From: Chitinophagales bacterium
GTDB lineage: Bacteria; Bacteroidota; Bacteroidia; Chitinophagales; LD1
Direction: 5' to 3'
NCBI GenBank assembly: GCA_025057415.1
Contig: JANWXI010000001.1
Span: 6,415-70,414, forward strand
DNA: 64,000 bases
Positions 1-64,000 of the stretch are shown one piece after another. Each line of letters begins with the position of its first letter. Within the stretch, counting starts at the first letter, position 1. The notes beneath the pieces were generated by a model. It was not told the origin of the DNA. It did not search any database and saw nothing but the letters and a program-made list of their open reading frames with translations. A program made the translations under genes and the position numbers.

Positions 1-1443
1 ACTGATGAGGAACTGAAAGAATACTTGAAAAAAAATCCTAAAGTGTTTGAGAAAAACGAGGAGGTGCGCAGGATACAATACGTGTCATTTGACATTGTGC
101 CCTCAGCAGCCGACAGCGCCCGCGTAATTCGCGAACTGGAAGAAAGACGCGCGGAGTTTGCCGCTAAAACCACGGCAGCAGAGGACTCGCTGTTTGTGAA
201 ACTTTATTCCGAAATTCCTTTTGATGATGTATTTTACACAAAGGATGCCATCGTTTCACCGGTGAAGGACTCGTTTTTTACCTTACCTGTACGTTCGCTC
301 ATCGGTCCTTACCTGGACGGCAACTCTTACAAAATCGCAAAAATATCGGACCGCAAGATGATTTCGGACTCGCTCAAAATACGCGAGATTAAAATTTCGT
401 TTTCAGGCGTGAAAACCCAGGAAGAGGCGAATGTGCGCATACAATTGGTGGACAGTATCTTTCGCGCCATTGATTCACTGAAAGCCGATTTTGCCGCCCT
501 GGCAGCCGCATACTCTGACGATGCGCTTTCAAAAGCTCAGGGCGGAGTGGTGGGATGGGTAAAACCCTCCGAGCGCGGTAAAGAATACAGCAATTTTCTC
601 TTTTACCGCGCCGTGAAGGGGAAGTACTACAAATACCCGAGCCAAACCGATAACGCCTGGTACATTGTGCAAATTCTGGAAGATAAACCCTCTAAACAGG
701 GTGTGCAGGTGGCGTACCTGAGCCGCAAAATACTGCCCAGCCAGGAAACGCAAAACACTATTTACGCCAAAGCGGCCGCCTTTGCTGCCGATAACCAGTC
801 GGGGCAGAAATTCACCGAAGCCGCTAAAAAATTAAATGTGCGCACAGCCGAACTTACCAAAGAATCATACACCGTCAACGGGCTGAAAAGCACGATGGCT
901 GTCATCAAGTGGGCATTTGGTGCCAAGCAAGGTGAAGTATCGCCTCCTATTTCTAACGTGGAGCGACACATTGTGGCCTATCTGGAAAGCATCACGCCCA
1001 AAGGGTTGCCCCCGGTAGATGCCGTAAAAGACCTGCTTGTGGCGCGCGTAACGCAGGAGAAAAAATACAGGATACTGGCAAAGAAAATCACCGATGCCGG
1101 CGCAAACAACATAGAAGCCCTCGCCAATAAACTGAACAAGAGCGCTATGGATGCCACGGCAGTTTCCTTTAACAGCGCCAACATTGGCGGCGCCTATGAA
1201 CCCAACGTGGCTGCCGTTGCCGTATCAACCCCCAAGGGCGCAATGAGTAGGCCCATACAGGGGAATATGGGCGTATATGTGGTTCAACCGGTTAATATCA
1301 ACGAACCACAAAAGATTACGGATTACAGTCCATTTGCCGTGACGCTGCAGAACACAGCATCGGGTAAATCGCGTCTAGCCACTGAGGCACTAAAAAAACT
1401 GGCAAACATAAAGGACGAACGGTTTGAGTTTTACAATAACTGA
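1..1443 (+). CDS. PpiD/SurA-like periplasmic peptidyl-prolyl isomerase/chaperone, C-terminal ~480 aa (5' end outside window)
   Basis: Frame 1 is open from nt 1 (TDEELKEYLKKNPK...), so the track start at 25 is not the true start. The middle region looks parvulin-like (IKISFSG...SKAQGGVVGWVKP...WYIVQILEDKP). Assignment is by family resemblance only. Confidence 0.55.
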   Translation, partial: TDEELKEYLKKNPKVFEKNEEVRRIQYVSFDIVPSAADSARVIRELEERRAEFAAKTTAAEDSLFVKLYSEIPFDDVFYTKDAIVSPVKDSFFTLPVRSLIGPYLDGNSYKIAKISDRKMISDSLKIREIKISFSGVKTQEEANVRIQLVDSIFRAIDSLKADFAALAAAYSDDALSKAQGGVVGWVKPSERGKEYSNFLFYRAVKGKYYKYPSQTDNAWYIVQILEDKPSKQGVQVAYLSRKILPSQETQNTIYAKAAAFAADNQSGQKFTEAAKKLNVRTAELTKESYTVNGLKSTMAVIKWAFGAKQGEVSPPISNVERHIVAYLESITPKGLPPVDAVKDLLVARVTQEKKYRILAKKITDAGANNIEALANKLNKSAMDATAVSFNSANIGGAYEPNVAAVAVSTPKGAMSRPIQGNMGVYVVQPVNINEPQKITDYSPFAVTLQNTASGKSRLATEALKKLANIKDERFEFYNN

Positions 1444-1477
1444 TTTTTCATAAAAAACGTTTACACTTGGTCTGACC

Positions 1478-2029
1478 TTGGTCAGACCTTGCTATTTTTA
1501 CGTTTTTAATGCGAACGGCGTGGAACCTACCCCCATCATCAATAAGGTTGCGCAAAAGTCCATCATCACACTGGACCTGGAGGAGCTAATTCCCCTACCA
1601 GATGAAGTGGCGCACATTGATTTGAAGCAGTTTCTTTATATGGAACTTATCTTGCGCGAGGCAGAATTTCGCCATGCCGTAAAACAAACCGACTGGAAAC
1701 AATACGAACACAAGTACGTCAATATTTACTGCTCTGCAAGCGCCGTTGTGCCGATGTGGGCATATATGGTCATCAGCGCTGAAGTATCGCAGTTTGCCAA
1801 AGATGTGGTGTGCACACCGCCTGAGCACGCAGCCGAGGTGATTATGTACCGCAACATTGCCCGCCTGGATGTGGAGCGCTTCCGCAACCAGCGGGTAGTG
1901 GTAAAAGGATGTGGCGAAAGACAAATTTCAGAAGCCGCTTACGTATATATAGCTCATTTGCTCGCGCCGGTAGTGCGCGCATTGTCGTTTGGAGAGCCAT
2001 GCTCTATGGTGCCTGTTTACAAAAAATAA
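1478..2029 (+). CDS. DUF2480-like conserved Bacteroidota protein
   Basis: 183-aa ORF whose longest start is TTG, with no in-frame ATG nearby. The sequence (LDLEELIP...IDLKQFL...WAYMVI...GEPCSMVPVYKK) resembles DUF2480 family members from memory. Start codon is uncertain. Confidence 0.5.
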   Translation: MVRPCYFYVFNANGVEPTPIINKVAQKSIITLDLEELIPLPDEVAHIDLKQFLYMELILREAEFRHAVKQTDWKQYEHKYVNIYCSASAVVPMWAYMVISAEVSQFAKDVVCTPPEHAAEVIMYRNIARLDVERFRNQRVVVKGCGERQISEAAYVYIAHLLAPVVRALSFGEPCSMVPVYKK

Positions 2030-2050
2030 ACCCGGATTACAACACTCCTC

Positions 2051-3010
2051 ATGTTGCGGAAAAAATCAGGACTGTTTGCTGCATTACTTTTAGCACTTGC
2101 TGCGGGTGTAACCTGCGCGGCAATTTTCTATCGCAGCGAAAGCACCGTGCACAACATCTTCAATACTTCTGTCAACGAGGCGCCGGGCATTGAATGGATA
2201 AACCCCGTGGACACCCAACCTCCGTATCGCCCGGTGAGTATTCGCGGAGAACTGTACTTTGCCGGGGAACGTGTACCGTTAGAGGACCCCGATGTGCGCG
2301 AACGCCTCGAACGCGAACTACAACTGAATATTTACTGGCACTCCAATACACTTATGGCCATGAAAAATGCCAACCGCTGGTTTCCCGAAATTGAGAAAAT
2401 ATTACGTGAGCAGGGCGTACCGACCGACTTCAAATACCTCGCTTTAATTGAGAGCGGTTTCCGCCATGAGGTATCTCCCGCAGGAGCCGTGGGGTTTTGG
2501 CAAATCATGCGCGAAACAGGCAAGGCATACGGCCTGCAGATAGACGGTGAGGTGGACGAGCGTTACCACAGCGAAAAGGCGTGCATTGCCGCCTGTAAAA
2601 TCCTCAAGAAAGCTTACGAAGAACTGGGTAATTGGACCATTGCTGCCGCTGCGTACAACCTCGGGCTGGCTAGTATGAAAGCGCGTTGTGCTGACCAAAA
2701 AACAAACAATTTTTACGAAATGTACTTCAACCCCGAAACTTCGCGTTACATATTCAGAATTTTAGCCATGAAAATAATTTTCAACTATCCCGAAAAAGCT
2801 GGTTTTCGCATCGAACCCGAAGACCTGTACCAACCTTACTCATACGAAGTGGTGTATGTTGATACAACCATCCCCAGCATTGCTGACTTTGCCGCGAATT
2901 ATGGCTTAAAGTATAAGCACATAAAACTCCTTAACCCATGGCTGCGCGATGCAAAACTCACCAATAAAGAGCGCAAAAAATATGCGATTCGCATCCTGAA
3001 AACATCCTAG
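2051..3010 (+). CDS. lytic murein transglycosylase (SLT domain), membrane anchored
   Basis: ATG start and an N-terminal hydrophobic anchor (LFAALLLALAAGV). SLT catalytic region ALIESGFRHEVSPAGAVGFWQIM...AAYNLG. Confidence 0.8.
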   Translation: MLRKKSGLFAALLLALAAGVTCAAIFYRSESTVHNIFNTSVNEAPGIEWINPVDTQPPYRPVSIRGELYFAGERVPLEDPDVRERLERELQLNIYWHSNTLMAMKNANRWFPEIEKILREQGVPTDFKYLALIESGFRHEVSPAGAVGFWQIMRETGKAYGLQIDGEVDERYHSEKACIAACKILKKAYEELGNWTIAAAAYNLGLASMKARCADQKTNNFYEMYFNPETSRYIFRILAMKIIFNYPEKAGFRIEPEDLYQPYSYEVVYVDTTIPSIADFAANYGLKYKHIKLLNPWLRDAKLTNKERKKYAIRILKTS

Positions 3011-3014
3011 CAGG

Positions 3015-3045
3015 TTTGTAAAACAATTCGGTTATATTACATTTG
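3015..3045 (+). promoter_or_regulatory. candidate Bacteroidota sigma-A promoter (TTTG-N19-TACATTTG) upstream of tRNA-Phe
   Basis: TTTG at 3015-3018 and TAnnTTTG-type -7 box TACATTTG at 3038-3045. An 8-bp inverted repeat TGCACCTT...AAGGTGCA follows in the ~85-nt leader. Confidence 0.3.
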
Positions 3046-3131
3046 CACCTTCGCTTTTTTGAACGTTCGGCAAAAGGTGCACGCTCACAGACCAATCGCT
3101 TTTTCTGTGGCTACACAGTAATGCCATTCCT

Positions 3132-3204
3132 GGTGCGGTAGCTCAGTTGGTAGAGCAAAGGACTGAAAATCCTTGTGTCGGGGGTTCGATTCCCCCCCAC
3201 ACCA
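3132..3204 (+). tRNA. tRNA-Phe (anticodon GAA)
   Basis: Hand-folded 73-nt cloverleaf: acceptor GGTGCGG/CCACACC, D arm GCTC-AGTTGGTA-GAGC, anticodon stem-loop AAGGA-CTGAAAA-TCCTT, T arm GGGGG-TTCGATT-CCCCC. No encoded CCA. One C5-A68 acceptor mismatch. Confidence 0.9.
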
Positions 3205-3219
3205 CAAGAAAACACTCCT

Positions 3220-3256
3220 CCGTCTGAGAACATCCTCTTCTCAGACGGATTTTTTT
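3220..3256 (+). terminator. rho-independent terminator after tRNA-Phe
   Basis: Stem CCGTCTGAGA / TCTCAGACGG with a 9-nt loop, followed by A then T7 (3250-3256). Confidence 0.7.
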
Positions 3257-3341
3257 GCCTTACGGGCTTGACATCACCGCCTCCTTTGCCATGCACAAGC
3301 AGCAAATCAGACCTTAATTACGCACTACTACAATTAGCCGA

Positions 3342-4277
3342 ATGGTGCACAAAGCTACCAACCCGCGATTGTGTATATTTGCCCCCCAATCATCACTCGT
3401 GCCCCGGCGCATAGTTACTACCGAAAACAAAAACCTGAAAAACAAATACAGGTTTGTGCTTCTCAACGATGAAACCTTCGAAGAGAAATTCTCACTCATT
3501 CTCACCCGTACCAACGCTTTACTCTTTGCCGGCATACTCGCTTTTACGCTCATTTTTCTGACGGCCGTTGCTATCATTTATACCCCACTCAAATACTTCA
3601 TCCCCGGCTTTGGTGATTACAACTACCGCAGCGAAATCATCCGCCTCCAGTCCGAAGCCGACTCACTCGAATCGCACCTCGAAGCCCGCGAACTTTGGCT
3701 CAATAACCTCTTAATGGTACTCTCCGACTCCATAAAACCGGCGCGCCATACATCCAAACCCCCTCCTGCCGAAATTGACATCTCTAAAATTGACCTGCTC
3801 GAAACCAACGCAGCCGATAAAGACCTTCGCAAAGAAATCGAAGCAGAAGAAAGTTTTTCCCTGAGTATAGTGCCCCCGCTGGGCAACCCTGCTGTTGAAG
3901 AAATAAAACTAATGCATCTGTTGCCGCCTGTACAGGGTTACATCACCGAAGAGTTTAATTCATCACGCGAACACCTCGGTATTGACATTGCCGTAAAACA
4001 AGGCGAACCTGTAAAAGCCACCTGCGACGGTAGCGTGGTAAATGCTACTTACTCTGTTACCGAAGGATACGTTATTGCCCTTCAGCACAAAAACAACCTG
4101 CTTTCTGTTTACAAACACAACGCCCGGTTGCTCAAAAAAACCGGAGATGCCGTAAAAGCAGGCGATGTAATCGGTTTTGCGGGTAATACCGGTGAAACCA
4201 GCACAGGTCCACACCTGCATTTTGAACTATGGCACGAGGGGCGTGCTTTGAACCCTCGCGATTATATCCTATTTTAG
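3342..4277 (+). CDS. M23 family metallopeptidase (LytM/peptidoglycan DD-endopeptidase type), membrane anchored
   Basis: TM segment LLFAGILAFTLIFLTAVAIIY. M23 motifs HLGIDIA ... GNTGETSTGPHLHFELW. A TATATTTG -7 box at 3374-3381 lies inside the longest ORF, so the true start may be GTG at 3399. Confidence 0.85.
   Translation: MVHKATNPRLCIFAPQSSLVPRRIVTTENKNLKNKYRFVLLNDETFEEKFSLILTRTNALLFAGILAFTLIFLTAVAIIYTPLKYFIPGFGDYNYRSEIIRLQSEADSLESHLEARELWLNNLLMVLSDSIKPARHTSKPPPAEIDISKIDLLETNAADKDLRKEIEAEESFSLSIVPPLGNPAVEEIKLMHLLPPVQGYITEEFNSSREHLGIDIAVKQGEPVKATCDGSVVNATYSVTEGYVIALQHKNNLLSVYKHNARLLKKTGDAVKAGDVIGFAGNTGETSTGPHLHFELWHEGRALNPRDYILF
3374..3381 (+). promoter_or_regulatory. candidate -7 box (TATATTTG) for the M23 peptidase-bactofilin genes
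   Basis: Matches the Bacteroidota TAnnTTTG consensus. It lies inside the ATG-extended ORF, which argues for a shorter CDS. Confidence 0.3.
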
Positions 4278-4305
4278 CGCAAACCCAACTAAAAACCCAC
4301 TCATA

Positions 4306-4719
4306 ATGTTTGGCAAAAAATCTGAAAAAACAACCGGCCCTAACCTGATGACCCAATTCAGCCAGGGCACCCTCGTAACCGGTGACGTAAGCACCGAAGG
4401 CGACATCCGCATCGATGGCAAAGTCAACGGCAATGTCACCTCCAAATCCAAAGTCGTCCTTGGGCAGAGCGGCTGCATCACCGGTGATGTGTGCTGCCAA
4501 AATGCTTACATTGACGGCCGCATCGATGGCAATTTAGAAGTAGCAGAACTTCTCATCCTCAGCTCCAACGCCGTGGTAGCGGGCGACATCCGCATCAAAA
4601 AATTAGTCGTGCAGGAAGGCGCCGTATTCTCCGGCCGTTGCATGATGGGCATGAGCGTCACCCACAATCAAAACACCGAAAAACACGTCACCGCCCAGCA
4701 ACAAACCGCCTCGGCTTAG
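4306..4719 (+). CDS. bactofilin family polymer-forming cytoskeletal protein
   Basis: Repetitive beta-helical bactofilin pattern (GTLVTGDVSTEGDIRIDGKVNGNVTSKSKVVLGQSGCITGDV...GRIDGNLEV...VVAGDIRIKKLVVQEGAVFSG). Sits directly after an M23 peptidase, as in csd1-ccmA type pairs. Confidence 0.85.
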   Translation: MFGKKSEKTTGPNLMTQFSQGTLVTGDVSTEGDIRIDGKVNGNVTSKSKVVLGQSGCITGDVCCQNAYIDGRIDGNLEVAELLILSSNAVVAGDIRIKKLVVQEGAVFSGRCMMGMSVTHNQNTEKHVTAQQQTASA

Positions 4720-4731
4720 CCCCCTACCGCC

Positions 4732-4941
4732 ATGAACCCCCGGCAACCCCGCTTCGCCAATGCCCTCAAATACTCCGGTCTGGGCTTCCAAATCATCGCC
4801 ACAGCGCTGCTGGGCTTCTTCATCGGCCACAAATGCGACCAATGGCTTGGTAACCACCAACCCTACCTAACCCTGCTCATCTCTGTGCTCTTCCTCGTAG
4901 CCGGTCTCTACCATGTCGTGAAAACCATATCAAAATCCTGA
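4732..4941 (+). CDS. AtpZ/AtpI-like small membrane protein
   Basis: 69 aa with two TM helices (YSGLGFQIIATALLGFFIGHKCDQWLG...LTLLISVLFLVAGLYHVV), typical of the AtpZ/AtpI family. Confidence 0.6.
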   Translation: MNPRQPRFANALKYSGLGFQIIATALLGFFIGHKCDQWLGNHQPYLTLLISVLFLVAGLYHVVKTISKS

Positions 4942-4944
4942 GAC

Positions 4945-5195
4945 GCCGCGCGCCGGCATAATTCCCTCGGGCGCCCCGCAATCCCTGGCTGATATACATT
5001 GCTGAGTTTTTGTTTTTGGGGGGTGCCCCCGCTGCCAAGCGCTGCAAGGCAGCGGGGTCGGGCTTGCTACGGGGTACGCAGCCGCTCCCGCCCCGCCCGC
5101 AATATCTTTAATTTTACATGGAGCGGGCGGGGCCGCTTCCCCCGCCCTTCTACGGCGGGCGGGGAGAAGCGCCCTCCGCATCCCTCACCCGGCTT
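4945..5195 (+). repeat. GC-rich multi-hairpin intergenic element, copy A (expanded variant)
   Basis: Core 5018-5192. It begins GGGGGTGCCCCCGCTGCCAAGCGCTGCAAGGCAGCGGGGTCGGGC and ends CCGCATCCCTCACCCGG, matching the reverse complement of copies B and C. The interior carries an 11-bp hairpin GCCCCGCCCGC...GCGGGCGGGGC. Confidence 0.8.
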
Positions 5196-5280
5196 GCGCT
5201 ACACCCCGCTACGCTCTCAAATGCAAAAAAACACCCCTAAAACTTGCTTTATAAAAACTCTTTATATATTCGTTTTTTAA

Positions 5281-6795
<1,515 letters not shown>

Positions 6796-6948
6796 CCTCG
6801 CCTGCCATTCCTTTCAGCCACATAATAGTACAACCCTTGCCGTTTTCCCTCAATAACCGGAAAGTAATTTCACCCTGCCTTTACATGCACTGTCTAATCC
6901 CGAGTTATGATATGGTAAATCAGATAAAACTAAGTAGCTAAGCTATTT

Positions 6949-7173
6949 TTACTCTGCGTCTTTTTTAGCTGCTTTTTTAGCTGCTTTTTTAGCAGGAGCT
7001 TTTTTAGTAGTTGTTGTTGGGGCTTTTTCTGTTTTGGGTTTGGTAGTTTTTGTCTTACGTGTAGTTTTAGCAGTTGCCTCTTGTTGTGATTTTTTTACCC
7101 TGCGGCGCCGTGAGTTACCGTAAGAACCTTTAAATATTTTTCCTCTGCGTGTACGTTTGTCGCCTTTTCCCAT
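6949..7173 (-). CDS. ribosomal protein bTHX with a long Lys/Ala/Thr-rich C-terminal tail
   Basis: The N-terminus MGKGDKRTRRGKIFKGSYGNSRRRRVKK closely matches the Thermus Thx peptide pattern (GKGDRRTRRGKIWRGTYGK...). The remaining ~46 aa are low-complexity K/A/T. Confidence 0.75.
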   Translation of the reverse strand: MGKGDKRTRRGKIFKGSYGNSRRRRVKKSQQEATAKTTRKTKTTKPKTEKAPTTTTKKAPAKKAAKKAAKKDAE

Positions 7174-7218
7174 AACGTTTGATTATTGAAACGAGGCACG
7201 AATGTAGAAAAACTTGCG

Positions 7219-8157
7219 TTACGTGCAACCGTCTTTCTCGGTAATGCTCTCGCGTGCGTAATAACCGGTACCATCGTATTCGCGCCGTCTGGGCGCCTGC
7301 ATACACTCATCTGAGCAACAACCGAGCATTTTCCATCCGCAATCTTCGCAAAGCACAAAATGTTCGTTGCAATCAGCATTCGCGCAATTTACCATGCGCG
7401 CGCTGGGCTTTTCACAAATCCGGCAGGTAGAAATAATAGTCGGATTTACCCTGTTAACATCCACCACTACCCGATTGTCAAATACATATAACTTGCCCTC
7501 AAAATCCTTACCCCCGGTTTCCTTGGCGTATTTTACAATGCCCCCCTCTACCTGATACACATGTTTAAACCCGTTTTGCAGTAAAAAACCGCTGGCTTTT
7601 TCACACTTGATGCCGCCGGTGCAGTACGTCACAATTTTTTTGTCTTTCAGATGCTCAAGGTTGCGCAGTTGTTGCGGAAATTCACGAAAGTTATCAATGT
7701 CTAAACAAACAGCGTTTTTAAAACGCCCGATGTTACTCTCATAGTTAGAGCGTACATCTAAAAATACCACATCATCCTGCGTAAGCATCTCCAGTACTTC
7801 GTGTGGTTTGAGGTGTACTCCGGTGGTGCGGTTGGGATCCACCTGGCGTATGCCGCGCAAGCTGCTGTGTACTATCTCGGGTTTCACCCGCACATACAAC
7901 CGCTCAAACGATGGTCTGTCTACCTCATCAATTTTGAAATCTATGCCGGCAAACATCGGCTGGCTTAGCACATGCTCCATGTACTTTTTACACTGCACAA
8001 CCGTACCCGATACCGTGCCGTTAAGGCCCTCACCGGCTACAATAATGCGTCCCACTATTCCGAGTCGTTCGCAAAACACCTTATGGTGCTGCGCAAATTC
8101 CTCCGGATTTGGAATAGTCGTGTACTTGTAGTAAAGAAGTGTTTGATAGGGTTTCAT
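7219..8157 (-). CDS. trhO: rhodanese-domain tRNA uridine(34) hydroxylase (UPF0176/YceA family)
   Basis: MKPYQTLLYYKYTTIPNPEEF...GRIIVAGEGLNGTVSG N-terminal region, rhodanese active-site loop YCTGGIKCEKA, and a Cys-rich C-terminus. The ATG at 8157 is preferred over the track start at 8181. Confidence 0.85.
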   Translation of the reverse strand: MKPYQTLLYYKYTTIPNPEEFAQHHKVFCERLGIVGRIIVAGEGLNGTVSGTVVQCKKYMEHVLSQPMFAGIDFKIDEVDRPSFERLYVRVKPEIVHSSLRGIRQVDPNRTTGVHLKPHEVLEMLTQDDVVFLDVRSNYESNIGRFKNAVCLDIDNFREFPQQLRNLEHLKDKKIVTYCTGGIKCEKASGFLLQNGFKHVYQVEGGIVKYAKETGGKDFEGKLYVFDNRVVVDVNRVNPTIISTCRICEKPSARMVNCANADCNEHFVLCEDCGWKMLGCCSDECMQAPRRREYDGTGYYARESITEKDGCT

Positions 8158-8276
8158 ATACCGGAACCCGTGCCGCGGCAAAGATACACATTACGCTCTG
8201 TAATTGTAAAACTGTGTTACACGATGGCTATCATCCCGTTAAGCCCGATTTACATTCAGCAGGCAAGATTTAGCGG

Positions 8277-9539
8277 TTATTTAAATCGCATGCTGAGCAA
8301 GGTGATGTCATCATCAAAATCCATATCCTGCTTGTAAGTAATTACGTGGTTGATGAGTTTGGTGTGGAGCTCTGTGATGGGGAGAGTTGCATGCTGCTGA
8401 ATGAAATCGATAATGCCTTTTATGTCAAACAGCTTTCCTTCATTGTTCATGGCTTCTGAAAGACCGTCCGTGTAATTTACGAGCAAATCGCCCGGATGCA
8501 GGTCTATCTCTCCGATGTTGATGTACGGCAGGTTGTCAAACATGCCCAATATAGTGCAACCTTTATCTAATAGTTGTGCCTCTCCGTTGCTGAACAGCAG
8601 TGAGGGATTATGACCTGCGTTGATATATTGCAGTTGTCGCGTTTTGAAATGATAGATGCCTACAAAAAGCGTAATGAATTTTTCTCCTTTGGTAATTTCA
8701 CATACTTTGGCATTCAGTACTTCAATAAAATTTTGCAAGGAGTAGCGCCGCGTGAGCAATATGCGCATATTGGCTTGAAAATTTGCCATGAGAATGGCTG
8801 CGGGAATACCCTTACCGGATATATCGCTGATACAAAAAGCAATCTCATCAGGGCTTATCTGAATAAAATCGTAATAATCGCCACCGATGTTTTTGTGCGG
8901 TTTGTAAAAAGCACCTACCTCAATGGCTTCGTTGTTGGGCAAATTGGTGGGCACTAATAGATTTTGCATATCGGCAGCCAGCTTAAGTTCCTTTTGCATC
9001 ATAAGCTGCTCTAACTGGTTTTTGAAAAGCTTTTTATTCTCGTTGGCAACTACTATTACATTGGTAATAGTTTGTATAAACTTGAGTTTTTCCTCTTTAG
9101 TGTCGCTGCTTTCAGCACCAAAAGACCCGATTAATGCATAGCCCACCGGTTCCTTTTTGTGCAACACCGGAATGATTAGTTCAAAATCTGCAAGCGTACT
9201 GTCTTGCAGCGAGGCAACAGGTGTAATGTAACTGAGATTGACGAGTTTAGCATTTACATCGTAGTTTACTACAGAGGCGGGTAACTCTCCGGGAGTAATA
9301 CACGCCCACAAATCGTCTTTGTCTTTGATAAACAGCGCTACTTTCTTTACGCCCAGTTGTGCATGCAGAATATTTTCATAAATGCGCGCCAATGCCGTGA
9401 TGGGCATATTGTTATTAACGGCTCGTGTAATTTCGAGCAGCGAATCAATTTGCTGTTGCTTAATGGCAAGGAGACGCTCCGTAAAACTCAAGCGCTTCTT
9501 GAAAAAATCAAGTTCTGAAAAAGGGTGCTGGCCTGACAT
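8277..9539 (-). CDS. GAF-like sensor + PP2C/SpoIIE family serine phosphatase
   Basis: PP2C/SpoIIE motifs GGDYYDFI, ISDISGKGIPAAILMANF, NAGHNP, YTDGLSEA. The ATG at 9539 (MSGQHPF...) is preferred over the extended start at 9635. Confidence 0.8.
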   Translation of the reverse strand: MSGQHPFSELDFFKKRLSFTERLLAIKQQQIDSLLEITRAVNNNMPITALARIYENILHAQLGVKKVALFIKDKDDLWACITPGELPASVVNYDVNAKLVNLSYITPVASLQDSTLADFELIIPVLHKKEPVGYALIGSFGAESSDTKEEKLKFIQTITNVIVVANENKKLFKNQLEQLMMQKELKLAADMQNLLVPTNLPNNEAIEVGAFYKPHKNIGGDYYDFIQISPDEIAFCISDISGKGIPAAILMANFQANMRILLTRRYSLQNFIEVLNAKVCEITKGEKFITLFVGIYHFKTRQLQYINAGHNPSLLFSNGEAQLLDKGCTILGMFDNLPYINIGEIDLHPGDLLVNYTDGLSEAMNNEGKLFDIKGIIDFIQQHATLPITELHTKLINHVITYKQDMDFDDDITLLSMRFK

Positions 9540-9657
9540 GACGCGACCGTACAAAGTAAGTAAATATACGTAAAAATGCCATCTGTTGGTACGAATCAAT
9601 AAGCGCGCCGGAACACACTGCTCCGGCAGCCACAAACCTGCCGGCAGGATTTATGAT

Positions 9658-10911
9658 TCACACCTCAACATATTCCAGGTCTTTGCCATACGTCTCGGCT
9701 GAATAGTAAACAGCCAGTAACGGAACTGCTATGCACAGCGCCGCAACCACGGCAGCAGATTGCAGGGGAGGCAATAAGGTTTGTAGTCCTTTGTACAGCA
9801 ACATCAGCACAGGAAGCGAGCCGCGGATAAAATTGGGTACGGTAGTAGCAACCGTGTTACGCAGGTTAGTACCAAACTGCTCGGCGGCATTGGTGACCAC
9901 CACTGCCCAAAAACCCGTACCAAAACCAATGAGCGTGATTATCGCATAAAAGTAAGCCGCGCTGGCGCCGCGCGCTGTGAAGTAAAGCACAAAACCTAAC
10001 GCTGTGATAAGGAGAAACGAGACAAGGGCTTTGCGGCGGCTGCGGAGTATTTGGCTAAGATAACCCGCCGCAAAATCACCCACTGTAATGCCGGAGTATG
10101 CATACATGATAGCAATGCCCGACTCTACAGTGCCACGCACGCCTAACTGCTCAGCAAAGCTCTGACAAAAAGTTACCAGCACACCTATACTAAACCAAGT
10201 TGGTAACCCCACCAGTACACAACGCAGGTAGCGCAGGAAACGCTCCCGGTCAGTGAAAAGTTTTAAGAAATTACCCCGCTCTACATGCTGCGACACCAGG
10301 TTGGTAAACATACCCGACTCATACACTCCTATGCGCATGATCAGCAGCGCCAAACCCAACGCGCCGCCAATAAAGTAGCAGGTGCGCCATGCGCTGATGT
10401 CCTGCCCGTTATCACTCAGCACCCGCCACATCATCGAAGCAAACACAGCGCCTGATACACCCACGGCAGCTACCAGCATGGTGCCCCAGCCGCGCTTTTC
10501 TTTGGGCAATGATTCAGCAACCAGCGTGATGCCTGCTCCCAGTTCACCCGCCAACCCTATACCGGCAATAAAACGCAACAGCCCATATTGCCACACTTCG
10601 TCAATAAAACCGTTCAGTATGTTGGCAAGCGAATACGTAACGATGGACCCAAAAAGTACAGAGAGCCGTCCGCGCTTGTCGCCCATTACACCCCACAGGA
10701 TGCCCCCCAGCAACAAGCCGGTCATTTGAATGTTGATGAGCATTTCACCGGTGGGCACCAAAGCATCGGGCGATATGCCGATGTCTTTTAAACTCGGTTT
10801 CCAAACTACGCTAAAGAGAAGAAGGTCGTAGATATCTACAAAGTAGCCCAGCGCAGCAACAATTACGGCAGAGGTAAAAATAGAGCGGGCATGCTGTATT
10901 TTTTCCTTCAT
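9658..10911 (-). CDS. MFS transporter
   Basis: About 12 predicted TM helices. MFS signature-like loop GVMGDKRGRLSV between TM2 and TM3. Its ATG overlaps the stop of the upstream heme A synthase gene (ATGA). Confidence 0.85.
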   Translation of the reverse strand: MKEKIQHARSIFTSAVIVAALGYFVDIYDLLLFSVVWKPSLKDIGISPDALVPTGEMLINIQMTGLLLGGILWGVMGDKRGRLSVLFGSIVTYSLANILNGFIDEVWQYGLLRFIAGIGLAGELGAGITLVAESLPKEKRGWGTMLVAAVGVSGAVFASMMWRVLSDNGQDISAWRTCYFIGGALGLALLIMRIGVYESGMFTNLVSQHVERGNFLKLFTDRERFLRYLRCVLVGLPTWFSIGVLVTFCQSFAEQLGVRGTVESGIAIMYAYSGITVGDFAAGYLSQILRSRRKALVSFLLITALGFVLYFTARGASAAYFYAIITLIGFGTGFWAVVVTNAAEQFGTNLRNTVATTVPNFIRGSLPVLMLLYKGLQTLLPPLQSAAVVAALCIAVPLLAVYYSAETYGKDLEYVEV

Positions 10912-11978
10912 GAAGCCAAAATAGTTTTTTGCCGCAAGTGATATAGTACAACCACTACATTGGCTATCAGTAACATGGCGCCTACCTGGTGCAGTACCCC
11001 ATAAAATACGGGGATTTTACCTACACAATTTATAACAGTCAATACACCTATTATTATTTGTAAACAAACGCTCAATGGAAGCAGTTGTACCGCCAGGCGG
11101 GCAGTTGGAACAGTAAAAGCGCTGCGGTATTTCCACCAAAACAGAGCGATCATCACAGCAATAAGATACGCTGTGCTGCGGTGCAGAAATTGTACAAATA
11201 TTCTTATCCAGTAATCGCTGGCATCGTACTTTAATATTCCATTAAGCGTAGGGTGCATTTCCCATATCGCCTTGGGGATGAGTTCTCCGTTCAAAAGCGG
11301 CCAGTCGTTTGCCGCCAAACCGGCGCGGGTGCCCGATACAAGTCCGCCCATAAATATTTGAAAAAATAATAATATTAAAATTAAGACCATCCAACGAGGT
11401 GCGGTATTGGCGTCAACCGGCGGAGCTTCGCCCAGCCACACCCATGCCGTTACCCACACCAAATAGGCAAACAAACTCAAGGCAAGCAGCAAATGTATGC
11501 TCAGGTGTATGGGTGGTACATACACACCTGTGAGTCCGCTACGTACCATGATCCATCCATATATACCGATTATACCCCCCCACAAAAAGAGTGGAACAAG
11601 GCGAAAGAGCAGTGCGCGCGTTAACCATCCGCGCAGTATAAATAAGGTAAAAGGTACTGCAAACACAATCCCCATAAAGCGCGCCCAGAACCGATGGAAA
11701 TACTCCCAAAAGTAAATCCATTTAAACTCGTTCAACGTCATCCCTTCGTTAAGGGTTTTGTATTGCGTGATATTTTTATACAAGGCAAATTCTGCCTGCC
11801 ATTCTTTTTCGTTTAGCGGCGGTACAATACCTTTGATGGGTTTCCACTCTGTAATGGACAGGCCGGAGTCAGTCAGCCGGGTTACTCCCCCAACAATTAC
11901 CTGAAAAAAAACCATCAGGCATCCTGTAAGCAACCATATTCCGATAATTCTGCGCGCTGCAGGCGACAAGTTATTCAT
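10908..11978 (-). CDS. ctaA: heme A synthase (COX15/CtaA family)
   Basis: Conserved N-terminal block VGGVTRLTDSGLSITEWKPIKGIVPPLNEKEW...EFKWIYFWEYFHR and multiple TM helices with conserved His. The ATG at 11978 is preferred over 12038. Confidence 0.85.
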   Translation of the reverse strand: MNNLSPAARRIIGIWLLTGCLMVFFQVIVGGVTRLTDSGLSITEWKPIKGIVPPLNEKEWQAEFALYKNITQYKTLNEGMTLNEFKWIYFWEYFHRFWARFMGIVFAVPFTLFILRGWLTRALLFRLVPLFLWGGIIGIYGWIMVRSGLTGVYVPPIHLSIHLLLALSLFAYLVWVTAWVWLGEAPPVDANTAPRWMVLILILLFFQIFMGGLVSGTRAGLAANDWPLLNGELIPKAIWEMHPTLNGILKYDASDYWIRIFVQFLHRSTAYLIAVMIALFWWKYRSAFTVPTARLAVQLLPLSVCLQIIIGVLTVINCVGKIPVFYGVLHQVGAMLLIANVVVVLYHLRQKTILAS

Positions 11979-12225
11979 TGCAGGCAAATTTAATGAGAGA
12001 GAGTAAAACAGACCGGGTTTATTCATTTGCATATACAAGGCGTGATAATGACAGCTACTCTCTGTTTTTGTTCACGAAGGGGTTTTCAAAAGTTCAAACT
12101 TTTTGTGGCTGGGTAGGTAACATGCATAGATTGCAAAAACGGGGTGTTATCCATTACATATACTGAAATATTTGCTTTTCCGGATTTTGTATCCATCCCT
12201 AAACGCAAATCTTGGGGCCTGTATC

Positions 12226-12254
12226 AAAAAAAAAAGCCCCGCTATCAGCGGGGC
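12226..12254 (-). terminator. rho-independent terminator after the OmpA/TPR/PD40 gene
   Basis: Stem GCCCCGC / GCGGGGC with loop TATCA. On the minus strand it is followed by a T10 run (plus-strand A10 at 12226-12235). Confidence 0.75.
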
Positions 12255-12275
12255 AAAAAGTATTTATAAAATGAA

Positions 12276-14366
12276 TTATTTTTTCTTTTTGCCGTAAGTG
12301 AAACCGGGCCCGGTTTTTACTTGTTTTACTACTTCGCCATAGTATTCAATTTCCGGCGCCTCATCGGGTTTATCCGGTATTATTTTGAATTCAACACGGC
12401 GGTTGCGAGCCCTGCCTTCAGGGTCATCTTCACCATTCGGGAGTTCGTTGGGCACCGCGGGTACACGCTCCCCAAAAGTTTTCACGATGATGCGGTTCTC
12501 GGCTATTTTCTTTTTGGTAATGAGAAAGTTCTTCACCTCATTGGCGCGGCGGGCGGAGAGTTTATCGTTATACTCATCGGTACCTTTGCTGTCGGTGTGA
12601 CCTTGCACCTCTACCGAATAGCCCGGATTTGCGTTCAGCACAGCCACCACACTATCTATTTGCTTTTGATAAAATTCTATTACGTTGCTTTTATCAAAGG
12701 CAAAGTAAACATTCGGGATGCGGATTTTTTTGCGGATGATGGGGTCTAAATAAAACACCATTTCAATCGTATCGCGTTCTTCATCTTCAGCAATGGTCAG
12801 GTTATCTATAGACGGCCAGTAGCCCTCTTTGTTACCATTGATTTTGTATGAGGTATTGCGTTTAACCGGAAATACAAACGGAGCGCTGGTAGTGATAACA
12901 TTTTGGACAAATTCGAAGTTGTTGCCGGCTACACGGTAAAGTGAAGCGTCCACACCGGTTATGGGGGTTTTGGTAGCATCGCCTCTTTTGACATATATTG
13001 CCTTTAAGAAAACATCACGCTGTAGTGTAACGGTCCAAATGTCGAAGCAGCACGTTTTACCGCGGGGTGAAGTACTACCCTCGCGGTTAGTTACCATAAA
13101 TCCGCGGGTGCCTTTTTCATCCAATGCCAGGTAAAAATCTTCTGCACCGGAGTTTACAGGTACACCCATGTTTTGTACAGGTCCCCAATTTCCGGGTGTT
13201 CCTTTGACTTTAAACACGTCCATATTTCCCAGACCCGGGTGACCGTTTGAAGAAAAATACAGCACTTTGTTTTTTACATCGTAGTGGGGAGTCATTTCAT
13301 CACCAGGAGTGTTGATTTCTGAACCGGCGTTCTGTACAGGTCCGAAACTACCGTCGCTGTTGATTTTAGCGTAAAAAATATCATAACCCCCACGTCCGGC
13401 ACGAGTGCTGGAAAAGTAAAGTACTTCGTTGCTTTCACCGTCAATACCAAAAGCGGGTTGTGTAGTGGTGCCATCGGCAACGTTTAGCGATTTCAACTCC
13501 TCGGCATCGCCCCATTGCCCATTGCTTTTTTTGCATCGGTATAGTTTGCACTTCATCTTATTTTCCAGGTTGCTGTATTGATCACACTTGGTAAAGATGA
13601 TGGTATTTCCGTCAGGGCTGAGCACAGCATTGCCGGTGTGGGTTTTGGGGTCGTTGGGTGGGGAGGGGTAAATGGTTTTATTGGTAAAGCTGTTACCGGT
13701 GCGCTGTGCAGTAAAAATAGCAGAGTAATGGTCAAATTGATTGGTAGTGATGTTTACGGCAGTATCTGTTTTTTGCGAAGAAAACATCACACTGCCGTCC
13801 CTCAGCGGTTTGGGAGCGTAATCCTGAATGGCATTATTAATCACACCCTGTGCGCGCTCAACCTTAATTTTGGTAGGGTTGGCAATCAGAGCCAGCGCTG
13901 TGTCGCATCCATCGCGCTCTACACGTGCCAGGTTTTTGTAACTCACATCTTTTTTACCCAGCTCGGTTTTCAGATATGTGTCGAATGTTTTTTTGGCTTC
14001 TTCATATTTACCATTTGCTTTTTGCATTTGCCCTAAGAAAAACCAATCGTTCGGGTATGCATCCGGGTCTTTATCTACGGTCGCTTTGTAGTATTTTTCT
14101 GCTTGTTCATAATCGCGCAGGTACCGGTTCACCTCACCCAGGCGATGTGTCACCTCAATTTTGTCGGGCTTTGCTTTGTACACATCTTCTAAATACTGGG
14201 CAGCATTGTAGTAGCTGCCTTCTTCCATTTTCTTGCGGGCGATTTTCAGTTTTTTACGCCAGTTGTAGTTAGGGTATTTTTGTACGTTTTTCAGTTTGCC
14301 TTCTTCGCTCTGTGCGTTTACGAACATCACCAAAGGCGTCAACACGGCTAAGAGGAAGTATCTCAT
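12276..14366 (-). CDS. OmpA family protein with N-terminal TPR and TolB-like (PD40) beta-propeller repeats
   Basis: Signal peptide; TPR-like helical repeats (YYNAAQYLEDVY..., YEEAKKTFDTYL); PD40-type repeats (LYFSS.R.GG.G..DIF). The C-terminal OmpA-like domain has NVYFAFDKS ... GHTDSKGTDEYNDKLSARRA ... NRRVEF. Confidence 0.85.
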   Translation of the reverse strand: MRYFLLAVLTPLVMFVNAQSEEGKLKNVQKYPNYNWRKKLKIARKKMEEGSYYNAAQYLEDVYKAKPDKIEVTHRLGEVNRYLRDYEQAEKYYKATVDKDPDAYPNDWFFLGQMQKANGKYEEAKKTFDTYLKTELGKKDVSYKNLARVERDGCDTALALIANPTKIKVERAQGVINNAIQDYAPKPLRDGSVMFSSQKTDTAVNITTNQFDHYSAIFTAQRTGNSFTNKTIYPSPPNDPKTHTGNAVLSPDGNTIIFTKCDQYSNLENKMKCKLYRCKKSNGQWGDAEELKSLNVADGTTTQPAFGIDGESNEVLYFSSTRAGRGGYDIFYAKINSDGSFGPVQNAGSEINTPGDEMTPHYDVKNKVLYFSSNGHPGLGNMDVFKVKGTPGNWGPVQNMGVPVNSGAEDFYLALDEKGTRGFMVTNREGSTSPRGKTCCFDIWTVTLQRDVFLKAIYVKRGDATKTPITGVDASLYRVAGNNFEFVQNVITTSAPFVFPVKRNTSYKINGNKEGYWPSIDNLTIAEDEERDTIEMVFYLDPIIRKKIRIPNVYFAFDKSNVIEFYQKQIDSVVAVLNANPGYSVEVQGHTDSKGTDEYNDKLSARRANEVKNFLITKKKIAENRIIVKTFGERVPAVPNELPNGEDDPEGRARNRRVEFKIIPDKPDEAPEIEYYGEVVKQVKTGPGFTYGKKKK

Positions 14367-14423
14367 ATTGCGTTTAGTTTTCTTGGGTTATAGAAAGGGG
14401 GATTTAGTATTTGGGTTGAAGAA

Positions 14424-15476
14424 TTAATAAATGGGGTTAAACAGGTAGTTGTCTTCTTTCGGAACAAACAGATTGCCGATGTATCCGAGTGAAACTTCAA
14501 AACCCTGAGGCATGGCGCCACCTATGTTTTTGTGGTCTTTGAACTGACGGCCAAGGTGTGCATCATAAGCAAACCCTGCGCGGAAACCTTTCCATTCAAA
14601 GCCCACTTTCGGAATGGCGGTGTAGTTACCAGTATTTACTCTGTTCCAGTAGCCGAGATAAAGAGTGGCGCGTTTGGCAGGGTCGCGGATTACGTGTATG
14701 CCAGCCGTAAGACCAAAATTGGTTTCGTTAGCTTTGGCTTGTTGTTGAAAAAGGAAACCGGGAATGAGAACAGCTTTGTCTTTCAGGTCAAATTCAAAAC
14801 CTCCGTGGCCTGTGTGGCGAAACGGTAAACGATACACGGGAGCATTTTTGAGAAAATCCTGTTTGTAATTGGTTGCGTTGTTGAAGGAGTAACCCATATA
14901 GTAACGCATGCCACGAATGAATTCAAACTTGGTGAAGATGCCGGCATTAACAGCTCCTTTTATGCGGTTACCACTGTTGAAGGTTTCACCGTTATAATTT
15001 GGGTCGTAGGTGAGGTCGGGTTTAAAGCCATCGGCAAACTGAAAATTGCTGAAATCCATTTTGGTCATAGCCACACCTCCCTGTAAACCCACACCTAACT
15101 GAAACTGGTTGCGCGAGCCAAAACCCATATTGTAGGCAAGCGAGGCGAGTATTTGATTATTATTAAAGGTTTTGCCGTTTTGCTGGTCATTGAAAAATAC
15201 GAGCCCTACGCCAAGCGCACCCTTCTTGATTTTTTCGCGGAGCAACGAAAAATCTACACCCACAGATGGAGTGGAAAATGCCGGCCGCCCCTGCGTGAGT
15301 CCGGGGTATTGGTTACGATAAATACCGGTAATTCGGTAAAAACCGTTGAAATTTCCGGTCAGTGCCGGATTAAGCGTAAGTGGTGAGGCATAAAACTGCG
15401 AAAAGTGAATGTCCTGTGCCGTTGCGTAACCGACAAGGAGCGAAGCAGTCAACAGGGCATAAAGTTTAATTTTCAT
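14424..15476 (-). CDS. PorP/SprF family type IX secretion system outer-membrane protein
   Basis: Signal peptide followed by the family hallmark QDIHFSQFYASPLTLNPALTG. About 350-aa beta-barrel-like composition. Lies directly downstream of a type B CTD cargo gene. Confidence 0.9.
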   Translation of the reverse strand: MKIKLYALLTASLLVGYATAQDIHFSQFYASPLTLNPALTGNFNGFYRITGIYRNQYPGLTQGRPAFSTPSVGVDFSLLREKIKKGALGVGLVFFNDQQNGKTFNNNQILASLAYNMGFGSRNQFQLGVGLQGGVAMTKMDFSNFQFADGFKPDLTYDPNYNGETFNSGNRIKGAVNAGIFTKFEFIRGMRYYMGYSFNNATNYKQDFLKNAPVYRLPFRHTGHGGFEFDLKDKAVLIPGFLFQQQAKANETNFGLTAGIHVIRDPAKRATLYLGYWNRVNTGNYTAIPKVGFEWKGFRAGFAYDAHLGRQFKDHKNIGGAMPQGFEVSLGYIGNLFVPKEDNYLFNPIY

Positions 15477-15587
15477 GCTGGTGATTTTTATGTTGTTATC
15501 GGTTTGTAATTTATGTACCGGCTCCGGCCGGCGCTGTTTTGTTTATTTTAAAAAGTGGGTCAAAGAAAATATTTTTTATTGAATGTT

Positions 15588-18500
15588 TTAATGTATCAGA
15601 GTAACCGAACCAAATAAATTGTATTGGATGTTAGTGCCGGGGTTGTTTTGGTCAGGTCCTTGCAGGGTTACATAGTATATGTAAGTTTCAGCGGGTTGCA
15701 TAGCCCCGTTAAAGGTACCGTCCCAGTATCCGTTGCCGTTATATACCAGCTGCCCCCAGCGATTGTAAATACGCATCTCAACTAGGGTGTAAACCCCTTG
15801 CAATTGCGGCGGTATGTATGGACCGAACGAGTCGTTGTTACCGTCACCATTAGGCGTAAATGCATTGGGCATGGGGGGGATGCCGGGAGGAACCACTTTT
15901 ACCTGAATGGAATCTGATGCTATACAACCAAACTCATTGTCAACTACTGTAACGAAATATGTAGTGGTGTTTTGTACAGCCGTTGCAATAGGTGTTTGAA
16001 TGGTAGTATCATTGAGGTATGTGGAGGGAGACCACACATACGTGAAAGAAGAGGTGTAACTTGTGTTTGCCTTCAAGCCGGCATTTTTACCGGTGAAGAT
16101 AGTACCGGAGGGCGGGTCAGCCACAATAGCATCTACAGTTAGGCATCGTATTTCTATGTTAACGGAGCTACTGCCTGTACATTGATTTGCATCGGTAACG
16201 GTGACTGCATACGTTCCTGTAGAGGTTATGTTGATAGAGGGAGAAGTTTGTCCGTTGCTCCAGTTGTAAGATCCTGCCACGTTGGGGCTTAAAGTAATCG
16301 TGGTATCACAACTGCAGTGATTTTGGTCAGCACCGAGAGTGAACGATGGCGGTGTGGTTTCAGATATTTGTACCGAACTTGTATTCTTACATCCGTTGTC
16401 ATCGGCCGTTAACGAATATGTACCGGCAGAAGAAACTGTGATGGAACTGGCAGTAATATTGCCGGGTGCCCAGGTATATATAATACCGCTCACCGGGTTA
16501 ACTGAGAGCGTGGCAGTAGTTTGTCCTGCACAGATAGTATCGTCTGATACGGTAATAGTGGCATCGGGCTTTTGCTTAACCGAAACAAAAGCAGTGTCAA
16601 TGGCTTTAATTTGACATCCGTTGGCATCAGTAGCCGTGTAGGAATATACACCGGCGGTATTCACGGTGATGGTTTGCGTTTGCGCGCCGTTAGTCCACAG
16701 GTAGCTCGCGTAACCCGGAGCCGCATACAGTGTGATGCTTTCGCCTATACAAATAGTTGTGTCACCTGAAGGGTTAGTTACAATCGGGTTTAATATGTAC
16801 TCTGCGATGGTGACAGTATCGGAGTTGTAGAAGCAGTAACCATCGTTTATAGTCACCCAATAATCTTGTGTGGGTTGTGTTTGAGCGCCAGTGGTAATAG
16901 AGGGTGTGGTAGCGCCAGTACTCCATAAATAGGATACATAAGGGCCACCGCTGGGAGTTAACGTTACGGAGTCGTACGGGCACACCGTTTGATCAGGTCC
17001 TAACGTGATAGGAGGGTGTGTACGCACCACTACGCGTATGGAGTCATCAGCTCTGCACCCAATGCTGTCAAACATAGTTACATAGTAAGTAGTGGTTATA
17101 CTTGGAGATGCCACCGGATTGCTGATGTTGGAGGCGTTTAGTGAATTTGCCGGGGTCCAGTTAAATACTGTGGCGTTGCCGGTTACCGTTAATTGCGAAG
17201 TGGCTCCTTTGCAAATTGAATCGGGTTGAACAGAGAGTGCATATTGCACGTTGCCAATGGAAACCCGAACAGTATCATAGGTTACGCATCCATTGCTGAA
17301 TGTAGCCGCCAACACGTAATCGGTGGTGGTAGAGGGGTATGCAAGAGTATTGAGGGTGGTCGGAGAAGATAGCCCTGTAGTTGGCGACCACTGAACACTT
17401 GTAAGTACATTGCCCGCCACGTTGGGAGTGAACCGAAATGCAACCGGAGAAGAGGCCGGCACTGTCCAGCCGCTTTGGTTATATCCAACCGGAGCATGCC
17501 CAACCGTACCGTTGCTATTTTCTACACCAAGTGTGGCTGTTTGGTTAGCAGAGGTCTGAGAAGCTATATGCACCTCGATGATGTTGGTGGTTTCATGGAG
17601 TTGAATCTGACCCGACACATTCCCCGATGCACCGAAGAAGGATGCGTTATTCCAACGAATCACATATCTGCGGTTGGGAGCAGTACCTACAACATAATGG
17701 GTGATCACCCCTGACGGGCTTAATAGATCCTCCCAGCACATGGCAATAAGGTTATTAGGGCTGGCGGGGTTGGGTATGGATTGTGCCGTGAATCCGCTGC
17801 CCTGTCCGCCGGTAAAGGATATCCATCCGTTGGTAGATATGAAGAATTGCGAGTAGTTATTACAGAAAAACTGGAAGTTAAACGGTAATGTGATGGCGCT
17901 GCTCACCACGTCATCTCCAGCAGGCCCTGCAGCCGGGGGTGACAGAGGGTTAAGCGGGCTGTATGGGATACTCGTAATGGTATACGACGGCACACAAACC
18001 TGCGTAGCCGGGAAAAGCACTTTGCCAGAGAGCAGTACTGTATCATCACCACATTTGATTGTGTCGTTACCTGCAGAAATCAACACGGCTGTATCAACAA
18101 GCACAGTGACGTTGGCGTTGCCCTGGCATGTTCCGTCATCCACCGTAACGGAATATATTGTATTGCTAACAACGTTCACAGTGGGGGATGCTACAGGGGC
18201 AACAGGGGTATTGTTTGACGCTGACCAGTTGAAAGTATAGTTTGTTAAGGGGGCTATACACATCACAAAACGTGTATTGGGTCTGTTTTGACCTAATACG
18301 GGAGTTGTTAAAGCCGTACACCCTGATGCCGTGGAAAGGTCCGCATTATCCCACAGCACAGAGTTAGTAAACGATGTGGGTGTAAACGCAACATTATCGT
18401 ATTGGGTATAACTATTGTTATTGAAGCAAACCTCTATGATAAGGTTGCTAAATCCGTCCCAATTAAACGGCACATCAAGGGTGTGGGTGTTCCAACCCAA

Positions 18501-20606
18501 GGTGGTAGAGTAAGAAACCGGATTAAGTACTTGTGTGAGGCCGGAAACAAAATTGCTGGGGAGCGCATTTAGGTTGGTGCATCCCATTTTAATAGTAAAT
18601 TCATTATAGGGCTGTGTACTGTTTTTAGTTATCACATTAAAACCGATGTCTGTAATGGCACCGGCACCTAGACCCAGCGCCTGTAGTTCAGAAGCTCGGT
18701 ACAGGTATTGTACACGGCCATCCATCCAAAAACCCACATAGGGAGTAGTGTTGGCGCCGGCGCTACCGGTACCTGTTCCTAAATCCTGGAGAGCAAACGT
18801 GCTGTTGGGCAAGCAGGGGTTTTGCGGATCTGGTACAGGGCCGCAGTCAACAGCGCTTACCTGAGTTTGTAAGGTAACGGCATCACCCGGGCATACATAG
18901 TTAGCTGAGGGGTTTATTTTCACCTTCGGTCCTACCCCCTGAACCACAATTTTAATACTGTCTTTGACCGGACAGCCGTTGGCAGAGGTTACAGTAACAT
19001 AATAAGTTGTGGTGGAAGTGGGAGATACCGTGGTGGTCCCTTGCGTGGGAGATTGGATATTGCCTGAGGGTCCCGAAGCCCATTGGAAGGTGTAAGGCCC
19101 TTGAGCGGCAGGCGAACCGATAGCTGTAAGAACAGAATTTTCATTTAAACAAACCGTATCTTCCGTGGCAGTAACGCTCACTTGGTGACTTACTACATTA
19201 TAAACAATTACCGTATCGCGGTTTTTGCAACTACCTTGCAAATCGCTTTGTACTATGTATGTAGTAGTAACCGGTGGTGCTACGGTGATGGATGAACTGT
19301 CGGGCCCGCTAACAGAAACGATATAGGAAGTGGGTGTCCAGCTGAATTGATTTCCGCCTTTGGCAGTAATGGTAACCGGACCCCCGCCGGTACAGTAATA
19401 TAAATCAGGACCGGCATACGTACCGGGTAGCACGGTTATGTCGTATGTAAACAACTGTAGGCCGGTGATGGGGCAGGCATCATCTTCAAACTGTATAGTA
19501 AAGTAACGGAACCCGGTATCAGTGGCTGTGGGGACCCAGGTGAATACTGCCTGAACGGAATCATTGCCAGTACCAACCGGGCTGACTGTAAGTGAAGCGC
19601 CGGGGATAGATTGTGCAAGGTTAGAACTAACGGTAATGTTTTGTCCGTTGGGGTCAAAAGCAAAAAGTGTAAATGTAACCGTTTGACCGGGACAAACACC
19701 CAATGAGTTACAATCTATGATTACCCCTCCGCTGCTGTTTTGTGGAGTGAGACAGTTCTGAACTGAAGGGGCATTGTTGGTACAATTAATAATAACAATC
19801 TGAATGTCGCGCATGGTAGAGCCAATCAAAACACCATTGCGATATTCCTGCACAAGTACATCTACCACATATACCCCTTGGGCGGTTGGGGTGAAGGTCA
19901 TTTGTCCGGTTTGGGGGTCAAAGTTGAAACCGCCGGCTGTGGGCATGGGGTTGGTAGCGCTGTAGCCACCTGTAAAAGGGATATTGTTTCCTAAATCATC
20001 CAGGGGTGGAATTAAGGTATATACGAGAGAATCCCCATCTGCATCTACGGCACCGTGCGAATAATTCACGGGCTGATTGATACAAAAGTATGGTACCGGC
20101 AGCGAAGTAAACTCGGGAGCACTGTTGCAGGGCACATTGGTATCTAACGTGGCTCTTACCATAAACCCCTGGCTGGTGGGGTTAACTATGTTGTTAGAGG
20201 GGTTACGGCAACAATCATCATAACTGAATGTGTAGGGTCCGCACCCGGGTTGAATGGTATAGTTACCTACATAAGTATATACTTGTACACCCGGTAAACT
20301 TCCTCCCAGGCAGGTTGAGACGGCTGTTGGGCAAAGTTGTGATACCTCAAAACCCGAGTTTGCTTGGTCCAGGGGGCAAGTTATGTTTTGAGTACCGCAA
20401 TTGGAATTTACAGTTACTGTAATGCTGGTAGGCATGGATATACCGCTGCAGTCGCGATAAATAGTTACCACTACCTGATAATTGTTTCCACCCAAACAGC
20501 GGTACGTGATATCAGAACCCATGATGTGCGAGGCGTTGAGCCGGATGGGCAATAATCCTCCGATAAGCACAAAGGCAAGAAGAAACAGAGTGTGAATCTT
20601 TTTCAT
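15588..20606 (-). CDS. giant cell-surface adhesin-like protein with T9SS type B (gliding-motility-associated, CHU_C-type) C-terminal sorting domain
   Basis: Signal peptide MKKIHTLFLLAFVLIGG. Many Ig/PKD-like repeats rich in T/S/C. The C-terminus PNAFTPNGDGNNDSF...IYNRWGQLVY...WDGTFNG...YIYYV is the type B CTD signature. The ATG at 20606 is preferred because a -7 box overlaps the track start at 20654. Confidence 0.9.
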   Translation of the reverse strand: MKKIHTLFLLAFVLIGGLLPIRLNASHIMGSDITYRCLGGNNYQVVVTIYRDCSGISMPTSITVTVNSNCGTQNITCPLDQANSGFEVSQLCPTAVSTCLGGSLPGVQVYTYVGNYTIQPGCGPYTFSYDDCCRNPSNNIVNPTSQGFMVRATLDTNVPCNSAPEFTSLPVPYFCINQPVNYSHGAVDADGDSLVYTLIPPLDDLGNNIPFTGGYSATNPMPTAGGFNFDPQTGQMTFTPTAQGVYVVDVLVQEYRNGVLIGSTMRDIQIVIINCTNNAPSVQNCLTPQNSSGGVIIDCNSLGVCPGQTVTFTLFAFDPNGQNITVSSNLAQSIPGASLTVSPVGTGNDSVQAVFTWVPTATDTGFRYFTIQFEDDACPITGLQLFTYDITVLPGTYAGPDLYYCTGGGPVTITAKGGNQFSWTPTSYIVSVSGPDSSSITVAPPVTTTYIVQSDLQGSCKNRDTVIVYNVVSHQVSVTATEDTVCLNENSVLTAIGSPAAQGPYTFQWASGPSGNIQSPTQGTTTVSPTSTTTYYVTVTSANGCPVKDSIKIVVQGVGPKVKINPSANYVCPGDAVTLQTQVSAVDCGPVPDPQNPCLPNSTFALQDLGTGTGSAGANTTPYVGFWMDGRVQYLYRASELQALGLGAGAITDIGFNVITKNSTQPYNEFTIKMGCTNLNALPSNFVSGLTQVLNPVSYSTTLGWNTHTLDVPFNWDGFSNLIIEVCFNNNSYTQYDNVAFTPTSFTNSVLWDNADLSTASGCTALTTPVLGQNRPNTRFVMCIAPLTNYTFNWSASNNTPVAPVASPTVNVVSNTIYSVTVDDGTCQGNANVTVLVDTAVLISAGNDTIKCGDDTVLLSGKVLFPATQVCVPSYTITSIPYSPLNPLSPPAAGPAGDDVVSSAITLPFNFQFFCNNYSQFFISTNGWISFTGGQGSGFTAQSIPNPASPNNLIAMCWEDLLSPSGVITHYVVGTAPNRRYVIRWNNASFFGASGNVSGQIQLHETTNIIEVHIASQTSANQTATLGVENSNGTVGHAPVGYNQSGWTVPASSPVAFRFTPNVAGNVLTSVQWSPTTGLSSPTTLNTLAYPSTTTDYVLAATFSNGCVTYDTVRVSIGNVQYALSVQPDSICKGATSQLTVTGNATVFNWTPANSLNASNISNPVASPSITTTYYVTMFDSIGCRADDSIRVVVRTHPPITLGPDQTVCPYDSVTLTPSGGPYVSYLWSTGATTPSITTGAQTQPTQDYWVTINDGYCFYNSDTVTIAEYILNPIVTNPSGDTTICIGESITLYAAPGYASYLWTNGAQTQTITVNTAGVYSYTATDANGCQIKAIDTAFVSVKQKPDATITVSDDTICAGQTTATLSVNPVSGIIYTWAPGNITASSITVSSAGTYSLTADDNGCKNTSSVQISETTPPSFTLGADQNHCSCDTTITLSPNVAGSYNWSNGQTSPSINITSTGTYAVTVTDANQCTGSSSVNIEIRCLTVDAIVADPPSGTIFTGKNAGLKANTSYTSSFTYVWSPSTYLNDTTIQTPIATAVQNTTTYFVTVVDNEFGCIASDSIQVKVVPPGIPPMPNAFTPNGDGNNDSFGPYIPPQLQGVYTLVEMRIYNRWGQLVYNGNGYWDGTFNGAMQPAETYIYYVTLQGPDQNNPGTNIQYNLFGSVTLIH

Positions 20607-20651
20607 GTACAAAATGTTAAAATATTGTCGGTAATAAGTAGGTATTGCATG

Positions 20652-20659
20652 CAAATGTA
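20652..20659 (-). promoter_or_regulatory. candidate -7 box (TACATTTG on minus strand) for the adhesin-porP/sprF-ompA cluster
   Basis: Plus-strand CAAATGTA equals minus-strand TACATTTG, 46 nt upstream of the ATG at 20606. Confidence 0.3.
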
Positions 20660-20780
20660 TGAAAAATAATATTTTAATAACACGGTTTGTAACTTTCTTG
20701 CCTTACATGTTTTCAATTAGGGCAAAATTGCAGTGGTAATAAGTAACTATCGCTAAAGTAACGTATTAAACCTTGATGAC

Positions 20781-21650
20781 TCATATTAACCGCACCATGC
20801 TGTCGCAGTATGATTCTATATGAAAATCTCCGGCAGATATTCCTGCACTTTTGAGAGCGTACAGGGCGTTTTCCAATCCCTGACGTCGCAGGGTGTAATC
20901 ATCACTCCACACGGTTGCGCGCAGCCAATCGTGGGCATCCTGTTCGCTCATGCCAAAGCGCACCTTCAAGAAATTTATCGATGAAGGGTCACTTACAAAG
21001 CTGCGGCTTACTTCGTTTATGATGTCGAGCATCATTGTGATTTCTTTTCGGGCATTTTGTAGTATTTCTTCGGTAGCCACAATCAGAAAACTACTCCAGG
21101 GAGCGCTAAACTCACCAATCATCCGCAGTTGACCGTTGATTACAAAGGGCTTTGTAGTATATTTTTCCCAGTAAAATACATTTGTTTCCTGACGACTAAG
21201 CGACTCTACTGCCCCCTCAAGGCTTTTCACCTCTATCCACTGTTCAGGGGAAATATGCTCTCCTCTTTGCCTGGCGTGTATTAGTGCCATCAAATGAGAA
21301 CCGGAGCCACGCTTGCTGATGGCGTACCGCTTTTGAGTTTTAGCGTAAACAGAGCTGATAGGTGAGTGGTAGCCCGTAAAAATGCCCCAGCCGAGCGGAG
21401 ACGTGATGTACTCTTTAACAATACGCGCCCGTAAACCCTTCAGGGCGGCTGTTAGAAAACCTTCTGTAAGTAATATGGCTACATCCAATGTGCCATCACC
21501 CAAAGCTGTCGTCATGGCGCCTGTACCTCCCGGAAAGTAATGCCATGCCACATTTACCCCTTTGCGCTCAAAAAGTTTGTTTTCAATGGCAAGGTTCCAT
21601 GGCAGGTTGAAATGTTCCGTCACACCGCCTATGCGTATTGTTTGTGTCAT
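20781..21650 (-). CDS. periplasmic-binding-protein-fold (NMT1/THI5-like) protein, function unknown
   Basis: N-terminus IRIGGVTEHFNLPWNLAIE...FPGGTGAMTTALGDGTLDVAILLTEG resembles NMT1/THI5-like substrate-binding-fold proteins. No signal peptide seen. Assignment is tentative. Confidence 0.5.
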   Translation of the reverse strand: MTQTIRIGGVTEHFNLPWNLAIENKLFERKGVNVAWHYFPGGTGAMTTALGDGTLDVAILLTEGFLTAALKGLRARIVKEYITSPLGWGIFTGYHSPISSVYAKTQKRYAISKRGSGSHLMALIHARQRGEHISPEQWIEVKSLEGAVESLSRQETNVFYWEKYTTKPFVINGQLRMIGEFSAPWSSFLIVATEEILQNARKEITMMLDIINEVSRSFVSDPSSINFLKVRFGMSEQDAHDWLRATVWSDDYTLRRQGLENALYALKSAGISAGDFHIESYCDSMVRLI

Positions 21651-21662
21651 AACGAGTTATCG

Positions 21663-22517
21663 TTACTTTTGTTGTCTCAAAAAATTTACGGTTGCTTCGC
21701 ATGCCTTTTGTAAATCTGCAGGCAAAACGGGTTGTTGCCACGGGTGGCGCGCACCAAAATTGTGGTTACTGCCCTCTATCAGATACAGAATGGACTCTTT
21801 GTTCCACCGGTGCATCTCAAGCGCATTGCTTACGGGAACGGTTTCATCATCTGTACCATGCACAATCAACAAAGGAACTTTAAGATTTTTGACTGCATCG
21901 GGAATATATAGCCGATGCAGGTTTGCATAGTAGTTTTCGTATAGCTGCCAGTACACGGGCATTTGCTGTCCGGTACGTGTGTTGGGTACATATATTACTC
22001 CATCGCGCCGTATGCGTTCCATTTCATCATTCTTCCAGTACTTGCCATATTCATTAACACTGGCCCACACAGCTACCTTGCGCACTCGATTATCCTCACG
22101 GGCTTTCAGAATGGCTATACCACCCCCGCGGCTGTGCCCCATGATGTAAATTTGACTCGGGTTAGTGTTCTGCATTCCCGGGTCAAATTTCCCGCCACAG
22201 ATCCAATCTATCACCACGCCTGCGTCATCCAGTTCTTTGCTCATGTTGTTGTTACCGAAAGCTTCCAGGTCGGTAAATTCATACGGATTATCAATGGTTG
22301 TGCCGTTGTGTGAAAAATTAAACTTAACGAATACAAATCCTTGCTGGGCAAAGTAGCGCGCCACTAGGTCATACGCGCCCCAATCTTTAAAACCCTTGAA
22401 ACCATGACAAAACAGAATGACCGGTTTGGGGGTTTGATTATCCAGCCAAAATACGTCTGCCAGAAACGGGCGATGATGCAAGCTTTGTAAGATGATGTTT
22501 TTACGTTCCGCAACCAC
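21663..22517 (-). CDS. alpha/beta hydrolase (dienelactone hydrolase/esterase-like)
   Basis: Nucleophile elbow GHSRGG and late catalytic region LLIVHGTDDETV...GSNHNF. GTG start. Confidence 0.7.
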   Translation of the reverse strand: MVAERKNIILQSLHHRPFLADVFWLDNQTPKPVILFCHGFKGFKDWGAYDLVARYFAQQGFVFVKFNFSHNGTTIDNPYEFTDLEAFGNNNMSKELDDAGVVIDWICGGKFDPGMQNTNPSQIYIMGHSRGGGIAILKAREDNRVRKVAVWASVNEYGKYWKNDEMERIRRDGVIYVPNTRTGQQMPVYWQLYENYYANLHRLYIPDAVKNLKVPLLIVHGTDDETVPVSNALEMHRWNKESILYLIEGSNHNFGARHPWQQPVLPADLQKACEATVNFLRQQK

Positions 22518-22571
22518 GCGGCTAACTTAATACTTCGCATCATCATATTATGGGTTACCTTCGCCCGTTGC

Positions 22572-23546
22572 ATGGAGCTTACCTTAGACCAAATCCGCAT
22601 GCCCATAGCGCGCGAGTTGGATGAATTTGAAATCCGCTTTCGCGAAAGTATGCGAAGTAACGCCCCTTTACTGGACCGCATTACGCATTATATCGTATCG
22701 CGCAAAGGGAAGCAAATGCGCCCCATGTTTGTTTTTTTTTCAGCAAAGCTTTGCGGTGAAATCAGTGATGCTACATACATAGCCGCATCGCTGGTTGAGA
22801 TACTGCACACCGCCACGCTGGTGCACGATGATGTGGTGGACGACAGCTACCGGAGGCGTGGATTTTTTTCGGTTAATGCATTATGGAAAAACAAAATTGC
22901 CGTTCTGGTAGGGGACTATTTGCTATCAAAAGGTCTTTTACTTTCTATCACAAACAGGCAGTACCATTTGTTGCATTTATTGTCTGATACCATCCGTGCC
23001 ATGAGTGAGGGCGAGTTACTACAGTTAGAGAAGGCGCGCCGCCTGGATATACAGGAAGAAGTTTATTATGACATAATACGCGGTAAGACCGCCTCGTTAA
23101 TTGCCTCGGCGTGTGCCTGCGGGGCTTCTACGGCTACCCGGGATGCTGCCCTTATTGAACGATGCCGGCTAATGGGTGAACACATCGGTATGGCGTTTCA
23201 GATTAAAGATGACCTGTTTGATTACGAAGAGGCCGAAACCGGCAAACCCCGCGGGTTAGACATTAAGGAGCGCAAAATGACTTTGCCGCTAATTTACACT
23301 TTGCACAAAGAAAGTTTTCTCACCAAACGAAAAATCATCAATATCGTCAAAAATCATAATCAGGATGCCGAAAAAGTTCGCTGGGTAATTGAAACCGTAC
23401 GGGCAGCCGGGGGGGTAGATTATGCAAGAGCCAAAATGATGGAGTTTCGTGAAAAAGCGCTCGACATATTGCATGCGTTTGATGAGTCGGAATCACGCAG
23501 TGCCATTGGGCAATTGATAGATTTTACCGTTAACCGGGCAATGTAA
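22572..23546 (+). CDS. polyprenyl diphosphate synthase (IspB-type trans-prenyltransferase)
   Basis: First and second Asp-rich motifs LVHDDVVDD and FQIKDDLFDY. Length and layout are typical of long-chain polyprenyl synthases. Confidence 0.9.
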   Translation: MELTLDQIRMPIARELDEFEIRFRESMRSNAPLLDRITHYIVSRKGKQMRPMFVFFSAKLCGEISDATYIAASLVEILHTATLVHDDVVDDSYRRRGFFSVNALWKNKIAVLVGDYLLSKGLLLSITNRQYHLLHLLSDTIRAMSEGELLQLEKARRLDIQEEVYYDIIRGKTASLIASACACGASTATRDAALIERCRLMGEHIGMAFQIKDDLFDYEEAETGKPRGLDIKERKMTLPLIYTLHKESFLTKRKIINIVKNHNQDAEKVRWVIETVRAAGGVDYARAKMMEFREKALDILHAFDESESRSAIGQLIDFTVNRAM

Positions 23547-25815
23547 AGTAAAATGTGGTACCTTTCGCGGGTTCCGACTCAATCCATATTTCACCCCCAT
23601 GGCGTTCTACAATTTTCTTACAAACTGCCAGCCCGATGCCTGTACCGGGGTATTTGTTTGTGTTATGCAAACGATTAAAGAGCTGAAAAATACTCTTGCT
23701 GTGTTTCATGTCAATGCCCAGCCCGTTGTCGGTAACAGAGAATAACCAACCGGAATTATTTTTTACTGCAGCAATTTTTACGACAGGGTCTTCGTCCTCT
23801 TTCCGAAATTTAATGGCATTGGAAATTAAATTTTGAAAGAGTTGTCGCAACTGAATCTCATCACCTATTACTTCGGGTAGTTCCCCGAAATTTACTACGG
23901 CTTTGTTTTCATCCATGCTTGCACGCAGGTCGCTCACCACAGTGTTCAATGTATCGTTCAGCTTCACGGGCCGGAACCTGCGTTCTGTATTGTTAACGCG
24001 CGAATATTCGAGTAAACCATGCACCAGTTGATTCATCCGTTGAGCGCTCTGAATGATGTTTTCTAAAAACTCTTTTGACTCGTTATCGAGATTTCGTGCA
24101 TTGCGTTTTTGTATTAATTGAGCAAAGCCCACAACACTGCGTATTGGCTCGCGCAGATCGTGTGATGCTATGTATGCAAACTTCTCAAGTTCTGTGTTGG
24201 ATGTAATGTAACGTTCCAGTTCCAGGTTTTTTTCGGAGAGTTCATTTAGTTTTTGTTGCAATTCATGTTGTGTTTTGCGCAGGTTGGTTACATCGCGCAC
24301 TACCACAATCACGGAGTCGTGCCGGATGCGTACGAAACGAAATTCGAAATGTAATGTTTGTTTTGAGGTTGTATGAGTGTATTCGTATGTGCGCATTTCG
24401 CCATCGGTCAATACTTTTTGAATGAGATTGAGAACTTCGTTCGCGTCACGATTGTGAAGAACATCATAGACCGATTTGCCCACAAATTGCATGCTCTCTA
24501 AAATACCCTGCAATTCAACGTTCGGGTAAAAATCTGTTACCACACCATCAGCACTTAGTTGAAAAACCAAATCGGGCAGTGCGTACAATATCGCTTTGCG
24601 CTTTTCTTCGCTGGCCTCTAACCGGAGTTGCGCTTCTTCAAGCTCCTGTAAATCAGTGAGCGATACCAACACCTGCCGCACAGTACCATCATCGTTCATC
24701 AGGAATGGTGTGATGCGGGTAAACATCTTCCGTTTGCTGCCGTTGTAATTTTTAAACTCGCCAACAGCAGAAAAAATTTCTCCCTCTTTGAGATGTAATA
24801 TTTTGTTCAAGCGCTCCATCGCCACCGGCAAGTGGTCGGGATGAACCACGTCAAAAGGAGTGTTCATCTGATAGCCGGACGGGTAGCCAAGTGCATCGGT
24901 AAATGGGAAATTTTGATAAACCACCTGATTGTTGGTTAAATCAAATACCGAAATGTGATTAGGTACGGTAGATGTAATTTTTTGCAGAAGTTGTTTTTGT
25001 TCGGTAAGTTGTTGTTCATAGTTCTTTAATAAGGTGATATCCTGTACAATTCCAAAACTTAGCTGATGGCCTTCTTCTTCAAACTTGCGGAATAGTGTGC
25101 TGCGGCTGAGCAGCCAATGCCATTTTCCGCTTTTATCCTTAATGCGGTATTCAGTAACGATGTACTTACCCTCGTTTTTAGCATCGAAGAGTTCTTTTCT
25201 GGCGGAAATGAGTTTATTAAGATCATCCGGGTGAATAATGTGTTGTATGAAGTCAAACTGATCCTGAAAGGGCGCCAGATCTTCGCGGGTATATCCCAGC
25301 GTTTCGGGCAATGAGCGGTTTTCAAAAATTACTTTGCGGGTTTTGTTGTCCACTACTATCATGCAGTCGGGCAGAATGTCAGAGATTTTTTGCAAGAGCA
25401 ATTCCTTATCACGGAGTTTTTCTTCCACTTTCACGGCGTGGTCATACTCATAAGCCACTACAAGCCGACACTCCTCGCCCCTGAACATCAGCGATGAGCT
25501 TTTGGTTTGTGTATTGACGATGTTGCCTTTACCGGTGATGATACGGGCGTTCAGAATAGAGTGGCGAACCTTTTCTACTAATCCGCGCCGGATAGCTTCT
25601 ATCACTGCGGGTTTATCATCAGGATATATAAAGTCCAGGATGTTTTTACCAACCAGAAAGGAAGTTTCTGTCACTTCGAATAGCTCTAAGCAATAGGCGT
25701 TTACGTATTTTATTTCCCCTATGCGGTGGATAAGTATGGGGAAGGGTGCGATATCAACTATGTTTTCAAAATCATTATCGGAATTCGATTGGGTCATTGG
25801 GGTGATGCTTCGCAT
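23530..25815 (-). CDS. multi-PAS sensor histidine kinase
   Basis: Several PAS-like modules, a coiled-coil linker, H-box ASHDLREPIRSV, and HATPase N/G boxes (NLISNAIKF, DNGLGID, GTGIGLAVCKKIVERHGGEIW). No TM segments seen. Confidence 0.85.
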   Translation of the reverse strand: MRSITPMTQSNSDNDFENIVDIAPFPILIHRIGEIKYVNAYCLELFEVTETSFLVGKNILDFIYPDDKPAVIEAIRRGLVEKVRHSILNARIITGKGNIVNTQTKSSSLMFRGEECRLVVAYEYDHAVKVEEKLRDKELLLQKISDILPDCMIVVDNKTRKVIFENRSLPETLGYTREDLAPFQDQFDFIQHIIHPDDLNKLISARKELFDAKNEGKYIVTEYRIKDKSGKWHWLLSRSTLFRKFEEEGHQLSFGIVQDITLLKNYEQQLTEQKQLLQKITSTVPNHISVFDLTNNQVVYQNFPFTDALGYPSGYQMNTPFDVVHPDHLPVAMERLNKILHLKEGEIFSAVGEFKNYNGSKRKMFTRITPFLMNDDGTVRQVLVSLTDLQELEEAQLRLEASEEKRKAILYALPDLVFQLSADGVVTDFYPNVELQGILESMQFVGKSVYDVLHNRDANEVLNLIQKVLTDGEMRTYEYTHTTSKQTLHFEFRFVRIRHDSVIVVVRDVTNLRKTQHELQQKLNELSEKNLELERYITSNTELEKFAYIASHDLREPIRSVVGFAQLIQKRNARNLDNESKEFLENIIQSAQRMNQLVHGLLEYSRVNNTERRFRPVKLNDTLNTVVSDLRASMDENKAVVNFGELPEVIGDEIQLRQLFQNLISNAIKFRKEDEDPVVKIAAVKNNSGWLFSVTDNGLGIDMKHSKSIFQLFNRLHNTNKYPGTGIGLAVCKKIVERHGGEIWIESEPAKGTTFYFTLPG

Positions 25816-25837
25816 GTGTCTAAAATAATAAAAAAAA

Positions 25838-27346
25838 TTACAATAAGGAATGGCTTATGTCCATGAGTTCTTTCATGATACGGGTGTCAGTTGAGAGGCG
25901 CGGGGGCTTATTTTGACCGCCGGTTTTGTTATGTTGTTTCATCCATGTATGGAAAGTACCGTTTTTTACGATATCAATTTTTAATGGTTGCAGGATAATA
26001 TCCTGGTGGCGCTTGGCATCGTAGTCGGAGTTGAGCTCGCGCATGTACTTATCGAGCAGTGTCGCAAAACGATGCATATCAGGGGGTAGTTTTTGAAACT
26101 CTACCACCCAGCGGTGGTAACCTTTGCCGGGTTCAGTAAAAACCGGCGCTACCGAGTATTCACCGGCAATGGCGCCGGATGCCTCGCAGGTGAGCGATAG
26201 GGCGCGGTCGGTGTGTTGTATCATTACCTCTTCACCAAAAGTATTGAGGGTTTGTAAAGTGCGGCCTACCCAGCGCAGGCGATAGGGTGAGCAGGATGTA
26301 AATTCCACTACATCACCCGTTTGGTAGCGCCACAACCCGCCGTTGGTGCTGATTACCATGGCGTATTTTTTACCTGTTTCCACATCGCGCAATGGCAGGG
26401 GAGTAACATTTTCCTTTTCGGTATTACCGGGTGTAAAGGGAATGAATTCATAAAAAATGCCACAATCGGTGTGTAACCACATATTGTCGCTCTCGGTGTC
26501 CTGAAAAGCAAAAAAACCTTCACTGGCGTTATAGGCATTGATGTAGCGTATGGGCTTGCCCACCAATTGTTCAAATGTTTTTTGGTAAGGTTCGAACGCC
26601 ATTCCACCGTGTACGAACAATTCTAAGCGGGGCCATACATCCATGATGCAATCTTTGCGACTTATCTCCAACACACGACGCAGAATTATCAATATCCAGG
26701 TGGGAACGCCCGAAAGCGTGGTGATGTTTTCATGCACGATGTGCCGGGCAATGGTTTCAACTTTTTGCTCCCAGTTGGGCATGGTAGCCACCCGGCGCGA
26801 AGGTTCTCTGAAATACTGCAGCCATGCCGGCATGCGGTGCAGCAACACTGCGCTCACGTCACCTGCCGGGCACCTGCCCACTCTATCACTTAAATGCCCG
26901 CCCGAGATGAATGACTTACCTGCAAATACTGCAGCATCGCGGTAGCGATGGTAATAGACAGCCATGAGGTCTTTGCCGCCTTTTACATGGTTCAGATAAA
27001 TGGCTTCATCAGTAAGCGGTATAAATTTACTGCGGTTGGTGGTGCCGCTGCTTTTGGCAAAATAGTGCACCCGCCCGGGCCAAAGCACATCTTTTTTTCC
27101 GTTACCGATTTCCTCTATGTAGGGCTTGTAATCCTCATATACACTCAGCGGTACGGTATTGGCATAATCGCTGTAATTAATTATTTTGCTGAAATGGTGG
27201 GTTTTACCAAAAGTTGTGTTTGCTGCTCTGTGTGTGAGGTAACGCAGGCAGTTTTCCTGCTCTATGATTGCTTGTGTTACAGAGCGTTTGATACGGGGTA
27301 TGCGAGCGCTCAGGTAGGCGCGCATCAGCGTGTTGAGACAGCGCAT
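25838..27346 (-). CDS. GH3 (auxin-responsive promoter) family acyl-adenylate-forming enzyme homologue
   Basis: About 500 aa with GH3-family blocks (FGKTHHF..I..Y.DY...VPL..YEDYKPYIE, FAKSSGTT, YNASEGFFAFQD, GGLWRYQTGDVVEF) as seen in bacterial GH3 homologues. Confidence 0.8.
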   Translation of the reverse strand: MRCLNTLMRAYLSARIPRIKRSVTQAIIEQENCLRYLTHRAANTTFGKTHHFSKIINYSDYANTVPLSVYEDYKPYIEEIGNGKKDVLWPGRVHYFAKSSGTTNRSKFIPLTDEAIYLNHVKGGKDLMAVYYHRYRDAAVFAGKSFISGGHLSDRVGRCPAGDVSAVLLHRMPAWLQYFREPSRRVATMPNWEQKVETIARHIVHENITTLSGVPTWILIILRRVLEISRKDCIMDVWPRLELFVHGGMAFEPYQKTFEQLVGKPIRYINAYNASEGFFAFQDTESDNMWLHTDCGIFYEFIPFTPGNTEKENVTPLPLRDVETGKKYAMVISTNGGLWRYQTGDVVEFTSCSPYRLRWVGRTLQTLNTFGEEVMIQHTDRALSLTCEASGAIAGEYSVAPVFTEPGKGYHRWVVEFQKLPPDMHRFATLLDKYMRELNSDYDAKRHQDIILQPLKIDIVKNGTFHTWMKQHNKTGGQNKPPRLSTDTRIMKELMDISHSLL

Positions 27347-27663
27347 GGCAGTGACGAGGCAAAGGTAAGTTACTGAGGGATAATGTGTGGAGCTGATACA
27401 ACAAGAGAATTAGCCGTGATGGTGAAACAGGCAAAAATAAATGGTAATCTTTCAGTGGTCAGAAGAGTACTCACAACGCGCGTTTTTGTATAAATGTTTT
27501 GCAGTGATGCGTGCAGCAGGGTGTGCATATAGAATAGCAATGAAATATGAAGGATTGAATGCAGAACTGTTAGAAAATTGTTTATTTGAATGGGTTTGTA
27601 ACGAGAGAGGTGCAAGTGTAAATTGCAGGGATAAAGCGGCTGTACAGAGTTAGCAGGCGACAG

Positions 27664-27841
27664 CCGGGTGAGGGATGCAAGCGGAAAGCCCGCAGCCCGC
27701 GCCCGCGCTAAATGCGCGGGCGCGGCGAGGACTTGGAGCGGGTCAGCCCGACCCTGCTGCCTTGCAGCGCTTGGCAGCAGGGGCACCCCCTCCAATAAAC
27801 ATTACAAAAATTTTATATACAATTTGTGACAAGCCCGGGAA
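27664..27841 (-). repeat. GC-rich multi-hairpin intergenic element, copy B
   Basis: Core 27664-27790 aligns with copy C over nearly its whole length. It has a 12-bp central hairpin CCGCGCCCGCGC-TAAAT-GCGCGGGCGCGG and a 10-bp hairpin CCCTGCTGCC...GGCAGCAGGG. It starts 51 nt after the collagen-like gene stop. Confidence 0.8.
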
Positions 27842-29635
27842 TTATTTTTTGTGCTGCTCGTCCAGTTGTTTTTGGAGGTTATCAATTTGCAGTTGCTGCT
27901 GCTTGATGGCTTCAACTAAAATGGGGATGAGTTCGATGTAACTGACGGTTTTGAGAAGTTCGTGGCGCATTTCCTGTGTGCTGCCGCGTTGCGTTTCGTT
28001 GATATGGGGGATGTATTTCTCTTTGACCAACTCGGGGAGTAGTTTTTCAATTTCCTGCGCGATGAATCCATAGTTGGTGCCTTGTTTCAGCCCCAGGTCT
28101 GCGTAGGCGGGGTCATCGGTGCGGTGCTCATAAGTGACACCGCGAAGTTGCCGGATGATGTCAATCGCATTATCAATATTTTTAATATTTTTTTTGATGC
28201 GGATGTCGGAAGCAACGCCAAAGAAGCCGGTGTAGCCCAGGTCGTTTTGGAAGAGTCCGCCCCATCCGGTATTGGCGCCGGCGCCTGTGCGGGCGCCTGT
28301 GACACCGTGTAGTGTGAGGTTGAGTGCAAGACCGCGAACGCCTGCGCTGTTGCTGTTTTGTGCCGCGCCCGATTCACCTTGCACACCGGCAAATACGGTA
28401 TTGGCATTGCCCTGTATGGCTCCATACACACCCGAGCCGTTGAATGAAGAGTATCCATTGAAAGCCCACGGGAAAGCGGCATTGCTCACGGCATTTGCCA
28501 GGTCACCGGCGAGCACAGTGTTGGTAGTGCCCCAGAAGAATTCTCCGATGTTGCTCATGCGCCCGCGCACGATACCGTTAGCGATAAAGTCAACGTGGTT
28601 ATTTGAAAGGGTGCCGAAATTGCCGGTGGTGTTGAGGGAGTTACCGCCCACTAACCATGCCTGCTGGGATGTGGTTTGCGGAGCGCCGGAGCCGCTTGTG
28701 GCATTGATGGTGAGCGTACCGTTTGGATTAAAAGTAGGTTGTGTGAGTGTCCATGTGGGTCCGGTGGGGCCTGTAGGTCCGGTATCGCCCGTGGCACCTG
28801 CGGGTCCTTGTGCGCCGGTAGGGCCTTGCGCACCGGTAGGGCCAGTGGCTCCCTGCGGTCCGGTGGGTCCTTGTGCGCCTGTAGGTCCGGTATCACCTTG
28901 CGGACCTGTAGGACCTTGCGCACCTGTGGGGCCTGTGTTGCCCTGCGGGCCTGTGGGTCCTTGTGCGCCGGTAGCACCTGTAGGACCTTGCGCGCCGGTG
29001 GGGCCTTGTGCTCCTGTGGGGCCTGTGTTGCCCTGTGGGCCTGTGGGTCCTTGTGCGCCTGTGGCACCAGTGGGACCTTGCGCACCAGTGGGACCTTGCG
29101 CGCCTGTGGGGCCTGTGTTGCCCTGCGGGCCTGTGGGGCCTTGTGCTCCGGTAGCGCCGGTGGGACCTTGCGCGCCGGTAGCACCGGTGGGACCTTGCGG
29201 GCCAGTGGGTCCTTGTGCGCCTGTGGCACCAGTGGGACCTTGCGTGCCGGTGGGACCTTGAGGTCCTGTAGCACCGGTGGGGCCTTGCGCACCAGTGGGC
29301 CCTTGGAGTCCTGTAGCACCGGTAGGACCTAGAGCGCCGGTTGGCCCTTGAGGTCCTGCAGGACCAGCGTTACACAGCGATTTCCACTGTGAACCATCAA
29401 AGTAGTGAAAACAATCTACATCTGTATCATATACCAGTAGTCCTCTGGCGGGTGAAGCAATAGCAATGCGTTGTGCTGATGTCATGCGGGGAACGAGTAT
29501 TCCCTTGTCAGTAGCGCTCAACTCCAGCAGGGAACTTGGGTGGGGTGTAGCGATACCGATACCCACGTTATTTTGTGCCTGTAACAAGAGCGGGAACATA
29601 CCCCATAATAAAAGCATGCGTACCTGTAAACTCAT
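27842..29635 (-). CDS. secreted collagen-like triple-helix repeat protein with C-terminal tail-fibre intramolecular chaperone (peptidase S74-type) domain
   Basis: Signal peptide [21 protein letters not shown]. 68 uninterrupted G-X-Y triplets (residues 91-294). The C-terminus [13 protein letters not shown]...LRGVTYEH...[16 protein letters not shown] plus a terminal coiled coil matches the endosialidase/tail-fibre auto-chaperone pattern. Confidence 0.85.
28754..29365 (-). repeat. collagen-like G-X-Y coding repeat (68 triplets), including three 90-bp tandem units
   Basis: The motif CTGTGGGGCCTGTGTTGCCCTG(C/T)GGGCCTGTGGG recurs at 28923, 29013 and 29103 (period 90 bp, i.e. 30 aa). The rest is degenerate GGN-CCN/GCN-ACN/CAR periodicity. 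Confidence 0.9.
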
Positions 29636-29736
29636 AATTGTTCATTTTGCGGTGTTAAGATAGAAGATTTCTTATATATTAACCTTCCTGTGAATTTTTT
29701 GATTAGCAGGTATGAAATGTGTGACTGAGCAACACT

Positions 29737-29752
29737 GTCAAATATATTTGAC
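29737..29752. promoter_or_regulatory. perfect 16-bp palindrome GTCAAATATATTTGAC in divergent intergenic region (operator and/or back-to-back -7 boxes)
   Basis: The sequence is self-complementary as read directly. It contains TATATTTG on both strands. It lies between the collagen-like gene (minus) and the OmpA/coiled-coil gene (plus). Confidence 0.35.
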
Positions 29753-29897
29753 TGGATGTGCCCGAAACACCCAGCACAACTCCTCGCGTCAACAGTTGTG
29801 TGTAACCGGTGGTTAACAAAATTTTTAATATGTGCAGTAAAACAAACTTCCACATTATAACAGTAGGATAGTAGCGTTTACGGGTTGCTTTATCGGC

Positions 29898-29905
29898 TAA
29901 TTTTG
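29898..29905 (+). promoter_or_regulatory. candidate -7 box (TAATTTTG) for the OmpA/coiled-coil lipoprotein gene
   Basis: Matches TAnnTTTG, 20 nt upstream of the ATG at 29925. TTTA lies 17 nt further upstream. Confidence 0.3.
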
Positions 29906-29924
29906 TAATTAAAAATTTTACGTT

Positions 29925-30902
29925 ATGCGCTTTGGGTTAAATTTAATAGGAGTGCTGGTGTTGCTTACCTCCTTATCTTCCTGTTTAGTTACGAAAAAGA
30001 AGTTTGATGAGCAGGTGGCTCTTGCCGATAAGCTGCGCAGTGAGCGCGATGACTGTCGTCAAAAACTCAACGAAGCCCAGGCCACAGTAGAAGACCTTAA
30101 GAATCAGATAGCATCGTTGAGTAATGAAGTGGACAGATTAAAAAATGCAAACCTATCACTAGAGGAGAAACTGCGCAAAGCCAACCGCCTGAAAGAGGAG
30201 AGCGATGCCCTTTGCGAAAAAGTGAAGCAACAACTGGAGGCGCTGAGCAATTCATCGGCATCGGAAAAAGATAAACTGCTGAAACAATTGGCTGAAAAAG
30301 AGAAAGAACTACTTGCGAAAGCCGAGGAGTTAAACAAGCTGAGCGCGGCGCTCAGCGAGCGCGATAAGAAAGTGCGCGATTTGGAAGCATTAATTGCCAA
30401 AAAAGATGAGGCCGTGCAAACGCTTAAAAAACGTATGCTCGATGCCCTGAAGGGTTTCAGCGATGCCGGAGAATTAAGCGTGTATGAAAAAGACGGCAAA
30501 GTGTACGTGGCGCTTAGCGATAAGCTGCTTTTTGCTACGGGGAGTTATGCGGTAGAACCGCGCGGAAAAGAGGCGCTGAAAAAAATAGCTGATGTGCTAA
30601 ACCGCCAACCCGACATTTCAATAATGGTAGAGGGGCATACTGATAATAAACCGTACGTATCGTCCAGCGGGCCCATTAATAGCAACTGGGATTTGAGCGT
30701 GATGCGCGCCAGCAGCGTAACAAAAATACTGGTGGGCGAGAACAAAGTGGATCCTAAACGGGTAACGCCGGCAGGGAGAGGAGAGTATTTTCCGGTTGAA
30801 AGTAACGATACCCCCGAGGGTCGCAGCAAAAACCGACGTATTGATATTATCCTCACCCCCGATATGAAGGGGATATTTGATATTCTCAACAACGCGAACT
30901 GA
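29925..30902 (+). CDS. OmpA/MotB-family lipoprotein with long N-terminal coiled coil
   Basis: Lipobox LLTSLSSC. About 140 aa of heptad-like E/K/L-rich sequence. OmpA-like C-terminal domain (GHTDNKPY...NWDLSVMRASSV...GRSKNRRIDI). Confidence 0.85.
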   Translation: MRFGLNLIGVLVLLTSLSSCLVTKKKFDEQVALADKLRSERDDCRQKLNEAQATVEDLKNQIASLSNEVDRLKNANLSLEEKLRKANRLKEESDALCEKVKQQLEALSNSSASEKDKLLKQLAEKEKELLAKAEELNKLSAALSERDKKVRDLEALIAKKDEAVQTLKKRMLDALKGFSDAGELSVYEKDGKVYVALSDKLLFATGSYAVEPRGKEALKKIADVLNRQPDISIMVEGHTDNKPYVSSSGPINSNWDLSVMRASSVTKILVGENKVDPKRVTPAGRGEYFPVESNDTPEGRSKNRRIDIILTPDMKGIFDILNNAN

Positions 30903-30937
30903 GTTCGTTGTATTGAGGCAGCGTTCAAGCCGCTGTG

Positions 30938-32281
30938 TTACAACACTATATCTTTTGCTTTTATGTCCTGCTTTTGCTTGCGGATGATGAATGTGTCTTT
31001 ATCGAGAATATTCCGCACGGCACCGTAACGCAGAAACCGTTGCCGCACAAACTTTTTGAGTGTTTCGTTATTGAGTTTGGCATAGTTGGCGGCAATGTCG
31101 TTTACATTTTTGATTATTTGGTCTTTTACGCTCTTGTAGTAGTCCTCCTGTAGTTTCTGGTCAGAAGGAGAGGCGTAGCTTTTGCCGGTTGTACTGTCAA
31201 TTAATAGGGTAACGTAGGGGGCATTTTTTTTGATTTCCTCCATGTTTTCGGCAATATCGCGCAGAAGCGTGAGGACTTTTTCGTTGTCTGTAATCATTTT
31301 AGCCGAAGCTGCATCGCCTGTGCTGTTAAAAAGACCCTTAGCTTCATCGAGACGGAAATTTACAAGAGCATCGTAAGCCCTGCATTTATCGCCCAAGTTA
31401 ATGTTGCCGGCTTTATCATATAATTTTGATGCCAGTGCATAGCTGCCTTTGTTCATGGTTTTGGCAGCTAGTTTTTCGAGTGCTTCATCGTCTTTTTTCT
31501 CGCTCATGGCATCGGCCAGGCGCATGATTAAGTTATCGGCCTCCTCAATGCGATTTTCAGAGTAGAGGTAATCGGCATATTTCTGGATGCCCTCTTCGAT
31601 TGCTCCGGCTATGTATGCCTCAATAGCTTTGCCAAATTCATTTCGGTTGTAATAGATATCACCGGCTTTTTTGTAACCCTCAGTGGTTTTGAGTTTGAGA
31701 TAAATTTCGGCTGCCTTTACTTCGTTATCACCACCTTTGGCAAAATACTCCTCGGCAATCTGCTCAACTTTTACTTTGGCATCGCCCAACAGGTAGTAAT
31801 CCAATGCTTTGTTGTAGAACTCAAATCCTTTTTCGTAGTAGCGGTCGCCTATGACGCGGGCGCCTTCTTTAGCGGCCTCTGCCTTGGTGTAAAAATCCAT
31901 GGCTTTTTTCAGGTTTTTCGCTTCGTTTTTGGGATCATCAGCGGAAAAGGCATCCTCTACATACGCTTCGGCTATTTTTTTCATTCCCTCTCTCTTTTCG
32001 GGTTTGGCGCACCGGTTGTAGTTGTTGGCGGCATTGGTATAGTCCTTTTTCTCTAAAAAAGCATCACCGATAATGGCATACAGTTCCTGTTTCAACCCCC
32101 CTTTTTGAAAACTCTCAATGGCTTTGTTTACTAGCTCCTGCCTTTTTGCGGCATCGGTTTGTTGCATGGCCTTTGCCAATATTTCCTTGCCTTTTTCAAT
32201 GTCTTTGTTTTGTGCAGTAGCTGCAAGCACAATAAAACACAGCACACAAGCTGAAATTAAACGGGTGGTGTAACGCCTCAT
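30938..32281 (-). CDS. secreted all-helical (TPR/Sel1-like) repeat protein, function unknown
   Basis: Signal peptide (ACVLCFIVLAATAQ). Repeated A/Y/K/E-rich helical hairpin pattern (GDAFLEKKDYTNAANNY, AGDIYYNRNEFGKAIEAY...). No family recognised. Confidence 0.6.
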   Translation of the reverse strand: MRRYTTRLISACVLCFIVLAATAQNKDIEKGKEILAKAMQQTDAAKRQELVNKAIESFQKGGLKQELYAIIGDAFLEKKDYTNAANNYNRCAKPEKREGMKKIAEAYVEDAFSADDPKNEAKNLKKAMDFYTKAEAAKEGARVIGDRYYEKGFEFYNKALDYYLLGDAKVKVEQIAEEYFAKGGDNEVKAAEIYLKLKTTEGYKKAGDIYYNRNEFGKAIEAYIAGAIEEGIQKYADYLYSENRIEEADNLIMRLADAMSEKKDDEALEKLAAKTMNKGSYALASKLYDKAGNINLGDKCRAYDALVNFRLDEAKGLFNSTGDAASAKMITDNEKVLTLLRDIAENMEEIKKNAPYVTLLIDSTTGKSYASPSDQKLQEDYYKSVKDQIIKNVNDIAANYAKLNNETLKKFVRQRFLRYGAVRNILDKDTFIIRKQKQDIKAKDIVL

Positions 32282-32697
32282 GGTGTAAAGTTTGGGTTAT
32301 TTGAAGTTTAAAATTACCACTGCGGAACAATAATCCAACTTCCGCGCTCCAAATGTGTAAAATTATTTTCACATTTCGGTAAATAAAAAGTGGGAGAGCA
32401 CGGAAACGGTTGTCCAGAAATGGTGCTGTAGCATCGTCTTTTTCCGGTACATAGTAATCTTTGCTGTACAACGAAACACATGATTATACATTAATGCTGA
32501 TGACTAATATTTTAACAGAAATATAGGGGCAGTTACCATGAGGTTAATCAACACACACATCTAATTCAGGATTGAACGCCATACTAGGGGTAACTGATTT
32601 TTACATCACAACCAGACCTTCAAGGTAAAACTGAATTTTAGCTAATATGATTTGCTGGCTTAATGCACAGTGGTTTAAATTGTTATTTGTAGGGGTA

Positions 32698-35277
32698 TCA
32701 TGGGTTTCCTAACCGTTGGAGGGCGTCTTTTGCGGCAGCGATTACCGTGTCATAATCTGCAATGAGTTGCTGGTAAGTGAGGCGCGCGGTTATACTATCT
32801 TCCTTACTCATGTTACTATGTGCCTGTTTCTTTTTGTCATCTATGGCACTGACAAATCTGCGTAATGCGCCTTCGGCCGCCTGTTTTACCCACTCTTTGG
32901 CGATTGCCCCCTCACGCGCAATTGTGTTGATGCCAGTGAGCATTTCATTCTTTTCCATACGGGTCAGAAAATTCGCATAATGATAAAATAAGTAATATTT
33001 CCGTATGGGTTTTGCCATTACAATTTGATCTTCAAAGTATTGCTGTTTTTCTTTGCCAGCTTCCCGGCTGTAAACATCGGCTACAGCATTACTGATTTGC
33101 AGGTTTTCATCTTTTTCGAAACGCTCTGCGTAAAGCAATGCCCTGGCCGGTTCGGCTTTTGCCAGCGCCTTGAGCGCCTCTGCCGCCACCTGATAGGAAC
33201 TATCGCCAAGCGCTTGTTCAAAAACATCGGTGTAGCGACCCGTAAGCGCAAACTTGCTCAGTTTAGTGACGGCTACAGCCCTCACCGCACTTTTGGGGTC
33301 GCGCAGAGCCAGCTCCCGGATGACCTGAAGCAGCGTGTCGTTGTTGTCTTTGGAGATATGAATTTTCTCTACTGCCATTTCGCGATATTTGAAAAAAGGA
33401 GCATGCAGTAATCGCGCGATGGCATCCCGGGCGGCACGGTTGGATTTTTGCAGCATTGAGAGGGTATCGATCGCCTCGGCTTTTGCTTTGTAAGTTCCCC
33501 GCTCTAACTGCACGATATATTGCTGGGGTGTTTTGTTTTCGGTGCGTTCGCACAAAACTACCCGGCCTGGGTCAACGTCAACAAGTGATACAGTACCGCT
33601 CACCGGAAACGAGAACGTTTGTTCGGGTTTGTGCAGTACAACTTCATGCAGTTGCATGCCAGTATCAGAGTATATCGCTATTTGTAAGGGTAAGCGATAA
33701 ACCAGTTTTTCTTCAACACTGTTCTTTTGAGCTATGTTTACGTATGCGCTGTCAGTGGTGATACGATAACGTATATCCAGCACCGGATGCCCTTTGGCAA
33801 AAAACCATTGGTTGAAAAACCAATTCAAATCTTCGCCTGTTACTTCTTCAAACGCCAGGCGCAGGTGGTGAATTTCTACGGCTTTGAAACTGTTATTGCG
33901 CAGGTAAAGCTCTAAAGACCTGAAAAAAGCATCATCGCCTACAATGTGCCGCAGGTAATGCAACAGAAGCCCGCCTTTTTCGTAGCTGTGACGGTCAAAC
34001 ATATCTTCTTTCTCATCGTAGTAAAAACGTATCAGGTCAACATTTTTGCCTTGTTGGGTTTCAAACAGGTAATCGTAGTACTGCTGATGCTGTTTGTAAT
34101 CGGCATACTCGCGCCCGTACTTGTATTCATTCCACAGGTACTCACCATAAGTGGCAAAACTCTCATTGAGCGGCAGGTTGCTCCAGCTCTCGCAGGTCAC
34201 TAAATTACCAAACCACTGGTGAAACAGTTCGTGTGCTATGATGTCTTCGTTTGTTTCATCCAGCAATTCGCGGCTGTTGCGTTGCAAAAACTCTCCGTGA
34301 ACGGTAGCGGATGTGTTTTCCATCGCACCGCTTACATAGTCGCGTACGACAATTTGCGCATATTTGGCCCAGGGGTAATCTACCCCCAGTTTTTGCGAGA
34401 AAAACTCCATCATTTCGGGTGTATTCCCGAAGATTTGCCTGGCGTAAGGAGCGTATCTGCGCTCGGTGTAATAGGTAACGTCTAAATCGCGCCACCTGTC
34501 GCGGTAAACAGCGTAGTCGCCTACCGCCATCATCACTAAATAAGGGGCGTGTGGTAAACTCATACGCCAGTAATCGGTTACAGTACCATCGGCATTTTCT
34601 TTAGACCACACCAAAATACCATTGGAGAGAGAAATAAATTTTTTATTGCGGGTGATGAAGATCTCCTGGGTGGTTTTCTGATTGGGTTTATCAAGAGTGG
34701 GAAACCAACAGGAGTTGTGTTCGGTTTCTCCCTGGGTCCAGATTTGGATGGGTTTGGTAGTATCGGTACCCAGCGGATTGATGAAAAACAGCCCTTTGTC
34801 GGAACCGATGGCGGCACTACCGCCCGTTTTGCGCTCTTCAGGTTTGGCTGTGTAGTCAATAAAAACTTTCAACTCCTGCGTGCGGTGGTAAGCTACAGGC
34901 AGTTGTATGGAAATCTGCAGTGAGTCGTAGGTATAGCGAAGGGGTTGTTTTGAACCATCGGGCAGCATCAGACTCACCTCGTGCAGGTCAAAATTTTTTG
35001 CGTCCAGTTCCAGTACCGATTGCGGATAAAAGTGCGGCCGTAACGTAAGCGTGGCTTTGCCGTGTAAACGTTGTTTTTCATAATCAAAACGAACTTCCAG
35101 CCGTGTGTGTATCAAATCAAATTTTTTGGTGGCGCTGGCTCTGTAAGGATTTTCGCTAGGAACCGTTATTTCTACGGGTTTCAGATATATGGTTTGCGAC
35201 TTGCCCGCATCGCGGCTTGTGCGACACGAAAACAACATTATTACCAGCAGCGGCAGTAACAAATGAAAGTTTTTCAT
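32698..35277 (-). CDS. M1 family zinc aminopeptidase (aminopeptidase N-like) with C-terminal HEAT-like extension
   Basis: GAMEN exopeptidase motif (SGAMENTS) and zincin HELFHQWFGNLVT...NESFATY. Signal/lipoprotein-like start MKNFHLLLPLLVIMLFSC at the ATG at 35277. Confidence 0.9.
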   Translation of the reverse strand: MKNFHLLLPLLVIMLFSCRTSRDAGKSQTIYLKPVEITVPSENPYRASATKKFDLIHTRLEVRFDYEKQRLHGKATLTLRPHFYPQSVLELDAKNFDLHEVSLMLPDGSKQPLRYTYDSLQISIQLPVAYHRTQELKVFIDYTAKPEERKTGGSAAIGSDKGLFFINPLGTDTTKPIQIWTQGETEHNSCWFPTLDKPNQKTTQEIFITRNKKFISLSNGILVWSKENADGTVTDYWRMSLPHAPYLVMMAVGDYAVYRDRWRDLDVTYYTERRYAPYARQIFGNTPEMMEFFSQKLGVDYPWAKYAQIVVRDYVSGAMENTSATVHGEFLQRNSRELLDETNEDIIAHELFHQWFGNLVTCESWSNLPLNESFATYGEYLWNEYKYGREYADYKQHQQYYDYLFETQQGKNVDLIRFYYDEKEDMFDRHSYEKGGLLLHYLRHIVGDDAFFRSLELYLRNNSFKAVEIHHLRLAFEEVTGEDLNWFFNQWFFAKGHPVLDIRYRITTDSAYVNIAQKNSVEEKLVYRLPLQIAIYSDTGMQLHEVVLHKPEQTFSFPVSGTVSLVDVDPGRVVLCERTENKTPQQYIVQLERGTYKAKAEAIDTLSMLQKSNRAARDAIARLLHAPFFKYREMAVEKIHISKDNNDTLLQVIRELALRDPKSAVRAVAVTKLSKFALTGRYTDVFEQALGDSSYQVAAEALKALAKAEPARALLYAERFEKDENLQISNAVADVYSREAGKEKQQYFEDQIVMAKPIRKYYLFYHYANFLTRMEKNEMLTGINTIAREGAIAKEWVKQAAEGALRRFVSAIDDKKKQAHSNMSKEDSITARLTYQQLIADYDTVIAAAKDALQRLGNP

Positions 35278-35447
35278 GGGATAAGAGGGAACCGAAAAAT
35301 ATCGGTAGTGCCAGCAAATAAAAGGCATTTTCTGAATTAAATTTATTTTTTATATTTTCTGAAACAGACATCACTTGGCGCAGGAGTTATATGACCATTT
35401 GGTTAAGGTAATTACCCCAGGTTAAATGATTCCTCCGCGGGTCAGTA

Positions 35448-36446
35448 TTATAAGGAGTTTTTTTGCCACTGGCGTATAGCCACCTCTTCTTTTATAAGCT
35501 CTAGAGCGTGTATCACCATATCGGTGAAGGTCTGTTGTAGTTTTTTGTCTTCCTCAGGTATCAACACGGCTTCTATGGCGGCATCGGTTACGCGCTCTAT
35601 TATCAGACGGCTTTCATCGGTAGCCATACGCTCAAAGATTTGATGAATGGTCTGAAACGTGATGTCATAAACAGATTGCTGCAGCGCTTCGCTTGCGGCG
35701 GGGCCGATGAGGGGGATTTGCTCCAAGGTGCGGATGTTCGGATTTTGCCGGATGGCTTTAGTGACGGAGACGCGGATGGTGTTGCGCAGTTCATCGGTGT
35801 GTTTCAGGTATTGGTCGCGGGTGATGCGCTGTAAGCGGTGTGCCATAAAATTTACCAGCACATCTTTGCGGGGTAATACCACCTCGCGGAGGATTTTGCC
35901 TGTAACGGGGATACCTCCTTTGACCTCCTCTTGTACGCCGCTCAGTACGTTTATGACTACGCGGTCGGTTACCTCTTCGGCCAGAATGTTGATGTATTTT
36001 GAAAAAACTTTGTATATATACCAGTTCCGGATTTGAATGATGCCCAAACGCTGCAGACGTATCAGGATAGCCACGATGCGGATAACCCTTAGGATGCGGA
36101 ACGAACCTAACGGGATGCAACCCAATACATCATACCAATGAGCGAAAGGGTAAAAGAACCACCGGGCATACGAGCGGTTGTAAACGGCTACAGCCCAGCG
36201 CAGGAGTAATTCGGATACGAAAACCGCTACAAAACACAAATCAATGTATGCAAAATGATCATACACCGGTAAATAGGTTTTGTACAATAGTGGCAGGTGT
36301 TTTTGGAGCAGGTTTCTGACCGAGTCGGTCTCAAAGTTAATCTGCACAGCCAGTAAAATGAGGTTAGCAACAGCCAACACGACCATGGCAATATCTAATG
36401 CAAGAAAAAACCTGTCTATTGCCTTATTGTATTTCTCTTCGTTCAT
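35448..36446 (-). CDS. voltage-sensor-domain (S1-S4) membrane protein fused to an uncharacterised ~200-aa soluble domain; no pore module
   Basis: Four TM helices only. S4 is FRILRVIRIVAILIRLQRL, with Arg every third residue. S2 has F76-x-x-E79 and S3 has D106. No hydrophobic S5-P-S6 segment occurs after residue 140. Confidence 0.75.
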   Translation of the reverse strand: MNEEKYNKAIDRFFLALDIAMVVLAVANLILLAVQINFETDSVRNLLQKHLPLLYKTYLPVYDHFAYIDLCFVAVFVSELLLRWAVAVYNRSYARWFFYPFAHWYDVLGCIPLGSFRILRVIRIVAILIRLQRLGIIQIRNWYIYKVFSKYINILAEEVTDRVVINVLSGVQEEVKGGIPVTGKILREVVLPRKDVLVNFMAHRLQRITRDQYLKHTDELRNTIRVSVTKAIRQNPNIRTLEQIPLIGPAASEALQQSVYDITFQTIHQIFERMATDESRLIIERVTDAAIEAVLIPEEDKKLQQTFTDMVIHALELIKEEVAIRQWQKNSL

Positions 36447-36597
36447 GGTGGAATTAGCAATACAAACAAAACAATTTTCGGTTAGGTTGATTGGTTTAGC
36501 CCCGCAATCCGGCTACCGGACAGGGCTACGCGGCGGAATAAAAGACCGTAATGGCGAGCATATACGGTCGCGTATGCCTTTACGCTTACAGAACCTG

Positions 36598-36627
36598 ATA
36601 AAAAAGCACGCGAAATATTCGCGTGCT
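36598..36627 (-). terminator. rho-independent terminator after the interrupted gene
   Basis: 10-bp stem AGCACGCGAA / TTCGCGTGCT with loop ATA. On the minus strand it is followed by a T-run (plus-strand A-run 36600-36605). Confidence 0.7.
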
Positions 36628-36671
36628 TAATGTTTCCCGGCAAGAGTTTTGCTTGCGATGTACCGAAAGCG

Positions 36672-38168
36672 CTAGTCCGTAACCGTTAGCCGGCCATAGT
36701 GGTACTTTTTGTTGTTTTTGGCGGATACGATTAACTTATCGTCAATTTTAAAAATGTAATTATAAATCATATCCGCTTCGCTGCTGTTCATGCTATGGCT
36801 ATTGTTGTAGATTAATTTACCTTTATTATCCAGGATGGCAATCATGATGTTGTTTCCGTCCGTATCATCGCTGCGGTAAGCAAGCAGCGTTTTGTTTGAA
36901 TTTAGCGTGTATAAGTTCGAGTTTCGGCCCGAGCTTCCGCTTCGGTATTTGTTCTGAATGCGCGTTTGAAAGAGTTGGTTGCCGGAACTGTCGAATCGGG
37001 TGATAAACTTGTCATTATAATGGTAAATGTAGTCTGTATGGATCTTGTTGCCCATATTGTACGTACGGACTTCTAAAAAATACTGGTCAAATATCAACGT
37101 AATAGTCCCGTCATCCGAAAAGTTCCAATCGCTCAGTTGAAGGCTATGAATCTCATTGTTTTTATCGTCTTTACTTTGTTTTTGGGAGGGGACGTTCATT
37201 TCGGGCCCAAAGGGGTAAGTTTTAATCATCTCGGTTTTCTGCTTCTCGGTGTTAAACTTTAATATAAAAGAACCATTAGCCCGTTCTTTTTTATTGGAAG
37301 TAAGAGTATAAACGCCTGCCAGGCAAAGAATGTTGTCGTTATACTTGTATTCGCATAAATCTAGTATCTCTTTATCGCTATCCAGGGTGAGTTTTATCTC
37401 TTTTGTCTCGTTCGGAGAAACGAAGTTCAGTGCATAGCGGTATTTTAAGGCACTTCCATCGTCTGATGATCCATAAATTTTGCAAAGCAGATAAACATTG
37501 CCGTTGTTGCTTACATCAATGCGGTTAAGTAGTACTTTTCTGTCTTTGTAGGGTAGTGTAACTTTCTTACTCCAAAGGGTTTTAAAATTTTCATCGGTTA
37601 CCAAAACAAAATAATTTTCCGTAGAGCGATTGGTGATACCGGTAGAGCTAACGAAAGATATTCGCGTACCGTTTTGGCTATTATCTATATGACCTAAATC
37701 GGAATCAAAGGATGTAAATACAGTGCTAAATGTGGGGATGTTGTAATCATGCTTGACAAATAATTTGGGTTGGCCGATAAATTTCCCATTCTTGGTGTCG
37801 AATTCCCAATAATAAAAACATCTTTTATCTTCAGATTTTATGTAACGACTCAAAATCAGGTATGTGCGTTTATCCGTGTCAAATGAGTTTTAAGCAGTTA
37901 GTTCTTCGCCATCGGCCCTTGGATCCAGTTCGGTTTCAGAAACCATGTTACAATTCCAGTCAAACTTCTGAAGTGTGTATTCTTTCTTCACTTTGTTTAA
38001 CATAAAAAAATGTGTGGCATTGTGGCCCATGAAAAATTTGGAAGACAGATACTGCGCAAAAAGCCCCCCGCCTTCTGTTTTGTACGTAGGACCCCACTTG
38101 ATGTTGACCTCTTGCGATACGGCCTGCAAGGCAACAAAAAATAACGGGAAGAGGATGTGACTTTTCAT
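36672..38168 (-). pseudogene. secreted ~498-aa hypothetical protein interrupted by one in-frame TAA (37890-37892)
   Basis: ORFs 37890..38168 (signal peptide MKSHILFPLFFVALQAVSQ) and 36672..37853 are in the same frame. The 12 codons between them (NSFDTDKRTYLI) are all sense. A single TAA separates them. Confidence 0.6.
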
Positions 38169-38350
38169 AACTTAAATTTTTAATCTGTTTTAAAAATGCG
38201 TTGGCAATATTATTAAAATTACTAATTCAGAGCTGACTTAATATGTTAAAATATTCACAGAATTATGGGCGGGGTTTGCCCGGATTACACGAGAGGTCAT
38301 TCATGTAAATCATGTGAAAAAATAAGTATCAGACAATAAATTTTAATCAT

Positions 38351-38358
38351 TACCTTTG
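38351..38358 (+). promoter_or_regulatory. candidate -7 box (TACCTTTG) for the amidase gene
   Basis: Matches TAnnTTTG, 20 nt upstream of the ATG at 38378. No clear -33 TTTG. Confidence 0.25.
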
Positions 38359-38377
38359 AAGCTCAACCCCCCTGGCT

Positions 38378-40705
38378 ATGAAAAATCTCTACTTCTTCCT
38401 GGCATTGGCGCCGCTGTTTGTTTTTGCCGGCCATGAAACCGATAACCCGTATCGCGAGTTTTTTGAAGCGGCTTATCGGGAGTATCCCTCGGTGCCGCGC
38501 GGTATTTTAGAAGCGGTTGCTTTTAATGCTACTCGCATGCACCACATTCTGCCCGAAGAACAGAGTGAAAGTTGCATAGGGCTTCCCAAAGTTTATGGTG
38601 TGATGGGACTTACGCTTGACGGCAAAGGATACTTTCATAATAACCTGGTAAGCGTTTCGGAGCTCTCCGGTTTCTCTGCAGATAAAATTATTGATGACCC
38701 CGCTACATGCATTATGGCGTATGCAAAAGCATACTCAATGATACAAAAGCAAAAAAACATCAATACCACAGATATTGCTGCACAAATTCCCGTACTTACT
38801 GAACTCAGCGAGCTACCCGATTTAGGCGATTTACACACAAACTTTGCCCTGCAGTCGCATTTGTACTCCGTACTGAAAATAATGGATGATGATGCTTTGC
38901 GGGTTAGGTTTAACATACCTAAGCATAAGATTGATTTTTCTGCAATTTTCGGTGAGAATAATCTGCGAATTCTCTCTGCCCCTTACCTGATTGTAACCGA
39001 AAATGAAATCCGCACCCGGGACGGCAGCACATTTTTTGTCCCGAAACCTATAGAGGGCGACAGCCGTTCCGCTGATTACGGACCGGCCCTATGGAATCCG
39101 GCGGCATCTTGTAACTATGGCACCGGGCGTAGCGCTACCATTTCATCCGTAGCCATACACACGGTTGAAGGAAGTTATGCAGGGTGTATCTCCTGGTTTA
39201 AAAATTGCAATGCAGGGGTATCGGCTCATTACGTGGTGCGGTCTTCCGATGGGCAAATCACCCAGATGGTGTTGGAATCAAATACAGCTTATCACGTGGC
39301 AGGGCACAACAGCTATACCATCGGTATTGAGCACGAAGGATACGTAAATCAATCGGGCTGGTACACTACCGCGCTGTACAATGCATCCGCCAACCTAGTA
39401 AAAGACATATGTAGTGATTACAGTATCGATCCTGCCACCTGTTACAACGGCGCATCCTGTGCCTGCCAGCAAACTCTCTCTACTTCCATTAAGATTAAAG
39501 GGCACCAACACTACGCTATTACCAATGGCAAAACCGACCCCGGTCAATACTGGAACTGGTCAACCTTTTACAACTTAGTGAATAACATTAGCGCTTGTGG
39601 TACCCCCTCAGGGCTATCCGCCTCGGGTGTAACATCCTCATCGGCTACTCTCAACTGGTCATCGGTAAGCGGAGCCGTCAGTTACAACATCCAATATAAA
39701 ACCACCACTTCAACTACTTGGATTACCACCACCTCTACTACCAATACCAAAACTATCAGCGGATTGAGCCACTCCACTACGTATCAATTTAAAGTACAGG
39801 CGGTGTGCTCCGGTAACACAGGCGCCTACTCTGCCGAAGCAATCTTTACTACAGCGGCACCACCCCCCACAACCATACAGGTGGGCAGTGGCACCAGTCC
39901 GTACTCTGCACATCCTTTCAGTACCGTGTGGATGGATGAGCGCACGCAGTACATCATCACCAAAAGCGAACTGCAAGCCGCCGGCTGGAACCCTTCACAA
40001 CCATACCTGAAATCGTTGGCAATTAACATTACCACCGCCTCTACGCAAACCATGAACGGTTTCACGGTTACTATAGCCCACACCTCCGCTACCAATTTCA
40101 ATAACAGCACATCTTTCATCACCGGCAGCAATACCACCACTGTTTACTCAGGTACTTTTACAGCAGCTACAGGTTGGCGCACCATACAATTCAGCACCCC
40201 CTTCTATTACAACGGTACCAGCAATTTGCTCATCAACATTTGTTTCAACAACAGTACCTACACCACTAATTCTGCCGTGCAGGCCTTCAGCTATCCCGAT
40301 AATGTTGCGCTTTACCACCGGGCCGATTTGGCAAGTGGCAGCGTTTGCAATATAACTACCGGCACCCAGAGTTATTATCGCCCTAACTTTCGTCTTACTT
40401 TTCACACCACCGCCAATAAAACCGATGAAACTGATATGCCTGAGAGTGAATTAACAGAATGGAACGTTTACCCTAACCCTATGGGGAACACCGTATCGCT
40501 TAGCGGTTCATTAACGCACGATACGCATATACGCGTCCGCTTTAATGATTTATCGGGTCGCATCATTACAGAAAGGCGCTTGTATGCTCCTGCCGGAAAT
40601 TTCAACAGCGAAATGGATGTAAGTGTACTGCCGGTTGGCGCCTACATCATTACAGTTGGCAACGAAAACCGACTTCTGTACAAAAAGTTAGTACTGAAAA
40701 ATTAA
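38378..40705 (+). CDS. secreted N-acetylmuramoyl-L-alanine amidase (amidase_2/PGRP fold) with FN3, an unnamed module and T9SS type A sorting domain
   Basis: Signal peptide. Amidase_2 region IHTVEGSY...VSAHYVVRSSDGQITQMV...AYHVAGHNSYTIGIEHEG...GKTDPG. FN3 (PSGLSASGVTSSSATLNWSSVSGAVSYNIQYK...YQFKVQAVC). C-terminal WNVYPNPMGNTVSLSG...GAYIITV...KKLVLKN. Confidence 0.85.
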   Translation: MKNLYFFLALAPLFVFAGHETDNPYREFFEAAYREYPSVPRGILEAVAFNATRMHHILPEEQSESCIGLPKVYGVMGLTLDGKGYFHNNLVSVSELSGFSADKIIDDPATCIMAYAKAYSMIQKQKNINTTDIAAQIPVLTELSELPDLGDLHTNFALQSHLYSVLKIMDDDALRVRFNIPKHKIDFSAIFGENNLRILSAPYLIVTENEIRTRDGSTFFVPKPIEGDSRSADYGPALWNPAASCNYGTGRSATISSVAIHTVEGSYAGCISWFKNCNAGVSAHYVVRSSDGQITQMVLESNTAYHVAGHNSYTIGIEHEGYVNQSGWYTTALYNASANLVKDICSDYSIDPATCYNGASCACQQTLSTSIKIKGHQHYAITNGKTDPGQYWNWSTFYNLVNNISACGTPSGLSASGVTSSSATLNWSSVSGAVSYNIQYKTTTSTTWITTTSTTNTKTISGLSHSTTYQFKVQAVCSGNTGAYSAEAIFTTAAPPPTTIQVGSGTSPYSAHPFSTVWMDERTQYIITKSELQAAGWNPSQPYLKSLAINITTASTQTMNGFTVTIAHTSATNFNNSTSFITGSNTTTVYSGTFTAATGWRTIQFSTPFYYNGTSNLLINICFNNSTYTTNSAVQAFSYPDNVALYHRADLASGSVCNITTGTQSYYRPNFRLTFHTTANKTDETDMPESELTEWNVYPNPMGNTVSLSGSLTHDTHIRVRFNDLSGRIITERRLYAPAGNFNSEMDVSVLPVGAYIITVGNENRLLYKKLVLKN

Positions 40706-40710
40706 ATGCT

Positions 40711-40740
40711 AAACGCGCCGCAATCACGGCGCGTTTTTAT
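40711..40740 (+). terminator. rho-independent terminator after the amidase gene
   Basis: Stem AAACGCGCCG / CGGCGCGTTT with loop CAATCA, followed by T-rich sequence. Confidence 0.75.
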
Positions 40741-40745
40741 TTCAG

Positions 40746-40818
40746 AGCGGCAGACGGGTCTCGAACCCGCAACCTTTAGCTTGGGAAGCTAAAGCTCTAC
40801 CTATTGAGCTACTGCCGC
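40746..40818 (-). tRNA. tRNA-Gly (anticodon CCC)
   Basis: Hand-folded 73-nt cloverleaf on the minus strand: acceptor GCGGCAG/CTGCCGC, anticodon stem-loop TTAGC-TTCCCAA-GCTAA, T arm GCGGG-TTCGAGA-CCCGT, discriminator U. No encoded CCA. Confidence 0.9.
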
Positions 40819-40912
40819 AAAAGAGCGTGTGGTAAAAGTAAGCAAAGCTCCCGATGTATGCAACCACCGCGACACAAACCTTTTCCCGGCATGGTTCACA
40901 GATAATTGCATG

Positions 40913-41563
40913 CTATTCATTTTCAAAAAAGGGCTTCAGTAATTTTATCTCGTTGCGATACAATAAAAGCAAACCGTTGTTTTCAAATTGTTTCAGGATA
41001 CGCGACACCACTACCCGTGTGGTAGCCAGCTCGTCTGCAATTTTGTGGTGCGAAACTTTTATGACAGTGCTTCCCGTACGTTCGCTTTTCGAGCGCAGAT
41101 ATTCGCGGATGCGTTTATCCATGTTGCCAAATGCCATGATGTCAACTGAGTGTAGCAACTCTAAAAAACGATCGTTAAAACTATTGAAGATGTAATTTCG
41201 CCAGGATGTGTATTGGCAAAGCCAGTCGTTTAGTTTCACATAGGGAACTGCAATCAGAGTACCGTCTTCTTCTGCCACAGCTTTCACTTCGCTTTTTTTG
41301 GCAGTCATACAACAACCATACGCCATACTGCAGCTTTCGCTGTCTGACAAGTAGTACAGCAGAATTTCTTTTCCGTTTTCATCCTGGCGCATCACCTTCA
41401 CCGTTCCTTTCAGAATAATCGGCATGGAACGAACGTACTTCCCGTAGTCCATGATGACATCACCTGCATGAAAATGGATCAGGTCGCCATACTGAAATAA
41501 CTCCTTGACCAGTTCAGGTTCCAGTATCGTTTGTAATTTTGAAATGTGTGCTTCCTCTATCAT
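40913..41563 (-). CDS. Crp/Fnr family transcriptional regulator
   Basis: N-terminal cNMP-binding-like beta-roll (GDVIMDYGKYVRSMPIILKGTVKV...EILLYYL) and C-terminal HTH (ISHHKIADELATTRVVVSRILKQFENNGLL). No Fnr-type N-terminal Cys cluster. Confidence 0.85.
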   Translation of the reverse strand: MIEEAHISKLQTILEPELVKELFQYGDLIHFHAGDVIMDYGKYVRSMPIILKGTVKVMRQDENGKEILLYYLSDSESCSMAYGCCMTAKKSEVKAVAEEDGTLIAVPYVKLNDWLCQYTSWRNYIFNSFNDRFLELLHSVDIMAFGNMDKRIREYLRSKSERTGSTVIKVSHHKIADELATTRVVVSRILKQFENNGLLLLYRNEIKLLKPFFENE

Positions 41564-41841
41564 TTAACACAAACAGTATATGGGCAAATGATTCACACGC
41601 TCAAAGATAGTAATTCCACTCACCAAAAAGATAGAATTGGCATTATTCATTGACTTGTTATGTTAAAGAGATAAACCTTTCAGCAAAAAATAGTGCGAAA
41701 CAGCAACACGCAATACATTCAATCTGCCCGATTTACCTTGGGCCCTCATTTTCTTCATCAAAACACAATAATATACTTCCACATAAATCGTTAATATATT
41801 AAAACAGGAAAATGTGAAACGATTACATTAAAGCTAACATA

Positions 41842-42741
41842 ATGTTACTCCGTGCAACGCTTTTATGCGGTTTACTATGTTTATGCGGTCAAATTTATGC
41901 TGGTAATACCGCTGTCGCATTACACGAAGCCGTGCAGAGAGGCCTTGTAAGGGCACAAATTAAAGGTGCACTTCCCGACACTACATACACGGGAGAATAC
42001 TCGTCTAACTATGGGCCATGCTTAGCCATGCATCTCAGCAACACTAGTTCCGGGCGAATTGCCATAAACTTGAAACATGGATATGTACTCGTTCCTGACG
42101 ATACCAACGTACAAAACATGATGGTGACAAAAGATATTACATTCACTCTCGAGGCAAATCAATATAAGCGTTTCCGTATATTTGCTATGTGCGTTGAGGC
42201 AAGCAATGCCGCACCTCAAGAAAAATCCTTATTTAAACTCGGGAAGCGCGCTGAGGGTAATTTGCTGGCAATAGCTGAATACATTAACCGAAAGAACTAT
42301 CAAAACCGTGCCGCGCAGCAGGCGGTGTGGTGTATTACTGATAGTAAACCGTTGTCCGCAATCAGTTGTAGTGACACGGCAGTCATGAATGACCTACGCA
42401 GGTATGTAGCGAGTTTATTAAAAATTCCCGTGGAACAAGCTATGAACCCGTTTTCCCATCACAGCAGCGCTCAACTGCATTTCAGACAGGTAATATTCAC
42501 CGGATCTATCGGGTATAGTTTACCCAGCCCGAAAAAAGTAATGATTGCATTGTTTGATGAACAAAACCGCATGAAGGTTGTGTATGTAAATGAAATGCAA
42601 CGCCCCGGTGAATATACATACCAATACAAGATAAACAGCAGCGATTTGAGTGGCAAAAAGCATTACCTGCGAGCTTATCACGATGGTGTGCCGGTACGCG
42701 AAATAACGCTGAATGATACCGTTAGGAATTCATCTCAATAA
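41842..42741 (+). CDS. secreted hypothetical protein
   Basis: ATG start and signal peptide (LLCGLLCLCGQIYAG). 299 aa. No recognisable motif. Confidence 0.55.
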   Translation: MLLRATLLCGLLCLCGQIYAGNTAVALHEAVQRGLVRAQIKGALPDTTYTGEYSSNYGPCLAMHLSNTSSGRIAINLKHGYVLVPDDTNVQNMMVTKDITFTLEANQYKRFRIFAMCVEASNAAPQEKSLFKLGKRAEGNLLAIAEYINRKNYQNRAAQQAVWCITDSKPLSAISCSDTAVMNDLRRYVASLLKIPVEQAMNPFSHHSSAQLHFRQVIFTGSIGYSLPSPKKVMIALFDEQNRMKVVYVNEMQRPGEYTYQYKINSSDLSGKKHYLRAYHDGVPVREITLNDTVRNSSQ

Positions 42742-42929
42742 CAATTGCCACAGGTTTACTGTTTTTTACTTCATCAGATACAGATTGTGAATTCTCTGAG
42801 AGTAGTTTAACTGTGTTAAGGTGGCTCATCTTATTCTTTTTCAGTAATATAAGGATAATACAAAACGATTCTCTCTAATAATCGTTTATATAAATAATAA
42901 GGTATTTTTTTATTTAAAAAATAATACTG

Positions 42930-42937
42930 TAAGTTTG
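42930..42937 (+). promoter_or_regulatory. candidate -7 box (TAAGTTTG) for the PHM-like T9SS cargo gene
   Basis: Matches TAnnTTTG, 27 nt upstream of the ATG at 42964, in a very AT-rich spacer. Confidence 0.3.
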
Positions 42938-42963
42938 TGTGATGTAAGCTCCAAATAAATAAC

Positions 42964-44661
42964 ATGAAAAAACTAAAACTATTCTTTCTTGCTATTACCG
43001 GATGCAATTTAATATTTGCGCAAACCCCGTTTGAGCGAGTTTACACCATACTCAACACAAAGTGTCAAAATGCCAATTGCCACAGCTCAACCTCTAACGA
43101 CTTTCCGAAATTTGACGGTAACTTAGATGATGTTTACGCCGCTATTTACAATGTTCCCCCGCAAAACACAACGGCAAAAAACAAGTTTGAGAAACTAGTT
43201 AAACCTGGTCACCCTTACATGAGCTTCTTGCTTCGCAAAATTGCCGGTGCCGGCTTTGACACCGACCTGGCTCTTGAAAACAGCGAGGGCCAATTGATGA
43301 AAGACATCAACGGCAACGTTCTTTCAAACAAAGAGATTGAGTTCATCAGGCAGTGGATAATGTTCAGCGCTAAGAAGAACTACGGCAACAACGACTTTAA
43401 ACCTGATTGGCAGTTAGTGAGTGATTACTACGACAATCCTGTCAACCCCTTTCTCCCTAAACCGCCTAAACCGGCACCCGGTACCGGCTTGCAGTTTCGG
43501 ATGGGGCCGATCTTCTTACCGGCTACCGGAGAGATAGAGCAGGAGTGGTTGCTGCAGCAGGAAGTGAATTTTCCCTATCTGCCGGAGGTGTATCGTATTG
43601 ATGGTTTCATGAACCAGCAATCGCATCATTTCCTTTTGTTCAAATTTGAGGACTCTTCGGCTGTGGATAGAAACAGCAACGACCCTATGGGCATGCAAAA
43701 AGTTTCTATCACCGGCGGTAGCACTTCGTTTGACGGAGACAAATTTCTCACAAGCGCCTGGCAGGATGATGCTGAGTTTCTGTTGCCTCAAAATACAGCG
43801 CTCTTCTGGGAGCAGAAGACCTACCTGGATATGAATTACCATATAAAAAACTACAATGCCACTGGTGTGTTGCCGTGTGACTTCTACTACAACATTTATT
43901 TCCGTCCGCGCAATCCCAATACAATTGAAATGAAAGCACACCTGGCGAATGACGTTACTTTGTTCCTGCCCCAGGGTGTGCAATCCAACGACTTTGAAGA
44001 CCCCGCCAATTCCCTTATCACTCCTGAATGGCGGTACTTGTGGCTTATTACATCTCACACACACAAATACGGCATTGACTTTGACATCTTTATTAAAGAT
44101 AGCTTAGGCAATATTGGTGAACAGATTTATGAGGGCTTCATGAATTATACCACAGGCGAGATGAGTAATTACTACGACTGGGAGCACCCTTCCGTTCGGT
44201 ACTTTCCTGATTTTCTGCCTGTAAAATTTGGACGTCATGGCACAAAACGAGCGGGTCTGTTATCGCGGGCAAAATGGAACATTCAGGAACCCTTTGTCAC
44301 TTTTGGCTTTACTACCGATGACGAGATGCACCTCTTCTACTACTTCTACACCAGTGAAAACCCGCTTGCCACCTCTTCCGTCAACAATCCCGATGCCAGC
44401 AAGCTCTCATTGCAGGTTTATCCCAACCCGATGACCGGACATGGCACAGTGATGTACCATTTAGAAAAAGACGCAAAAAAGGTTTCTATCCGCATTACCG
44501 ACTTAACAGGTAAGGTAATTGCATCCTTCGATGAAACATTCCAACCGGCCGGCTTGCAACAACAGCCACTTGACTTGCAGGGTATAGCCGATGGCGTATA
44601 TCTGGTACATGTAAATGTTGACGGAAACCTGTACACCAGCAAATTTATAGTAGCTAAGTAA
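42964..44661 (+). CDS. T9SS type A cargo with PHM/DBH-like (copper type II ascorbate-dependent monooxygenase-like) histidine/methionine signature
   Basis: Signal peptide. SHHFLLF (H221, H222), NYHIKNY (H293), SHTHKYG (H365, H367), TDDEMHLFYYFY (M455). C-terminal LQVYPNPMTGHGTV...GVYLVHVNVDGNLYTSKFIVAK sorting domain. The CDS itself is solid; the function is inferred. Confidence 0.7.
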   Translation: MKKLKLFFLAITGCNLIFAQTPFERVYTILNTKCQNANCHSSTSNDFPKFDGNLDDVYAAIYNVPPQNTTAKNKFEKLVKPGHPYMSFLLRKIAGAGFDTDLALENSEGQLMKDINGNVLSNKEIEFIRQWIMFSAKKNYGNNDFKPDWQLVSDYYDNPVNPFLPKPPKPAPGTGLQFRMGPIFLPATGEIEQEWLLQQEVNFPYLPEVYRIDGFMNQQSHHFLLFKFEDSSAVDRNSNDPMGMQKVSITGGSTSFDGDKFLTSAWQDDAEFLLPQNTALFWEQKTYLDMNYHIKNYNATGVLPCDFYYNIYFRPRNPNTIEMKAHLANDVTLFLPQGVQSNDFEDPANSLITPEWRYLWLITSHTHKYGIDFDIFIKDSLGNIGEQIYEGFMNYTTGEMSNYYDWEHPSVRYFPDFLPVKFGRHGTKRAGLLSRAKWNIQEPFVTFGFTTDDEMHLFYYFYTSENPLATSSVNNPDASKLSLQVYPNPMTGHGTVMYHLEKDAKKVSIRITDLTGKVIASFDETFQPAGLQQQPLDLQGIADGVYLVHVNVDGNLYTSKFIVAK

Positions 44662-44692
44662 TCTCGCTACAATCGCAAAACTACCCGATTGA

Positions 44693-44724
44693 AAATGCCA
44701 GCCCTGAGGTTGGCATTTGTTTTA
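44693..44724 (+). terminator. rho-independent terminator after the PHM-like gene
   Basis: Stem AATGCCA / TGGCATT with a 10-nt loop, followed by TGTTTT. Confidence 0.7.
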
Positions 44725-44761
44725 AATATGACCTTAATTCTGTGGAGTCGCCAGTTGCGGA

Positions 44762-45124
44762 TTATTCAATAAATTTTTTACGGGCATGTTCATATACAGG
44801 CACAGCTTCGCGGTACGATTTAAACCATAAAATACGATGAAGCGGGGGCTGATACTGTAGCGACTCATCGCTGAGGGCAGGGTCATCAGCCCGGCAGTGA
44901 AGCGCAATGCCGCTCAGAATACTCACGGGCACGGCTTGCAATACCACACAGAAGTCGTCTCCGTGTTTTTCGAGCGAGAGCAATAATCCTTTGCCGTTGT
45001 TTTCGCTTTGCCGGATAATTCTTGTCATGATGGTTTGCTTTAGCAAAAGCAAACATACCTGTGCAGTACGCAATGGAAATGCGCAGAAAAAATAACTCCA
45101 AACATCATCCGTAATCAGGGACAC
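44762..45124 (-). CDS. small hypothetical protein downstream of the helicase (start uncertain: 45124 or ATG at 45028)
   Basis: ORF only; no motif recognised. It sits 10 nt (long form) or 105 nt (88-aa form, MTRIIRQ...) after the helicase stop, on the same strand. Confidence 0.35.
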   Translation of the reverse strand: MSLITDDVWSYFFCAFPLRTAQVCLLLLKQTIMTRIIRQSENNGKGLLLSLEKHGDDFCVVLQAVPVSILSGIALHCRADDPALSDESLQYQPPLHRILWFKSYREAVPVYEHARKKFIE

Positions 45125-45133
45125 ATTCCCATT

Positions 45134-47332
45134 TCAGCGGAATTCACCATAACCCAACGAAGCAAGCACCATCCGGATATCAGACGGGTCATAAAGGTTG
45201 CCAAACTTACTCATAGCAGCGGAAACAGTTTTTTCTTCGTTTGTCTGATAAAATTGGCGGAGGGGTTGAACCACATCGGGTGGCAATACCTCCTCCAGCC
45301 GAATTTCCCCTTTTTGTATCCATCGGGCGATATGGCCCTTGACTGTACTCACCGCAAGCCCGCGGATAGCAGCTATTTCGTGCGCGTCTTTACCCTGCCG
45401 ATGCAGCAACAGCGTATCCTCATACGTAGCTCCTTTTTTGCGCTTTGCTTCCGTAACGGACGACTTCACCACGTGGAGGTTTTGCTGCGCAAACACGGCT
45501 TCGCGGGGGTACAGGCGTTCACCTAAATATGTTGCACCATACAGTTGCTCTATTTTTATCTGGAAGTTGCGTTGCATGACTTGTAAACGCTGCACGTATC
45601 CCTTCACTTTTGTTTTGTATGCCAGTGAGTTGATGTGTGCTTGTACAGGTTCTACCAGCCGGGTAAAGATTTGCTCTGTAAAGTAGGCGATGGCTTTTTC
45701 GCAGCGCTCCAGCAGTTGGGGATGCACCGGAACTGACCGTCCGTAGCGGTGCAATAGCCCGGTGAGTTGAGCGGCAAATTTCTCACCGGTTTCGATTATT
45801 TCATCAAGTGTCCGAATCGTGTCATCCAGCAACTGTAAAGCAGATTCTTTATCCGGAAGATCTTTTCCCCACAGGTCGTCTTTCCATTCGTTCACTTTAA
45901 AGCGCAGCGGTCCGAAGTCAAATAATTTTTTAAGACGTTCATGCGCGTATTCGGCTTTGGCAATTTCCAGCATCACGCGCAAATCATCAGCCGTGTGGAG
46001 TTCTTCATCAAATTGTAAAATGCGCTCATCGGCATGCAAAGCGCGTTGCGTAATGAGTGATTGCAATACTATCCCCTCTAACGTGCGACAGCGCGACAGC
46101 GCCACATACACCTGCCCGGGCGCAAACGACTGGGCTGCGTCAATTACCACTTTATCAAACGTAAGACCCTGACTTTTATGGATGGTAACCGCCCATGCCA
46201 AACGGAGCGGGTATTGTGTAAAGGTTCCTATCTGTTTACTTTCAATACGGTCGTATTGTTCGTTGTAATGATAATTGATGTTTTCCCACACTACCGGCTT
46301 TAGAAGGTACTCCTCGTTATTATCATGAAATCTCACCACCAGTCCTTCTTCCTCAACGCTGCAAATGTCAGCGAGCTTACCGTTGTAGTATTTGTTTCCT
46401 GAAGTGTCGTTGCGTGTAAACATAACCTGAGCGCCCGGCTTCAGTACAAGGGTTTTATCACACGGATACAGGTGCTCCGGAAAATCCCCGCTGATTTCTG
46501 CCTCAAATACATACTCCGGTGTATTCAGTTTGCGCAACGCTGCTTCATTGGCAGCTTGTGCTTTGTAATTGTGTGTGGTTAGCAAAATATAGCCCGGCTC
46601 TGATGTGCGAAAACCGGGTACGTACCGTGTTTTCAGTAACTCATAATCTTCAGCACTTAAGTGATGATGACGTATGTTATGGAGCAGTTGTAAGAACCGC
46701 TCATCGTTCTGCCGGAATATGTTTTTCAACTCAATTTGTACAGCATCCAGTTTTGGCCACACCTGTGCGTCAAAAAAATAGGGCGATGCGTAATAATGCT
46801 GCAGCACCTCCCATTCATTGTCTTTAACCACCGGGGGTAACTGGTATAAATCTCCAATCAAAATGACCTGCACCCCTCCGAACGGACGTTCATCGCTGCG
46901 CACCGTGCGCATGACAAAGTCCACGGCATCGAGCAAATCAGCCCGCACCATACTTGCTTCATCAATGATGAGTTGTTCCAACTCGCGTAATACCTGGCGT
47001 TTTTCTTTGCTCATGCGCATGCGTTGCAGCAAAGCTCTCCGGTTAGTAACCGAGTTTAGGTCAACCCACTCGTTTGATGGTACAAACGGCGTTAGCGGCA
47101 GGTTGAATTGCGAATGGAGGGTTACACCGCCTGCGTTCACCGCAGCCACCCCTGTAGGAGCCGCTACGAGAAACTTCCTGTCGGAGTGTTTTGTGAAGTG
47201 GCGAAGCAGTGTGGTTTTGCCGCTACCGGCTCTGCCCGTCAAAAACACGTGCCGGTTTGTATGCAGTACAAATTCCGTAGCAATATCGTATTCCTCACAC
47301 CGCACAGCGGGCGAATGTAATAAATACCCCAT
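45134..47332 (-). CDS. PIF1/RecD-like SF1 DNA helicase with C-terminal helix-turn-helix domain
   Basis: Walker A GRAGSGKTT, Walker B LIIDEASMV, GDLYQLPPV, TIHKSQGLTFDKVVID, YVALSRCR. The C-terminal ~60 aa (IAAIRGLAVSTVKGHIARWI) is HTH-like. Confidence 0.85.
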   Translation of the reverse strand: MGYLLHSPAVRCEEYDIATEFVLHTNRHVFLTGRAGSGKTTLLRHFTKHSDRKFLVAAPTGVAAVNAGGVTLHSQFNLPLTPFVPSNEWVDLNSVTNRRALLQRMRMSKEKRQVLRELEQLIIDEASMVRADLLDAVDFVMRTVRSDERPFGGVQVILIGDLYQLPPVVKDNEWEVLQHYYASPYFFDAQVWPKLDAVQIELKNIFRQNDERFLQLLHNIRHHHLSAEDYELLKTRYVPGFRTSEPGYILLTTHNYKAQAANEAALRKLNTPEYVFEAEISGDFPEHLYPCDKTLVLKPGAQVMFTRNDTSGNKYYNGKLADICSVEEEGLVVRFHDNNEEYLLKPVVWENINYHYNEQYDRIESKQIGTFTQYPLRLAWAVTIHKSQGLTFDKVVIDAAQSFAPGQVYVALSRCRTLEGIVLQSLITQRALHADERILQFDEELHTADDLRVMLEIAKAEYAHERLKKLFDFGPLRFKVNEWKDDLWGKDLPDKESALQLLDDTIRTLDEIIETGEKFAAQLTGLLHRYGRSVPVHPQLLERCEKAIAYFTEQIFTRLVEPVQAHINSLAYKTKVKGYVQRLQVMQRNFQIKIEQLYGATYLGERLYPREAVFAQQNLHVVKSSVTEAKRKKGATYEDTLLLHRQGKDAHEIAAIRGLAVSTVKGHIARWIQKGEIRLEEVLPPDVVQPLRQFYQTNEEKTVSAAMSKFGNLYDPSDIRMVLASLGYGEFR

Positions 47333-47549
47333 GTTGAACTCCGTTTAAGATATCTGCGCAGCGATGCGTCTGCATATTCAACAAGCAACCCTTGCTTGCA
47401 CCGATGCAAGTACACATGCATTTACGTATTTTTATGTAGATCTTTGCTGTAAACTGGTGTTTGGCTTGTATGAATAAACTATATATCCGCCTTAACAATC
47501 ATGATTGGCTTTACAACGCAAACCTATTGGTATTCATCTTTAAAAAGTG

Positions 47550-47568
47550 TAATTTTGGAATACATTTG
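47550..47568 (+). promoter_or_regulatory. two adjacent candidate -7 boxes (TAATTTTG, TACATTTG)
   Basis: Boxes at 47550-47557 and 47561-47568, 25-36 nt upstream of the ATG at 47593. Both lie inside the track-extended ORF (start 47461), supporting the shorter CDS. Confidence 0.3.
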
Positions 47569-47592
47569 CTTAAACCAAGGCAATTATCTGTG

Positions 47593-49080
47593 ATGAAAAA
47601 TATTTTCAGTGCATTTTTTATAGGGGCATGTACTTTGAACGCTTTCTCACAGGCGTTATTTTACAATAATAATGCCCGTATCTATGTAAAAGATGGCGGA
47701 TTCATGATTGTCCGCACAAACTCCCTGCAAAACGATGGTAATGCAGGTGGCGCTATTGATAATATGGGTACGATTGTAGTGGAAGGGAATATCATCAATA
47801 ACTCCAGTATTCATGCTGTTGGGGATACCATACGCCTGAGTGGCGATTGGATAAACAACGGCTCTTACACGGCAACTAACAGTTGGGTAGAGATGAACGG
47901 AGCTACTCAACTCATCACCGGTTCCAATCCCACAAATTTTGATAATTTGAGTTTACTGGGAGGGAATAGCACGAAAAGACAAACGCTCAACGCGTTAGTT
48001 AAAAACGAGCTCCGCCTGAATGATGCTGAGCTTGCCACAGATGTTCACGTCATGCACGTGGATAACCCTGCAGTAAATTCCGTTACGCGCAACTCCGGCT
48101 TTGTAAGTTCTGTGGGCGCAGGCAGGTTTACTCGTACCACTAACTCAAGCGCTGCTTACTTGTTCCCTACCGGGTCACCGTCCTATTTAAACCCTCCCTC
48201 AATTTTTCGTCCGGTAATCATAACACCCGCCAGCAACACACTCAACTATTATTCGGCAACACTGGTAAAAGGCGATGCCTCAGCCGATGGATGGAATGTG
48301 AATACAACCGATGATGTTCTATGTTTGGTAAACCCCAACTTTTATCACCGGCTCTATCAGTTGTACGATAACAACAGCGCCTCTATTACGATGCACTATG
48401 CGCCTGCCACAGATGGCGATTGGACCGACCAGGCACATTGGGACACCCCAAATCGTTGGAATCACCTCGGCTCGCCCACATCAGGCAACGGACTGGGTTT
48501 CAGCACAGTTACCGTCAATGGCGTCAGTGATTTTCAACCCGAGCCCTTTGCCCTGGCGCGCAAAAAATTTACGTTGGAATTAGGCCCCGACATTCAAATT
48601 ACGCAAGGTGAAAGCGTAACACTACAACCCACCCATACGGCCGTAAATGTAGCTTCGTATAACTGGACCCCCCCCGTTGCCATCAGTTGTACAGATTGCG
48701 AAAAACCCACCGTTAGCCCCTCAGCCAATACGCAATATGTACTTACCATGGCAGATGATGCGGGGTGTACAGCTACCGATGCCGTAAATATTATCGTCAA
48801 TAACCCGATGTTACTCATGCCCACAGCTTTTTCACCTAACGGGGATGGCGTAAATGACAAATTCCGTGCTCTCAACAAGGACCTCACCGAATATACCTTG
48901 CAGATTTACAATCGGTGGGGCGAGCTCGTATTTGAAACCACCGACCCAACAGATGGCTGGGATGGAACATATAAAGACATCGAACAGCCCCTTGGGGTAT
49001 ATGTGTGGACCTGCCGGTACCGCATAAGCGGTCAGCCCAAAGCCGTTACTGCAAAAGGCAACGTTACGTTAATGCGTTGA
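47593..49080 (+). CDS. secreted protein with T9SS type B (gliding-motility-associated) C-terminal sorting domain
   Basis: Signal peptide MKNIFSAFFIGACTLNAFSQ. C-terminus PTAFSPNGDGVNDKF...IYNRWGELVFE...GWDGTYKD...GVYVWTC. Confidence 0.85.
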   Translation: MKNIFSAFFIGACTLNAFSQALFYNNNARIYVKDGGFMIVRTNSLQNDGNAGGAIDNMGTIVVEGNIINNSSIHAVGDTIRLSGDWINNGSYTATNSWVEMNGATQLITGSNPTNFDNLSLLGGNSTKRQTLNALVKNELRLNDAELATDVHVMHVDNPAVNSVTRNSGFVSSVGAGRFTRTTNSSAAYLFPTGSPSYLNPPSIFRPVIITPASNTLNYYSATLVKGDASADGWNVNTTDDVLCLVNPNFYHRLYQLYDNNSASITMHYAPATDGDWTDQAHWDTPNRWNHLGSPTSGNGLGFSTVTVNGVSDFQPEPFALARKKFTLELGPDIQITQGESVTLQPTHTAVNVASYNWTPPVAISCTDCEKPTVSPSANTQYVLTMADDAGCTATDAVNIIVNNPMLLMPTAFSPNGDGVNDKFRALNKDLTEYTLQIYNRWGELVFETTDPTDGWDGTYKDIEQPLGVYVWTCRYRISGQPKAVTAKGNVTLMR

Positions 49081-49202
49081 TTACCCTGTTGCCCCACGTA
49101 GTTTCAAGCTGTTTTCATACAAGATTTTTCGCGTATTACGCAAGAGCTAATGGCGATAGAATTGGCCTGCGCGCGTGAGTTTTTCCGTTAAAAAAGGGGG
49201 AT

Positions 49203-50441
49203 TTAATTTTTACCGGCAACTGCGTCTTTGCCGATAACGGCTTCCCCTTCCTGCGGTGTGATACCCGTTTTTTCTCCGCTTTCTACTTTTGAATAAAGTA
49301 CATAGCCAAACGGGTCCACTTCTTTGGCAAAACCGCGTACAAATGTTACATTAGAAAAATCGCCAATATATAATGTGCCGTTGGGGCGGCTGAGTTCTCC
49401 GTATCCTTTGCGTTGTCCGTTGATGACCCGTCCGCGGTACACATCACCGTTCAGTTCGGTTGTTTGTATGAATCCGTTGGTGAGTTTATCATCCGTAAAG
49501 TAACCCATCTGGTAGTTTCCGTTTGGCATGGTGAGTTTTCCCAGTCCGTTAAAACGTCCGTGCACCATATAACCACAGTAGGTGCCAGCGGCGGTGTTCA
49601 CCAGCACGATACCGCGCAGAAAGACCCCTTTCTCAAATGCGCCATAGTACACATTGCCGTCCTCCACCATAATACCGCGTCCATACAAACGGCCGTTTTT
49701 CTTATCACCCGCAAATTTTTTACCGGTGATTGCCGATGGCTCTGCTCCGAAATTTTCTTTGGTGAGTTTGGTAAGTAAACGATGAAACTCGTTGATGGAG
49801 TCGCGCTGTTGTTCTTCTATTTTCTGTGCGGCGGCACGCATTTTTGTAATGACCAATTTCAAAGAATACTCTTCGCGCTCCTCATCCGAAATGGGTCTGG
49901 CGCGCATTTGCTGGCGGGCCAGCGCCGGGTTGCTGCGGATTAACCGGTTTACTGCTTCAGCATGTTTGCGTAAACGTACCTTGTTCAGCGGATCCAGCGT
50001 GATAATAAAATTACCCGCAAATCGCAGTTGGTGCAATATCGGATAATCCATGACTGAGTCGGCAAATGACAACAGATACGTGTAGCGGGCTACCTGATTA
50101 AAAACCGTATCTAAATTATTGACATCGCAGAAAATGAGTCCGCTTTTATCGCGCTCGTACTTAACGGCTAATTGATCCTGCAGCCCGTTTGTTTGTTTTA
50201 CTTGTACAAAAAGGTAGTTTTTCTGCCGGTCGTGCGAGAGCGTAATTGTGTGGGTTTGGTTGAGGTCGTTATCAAATACCTTATACACGGTTTGAAATGA
50301 GTGCCGGCTGAACTGAATTTGCGTGCGGTCGTAGTAAATATGACCCTGTTGCCTGCCATCGTTGAGTTTGCCGCTGAAATATTCCTGGCCCCAAGCCGTT
50401 GCCGGCAGCAGCCACACCCAAAAATATATTATATTTTTCAT
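49203..50441 (-). CDS. secreted MORN-repeat protein
   Basis: Signal peptide. The C-terminal half has repeated Y.G....G...G.G motifs (YGRGIMVEDGNVYYGAFEKGVFLRG, YCGYMVHGRFNGLGKLTMPNGNYQMGYF, VYRGRVINGQRKGYGELSRPNGTLYIGDF). Confidence 0.75.
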   Translation of the reverse strand: MKNIIYFWVWLLPATAWGQEYFSGKLNDGRQQGHIYYDRTQIQFSRHSFQTVYKVFDNDLNQTHTITLSHDRQKNYLFVQVKQTNGLQDQLAVKYERDKSGLIFCDVNNLDTVFNQVARYTYLLSFADSVMDYPILHQLRFAGNFIITLDPLNKVRLRKHAEAVNRLIRSNPALARQQMRARPISDEEREEYSLKLVITKMRAAAQKIEEQQRDSINEFHRLLTKLTKENFGAEPSAITGKKFAGDKKNGRLYGRGIMVEDGNVYYGAFEKGVFLRGIVLVNTAAGTYCGYMVHGRFNGLGKLTMPNGNYQMGYFTDDKLTNGFIQTTELNGDVYRGRVINGQRKGYGELSRPNGTLYIGDFSNVTFVRGFAKEVDPFGYVLYSKVESGEKTGITPQEGEAVIGKDAVAGKN

Positions 50442-50459
50442 ATATTATTTAGTTATTAT

Positions 50460-51587
50460 TTATTCGCAGTTTGTACCGTCTATTTTTAAAAACTTTCCTG
50501 CCGGCGTGTAGTACAAATAGGGCGATGCCACGTAGCTGTTGTCACCCTGCGCCACGCGCAGCGTGCACTTGTATTTGACGGTTCCGGAAGAGAGCTGCTC
50601 TATCAACACAGGAGGTGAAACGCTGCGTACTTCTTCAATGCTGCGAATGGTAATATCGCAGCCACTGATTTTTTTCCCTACTACATCCTGGGCAACCCGC
50701 TCGCCCGTTAACCGGAACGGCTCTGTGGTATTGGTCGTTGCCGGAATATCCGTTTTGGGAGTTTCTTTTCGGTTCTCTTTTACAGTGGGGGAAGCGGGTG
50801 TAACCGGGCCGAGGGTATCGGGTGCGGCAGCGCCCGGAGCGTTCATAGCCAATTGGGCGGAGTGGTTCTTCACCTGTTCATTCAGCCCGAGATTTTTTAA
50901 GTGGTAATACAGCCATGCTGCCAGTATCAATATTGCCGGCAATGCAATTAAAAACGGTTTCAGGTGGGTGGCTGGTCCGGCTTGTTTGGTTTGCGGGGGA
51001 GGGGGAAGTGTATTTTCCCTCTCGGGTGTAATTTTCGTATGCGTATGGGCGGGCGTATCCGGCAATTCAACTACGGGTGGGGGAGGAGCCGGCGCCGCGA
51101 AATTTTTGACTTGTGCATTTTTGTGAGCCAGTTCCTCCAATTCTTTTTTAAGGCGCTTGTTTTCCTCCTCCAGATGCTGAATTTCTTCGCGCACTTCGTT
51201 TACGATTTGTAACGTGACCTGTTTGTGACGCTCCGCTTCCTGCTTTACGTGGTGGATTTCCTCTTTTAATTGGGCTTCCGCTTTGCGGCGCTCTTCCTGT
51301 TCCAGTCGCAGTTGTTCGCGCGCAATGGCTTCTATGCGCATGCGCTCTTCTTCTTCGGCTCTCCGGCGTATCTCCTCCTGGCGCAGAAACTCTTCCTGCT
51401 CTTTCTCCTTTTCTTGCAGTTCGCGCTCTATGCGCTCCTTTTCGGCACGGAGCTTCTCTATGTCATGCGCCTGGTCAGCCAGGATAGAAAAGGACTGTAC
51501 GAAGAAGGGATTCACCTGACCGCATTCACCGCAGTAGCGTTTGCTCAGTTCAAGTTGTGCTCCGCACGTACCGCAAAATTTTTTCAT
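50460..51587 (-). CDS. zinc-ribbon / coiled-coil / single-pass membrane protein, function unknown
   Basis: N-terminal CGTCG...CGECG zinc ribbon, ~130 aa of E/R/K-rich coiled coil, a Pro-rich linker, one TM (FLIALPAILILAAWLYYHL), and a ~130-aa extracytoplasmic domain. Confidence 0.7.
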   Translation of the reverse strand: MKKFCGTCGAQLELSKRYCGECGQVNPFFVQSFSILADQAHDIEKLRAEKERIERELQEKEKEQEEFLRQEEIRRRAEEEERMRIEAIAREQLRLEQEERRKAEAQLKEEIHHVKQEAERHKQVTLQIVNEVREEIQHLEEENKRLKKELEELAHKNAQVKNFAAPAPPPPVVELPDTPAHTHTKITPERENTLPPPPQTKQAGPATHLKPFLIALPAILILAAWLYYHLKNLGLNEQVKNHSAQLAMNAPGAAAPDTLGPVTPASPTVKENRKETPKTDIPATTNTTEPFRLTGERVAQDVVGKKISGCDITIRSIEEVRSVSPPVLIEQLSSGTVKYKCTLRVAQGDNSYVASPYLYYTPAGKFLKIDGTNCE

Positions 51588-51773
51588 TATCGTGTCGGCT
51601 ATACGTGGTACAGGATGCCCGCTGAATTATGCAAGTGGTCTAAGCCATACCGCTTACAGAAGAGGGCATACTGTCACGGCTGAAAATTACAGGGTCATTC
51701 AGATACCATTCGCGGCCGAGGGATGTAAAGTATCCACCGGGTGCGTGCAAGTGTTCAGTATAGTTTGCAGGGG

Positions 51774-53543
51774 CTATTTCCCTTTCAGGGTAAAATAGAA
51801 GTTACTGCCCGAGCCGGGTAAACTTTCTACCCAAATTTCTCCTCCGTGCATGTCGGTAATCTTTTTGCATATAGCCAGCCCGATGCCGTTGCCCGGGTAT
51901 TCGTCCACGCGGTTGAGCCGCTCAAATATGTGAAAAATGCGCTGGTAGTATTTTTTGGAAATACCGATGCCGTTATCGCGTACGCAGAAAATGATGTTAC
52001 CTTCAAACTTATCAAAACCGATATCAATCACCGGGCGGCGGTCTTTTTTGCGAAACTTCAGCGCGTTTTCAATCAGCGAAAACAGGAGTTTTTCCACCAG
52101 TTCTTTGTCGGCCGTTACATCGGGTAACTCGGCATGGCTAACCTCAGCGTTTGCGGCATCTAATTGCGGTTTGAGTTGCTGCAATACATCGCTGAGCGCC
52201 TGTTTCATGGATACTTTGGTTAGTTGCGGTACGTAGGTATTGAGACCAATGTAGGTTTTCAAATCAGATAGCAGCCGCTCCATGCGCTCGGCACTTTGCC
52301 GGGCATAGGCGGCGTATTCCATCGCTTCTGTGTATTTTTTAGCGCTCAGTTTATCACTTAACAGTTGCACGTAGTTGAGTATAGTGCGCACCGGTTCGCG
52401 TAAATCATGCGAAGCAATATGCAGCACATCATCGGTGCTGAATTTTTCAGAATCAGTTCGCAGGTTCGGAACGCCGGCATCAGCGGGATTTTGGAGCGGG
52501 GTAAACGTAATCAGTTGATGATAAGCTCCGTCAATGTGTATAGGCAAGATGCGAAACAAGACCCTGACCGTAGCGCCATCCGGCAGGCGGATGCTCCCCT
52601 CCGATTTTTTTTCTGCCAAAAGGTGCTGAATATTTACACTGGCGGGCGACTCGTTGTTTATTTCAAACAAAGTTGAAGGCGAAACTGAAGTAAGCTGCCG
52701 CTGATTTAATTTGAGAAGTTCCTGTGCCGGGCGGTTGGCAAATACCACTTTGTCGCCCTGCAGTAGTACGACATTTTCGTTGAGATGATGAAGAAGTGAC
52801 TGCACATGTTTGTCAAGTATAGCGGGTGGTGTAGAGGGCAACTCACGATAATCCACTACAAATACGTTACACGGTTCACCGTTCCACTGAATGGGGCTTA
52901 CGGTAATATGCAAACTCCACCGTTCATCAGCTTGTAGGGTGATTTTTTCTGACTCTGTCAATAACTCGCGGTAAACTAGTATTTCGGTAAGCCGTTTTTT
53001 CAGCGTGTCATCACTCAACAACCCATGCATGTATGTGTTAGCGTACCGGACGGCATTGTGGGAGTTCAGCACCAACACTCCCTGTTGCAAACGGTTTATG
53101 ATGGCGTAGAAGGACTCATGTTGGGCGGCAAAATCATGAAAGGTTTCGTCAAGCCGGTTTTCGGCTTCGGTAAGCCGCAGTACACCGGCAATGGTTTTCT
53201 GCAGGTGAAAAAGATTAATTTTATTCTTAATAATATATTCCACAGCGCCGGCCGTTCTGGCGATTGCCCTGGCCTCTTCGGTTTGCATACCGCTGAGCAA
53301 AATCACCGGTATTTTTTGGCGCTCAACGGTGCTGCGCAATTCCGAAAAGCCCGGCGCGCCGGTTAAGGAAGCGTCCAGCAGGATGAGGTCGGGTTGGCGA
53401 AAGCGGAGAAAATTAAGAGCATCATCGGGTGCGGAAACGTGGCTCACAGAGAAAGCATAAGCGCTTGCTTTCAGAAAGCGCTGTATATCACCGGCGCTTT
53501 GCTCATCGGCATCCAGCAGTAAAATCGTTTTGGGGTGCTCCAC
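51774..53543 (-). CDS. hybrid response-regulator receiver + PAS + histidine kinase
   Basis: REC domain (KTILLLDADEQ...DLILLDASL...PVILLSG), PAS regions, H-box ASHDLREPVRTI, and HATPase (GNGIGLAICKKITDMHGGEIW). The GTG at 53543 is proposed as the start. The ATG at 53750 would add 69 non-homologous residues and overlap the SUI1 gene by 118 nt. Confidence 0.8.
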   Translation of the reverse strand: MEHPKTILLLDADEQSAGDIQRFLKASAYAFSVSHVSAPDDALNFLRFRQPDLILLDASLTGAPGFSELRSTVERQKIPVILLSGMQTEEARAIARTAGAVEYIIKNKINLFHLQKTIAGVLRLTEAENRLDETFHDFAAQHESFYAIINRLQQGVLVLNSHNAVRYANTYMHGLLSDDTLKKRLTEILVYRELLTESEKITLQADERWSLHITVSPIQWNGEPCNVFVVDYRELPSTPPAILDKHVQSLLHHLNENVVLLQGDKVVFANRPAQELLKLNQRQLTSVSPSTLFEINNESPASVNIQHLLAEKKSEGSIRLPDGATVRVLFRILPIHIDGAYHQLITFTPLQNPADAGVPNLRTDSEKFSTDDVLHIASHDLREPVRTILNYVQLLSDKLSAKKYTEAMEYAAYARQSAERMERLLSDLKTYIGLNTYVPQLTKVSMKQALSDVLQQLKPQLDAANAEVSHAELPDVTADKELVEKLLFSLIENALKFRKKDRRPVIDIGFDKFEGNIIFCVRDNGIGISKKYYQRIFHIFERLNRVDEYPGNGIGLAICKKITDMHGGEIWVESLPGSGSNFYFTLKGK

Positions 53544-53632
53544 GGTGTGGGGGCAATATAATCGGCTTTTATGTAAATGGCAAGAGGCAACACAGGTTGT
53601 ATATGGTGGATAAACGGAAATTGCTGGGGGTT

Positions 53633-53965
53633 CTATCCGCCTTTTAATTTTACCTGATACCCCATTTGCAGCAGAATTTGTTTCAGTTTGTTGCGGTGGT
53701 CGCCCTGCAGGTGAATAATGCCATCTTTTACGGTACCACCCACACCGCATTTGTTTTTCAGCGTTTTACCCAACATCGCCAAATCTTCGCTGTTGCCGAT
53801 GAAGTTCTCTACCACGGTAGCCAGTTTGCCGCCTTTCAGGCGTTGCAGGGTCAGGTAGAGGGTTTGCCGGGCGGGCGGCAACGTTTGCGTTTCTTCTCGT
53901 TCCTCTTCTTCGGGTTTCACATCGGGGTTGGTGGAATATACCAGCTTGTCTTTCCAATCTTTCAT
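53633..53965 (-). CDS. SUI1/eIF1-family translation initiation factor homologue (YciH-like)
   Basis: 110 aa. C-terminal SUI1 fold pattern RLKGGKLATVVENF...LGKTLKNKCGVGGTVKDGIIHLQGDHRNKLKQILLQMGY. Confidence 0.85.
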   Translation of the reverse strand: MKDWKDKLVYSTNPDVKPEEEEREETQTLPPARQTLYLTLQRLKGGKLATVVENFIGNSEDLAMLGKTLKNKCGVGGTVKDGIIHLQGDHRNKLKQILLQMGYQVKLKGG

Positions 53966-54100
53966 AAGAATAAGGTTTGGTTTTTAGTTGTATTGCGCAA
54001 AGCGCCTCATGTTTCGTAGCATTGATGGTCTATGGTTGTAACGGCATTTTGCCTTGTGTGTATTTGCTGTGAAGCGCATCAACCGATATTAAAAATTATA

Positions 54101-55417
54101 CTAATGTTGTAAAACCTCGGCATAGAGGTCAAACGACTCTGCACCTGTAATGCGCACATCGGTGAAATCGCCCGTGCGCAGGTACACGTTAGAAGCGGAG
54201 ATGAGTACCTCGTTGTCCACCTCGGGCGAATCGTGTTCGGTGCGCCCGATGTAATAGTTGCCTTCTTTGCGGTCAACGAGTACCCTACAAACAGAGCCCA
54301 CTTTGCGGGCGTTCAGTTCCGATGAAATTTCTTCCTGAATATCCATTAGTTCGGCTGCCCGCTCTTCCTTCACTTCTGGCGGTACATCATCGGGCAGCGT
54401 GTGTGCGCGGGTGTGTTCCTCGTGCGAGTAGGTAAACACTCCGAGTCGATCAAAGCGCATCTCTTCAACAAAGTGGCGAAGTGTTTGAAAATCTTCGGGA
54501 GTTTCGCCCGGAAAGCCCACGAGCATGGTGGTGCGCAGGGCTATGCCGGGAACCCGCCTGCGTATGTCGCGGATGAGTTTTTCGGTTTCGGCACGGGTGA
54601 TGTTTCTGCGCATGGCAGCGAGTATTTTGTCGCTTGCGTGCTGAAGCGGTATATCGAGGTATTTGCAGATTTTATCGTACTTGTTTATCACATCGGGCAG
54701 TTCGGGCGGAAACTGTGCCGGGTAAGCGTAGTGCAGGCGTAACCAGGCGATGCCTTCCACTTCATTCAATGCGCGAAGCAGGTCAGCCAAACGGCGTTTT
54801 TTGTAAATATCCAGTCCGTAATAGGTTAGTTCCTGAGCAATCAGGATAAGTTCTTTTACACCGCGGGCTGCCAGCGCGCGCGCCTCCTGCACCAGTTCGT
54901 CAATGGGGCGCGAAACGTGTTTGCCGCGCATAAGCGGTATGGCGCAAAACGAACAGGTGCGGTTGCAGCCCTCTGATATTTTGAGGTAGGCATAGTGTGC
55001 CGGTGTAGAGAGCAGGCGCTCGCCCACCAGTTCGTGGCGGTAGTCAACCCGAAGGGTTTTGAGCAGGCGCGGCAAATCTGCCGTACCGAAGTAGGCGTCC
55101 ACCTCGGGGATTTCGGCTTCCAGATTGTCTTTGTAACGTTGGCTCAGGCAGCCGGTAACATAGAGTTTTTCAATTTTACCCTTGCTTTTTGCTTCGGCAA
55201 ACCGCAGTATGGTTTGTATGGATTCCTCTTTGGCGCGCTCAATGAAACCACAGGTGTTGATGATAACGATATTCCGCCCGCGGCTCCAGGTATCGTGCCG
55301 TACATCGTAGCCGCCGTGTTCCAGTTGTTTCATGAGCACTTCGCTGTCCACTAGATTTTTGGAGCAGCCAAGCGTGATGACCGAAACTTTATCGCGGCGC
55401 AGGGTTTTGGTTTTCAT
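54101..55417 (-). CDS. rimO: ribosomal protein S12 methylthiotransferase
   Basis: UPF0004 N-terminal domain (VITLGCSKNLVDSE), radical-SAM CxxxCxxC (CNRTCSFC) and C-terminal TRAM domain. Length and order are typical of RimO. Confidence 0.92.
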   Translation of the reverse strand: MKTKTLRRDKVSVITLGCSKNLVDSEVLMKQLEHGGYDVRHDTWSRGRNIVIINTCGFIERAKEESIQTILRFAEAKSKGKIEKLYVTGCLSQRYKDNLEAEIPEVDAYFGTADLPRLLKTLRVDYRHELVGERLLSTPAHYAYLKISEGCNRTCSFCAIPLMRGKHVSRPIDELVQEARALAARGVKELILIAQELTYYGLDIYKKRRLADLLRALNEVEGIAWLRLHYAYPAQFPPELPDVINKYDKICKYLDIPLQHASDKILAAMRRNITRAETEKLIRDIRRRVPGIALRTTMLVGFPGETPEDFQTLRHFVEEMRFDRLGVFTYSHEEHTRAHTLPDDVPPEVKEERAAELMDIQEEISSELNARKVGSVCRVLVDRKEGNYYIGRTEHDSPEVDNEVLISASNVYLRTGDFTDVRITGAESFDLYAEVLQH

Positions 55418-55496
55418 GTAGGCGGCAAATGTACGAAAGGCAGCTTACATAAGAGGTGTGTAGCGGTTCGAACCTTGCAGTGTATCCACTGCGCTT

Positions 55497-56729
55497 TTAC
55501 CGGATGGCAACCCGCTCATGACGCCTGATGAGCAGGTAGTACCATGCCACGCCTGCTATATAGAGCGCCACGGTGATGAAGATGATGTTGCAATAAGCCA
55601 CACCCGCTTCGCGTAATACGGAGAACGCCTTGGCGCTCACAAACCAACAGCCGCTCCAGATACTTGCGTTGAGTGCAGAGAGGAGTTGACGATTGCGCTC
55701 GCCAACGAATTGCATGGTAAGCTCGCTCGTCATAGGCCCCGCCATATTCATAAAGGGCTGGCGCAATACAAAAGTGATGACAGCCACCCAATACCCGTAA
55801 GGCGTATGTCGGTACCATTCGGTGGTTGCCATCATAAACAGCAGTATTATGGCTACCGATTGCACGCCCGTGATGGCCACCTGATAGCCGTATCGTCTTT
55901 TTACCGAGGGGATGATGAGCGATGAAAATGCCACCAGTGTAAACGCCACCGAGTTGATGATAGAAAACTCGTTTGCAGGCATGCCGTGCACATCGTGAAA
56001 AAACAAATTGATAACCGGAATGGTGAAGCCGGCGCCCAGCGCTATCAGAAAGGTGGGGATTACTGCCTGCAATATGAGCGGCCAGTCGTACTCGGAAAGC
56101 GAAACGGAAACGCGCCGGCGCGCAGGTAGCGAGTGGTGCTCTGCATCGGGCAGCATGTGCACAAACCATACCGCCCCGAAGCCCAAAGTTGAAAAGATTA
56201 CCAGCAGAGCGGTAGTGTTGAAAGAGGGATGCAGGAGCGGGAGCGAATATGCCAACAACCCCGTGAAAATGGTGGTAAAGTTGGCTGCCGAGAAAAACAA
56301 GGTGATGCTCTCTGTCAGGTACGCTTTGTCGCCATTGCTCAGTACATAGGGCATAACGAGTATCTGCACGAGCGAAAAACTCACGCCCCATGCCGCCATG
56401 AGCAGGCGTATCATTTCGGTATAGTGCAGGTGTATGCTGGCGATGAGCAGCAGCGCCACAAGGGGAGATGTAACCGCTCCTGCCATGAGGAATGGTTTCA
56501 GCCGTCGGCCCCTGGCGATTATTGCCAGCGGTACAGCACAGAGTAGCACTGTGAGGTAGCGGTTGCCTACCATGCTGGCAATTTCGTAATCTTTGAAGCC
56601 GTGCTCCAGCATAAGGTAGTTGATGAGCAGGGTGAAAGCCGAGTTGATGATTTGTATGCATACGTCTGCCAGCATCAGGTGGTGAATGTGGCGCGGAACG
56701 GAGGCGTAGCGATACAGCAGAGATTTCAT
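55497..56729 (-). CDS. MFS transporter
   Basis: About 12 TM helices. The ATG at 56729 (MKSLLYRY...) is preferred over 56774. Confidence 0.8.
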   Translation of the reverse strand: MKSLLYRYASVPRHIHHLMLADVCIQIINSAFTLLINYLMLEHGFKDYEIASMVGNRYLTVLLCAVPLAIIARGRRLKPFLMAGAVTSPLVALLLIASIHLHYTEMIRLLMAAWGVSFSLVQILVMPYVLSNGDKAYLTESITLFFSAANFTTIFTGLLAYSLPLLHPSFNTTALLVIFSTLGFGAVWFVHMLPDAEHHSLPARRRVSVSLSEYDWPLILQAVIPTFLIALGAGFTIPVINLFFHDVHGMPANEFSIINSVAFTLVAFSSLIIPSVKRRYGYQVAITGVQSVAIILLFMMATTEWYRHTPYGYWVAVITFVLRQPFMNMAGPMTSELTMQFVGERNRQLLSALNASIWSGCWFVSAKAFSVLREAGVAYCNIIFITVALYIAGVAWYYLLIRRHERVAIR

Positions 56730-56836
56730 GCAAACGTCAGCCGCGAAACAGTTTGTGTAAACAGCGGCAAACATGCACTATTTTTTGTAGTGCGATGAGG
56801 CGAGGCGATGCGGTAAGGTGTGTAGTGGTGTATTTA

Positions 56837-57034
56837 CGGGTGAGGGATGCGAGCGGAAAGCCCGCAGCCGCGCCCGCGCCAGAGGCGCGGCGAGGACTTG
56901 GAGCGGGTCAGCCCGACCCCGCTGCCTTGCAGCGCTTGGCAGCGGGGGCACCCCCAAATAAATAATTAAAAAAACATATATATTTTATTTAGTATATTTA
57001 AGCGCGTTGTGCCGGAGGGTTGTGGGGCGGTAAT
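56837..57034 (-). repeat. GC-rich multi-hairpin intergenic element, copy C
   Basis: Core 56837-56955 (CGGGTGAGGGATGCGAGCGGAAAGCCCGCAGC...GCTGCCTTGCAGCGCTTGGCAGCGGGGGCACCCCC). It starts 79 nt after the stop of the 57035..58507 gene. A second conserved block (CCGCCCCACAACCCTCCGGC in gene sense) abuts the stop codon. Confidence 0.8.
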
Positions 57035-58507
57035 TCAGGGGAGTTCTACGGCACCGATGTCGTATTGGTTGCGGCGCGGGCGAGGTGTGCCGTAAATATC
57101 GAACGGCAGGCCGGACGGGGAAGCGTCAATGAGGGGCGATACGTAGCCGATGCTGTCAGAAGGAGTGAAGTTGCCTTTTTCGGGCGATTTGAAGCGCGGG
57201 TCGGTATTGAAGAGGAGTTGCTGGCTTTTGTTGCTGTAGAGGGCGAGTGTGTCGCTGCGCGTTTTGAGGAGGCAGTGAGAGAAGTTGTTGTCGAAGTCGC
57301 TGGTGTTTACGCCGTTGATGTTGGCGAAGAGGATTTCGTTTTGGAGCGAGCCATAGATGACGCAGTTTTCGAAAGTGGTTTTGAGGGGTTGCGGGTAGGC
57401 GGTTTGGTTGTTGTCCACCACGGCGTTGTTGAGCAGGAGGACTTCTTTTTGGTGATTGACGTAGCGCGAGCCGGTATTGAAGAAGGTGCAGTTGCGAAAC
57501 GTGTATTCACCACCCAGCCAGAGTTTCACCAGGTTGTCACCGGCAGCGTACAGGATGGTGTTTTCGGCATCTATGAGTGCGTTGAAACCCTGCAGTGCGT
57601 TGAACTGGGTGTTTTTGACAATCGTGTTACGCACCGTTACCTGCGGGCGGAGCGAAGCGCCCTGAAACTGCTGAATGTTGGTGAACTCAACGCTGCCGCC
57701 GGCGTAGATGCCGTATTTGCTTTCGTCAATCACGCAGTGGTCAAACAAGCCCTGCGGAGCACAGGCGCTGTTGCGCAAAAAAACAATGCCGAACCATTGC
57801 CCGGGCTTATCGTTATAGTACGGCTCTAAACGGGCGCCCTGAAATACGATGCTATCGGACCAGGTGTTGGCTACGGCATGCAGCGTCCCCTCGATGAACA
57901 GCGCTGAATTGCCGGCAAAAAATATTTTGCAGCCGGGCTGAATGTGCAGCGCCGCGCCGCACCGCACGTACACGCCGGGGATGGTGTCTTTGGCAACGAT
58001 TACGTGGGGCAGGTCGTTGCTCCAAACGGCTGTACCGCTTTTGATTTCTTCACCATAGTGGAAGTGTGCGTTTTGGCCAAATGCCTGCAGGTGTACGGTG
58101 CGCTGCTGCCCGTCAGTTACAAATGAAACATCATCAATAATCACAAACGGAGTGGCAGCCGAAGTGGGATTAACGGTTACTTCCACAAATACGTAGAGCG
58201 AGTCGCGCGGAGGGATTTCTACATTCGTAAACACATCGCCTTGCACACCGTCAACATTGATGCGAAACTGATTGCCGACCAGCCGCATGAGGCGTATCTC
58301 CTCAATGCGCAGGGCGCGGCTGCTGCGGTTGTAAACTTTGAAATAGCGCGTGGTGGAACCGAGTGAAGTGAACACGGTGTCGAACGTAAGCGTATCGGTG
58401 CTGAACTGCATGCCTGCAGCGCCGGCTCCATCTTTGCGACAGCCGACATGGCATACTACGAGCAGGGCGAAGCAACACAACAGGCAAACCGTGATGATAA
58501 ATCTCAT
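57035..58507 (-). CDS. lipoprotein with right-handed parallel beta-helix-like repeats, function unknown
   Basis: Lipobox-like VVCHVGC. Repeated N-x-[IV]-x-x-N/F motifs (VRNTIVKNTQFNAL, FRNCTFFNTG, FENCVIYGSL) suggest a pectate-lyase-type fold. Tentative. Confidence 0.6.
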   Translation of the reverse strand: MRFIITVCLLCCFALLVVCHVGCRKDGAGAAGMQFSTDTLTFDTVFTSLGSTTRYFKVYNRSSRALRIEEIRLMRLVGNQFRINVDGVQGDVFTNVEIPPRDSLYVFVEVTVNPTSAATPFVIIDDVSFVTDGQQRTVHLQAFGQNAHFHYGEEIKSGTAVWSNDLPHVIVAKDTIPGVYVRCGAALHIQPGCKIFFAGNSALFIEGTLHAVANTWSDSIVFQGARLEPYYNDKPGQWFGIVFLRNSACAPQGLFDHCVIDESKYGIYAGGSVEFTNIQQFQGASLRPQVTVRNTIVKNTQFNALQGFNALIDAENTILYAAGDNLVKLWLGGEYTFRNCTFFNTGSRYVNHQKEVLLLNNAVVDNNQTAYPQPLKTTFENCVIYGSLQNEILFANINGVNTSDFDNNFSHCLLKTRSDTLALYSNKSQQLLFNTDPRFKSPEKGNFTPSDSIGYVSPLIDASPSGLPFDIYGTPRPRRNQYDIGAVELP

Positions 58508-58547
58508 GAGCAGGGCGTAAACGTTACGCGAAGTTTTTTATTTCTTT

Positions 58548-59030
58548 TCAGCGCAGGCGCGCTTCGCTTTTTATCAATTCTTCATCGCGGCGGATGTAGT
58601 AAAACGCTGCCAGCAACATGACCACGGCTGCCGCACCCAGCGCGTTCCAGGGTGTGTAGAGCGAATAGCACTCAGTAAGTTTTTGCGTAACGTAGTCATA
58701 GGCACACTCCATCGTCACATACTTGTAATAAACAAAGGCCATGGCGCATATCATCAGGAGCATGCTCAACCAACACAATAACATTTGCAGCGGTCTTTTG
58801 CGAAACAGGAAGATGGCAATGAGGGCAAGACCTGCTGCCGAGCCGGTGAGGATGGCATTTATGAATACTTTGTAAACTTCGCTATTGTAAATAAACGTTT
58901 TACCGACTTCGTATCCTTTAAAGAAGTACGTTTCCTTGTCGGCTTCGCTGCCGTGGAGGGGCATCCAAAGGTAAAGCGCCATGCATGCGATTGCCAACAG
59001 CAGGAAAATTGTTTGAATGCGTTGTATCAT
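58548..59030 (-). CDS. DUF4293-like small integral membrane protein
   Basis: [13 protein letters not shown]... N-terminus and four TM helices, as in the Bacteroidota DUF4293 family (recognised from memory). Confidence 0.6.
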
Positions 59031-59081
59031 GCGGTTACAAAGGTTTGTTTATTTCGCGTCAAACCTAAAAAATTCAGCAAG

Positions 59082-60272
59082 ATGAATGTTTATATAGTGG
59101 ATGCACTCCGCACTCCCATCGGAAAATTCAACGGCATGTTGGCTACGGTGCGCCCCGATGATTTGGCGGCACACCTCATCCGCGAAATTGCCGCACGGCA
59201 CAGAGCGTGGTTAGACCCTGCCGAGATTGAAGATGTTATTCTCGGAGCGGCAAATCAGAGCGGAGAAGACAACCGCAACGTAGCGCGCATGGCAGCGCTG
59301 CTGGCGGGTTTGCCGGTGAGTGTGGGCGGGGTGACGGTGAACCGCTTGTGCGCCTCGGGTTTACAGGCCATAGCCGATGCGGCGCGAGCCATACAGACAG
59401 GCGATGGAGATGTGTACATAGCCGGCGGAGTGGAGAGCATGACCCGCGCACCGTATGTGCTCTCCAAGAGCGATGCTCCCTTTGGCCGCAGTCAACAGTT
59501 GTTTGATACAGTAATCGGTTGGCGGTTTACGAACAGCAAATTTCCGAAAGAGACCACCATCAGCATGGGCGAAACTGCCGAAAACGTGGCGCGTATTTGG
59601 AAAATCAGCCGCGAGGAGCAGGATGCTTTTGCCCTCAGTTCGCAACAGAAATATCAGGCAGCCCACCGCGACGGGCGCTTTGCCGATGAGTTAGTGCCCG
59701 TGGAGATAGAGCGCGGCAAAGAAAAAATTACCATGACACAAGACGAACATCCGCGCCAAACCACAGCCGAGGAACTCGCCAAACTGAAACCTGCCTTCGT
59801 AAAAGACGGTACGGTGACGGCCGGCAACTCATCGGGCATCAATGATGGCGCGGCAGTGACGCTCGTGGTGAGTGAACGCATGGTAAAGGAGCGCAATCTG
59901 CAACCCCTGGCGCGCGTGGTGAGTGTGGCATCGGCCGGCGTAGAACCCTCGTGTATGGGAATAGGCCCGGTGCCGGCTACCCGCAAAGCGCTCGCCCGTG
60001 CAGGGCTTACCATCAGCGACCTGGGGCTTGTTGAAATAAACGAAGCGTTTGCCGCACAGGCCATTGCCTGCATCCGCGATTTGGAACTGAATGCCGAAAT
60101 TGTGAATGTAAACGGAGGCGCTATCGCGCTCGGTCATCCGCTGGGGTGCAGCGGCGCGCGCATTACTGCTACCCTGCTGCACGAAATGAAACGGCGCAAG
60201 GTGCGCTACGGGTTAGCCACTATGTGTGTGGGAGTAGGGCAGGGATTGGCGGTGATATATGAGCGGTGTTAG
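59082..60272 (+). CDS. acetyl-CoA C-acyltransferase (thiolase)
   Basis: Active-site Cys region [12 protein letters not shown]-terminal [26 protein letters not shown] and CVGVGQG motifs. The ATG at 59082 is preferred over the track start at 58785, which would overlap the oppositely oriented DUF4293-like gene. Confidence 0.92.
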
Positions 60273-60431
60273 CGCACCCGGGTAACGCTTGTTGTTGTAC
60301 ACGTAATTTTGAACTGGTACCTGTTTTGTTTTATCAAACAACAACATTGGGCATTTGCAGCGAATAAACACTTACTGCGCGTATTACTCGATTTTTATAG
60401 CAATATCAACCGGTAACCTACATCACCTGTC

Positions 60432-62957
60432 TTACTGTTTTACTATCCTTCGGGTTACTTCTTTCCCATTTACCCCTCGCATCTTAACCATGTAAACTCC
60501 CGGGGATAAATGCTTCAAGGATAAAATTGCGCCCTGGCCTATGCCGCTTTGTTGTACCACTGCCTTGCCCGTTATGTCTATTACACGTATCTCATGTATA
60601 GCGCCAGATGGCCATGCTATATGGAGATTGTCCTCACACGGTACCGGATATAACCATACTTTGGGCTCTGGTTCTTCTGCTAATGCTACTACTAACTGAG
60701 CAATTATGGTGGCTGTGTTGGTAATGATTGGAGCATTGAAATCAAAGTATATTCCTGCCCGATTGGGAATGCTTTGGTTTAAGCTGAGCGGTTGCAGCGG
60801 CTTAATTCTGAACTGCACAAACCCGATAGAACCTTCGGGATTGCTGGCACTATCGGGCAACATGATGTTACTAAAGAAAAACTTTACCACGCTATTCCTC
60901 AGTTCATAGGTACATTTATGACTGTAACCTAGTAATTCAAATGTGCTTGGATCGAGCAACGCGCTTAATGTATCTATCAGTTTTATATTGAATGCCGGTG
61001 CGCTGCCCGTGTTTTGAAAATAGATGGTGTAGGTAAGCCATCCATCGTACCCCGGCTGCACCGTATTGGGGTACACATCTTTACGGTTGGGGTCGTATGA
61101 GTTTACCACATCATAGCACCAACTGTATGTATTGTTTGCCGGGTTGTTGTCTCCGGTTACGGGTGTTACAGATATATTTACACATACCTGATCGCCCGCT
61201 TGAGCCGTGGTATCGGTGGTGAATAACAAACCAATAGCCCCGCTCATCAAGGTTGAAAAATCGGCAATGGAATAAGTGAACGAATTGCCTGAAATACTGG
61301 TTGGCAAAATAGCTCCGCTAGGCGCCCCCGCGTATTTTACCGGTCCGCTTACTTGTACCAAAATTTGTCCTGAAACATTCTGCGCACATGCCAACTGATA
61401 AAAAATATTACTGATATCTCCGGCATTTATGGATAGCGTGTGTGTTTGCCCGGGGAATACCCAGCCGGCAGTATTTACAGATTGAACCCCAACATCAAAA
61501 CCGGGTTTGCAAGCCAAAAGAAAGTCCACACTGTCAGTAAGCGCCCCTGCCTGAAAGGTTACACTTTGCTGAATGGGGGCGTTGCAGGCGATAATGTAAG
61601 GTTTATTGGCGGTATCCACCTTTAGCGTATAATTACCACTAACCAACCCCTGATGAAACATGTAAACACCGTTAACGAAAGTATTGGTTATCCCCCAAAA
61701 ATTGTTGTTGCTATCATAAATGGCCACTTCTACATTAGCTACTTTACTATCTGCATTACCATCATATTGACAATTACCATTGGCATCATAAAGCGCTGTG
61801 CCAAGGATGCCTGTTCCCTCCGGGCACCCGTTCGGATTTCCAGTGGTACATATAGGGTATGCTAAGTGGTTAGCATCCATAGCTTGAACATAATTTGGCA
61901 GACATGCAATAGGATTCGGGAGTAAAGAAATTGAGCCATTACTGATGTGAGGCAAACGAGGAAAACAAGTGATTAGATTATCACCACACAGTAAAATAGC
62001 CATCGTATCCGGTAAATACGGAAGACCGGATAGTTGATTGTTGGAGCAACCTAAAACATCGAGAGTACTTGGTAAAGCCGGCAAATTGGTAAGTTGATTG
62101 TTAGAACAATATAACTTCCAAAGACCGTCTGGTAAAGAAGGTAAACTGGTTAATTGATTAAAGTTGCAGAACAACTGTTGTAGACTATCAGACAAAGCCG
62201 GCAAACTGGTTAATTGATTGTAGTCGCAGTATAAATTCTCAAGACCAATGGGCAGGTTCGGCAAATTGGTTATTTGATTGTTAGAACAATCTAATGTCTT
62301 CAGAAGGCCGGGCAAAGCCGGCAAACTGGTTAATTGATTGTTGTAACAACTTAAATAAACAATATTAACGGGTAAATTCGGTAAACCGGCTAGTTGATTG
62401 TTGGAACAATCCAGCGTAATTAAGCTATTGGGTAAAACCGGCAAACTGGTTAGTTGATTGTTGTTACACTTTATTCTCTCAAGGCTGCCGGGCAACGATG
62501 GTAAGTTAGTTAATTGATTATAGGAACAAATCAAGTCCAAAAGATAAGCAGGCAGAGTTGGTAAATTTGTTAATTGATTGTTGTTACAATATAACTTCTG
62601 CATACTGCCGGGCAATGCAGGTAAATTAGTCAATTGGTTACCGGAACAATCTAACCACCAAAGAGTACTTGGCAAAACCGGTAAACTGGTCAATTGATTG
62701 GAGGAACATATCAAGACAGATAAATTTGAAAACGCCTGAATTCCCTCTAACGATTGAATGCCCAGGTTGCTAACATTAATTGTTCCACTGTAGGCACTTG
62801 CACAGGGTACGTTGATGGAGTCAGGGTAAGGCATACAGCTTGAAAAGTTGGCTTGCAAATAAGCCCGGAATGCCGGGTCAGGTACATACAGGTTTTGGGC
62901 TTGTAAGTGTATTTGTACACTGGCGAGCACCATCAATGCAAGGGTATATTTTCGCAT
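60432..62957 (-). CDS. T9SS type A cargo: 13 x 20-residue leucine-rich repeats + beta-sandwich (DUF11/CARDB-like) region + sorting domain
   Basis: Signal peptide MRKYTLALMVLASVQIHLQAQ. Repeats follow L..L.C..NQLT.LP.LP.. . C-terminus VWLYPVPCEDNLHIAW...GVYMVKM...RRIVKQ. An alternative ATG lies at 62972. Confidence 0.85.
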   Translation of the reverse strand: MRKYTLALMVLASVQIHLQAQNLYVPDPAFRAYLQANFSSCMPYPDSINVPCASAYSGTINVSNLGIQSLEGIQAFSNLSVLICSSNQLTSLPVLPSTLWWLDCSGNQLTNLPALPGSMQKLYCNNNQLTNLPTLPAYLLDLICSYNQLTNLPSLPGSLERIKCNNNQLTSLPVLPNSLITLDCSNNQLAGLPNLPVNIVYLSCYNNQLTSLPALPGLLKTLDCSNNQITNLPNLPIGLENLYCDYNQLTSLPALSDSLQQLFCNFNQLTSLPSLPDGLWKLYCSNNQLTNLPALPSTLDVLGCSNNQLSGLPYLPDTMAILLCGDNLITCFPRLPHISNGSISLLPNPIACLPNYVQAMDANHLAYPICTTGNPNGCPEGTGILGTALYDANGNCQYDGNADSKVANVEVAIYDSNNNFWGITNTFVNGVYMFHQGLVSGNYTLKVDTANKPYIIACNAPIQQSVTFQAGALTDSVDFLLACKPGFDVGVQSVNTAGWVFPGQTHTLSINAGDISNIFYQLACAQNVSGQILVQVSGPVKYAGAPSGAILPTSISGNSFTYSIADFSTLMSGAIGLLFTTDTTAQAGDQVCVNISVTPVTGDNNPANNTYSWCYDVVNSYDPNRKDVYPNTVQPGYDGWLTYTIYFQNTGSAPAFNIKLIDTLSALLDPSTFELLGYSHKCTYELRNSVVKFFFSNIMLPDSASNPEGSIGFVQFRIKPLQPLSLNQSIPNRAGIYFDFNAPIITNTATIIAQLVVALAEEPEPKVWLYPVPCEDNLHIAWPSGAIHEIRVIDITGKAVVQQSGIGQGAILSLKHLSPGVYMVKMRGVNGKEVTRRIVKQ
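61944..62723 (-). repeat. tandem 60-bp coding repeats (13 LRR units)
   Basis: GGTAAACTGGT(T/C)AATTGATTG-type cores recur every 60 bp on the plus strand. They translate on the minus strand to NQLT(S/N)LP(A/S/V)LP. Confidence 0.9.
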
Positions 62958-63474
62958 AAAATTTGTTTCCATAGCTCTTAAAATTACCTACTTGTAGTTC
63001 AAATTTAAAAAAATACAATTACTACATAAACCGCTCAAAAATTACGTAAACCCAATATTTACATTTGATATGGAGGCTCTACCCAATTAAGGTTACTTAT
63101 AAAAACGAAACCAATTACACTAAAAACTCCAACATGTTAATTCTTCTTTGATTTATGTTGTATTCGCTCAGGTTACACATAATACTTTTTTACTGATATG
63201 GCATGATTATTTAACTGACAAATCAATCAAATCTGAAATTTCAAATGGCAGTCACTACAACTAAGTATCATTGACAATTATGATATTAAATAATTTACTA
63301 ATCTGTTTGCGATATCGTATGCACTTCACCATCACTGCACTCTACCAGGTAAAACACAAACCCCTAATTAGTTGAGATTACATCAAAACGCTGTGCCGGT
63401 AAGTGTGCTGTAATACCGGCGCAGGCAAACAAAACAGCCGAAAAAACAAACGCCCCGAAAAGGGCTTGTAACAG

Positions 63475-63548
<74 letters not shown>

Positions 63549-63622
63549 TTTAGCACGCAAAAATAATCTTAATGCACAATGTTCAAAAAGCCCTTATACA
63601 TTCGCGCGTAATACACACTCTC

Positions 63623-64000
63623 ATGGCAAATGTTGTGGTATTGGGAGCGGGCATGGTGGGCAGCGCCATTGCGCGCGATTTAAGCGATAGCCATCAGGTC
63701 ACCGCCGTTGACTGCAATGCCGACACCCTGCGCTACCTGCACGAGCGCTACCGCCTGCACACTACCCGGGCAAACCTCAGCGATGCCAAAGAAATACGCC
63801 GCGCTATTCGCAATGCCGATCTGGTAATTGGCGCAGTACCGGGCTTCATGGGCTTTCAAACCTGCAAAACCGTAATCGAAGCCGGCAAAAATCTTGTGGA
63901 CATCTCCTTCTTTCCCGAAGACGCCTTCCTGCTTCACAACCTCGCCAGAAAAAACAAAGTAACCGCAGTAACCGATTGCGGTGTTGCGCCCGGCCTCGAT
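63623..64000 (+). CDS. saccharopine dehydrogenase-like NAD(P)-binding protein, N-terminal 126 aa (3' end outside window)
   Basis: Missing from the ORF track because it runs off the window. My own translation gives MANVVVLGAGMVGSAIARDL...DLVIGAVPGFMGF...VDISFF...TDCGVAPGLD, with a Rossmann GxGxxG and saccharopine-dehydrogenase-like layout. Confidence 0.7.
   Translation, partial: MANVVVLGAGMVGSAIARDLSDSHQVTAVDCNADTLRYLHERYRLHTTRANLSDAKEIRRAIRNADLVIGAVPGFMGFQTCKTVIEAGKNLVDISFFPEDAFLLHNLARKNKVTAVTDCGVAPGLD

Follow-up and report, generated by a model that had tools for sequence, protein, structure and literature searches.

The window, by which we mean the whole 64,000-nucleotide stretch that was analysed, has a GC content of 47%, and the only GC islands between its genes are three copies of a multi-hairpin element. 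Copy A (4958–5194, plus strand) lies between the gene for an AtpZ-like protein (4732–4941) and glpK (5299–6795). Copy B (27844–27661, minus strand) is located between a collagen-like/Peptidase_S74 gene (27842–29635, minus strand) and a gene of the GH3 family (25838–27346, minus strand), and copy C (57037–56837, minus strand) between the genes for a 490-residue DUF5123-like lipoprotein (57035–58507, minus strand) and an MFS transporter (55497–56729, minus strand). At all three places the neighbouring genes are co-directional and the element is sense to them. Its GC content is about 70%, rising to 83% in hairpin stems, against 47% for the genome.

Written in the sense of the genes, the core common to A, B and C reads GGGGGTGCCCC(C/T)GCTGCCAAGCGCTGCAAGGCAGC(G/A)GGGTCGGGCT and ends with GCATCCCTCACCCG. 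The 23-mer GCTGCCAAGCGCTGCAAGGCAGC has three exact occurrences in the window and none in 100 shuffles. The 14-nt 3' motif GCATCCCTCACCCG is found three times when up to two mismatches are allowed, each time exactly, where 0.22 occurrences are expected at that setting. A preliminary description of this DNA had reported three copies with cores beginning 76 nt (A), 51 nt (B) and 79 nt (C) after the upstream stop codon; the copies are real and far beyond chance, and their positions, distances (76–77 nt for A) and sense orientation are borne out. Over the 5' part of the core, A and C are identical at 46 of 46 positions and A and B at 44 of 46. Between B and C, identity over 126 nt amounts to 90%, and the middle of copy A is different and longer.

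The contig flanks were read out from the genes of the window, giving a stretch from −7949 to 68507 in window coordinates (76,457 nt). Flank sequence was taken from JAVQYR010000001.1 (164,869 bp; MAG GCA_033583875.1, Chitinophagales), in which the coordinate equals the window coordinate plus 87,213. This extension added four members, the full copies E and F, the deletion derivative D and the solo hairpin G, so that the family comprises seven members (A–G) on 76.4 kb of one contig, or about one per 11 kb. Copy E, which has an A-type core, occupies positions 1351–1565 (plus strand) of the fetched flank L033, and copy F, of the A/E type, positions 7095–6903 (minus strand) of the same flank. Copy F resides in a 780-nt spacer flanked by two plus-strand genes, one for an acyl-CoA dehydrogenase and one for a PpiD-like protein, and is antisense to both. 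The same spacer holds copy G, GGGGTGCTCACTGCC-AAGCGATGTAA-GGCAGCGGGCACCCC (6547–6593 of L033, plus strand), 70 nt past the acyl-CoA dehydrogenase stop codon. Copy D runs from 3085 to 2925 on the minus strand of the fetched flank L032, which corresponds to 65423–65583 (plus strand) in window coordinates. It lies in a convergent spacer and begins where a UDG gene ends, at the stop codon. No further members were detected with nhmmer and the covariance model R1 over 212 kb. All seven members are extragenic in a stretch with a coding fraction of 0.865 (p ≈ 8 × 10−7).

Modular anatomy of the element

The aligned copies form a mosaic of five parts: a left block, an AT-rich spacer, a 5' module, a variable middle and a 3' tail. 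The left block follows the pattern T[A/G]A(A)TT.CC ... CCCC.CAA.CCCT..GGC and varies in length, being longest in A and cut down to CCGGC in E. The AT-rich spacer (26–55 nt) contains ATATA in most copies and has a T-run at its end. The nearly invariant 5' module is built from GGGGGTGC, which forms the 5' strand of helix P1, the 10-bp hairpin P2 and GGGTCGGGCT. The middle carries the hairpin P4, and the 3' tail, CCGCATCCCTCACCCG, often with GCT next to it, contains GCATCCCT, which pairs with GGGGGTGC to complete P1. Two types of middle occur. Type I (A, E and F) combines a weak helix with a P4 hairpin that has a 20-nt AT-rich loop (22 nt in A), while type II (B, C and D) consists of CGGGCTGACCCG, a P4 hairpin with a loop of 3–5 nt and the hairpin GCGGGCTTTCCGC.

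In copy A, with all parts on the plus strand, the left block ATAATTCCCTCGGGCGCCCCGCAATCCCTGGC (4958–4989) starts 17 nt past the AtpZ-like stop codon (4939–4941) and is followed by the spacer (4990–5017), which ends in a T-run and is without a perfect Bacteroidota −7 box. The 5' module (5018–5064), the segment that is identical to that of copy C, comprises the P1 5' strand GGGGGGTGC, the P2 hairpin (5027–5057; 10-bp stem, 11-nt loop) and TCGGGCT. P4 (5090–5133) has an 11-bp GC stem and a 22-nt AT-rich loop and displays compensatory changes relative to E and F. An additional GC hairpin (5136–5169) is unique to copy A. The conserved 3' tail CCGCATCCCTCACCCGGCT (5176–5194) provides GCATCCCT as the 3' strand of P1, and the 3' ends of copies E and F match that of copy A at 26 of 26 and 23 of 23 positions, respectively.

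Copies B and C are of type II and lie on the minus strand. The left block of copy B, TAATTCCCGGGC (27833–27844), encloses the TAA stop codon of the collagen-like/Peptidase_S74 gene, and the repeat family D3 reaches into the adjoining spacer (27791–27832), to 32 nt upstream of the core. The GC core (27661–27790; 125 bits with the covariance model) contains the P1 strand, P2 (27782–27752), P4 (27725–27697), a small hairpin (27693–27681) and the 3' tail (27678–27665) followed by GGCT; one pair of the P2 stem is T–A in copy B where A and C have C–G. In copy C the left block TGAATTACCGCCCCACAACCCTCCGGC (57011–57037) encloses the TGA of the lipoprotein gene, and the spacer (56956–57010) starts with ACAACGCGC, CCGGCACAAC being common to copies C and D. 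The core (56837–56955; 115 bits) again contains the P1 strand, P2 (56947–56917), P4 (about 56891–56873), the small hairpin (56865–56853) and the 3' tail (56850–56837). Copy D is without P1 and P2 and retains the left block, the AT spacer, GGGTCGGCC and a diverged 3' tail; its small type II hairpin is matched at 17 of 17 nt.

The second, looser block that had been noted near the stop codon also proves to be genuine: ATAATTCCC is shared by A and B at nine of nine positions and GCCCC..AA..CC..GGC is common to A and C. The GGC immediately 5' of the AT spacer is constant in copies A–E. Fixed ends, an exchangeable interior and deletion and solo derivatives together constitute the pattern of non-autonomous repeat families. 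The element has no conserved reading frame and its indels are not multiples of three. An exact look-up of the ten ORFs that overlap copies found none of them in the protein collection, and a search with the concatenated six-frame peptides of the element, aimed at spurious ORF products, gave no matches.

Element boundaries

Apart from GGGTG/CACCC (5 nt), the core ends are not inverted; the left block and the 3' tail are direct repeats. Within a copy the left block resembles the 3' tail, as seen for CCGCAATCCCT--GGCT and CCGCATCCCTCACCCGGCT in copy A, for CACCGCAAT and CACCCGAAT in copy F and for CCGGCA at both places in copy D. The preliminary description had listed inverted ends, a target duplication and a transposase as absent. 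For the ends and the transposase this stands throughout the 76 kb, where genes for transposases, integrases, recombinases, RAYT or Y1 enzymes are all lacking. The junctions are less clear-cut. The triplets 5' of the AT spacer and 3' of CACCCG are GCT/GCT in A, B and E, GCA/GCA in D and possibly AAT/AAT in F, and are mismatched in C. Because the same triplet recurs between copies, duplication, target preference and element ends would look alike.

The AtpZ flank of one relative (GCA_016787045.1, L025 17640–17662) carries TTAATCGCCCCGAAACACCTGGC 29 nt past the AtpZ stop codon, orthologous to the left block of copy A. This left-block-like motif is present there without the spacer and without the GC core. 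It may represent a target motif similar to the element end, a remnant, or a sign that A is the founder locus from which upstream flank was carried to the daughter copies. A left-block profile run over about 160 kb revealed no further solo or unoccupied motifs.

Secondary structure and covariation

The RNAalifold consensus derived from A, E, F, B and C contains 38 pairs, with 97.8% of the cells paired. Six pairs are compensatory: two in P2, three in P4 and one in the weak helix. Controls with slid partners gave 0–1 compensatory pairs, and 0–1 of 500 shuffles reached the observed values. Judged from this alignment, the hairpins are under selection, with P2 and P4 maintained by compensatory changes. 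P1 is so far invariant, and covariation therefore says nothing about this helix; the solo copy G carries a perfect GGGGTGC/GCACCCC version of it.

All non-Watson–Crick pairs on the sense strand are G·U (about eight independent positions) and none is A·C, which has p ≈ 0.008 if the positions are independent. This hints that the sense strand may be the strand that folds, either as RNA or as single-stranded DNA. The minimum free energies of the sense and antisense strands are equivalent, and this comparison favours neither. On the sense strand, the hairpin that follows copy E carries a cUUCGg loop.

Position and orientation relative to genes

Along the contig the members are arranged as E+, G+, F−, A+, B−, C− and D+. 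Orientation agrees with that of the upstream gene in six of the seven members and in five of the six long copies (one-sided p = 0.06–0.11), a bias that is suggestive. The claim that the element is always in transcript sense is no rule, since the full copy F, which lies outside the window, is antisense to both of its neighbours.

In four copies the left block starts at the stop codon itself (B, TAA|TTCCC; C, TGA|ATTACC; D, TAA|TCCC; E, TGA|CCGGC, directly at the NifU stop and followed by a 48-nt AT-rich spacer). In C, D and E, the copies examined in this respect by homologue alignment or domain completeness, the stop is native. Homologues of the lipoprotein upstream of copy C align to residues 488–490 of 490 and to within 1–3 residues of their own ends, the UDG upstream of copy D aligns with solved UDGs through the last residue, and the NifU domain upstream of copy E is complete. 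The AtpZ upstream of copy A is equal in length to that of the relative. Overall, the left boundary lies 0–48 nt from the stop codon. A rough Fisher combination of the chances of falling so near the stop in each pre-insertion spacer, using per-spacer probabilities that we estimated ourselves, gives p = 0.004–0.01, a figure that is indicative only because avoidance of downstream promoters would weaken it. Simple random insertion followed by selection would not lead one to expect four copies that abut stop codons with zero spacing, and this abutment is the one odd feature of the family.

Regulation of the downstream gene was considered as a function and rejected: glpK, the GH3 gene and the MFS gene are unrelated, the glpK promoter lies downstream of copy A and copy D has no co-directional downstream gene. 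The region upstream of glpK (about 5236–5275) is conserved in a relative that is without the element, which places copy A upstream of the promoter region of glpK itself. Copy D, being in a convergent spacer, cannot serve as the 5' element of a downstream gene.

The element was earlier judged not to be a canonical intrinsic terminator, and we concur: no hairpin followed by a T-tract was found at A, B or C, and the sequence past the 3' tails of A, B, C and E is not T-rich. Canonical terminators of the hairpin and T-tract kind are present behind other genes of the window.

Distribution

Among about 15 billion proteins, the nearest GlpK reaches no more than 87% identity, and the lineage is therefore poorly sampled. 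In three relatives (86–87% GlpK identity, about 65 kb of non-redundant sequence) neither a copy (blastn, nhmmer and the covariance model) nor a comparable GC island was found. Scanning 185,579 species genomes (GTDB representatives) for an exact 19-mer of the P2 top gave 18 matches, all due to chance and inside coding sequences. An exact 21-mer of the same hairpin top gave five matches in the JGI metagenomes, again all chance matches in coding sequences, and none in IMG/VR. A Prevotella gene is one example of the coding sequences hit in these scans. Such exact-word scans are blind to diverged copies: copy E departs from the 19-mer at two positions, and copy F differs in the loop. Copy C had no blastn match among plasmids and phages. 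In the sequence searched, no copy was found outside the species.

The preliminary description could not place the element in a named RNA or REP family, and no family matched in the comparison with Rfam 15, in which only three tRNAs of the window exceeded the gathering threshold. Permissive Rfam scans of copies A and C returned chance sub-threshold matches only, of which radC scored highest (19 bits, threshold 40). The anatomy and the Rfam comparison also led us to reject coding potential, a DGR repeat, a group II intron fragment, a tRNA-like element and attC. No counterpart from Bacteroidota turned up in a search of the literature.

The Logan assembly of another sample (SRR15826902), which represents a different strain of the species, contains the same junction between the 3' tail of copy A and the region upstream of glpK, with a synonymous SNP in glpK. 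One independent Logan contig begins inside copy A.

Comparison with known repeat classes

The REP/BIME/REPIN sequences of Proteobacteria, mobilized by RAYT, are likewise extragenic, dispersed, GC-rich imperfect palindromes with compensatory stems; they are present in many copies, and here seven, or about one per 11 kb, are seen on the 76 kb read. They also occur as mosaic clusters of alternating orientation, as do G (+) and F (−) in their common spacer, and prefer 3' flanks in co-directional or convergent spacers; their classical role is that of a 3' stem-loop that stabilizes the upstream mRNA. A REP or REPIN unit, however, is a palindrome of 20–40 nt, whereas here the unit is a 130–250-nt composite of several different hairpins with an AT-rich leader. 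The core alone measures 120–180 nt, to which spacer and left block are added, P2 (31 nt) and P4 (29–45 nt) are mere parts of it and copy G is the only solo hairpin. The foot of the REP palindrome carries a conserved GTAG or CGTC tetranucleotide (PMC3733652). No such tag stands beside P2 or P4 in any copy. The present family further differs from REPs in its host phylum, in having no RAYT gene within 76 kb and in its marked orientation and stop-codon association.

MITE-like sequences (the Correia/NEMIS elements of Neisseria, enterobacterial ERIC/IRU, RU-2 and RU-3, and the QMITEs of Coxiella) are similar in size (100–250 nt), are non-coding and have variants with internal deletions. They are co-transcribed with their neighbours and fold into long RNA hairpins, and orientation-dependent effects on the upstream mRNA are documented for ERIC. 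The present element is small and non-coding and has deletion derivatives (D and G), but it lacks the terminal inverted repeats of a MITE beyond GGGTG/CACCC as well as an unambiguous target duplication. Its fold is multi-branched rather than one long hairpin, and it has no sequence similarity to the collections searched.

The PATEs of the IS200/IS605 group share with the element the lack of inverted termini and duplications, conserved subterminal hairpins, a variable interior, strand-specific folding and a constant short motif (here GGC) 5' of the left end. In contrast to PATEs, orientation here follows the gene and not a single replication direction (the strands run + + − + − − + along the 76 kb), the left and right hairpins are unrelated and no TnpA or TnpB was seen. 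Like intrinsic (Rho-independent) terminators, the element stands directly behind operon-final genes that have no other terminator and has strong GC stems, but no U-tract follows any stem and the T-run is located upstream of the first hairpin. Integron attC sites also begin on or beside the stop codon of the ORF before them, with gene-like orientation, conserved ends and a variable structured middle. Unlike attC, the element has no R''/R' (RYYYAAC/GTTRRRY) pair, the best matches being mismatched (GCACAAC and GTAAATA in copy C), its ends are direct instead of inverted repeats, and its copies are scattered 5–30 kb apart among housekeeping genes without a cassette array or a visible integrase.

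The element thus falls outside the definitions of the Rfam families, of REPs, of classical MITEs (with their inverted termini), of intrinsic terminators, of PATEs and of attC sites. By analogy, it would work most like REP/BIME, ERIC or Correia elements.

Origin and possible function

The family is real and previously undescribed, and consists of GC-rich, multi-hairpin repeats of 130–250 nt placed just behind genes. It most resembles the small REP- and MITE-type repeats of other bacteria and less a new kind of RNA regulator. We consider it most probable (roughly 0.55) that it is a young, lineage-restricted, non-autonomous dispersed repeat of the REP/BIME or MITE kind that is retained in the 3' flanks of genes and is probably co-transcribed as a 3' stem-loop module. 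The antisense copy F, the derivatives D and G, the swapped middles, the 46/46 identity and the failure to find a copy in three close relatives or in the public collections scanned are hallmarks of a young repeat family.

Under this reading as a dispersed repeat, the conserved ends (the AT spacer with the P1/P2 module on one side and the 3' tail CCGCATCCCTCACCCG on the other) would most likely be recognized by a putative trans-acting enzyme encoded elsewhere, which would spread the element in trans, and the middle would be exchangeable. Copies would persist only outside genes, where they are harmless or useful, for the most part in 3' flanks and usually in the orientation of the upstream gene, so that the sense strand would be transcribed at the end of the upstream mRNA. 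There the P1–P2–P4 fold would probably act as a 3' stem-loop barrier against exonucleases or as an aid to termination that replaces a canonical terminator. As the element marks operon ends that are without canonical terminators, it may affect both operon polarity and the formation of mRNA 3' ends. Much is known of small structured repeats in Proteobacteria and Neisseria, but hardly any have been described in Bacteroidota; here an uncultured Chitinophagales lineage would recently have acquired or evolved one, at a density of about one copy per 11 kb where examined. Such a repeat may break short-read assemblies of the organism. Stop-codon abutment, if found genome-wide, would point to an unusual mechanism of targeting or selection.

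The preliminary description preferred an RNA-level 3' UTR element to a randomly inserted DNA repeat. The corresponding alternative is a dedicated cis-acting RNA, selected at each locus to terminate, stabilize or process the upstream transcript, for which repetition is secondary. Its positional and structural side is partly supported, although the statistics are weak: five of the six long copies are sense, B, C, D and E abut stop codons, D sits in a convergent spacer, and compensatory pairs, G·U-only wobbles on the sense strand and the cUUCGg hairpin after E all agree with a folded RNA. What does not hold up is the opposition to a DNA repeat. Copy F is a full copy that is antisense to both neighbours, the derivative D, the solo hairpin G and the swapped middles are repeat-like, the upstream genes are unrelated (AtpZ, collagen-like, lipoprotein, UDG and NifU), no copy was found in relatives with the same genes and the fold energies are alike on both strands. 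The 46/46 identity amid divergence argues for recent copying rather than long-term selection at each locus. We regard a dedicated per-locus RNA as a possible but unlikely explanation. The RNA-element and dispersed-repeat readings are in themselves compatible with each other.

A single-stranded DNA element moved by an HUH/Y1 transposase, be it a REPIN/RAYT system or a PATE derived from IS200/IS605, with its hairpins recognized on one DNA strand, and inserted beside a short target such as CCGGC without any RNA function, would account for the hairpin-bearing conserved ends with their variable middle and for the missing inverted termini and clear duplications. The strand-specific wobbles, read as G·T, the GGC 5' of the spacer in A–E and the inverted G/F pair in one spacer are consistent with it as well. 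The strand order, however, tracks gene direction in six of seven members and a single replication direction in at most four of seven, the GTAG/CGTC tags of REPs are absent, the unit is 130–250 nt instead of 20–40 nt and no Y1 transposase is encoded in the 76 kb, all of which leaves this explanation doubtful.

More speculative, and distinctly unlikely, is a mobile 3' UTR module that is aimed at stop-codon boundaries, with its AU-rich leader and its sense-strand fold, and that was copied from a founder, copy A in the AtpZ 3' flank, along with some of the upstream flank of that locus, for example by a transcript-based or rolling-circle mechanism. We know of no precedent for a transposable terminator or stabilizer cassette with stop-codon targeting.

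The ATATA and T-run region that directly precedes the invariant G-rich start in every long copy might instead hold a promoter, the copies being small RNA genes transcribed apart from the upstream gene; the orphan orientation of F would then be explained. This is improbable, as no copy contains a −7 box that fits the Bacteroidota consensus TAnnTTTG perfectly, matches with one mismatch fall at inconsistent positions, there is neither a sigma-70-like site nor a terminator past the structure, and the spacer length ranges from 26 to about 55 nt. Still less probable are products of site-specific recombination, in which the left block and 3' tail would be direct repeats of the attL/attR kind and an unoccupied attB would be represented by the relative's AtpZ flank. 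The resemblance of the left block to the 3' tail in A, F and D and the left-block-like motif standing alone at the orthologous place would fit, but the similarities are short and contain indels, copy E shows no more than CCGGC, the surroundings contain no recombinase gene and the approximately 160 kb contained no other unoccupied motif.

A metagenome assembly artefact, in which foreign high-GC reads were joined into the contig, is suggested by elements of about 70% GC in a 47% GC genome known from a MAG, and is scarcely credible given seven junction-specific copies on one contig and the A/glpK junction that the independent Logan assembly of SRR15826902 reproduces.

Gene order and sequence around copy A

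Synteny was compared between window positions 4732–6795 and positions 10001–17776 of L025, a locus of the relative GCA_016787045.1 that lacks the repeat. In the source genome the order is M23–bactofilin–AtpZ followed by glpK, with copy A (4958–5194, + strand) lying between the AtpZ-like gene and glpK. In L025 AtpZ is followed by a gene of 270 aa, while glpK is found 6 kb off, beside a Fic gene. The break in gene order between the source and L025 falls exactly at copy A, which is therefore located at a rearrangement junction.

The AtpZ flank of L025 carries a motif resembling the left block of the repeat, TTAATCGCCCCGAAACACCTGGC (L025 17640–17662), 29 nt 3' of the AtpZ stop codon. Both the AT spacer and the GC core are missing at this flank. 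We found no second left-block-like motif in the approximately 85 kb of sequence fetched from relatives (overlapping loci counted).

A Logan contig of the same species from a separate sample (SRR15826902) begins within copy A, its position 1 corresponding to window position 5170. The stretch common to copies A, E and F at this start is only 23–26 nt, which is shorter than k − 1 = 30. The start could reflect a repeat-induced break caused by unseen copies or a drop in coverage in the GC-rich hairpins.

Hairpins adjoining copies E, F and G

On the part of the source contig that reaches upstream of the window (L033), a perfect GC-rich hairpin with a stem of 15–16 bp and a cUUCGg loop adjoins copy E (L033 1597–1630; window −6353 to −6320). 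A second, with a stem of 13 bp and a GGC loop, adjoins copies G and F (L033 6814–6846; window −1136 to −1104). Neither is accompanied by a T-tract or shows sequence kinship to the repeat family, and both may be additional modules of BIME-like clusters.

Terminators and other repeats in the window

Canonical terminators consisting of a hairpin and a T-tract are present behind other genes at 12240–12275, 36604–36628, 40711–40736 and about 44680–44720, and ordinary intrinsic termination is thus in use elsewhere in the organism. One of these is bidirectional, between the convergent genes 42964–44661 and 44762–45124. A strong terminator (3219–3249) also lies 3' of the tRNA gene at 3132–3204 (+ strand); further tRNA genes are located at 40746–40818 and 63475–63548 (both − strand).

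Besides the copies of the repeat family, the window has one more GC-rich island, at 28697–29371; it is a dense periodic repeat of 9/18/27 nt that encodes Gly-X-Y within the collagen-like/Peptidase_S74 gene. Eleven tandem units of 60 nt, 60–71% identical, occupy 61946–62699 within the gene for an 846-aa LRR/DUF7619/T9SS-sorting protein (60432–62972, − strand).
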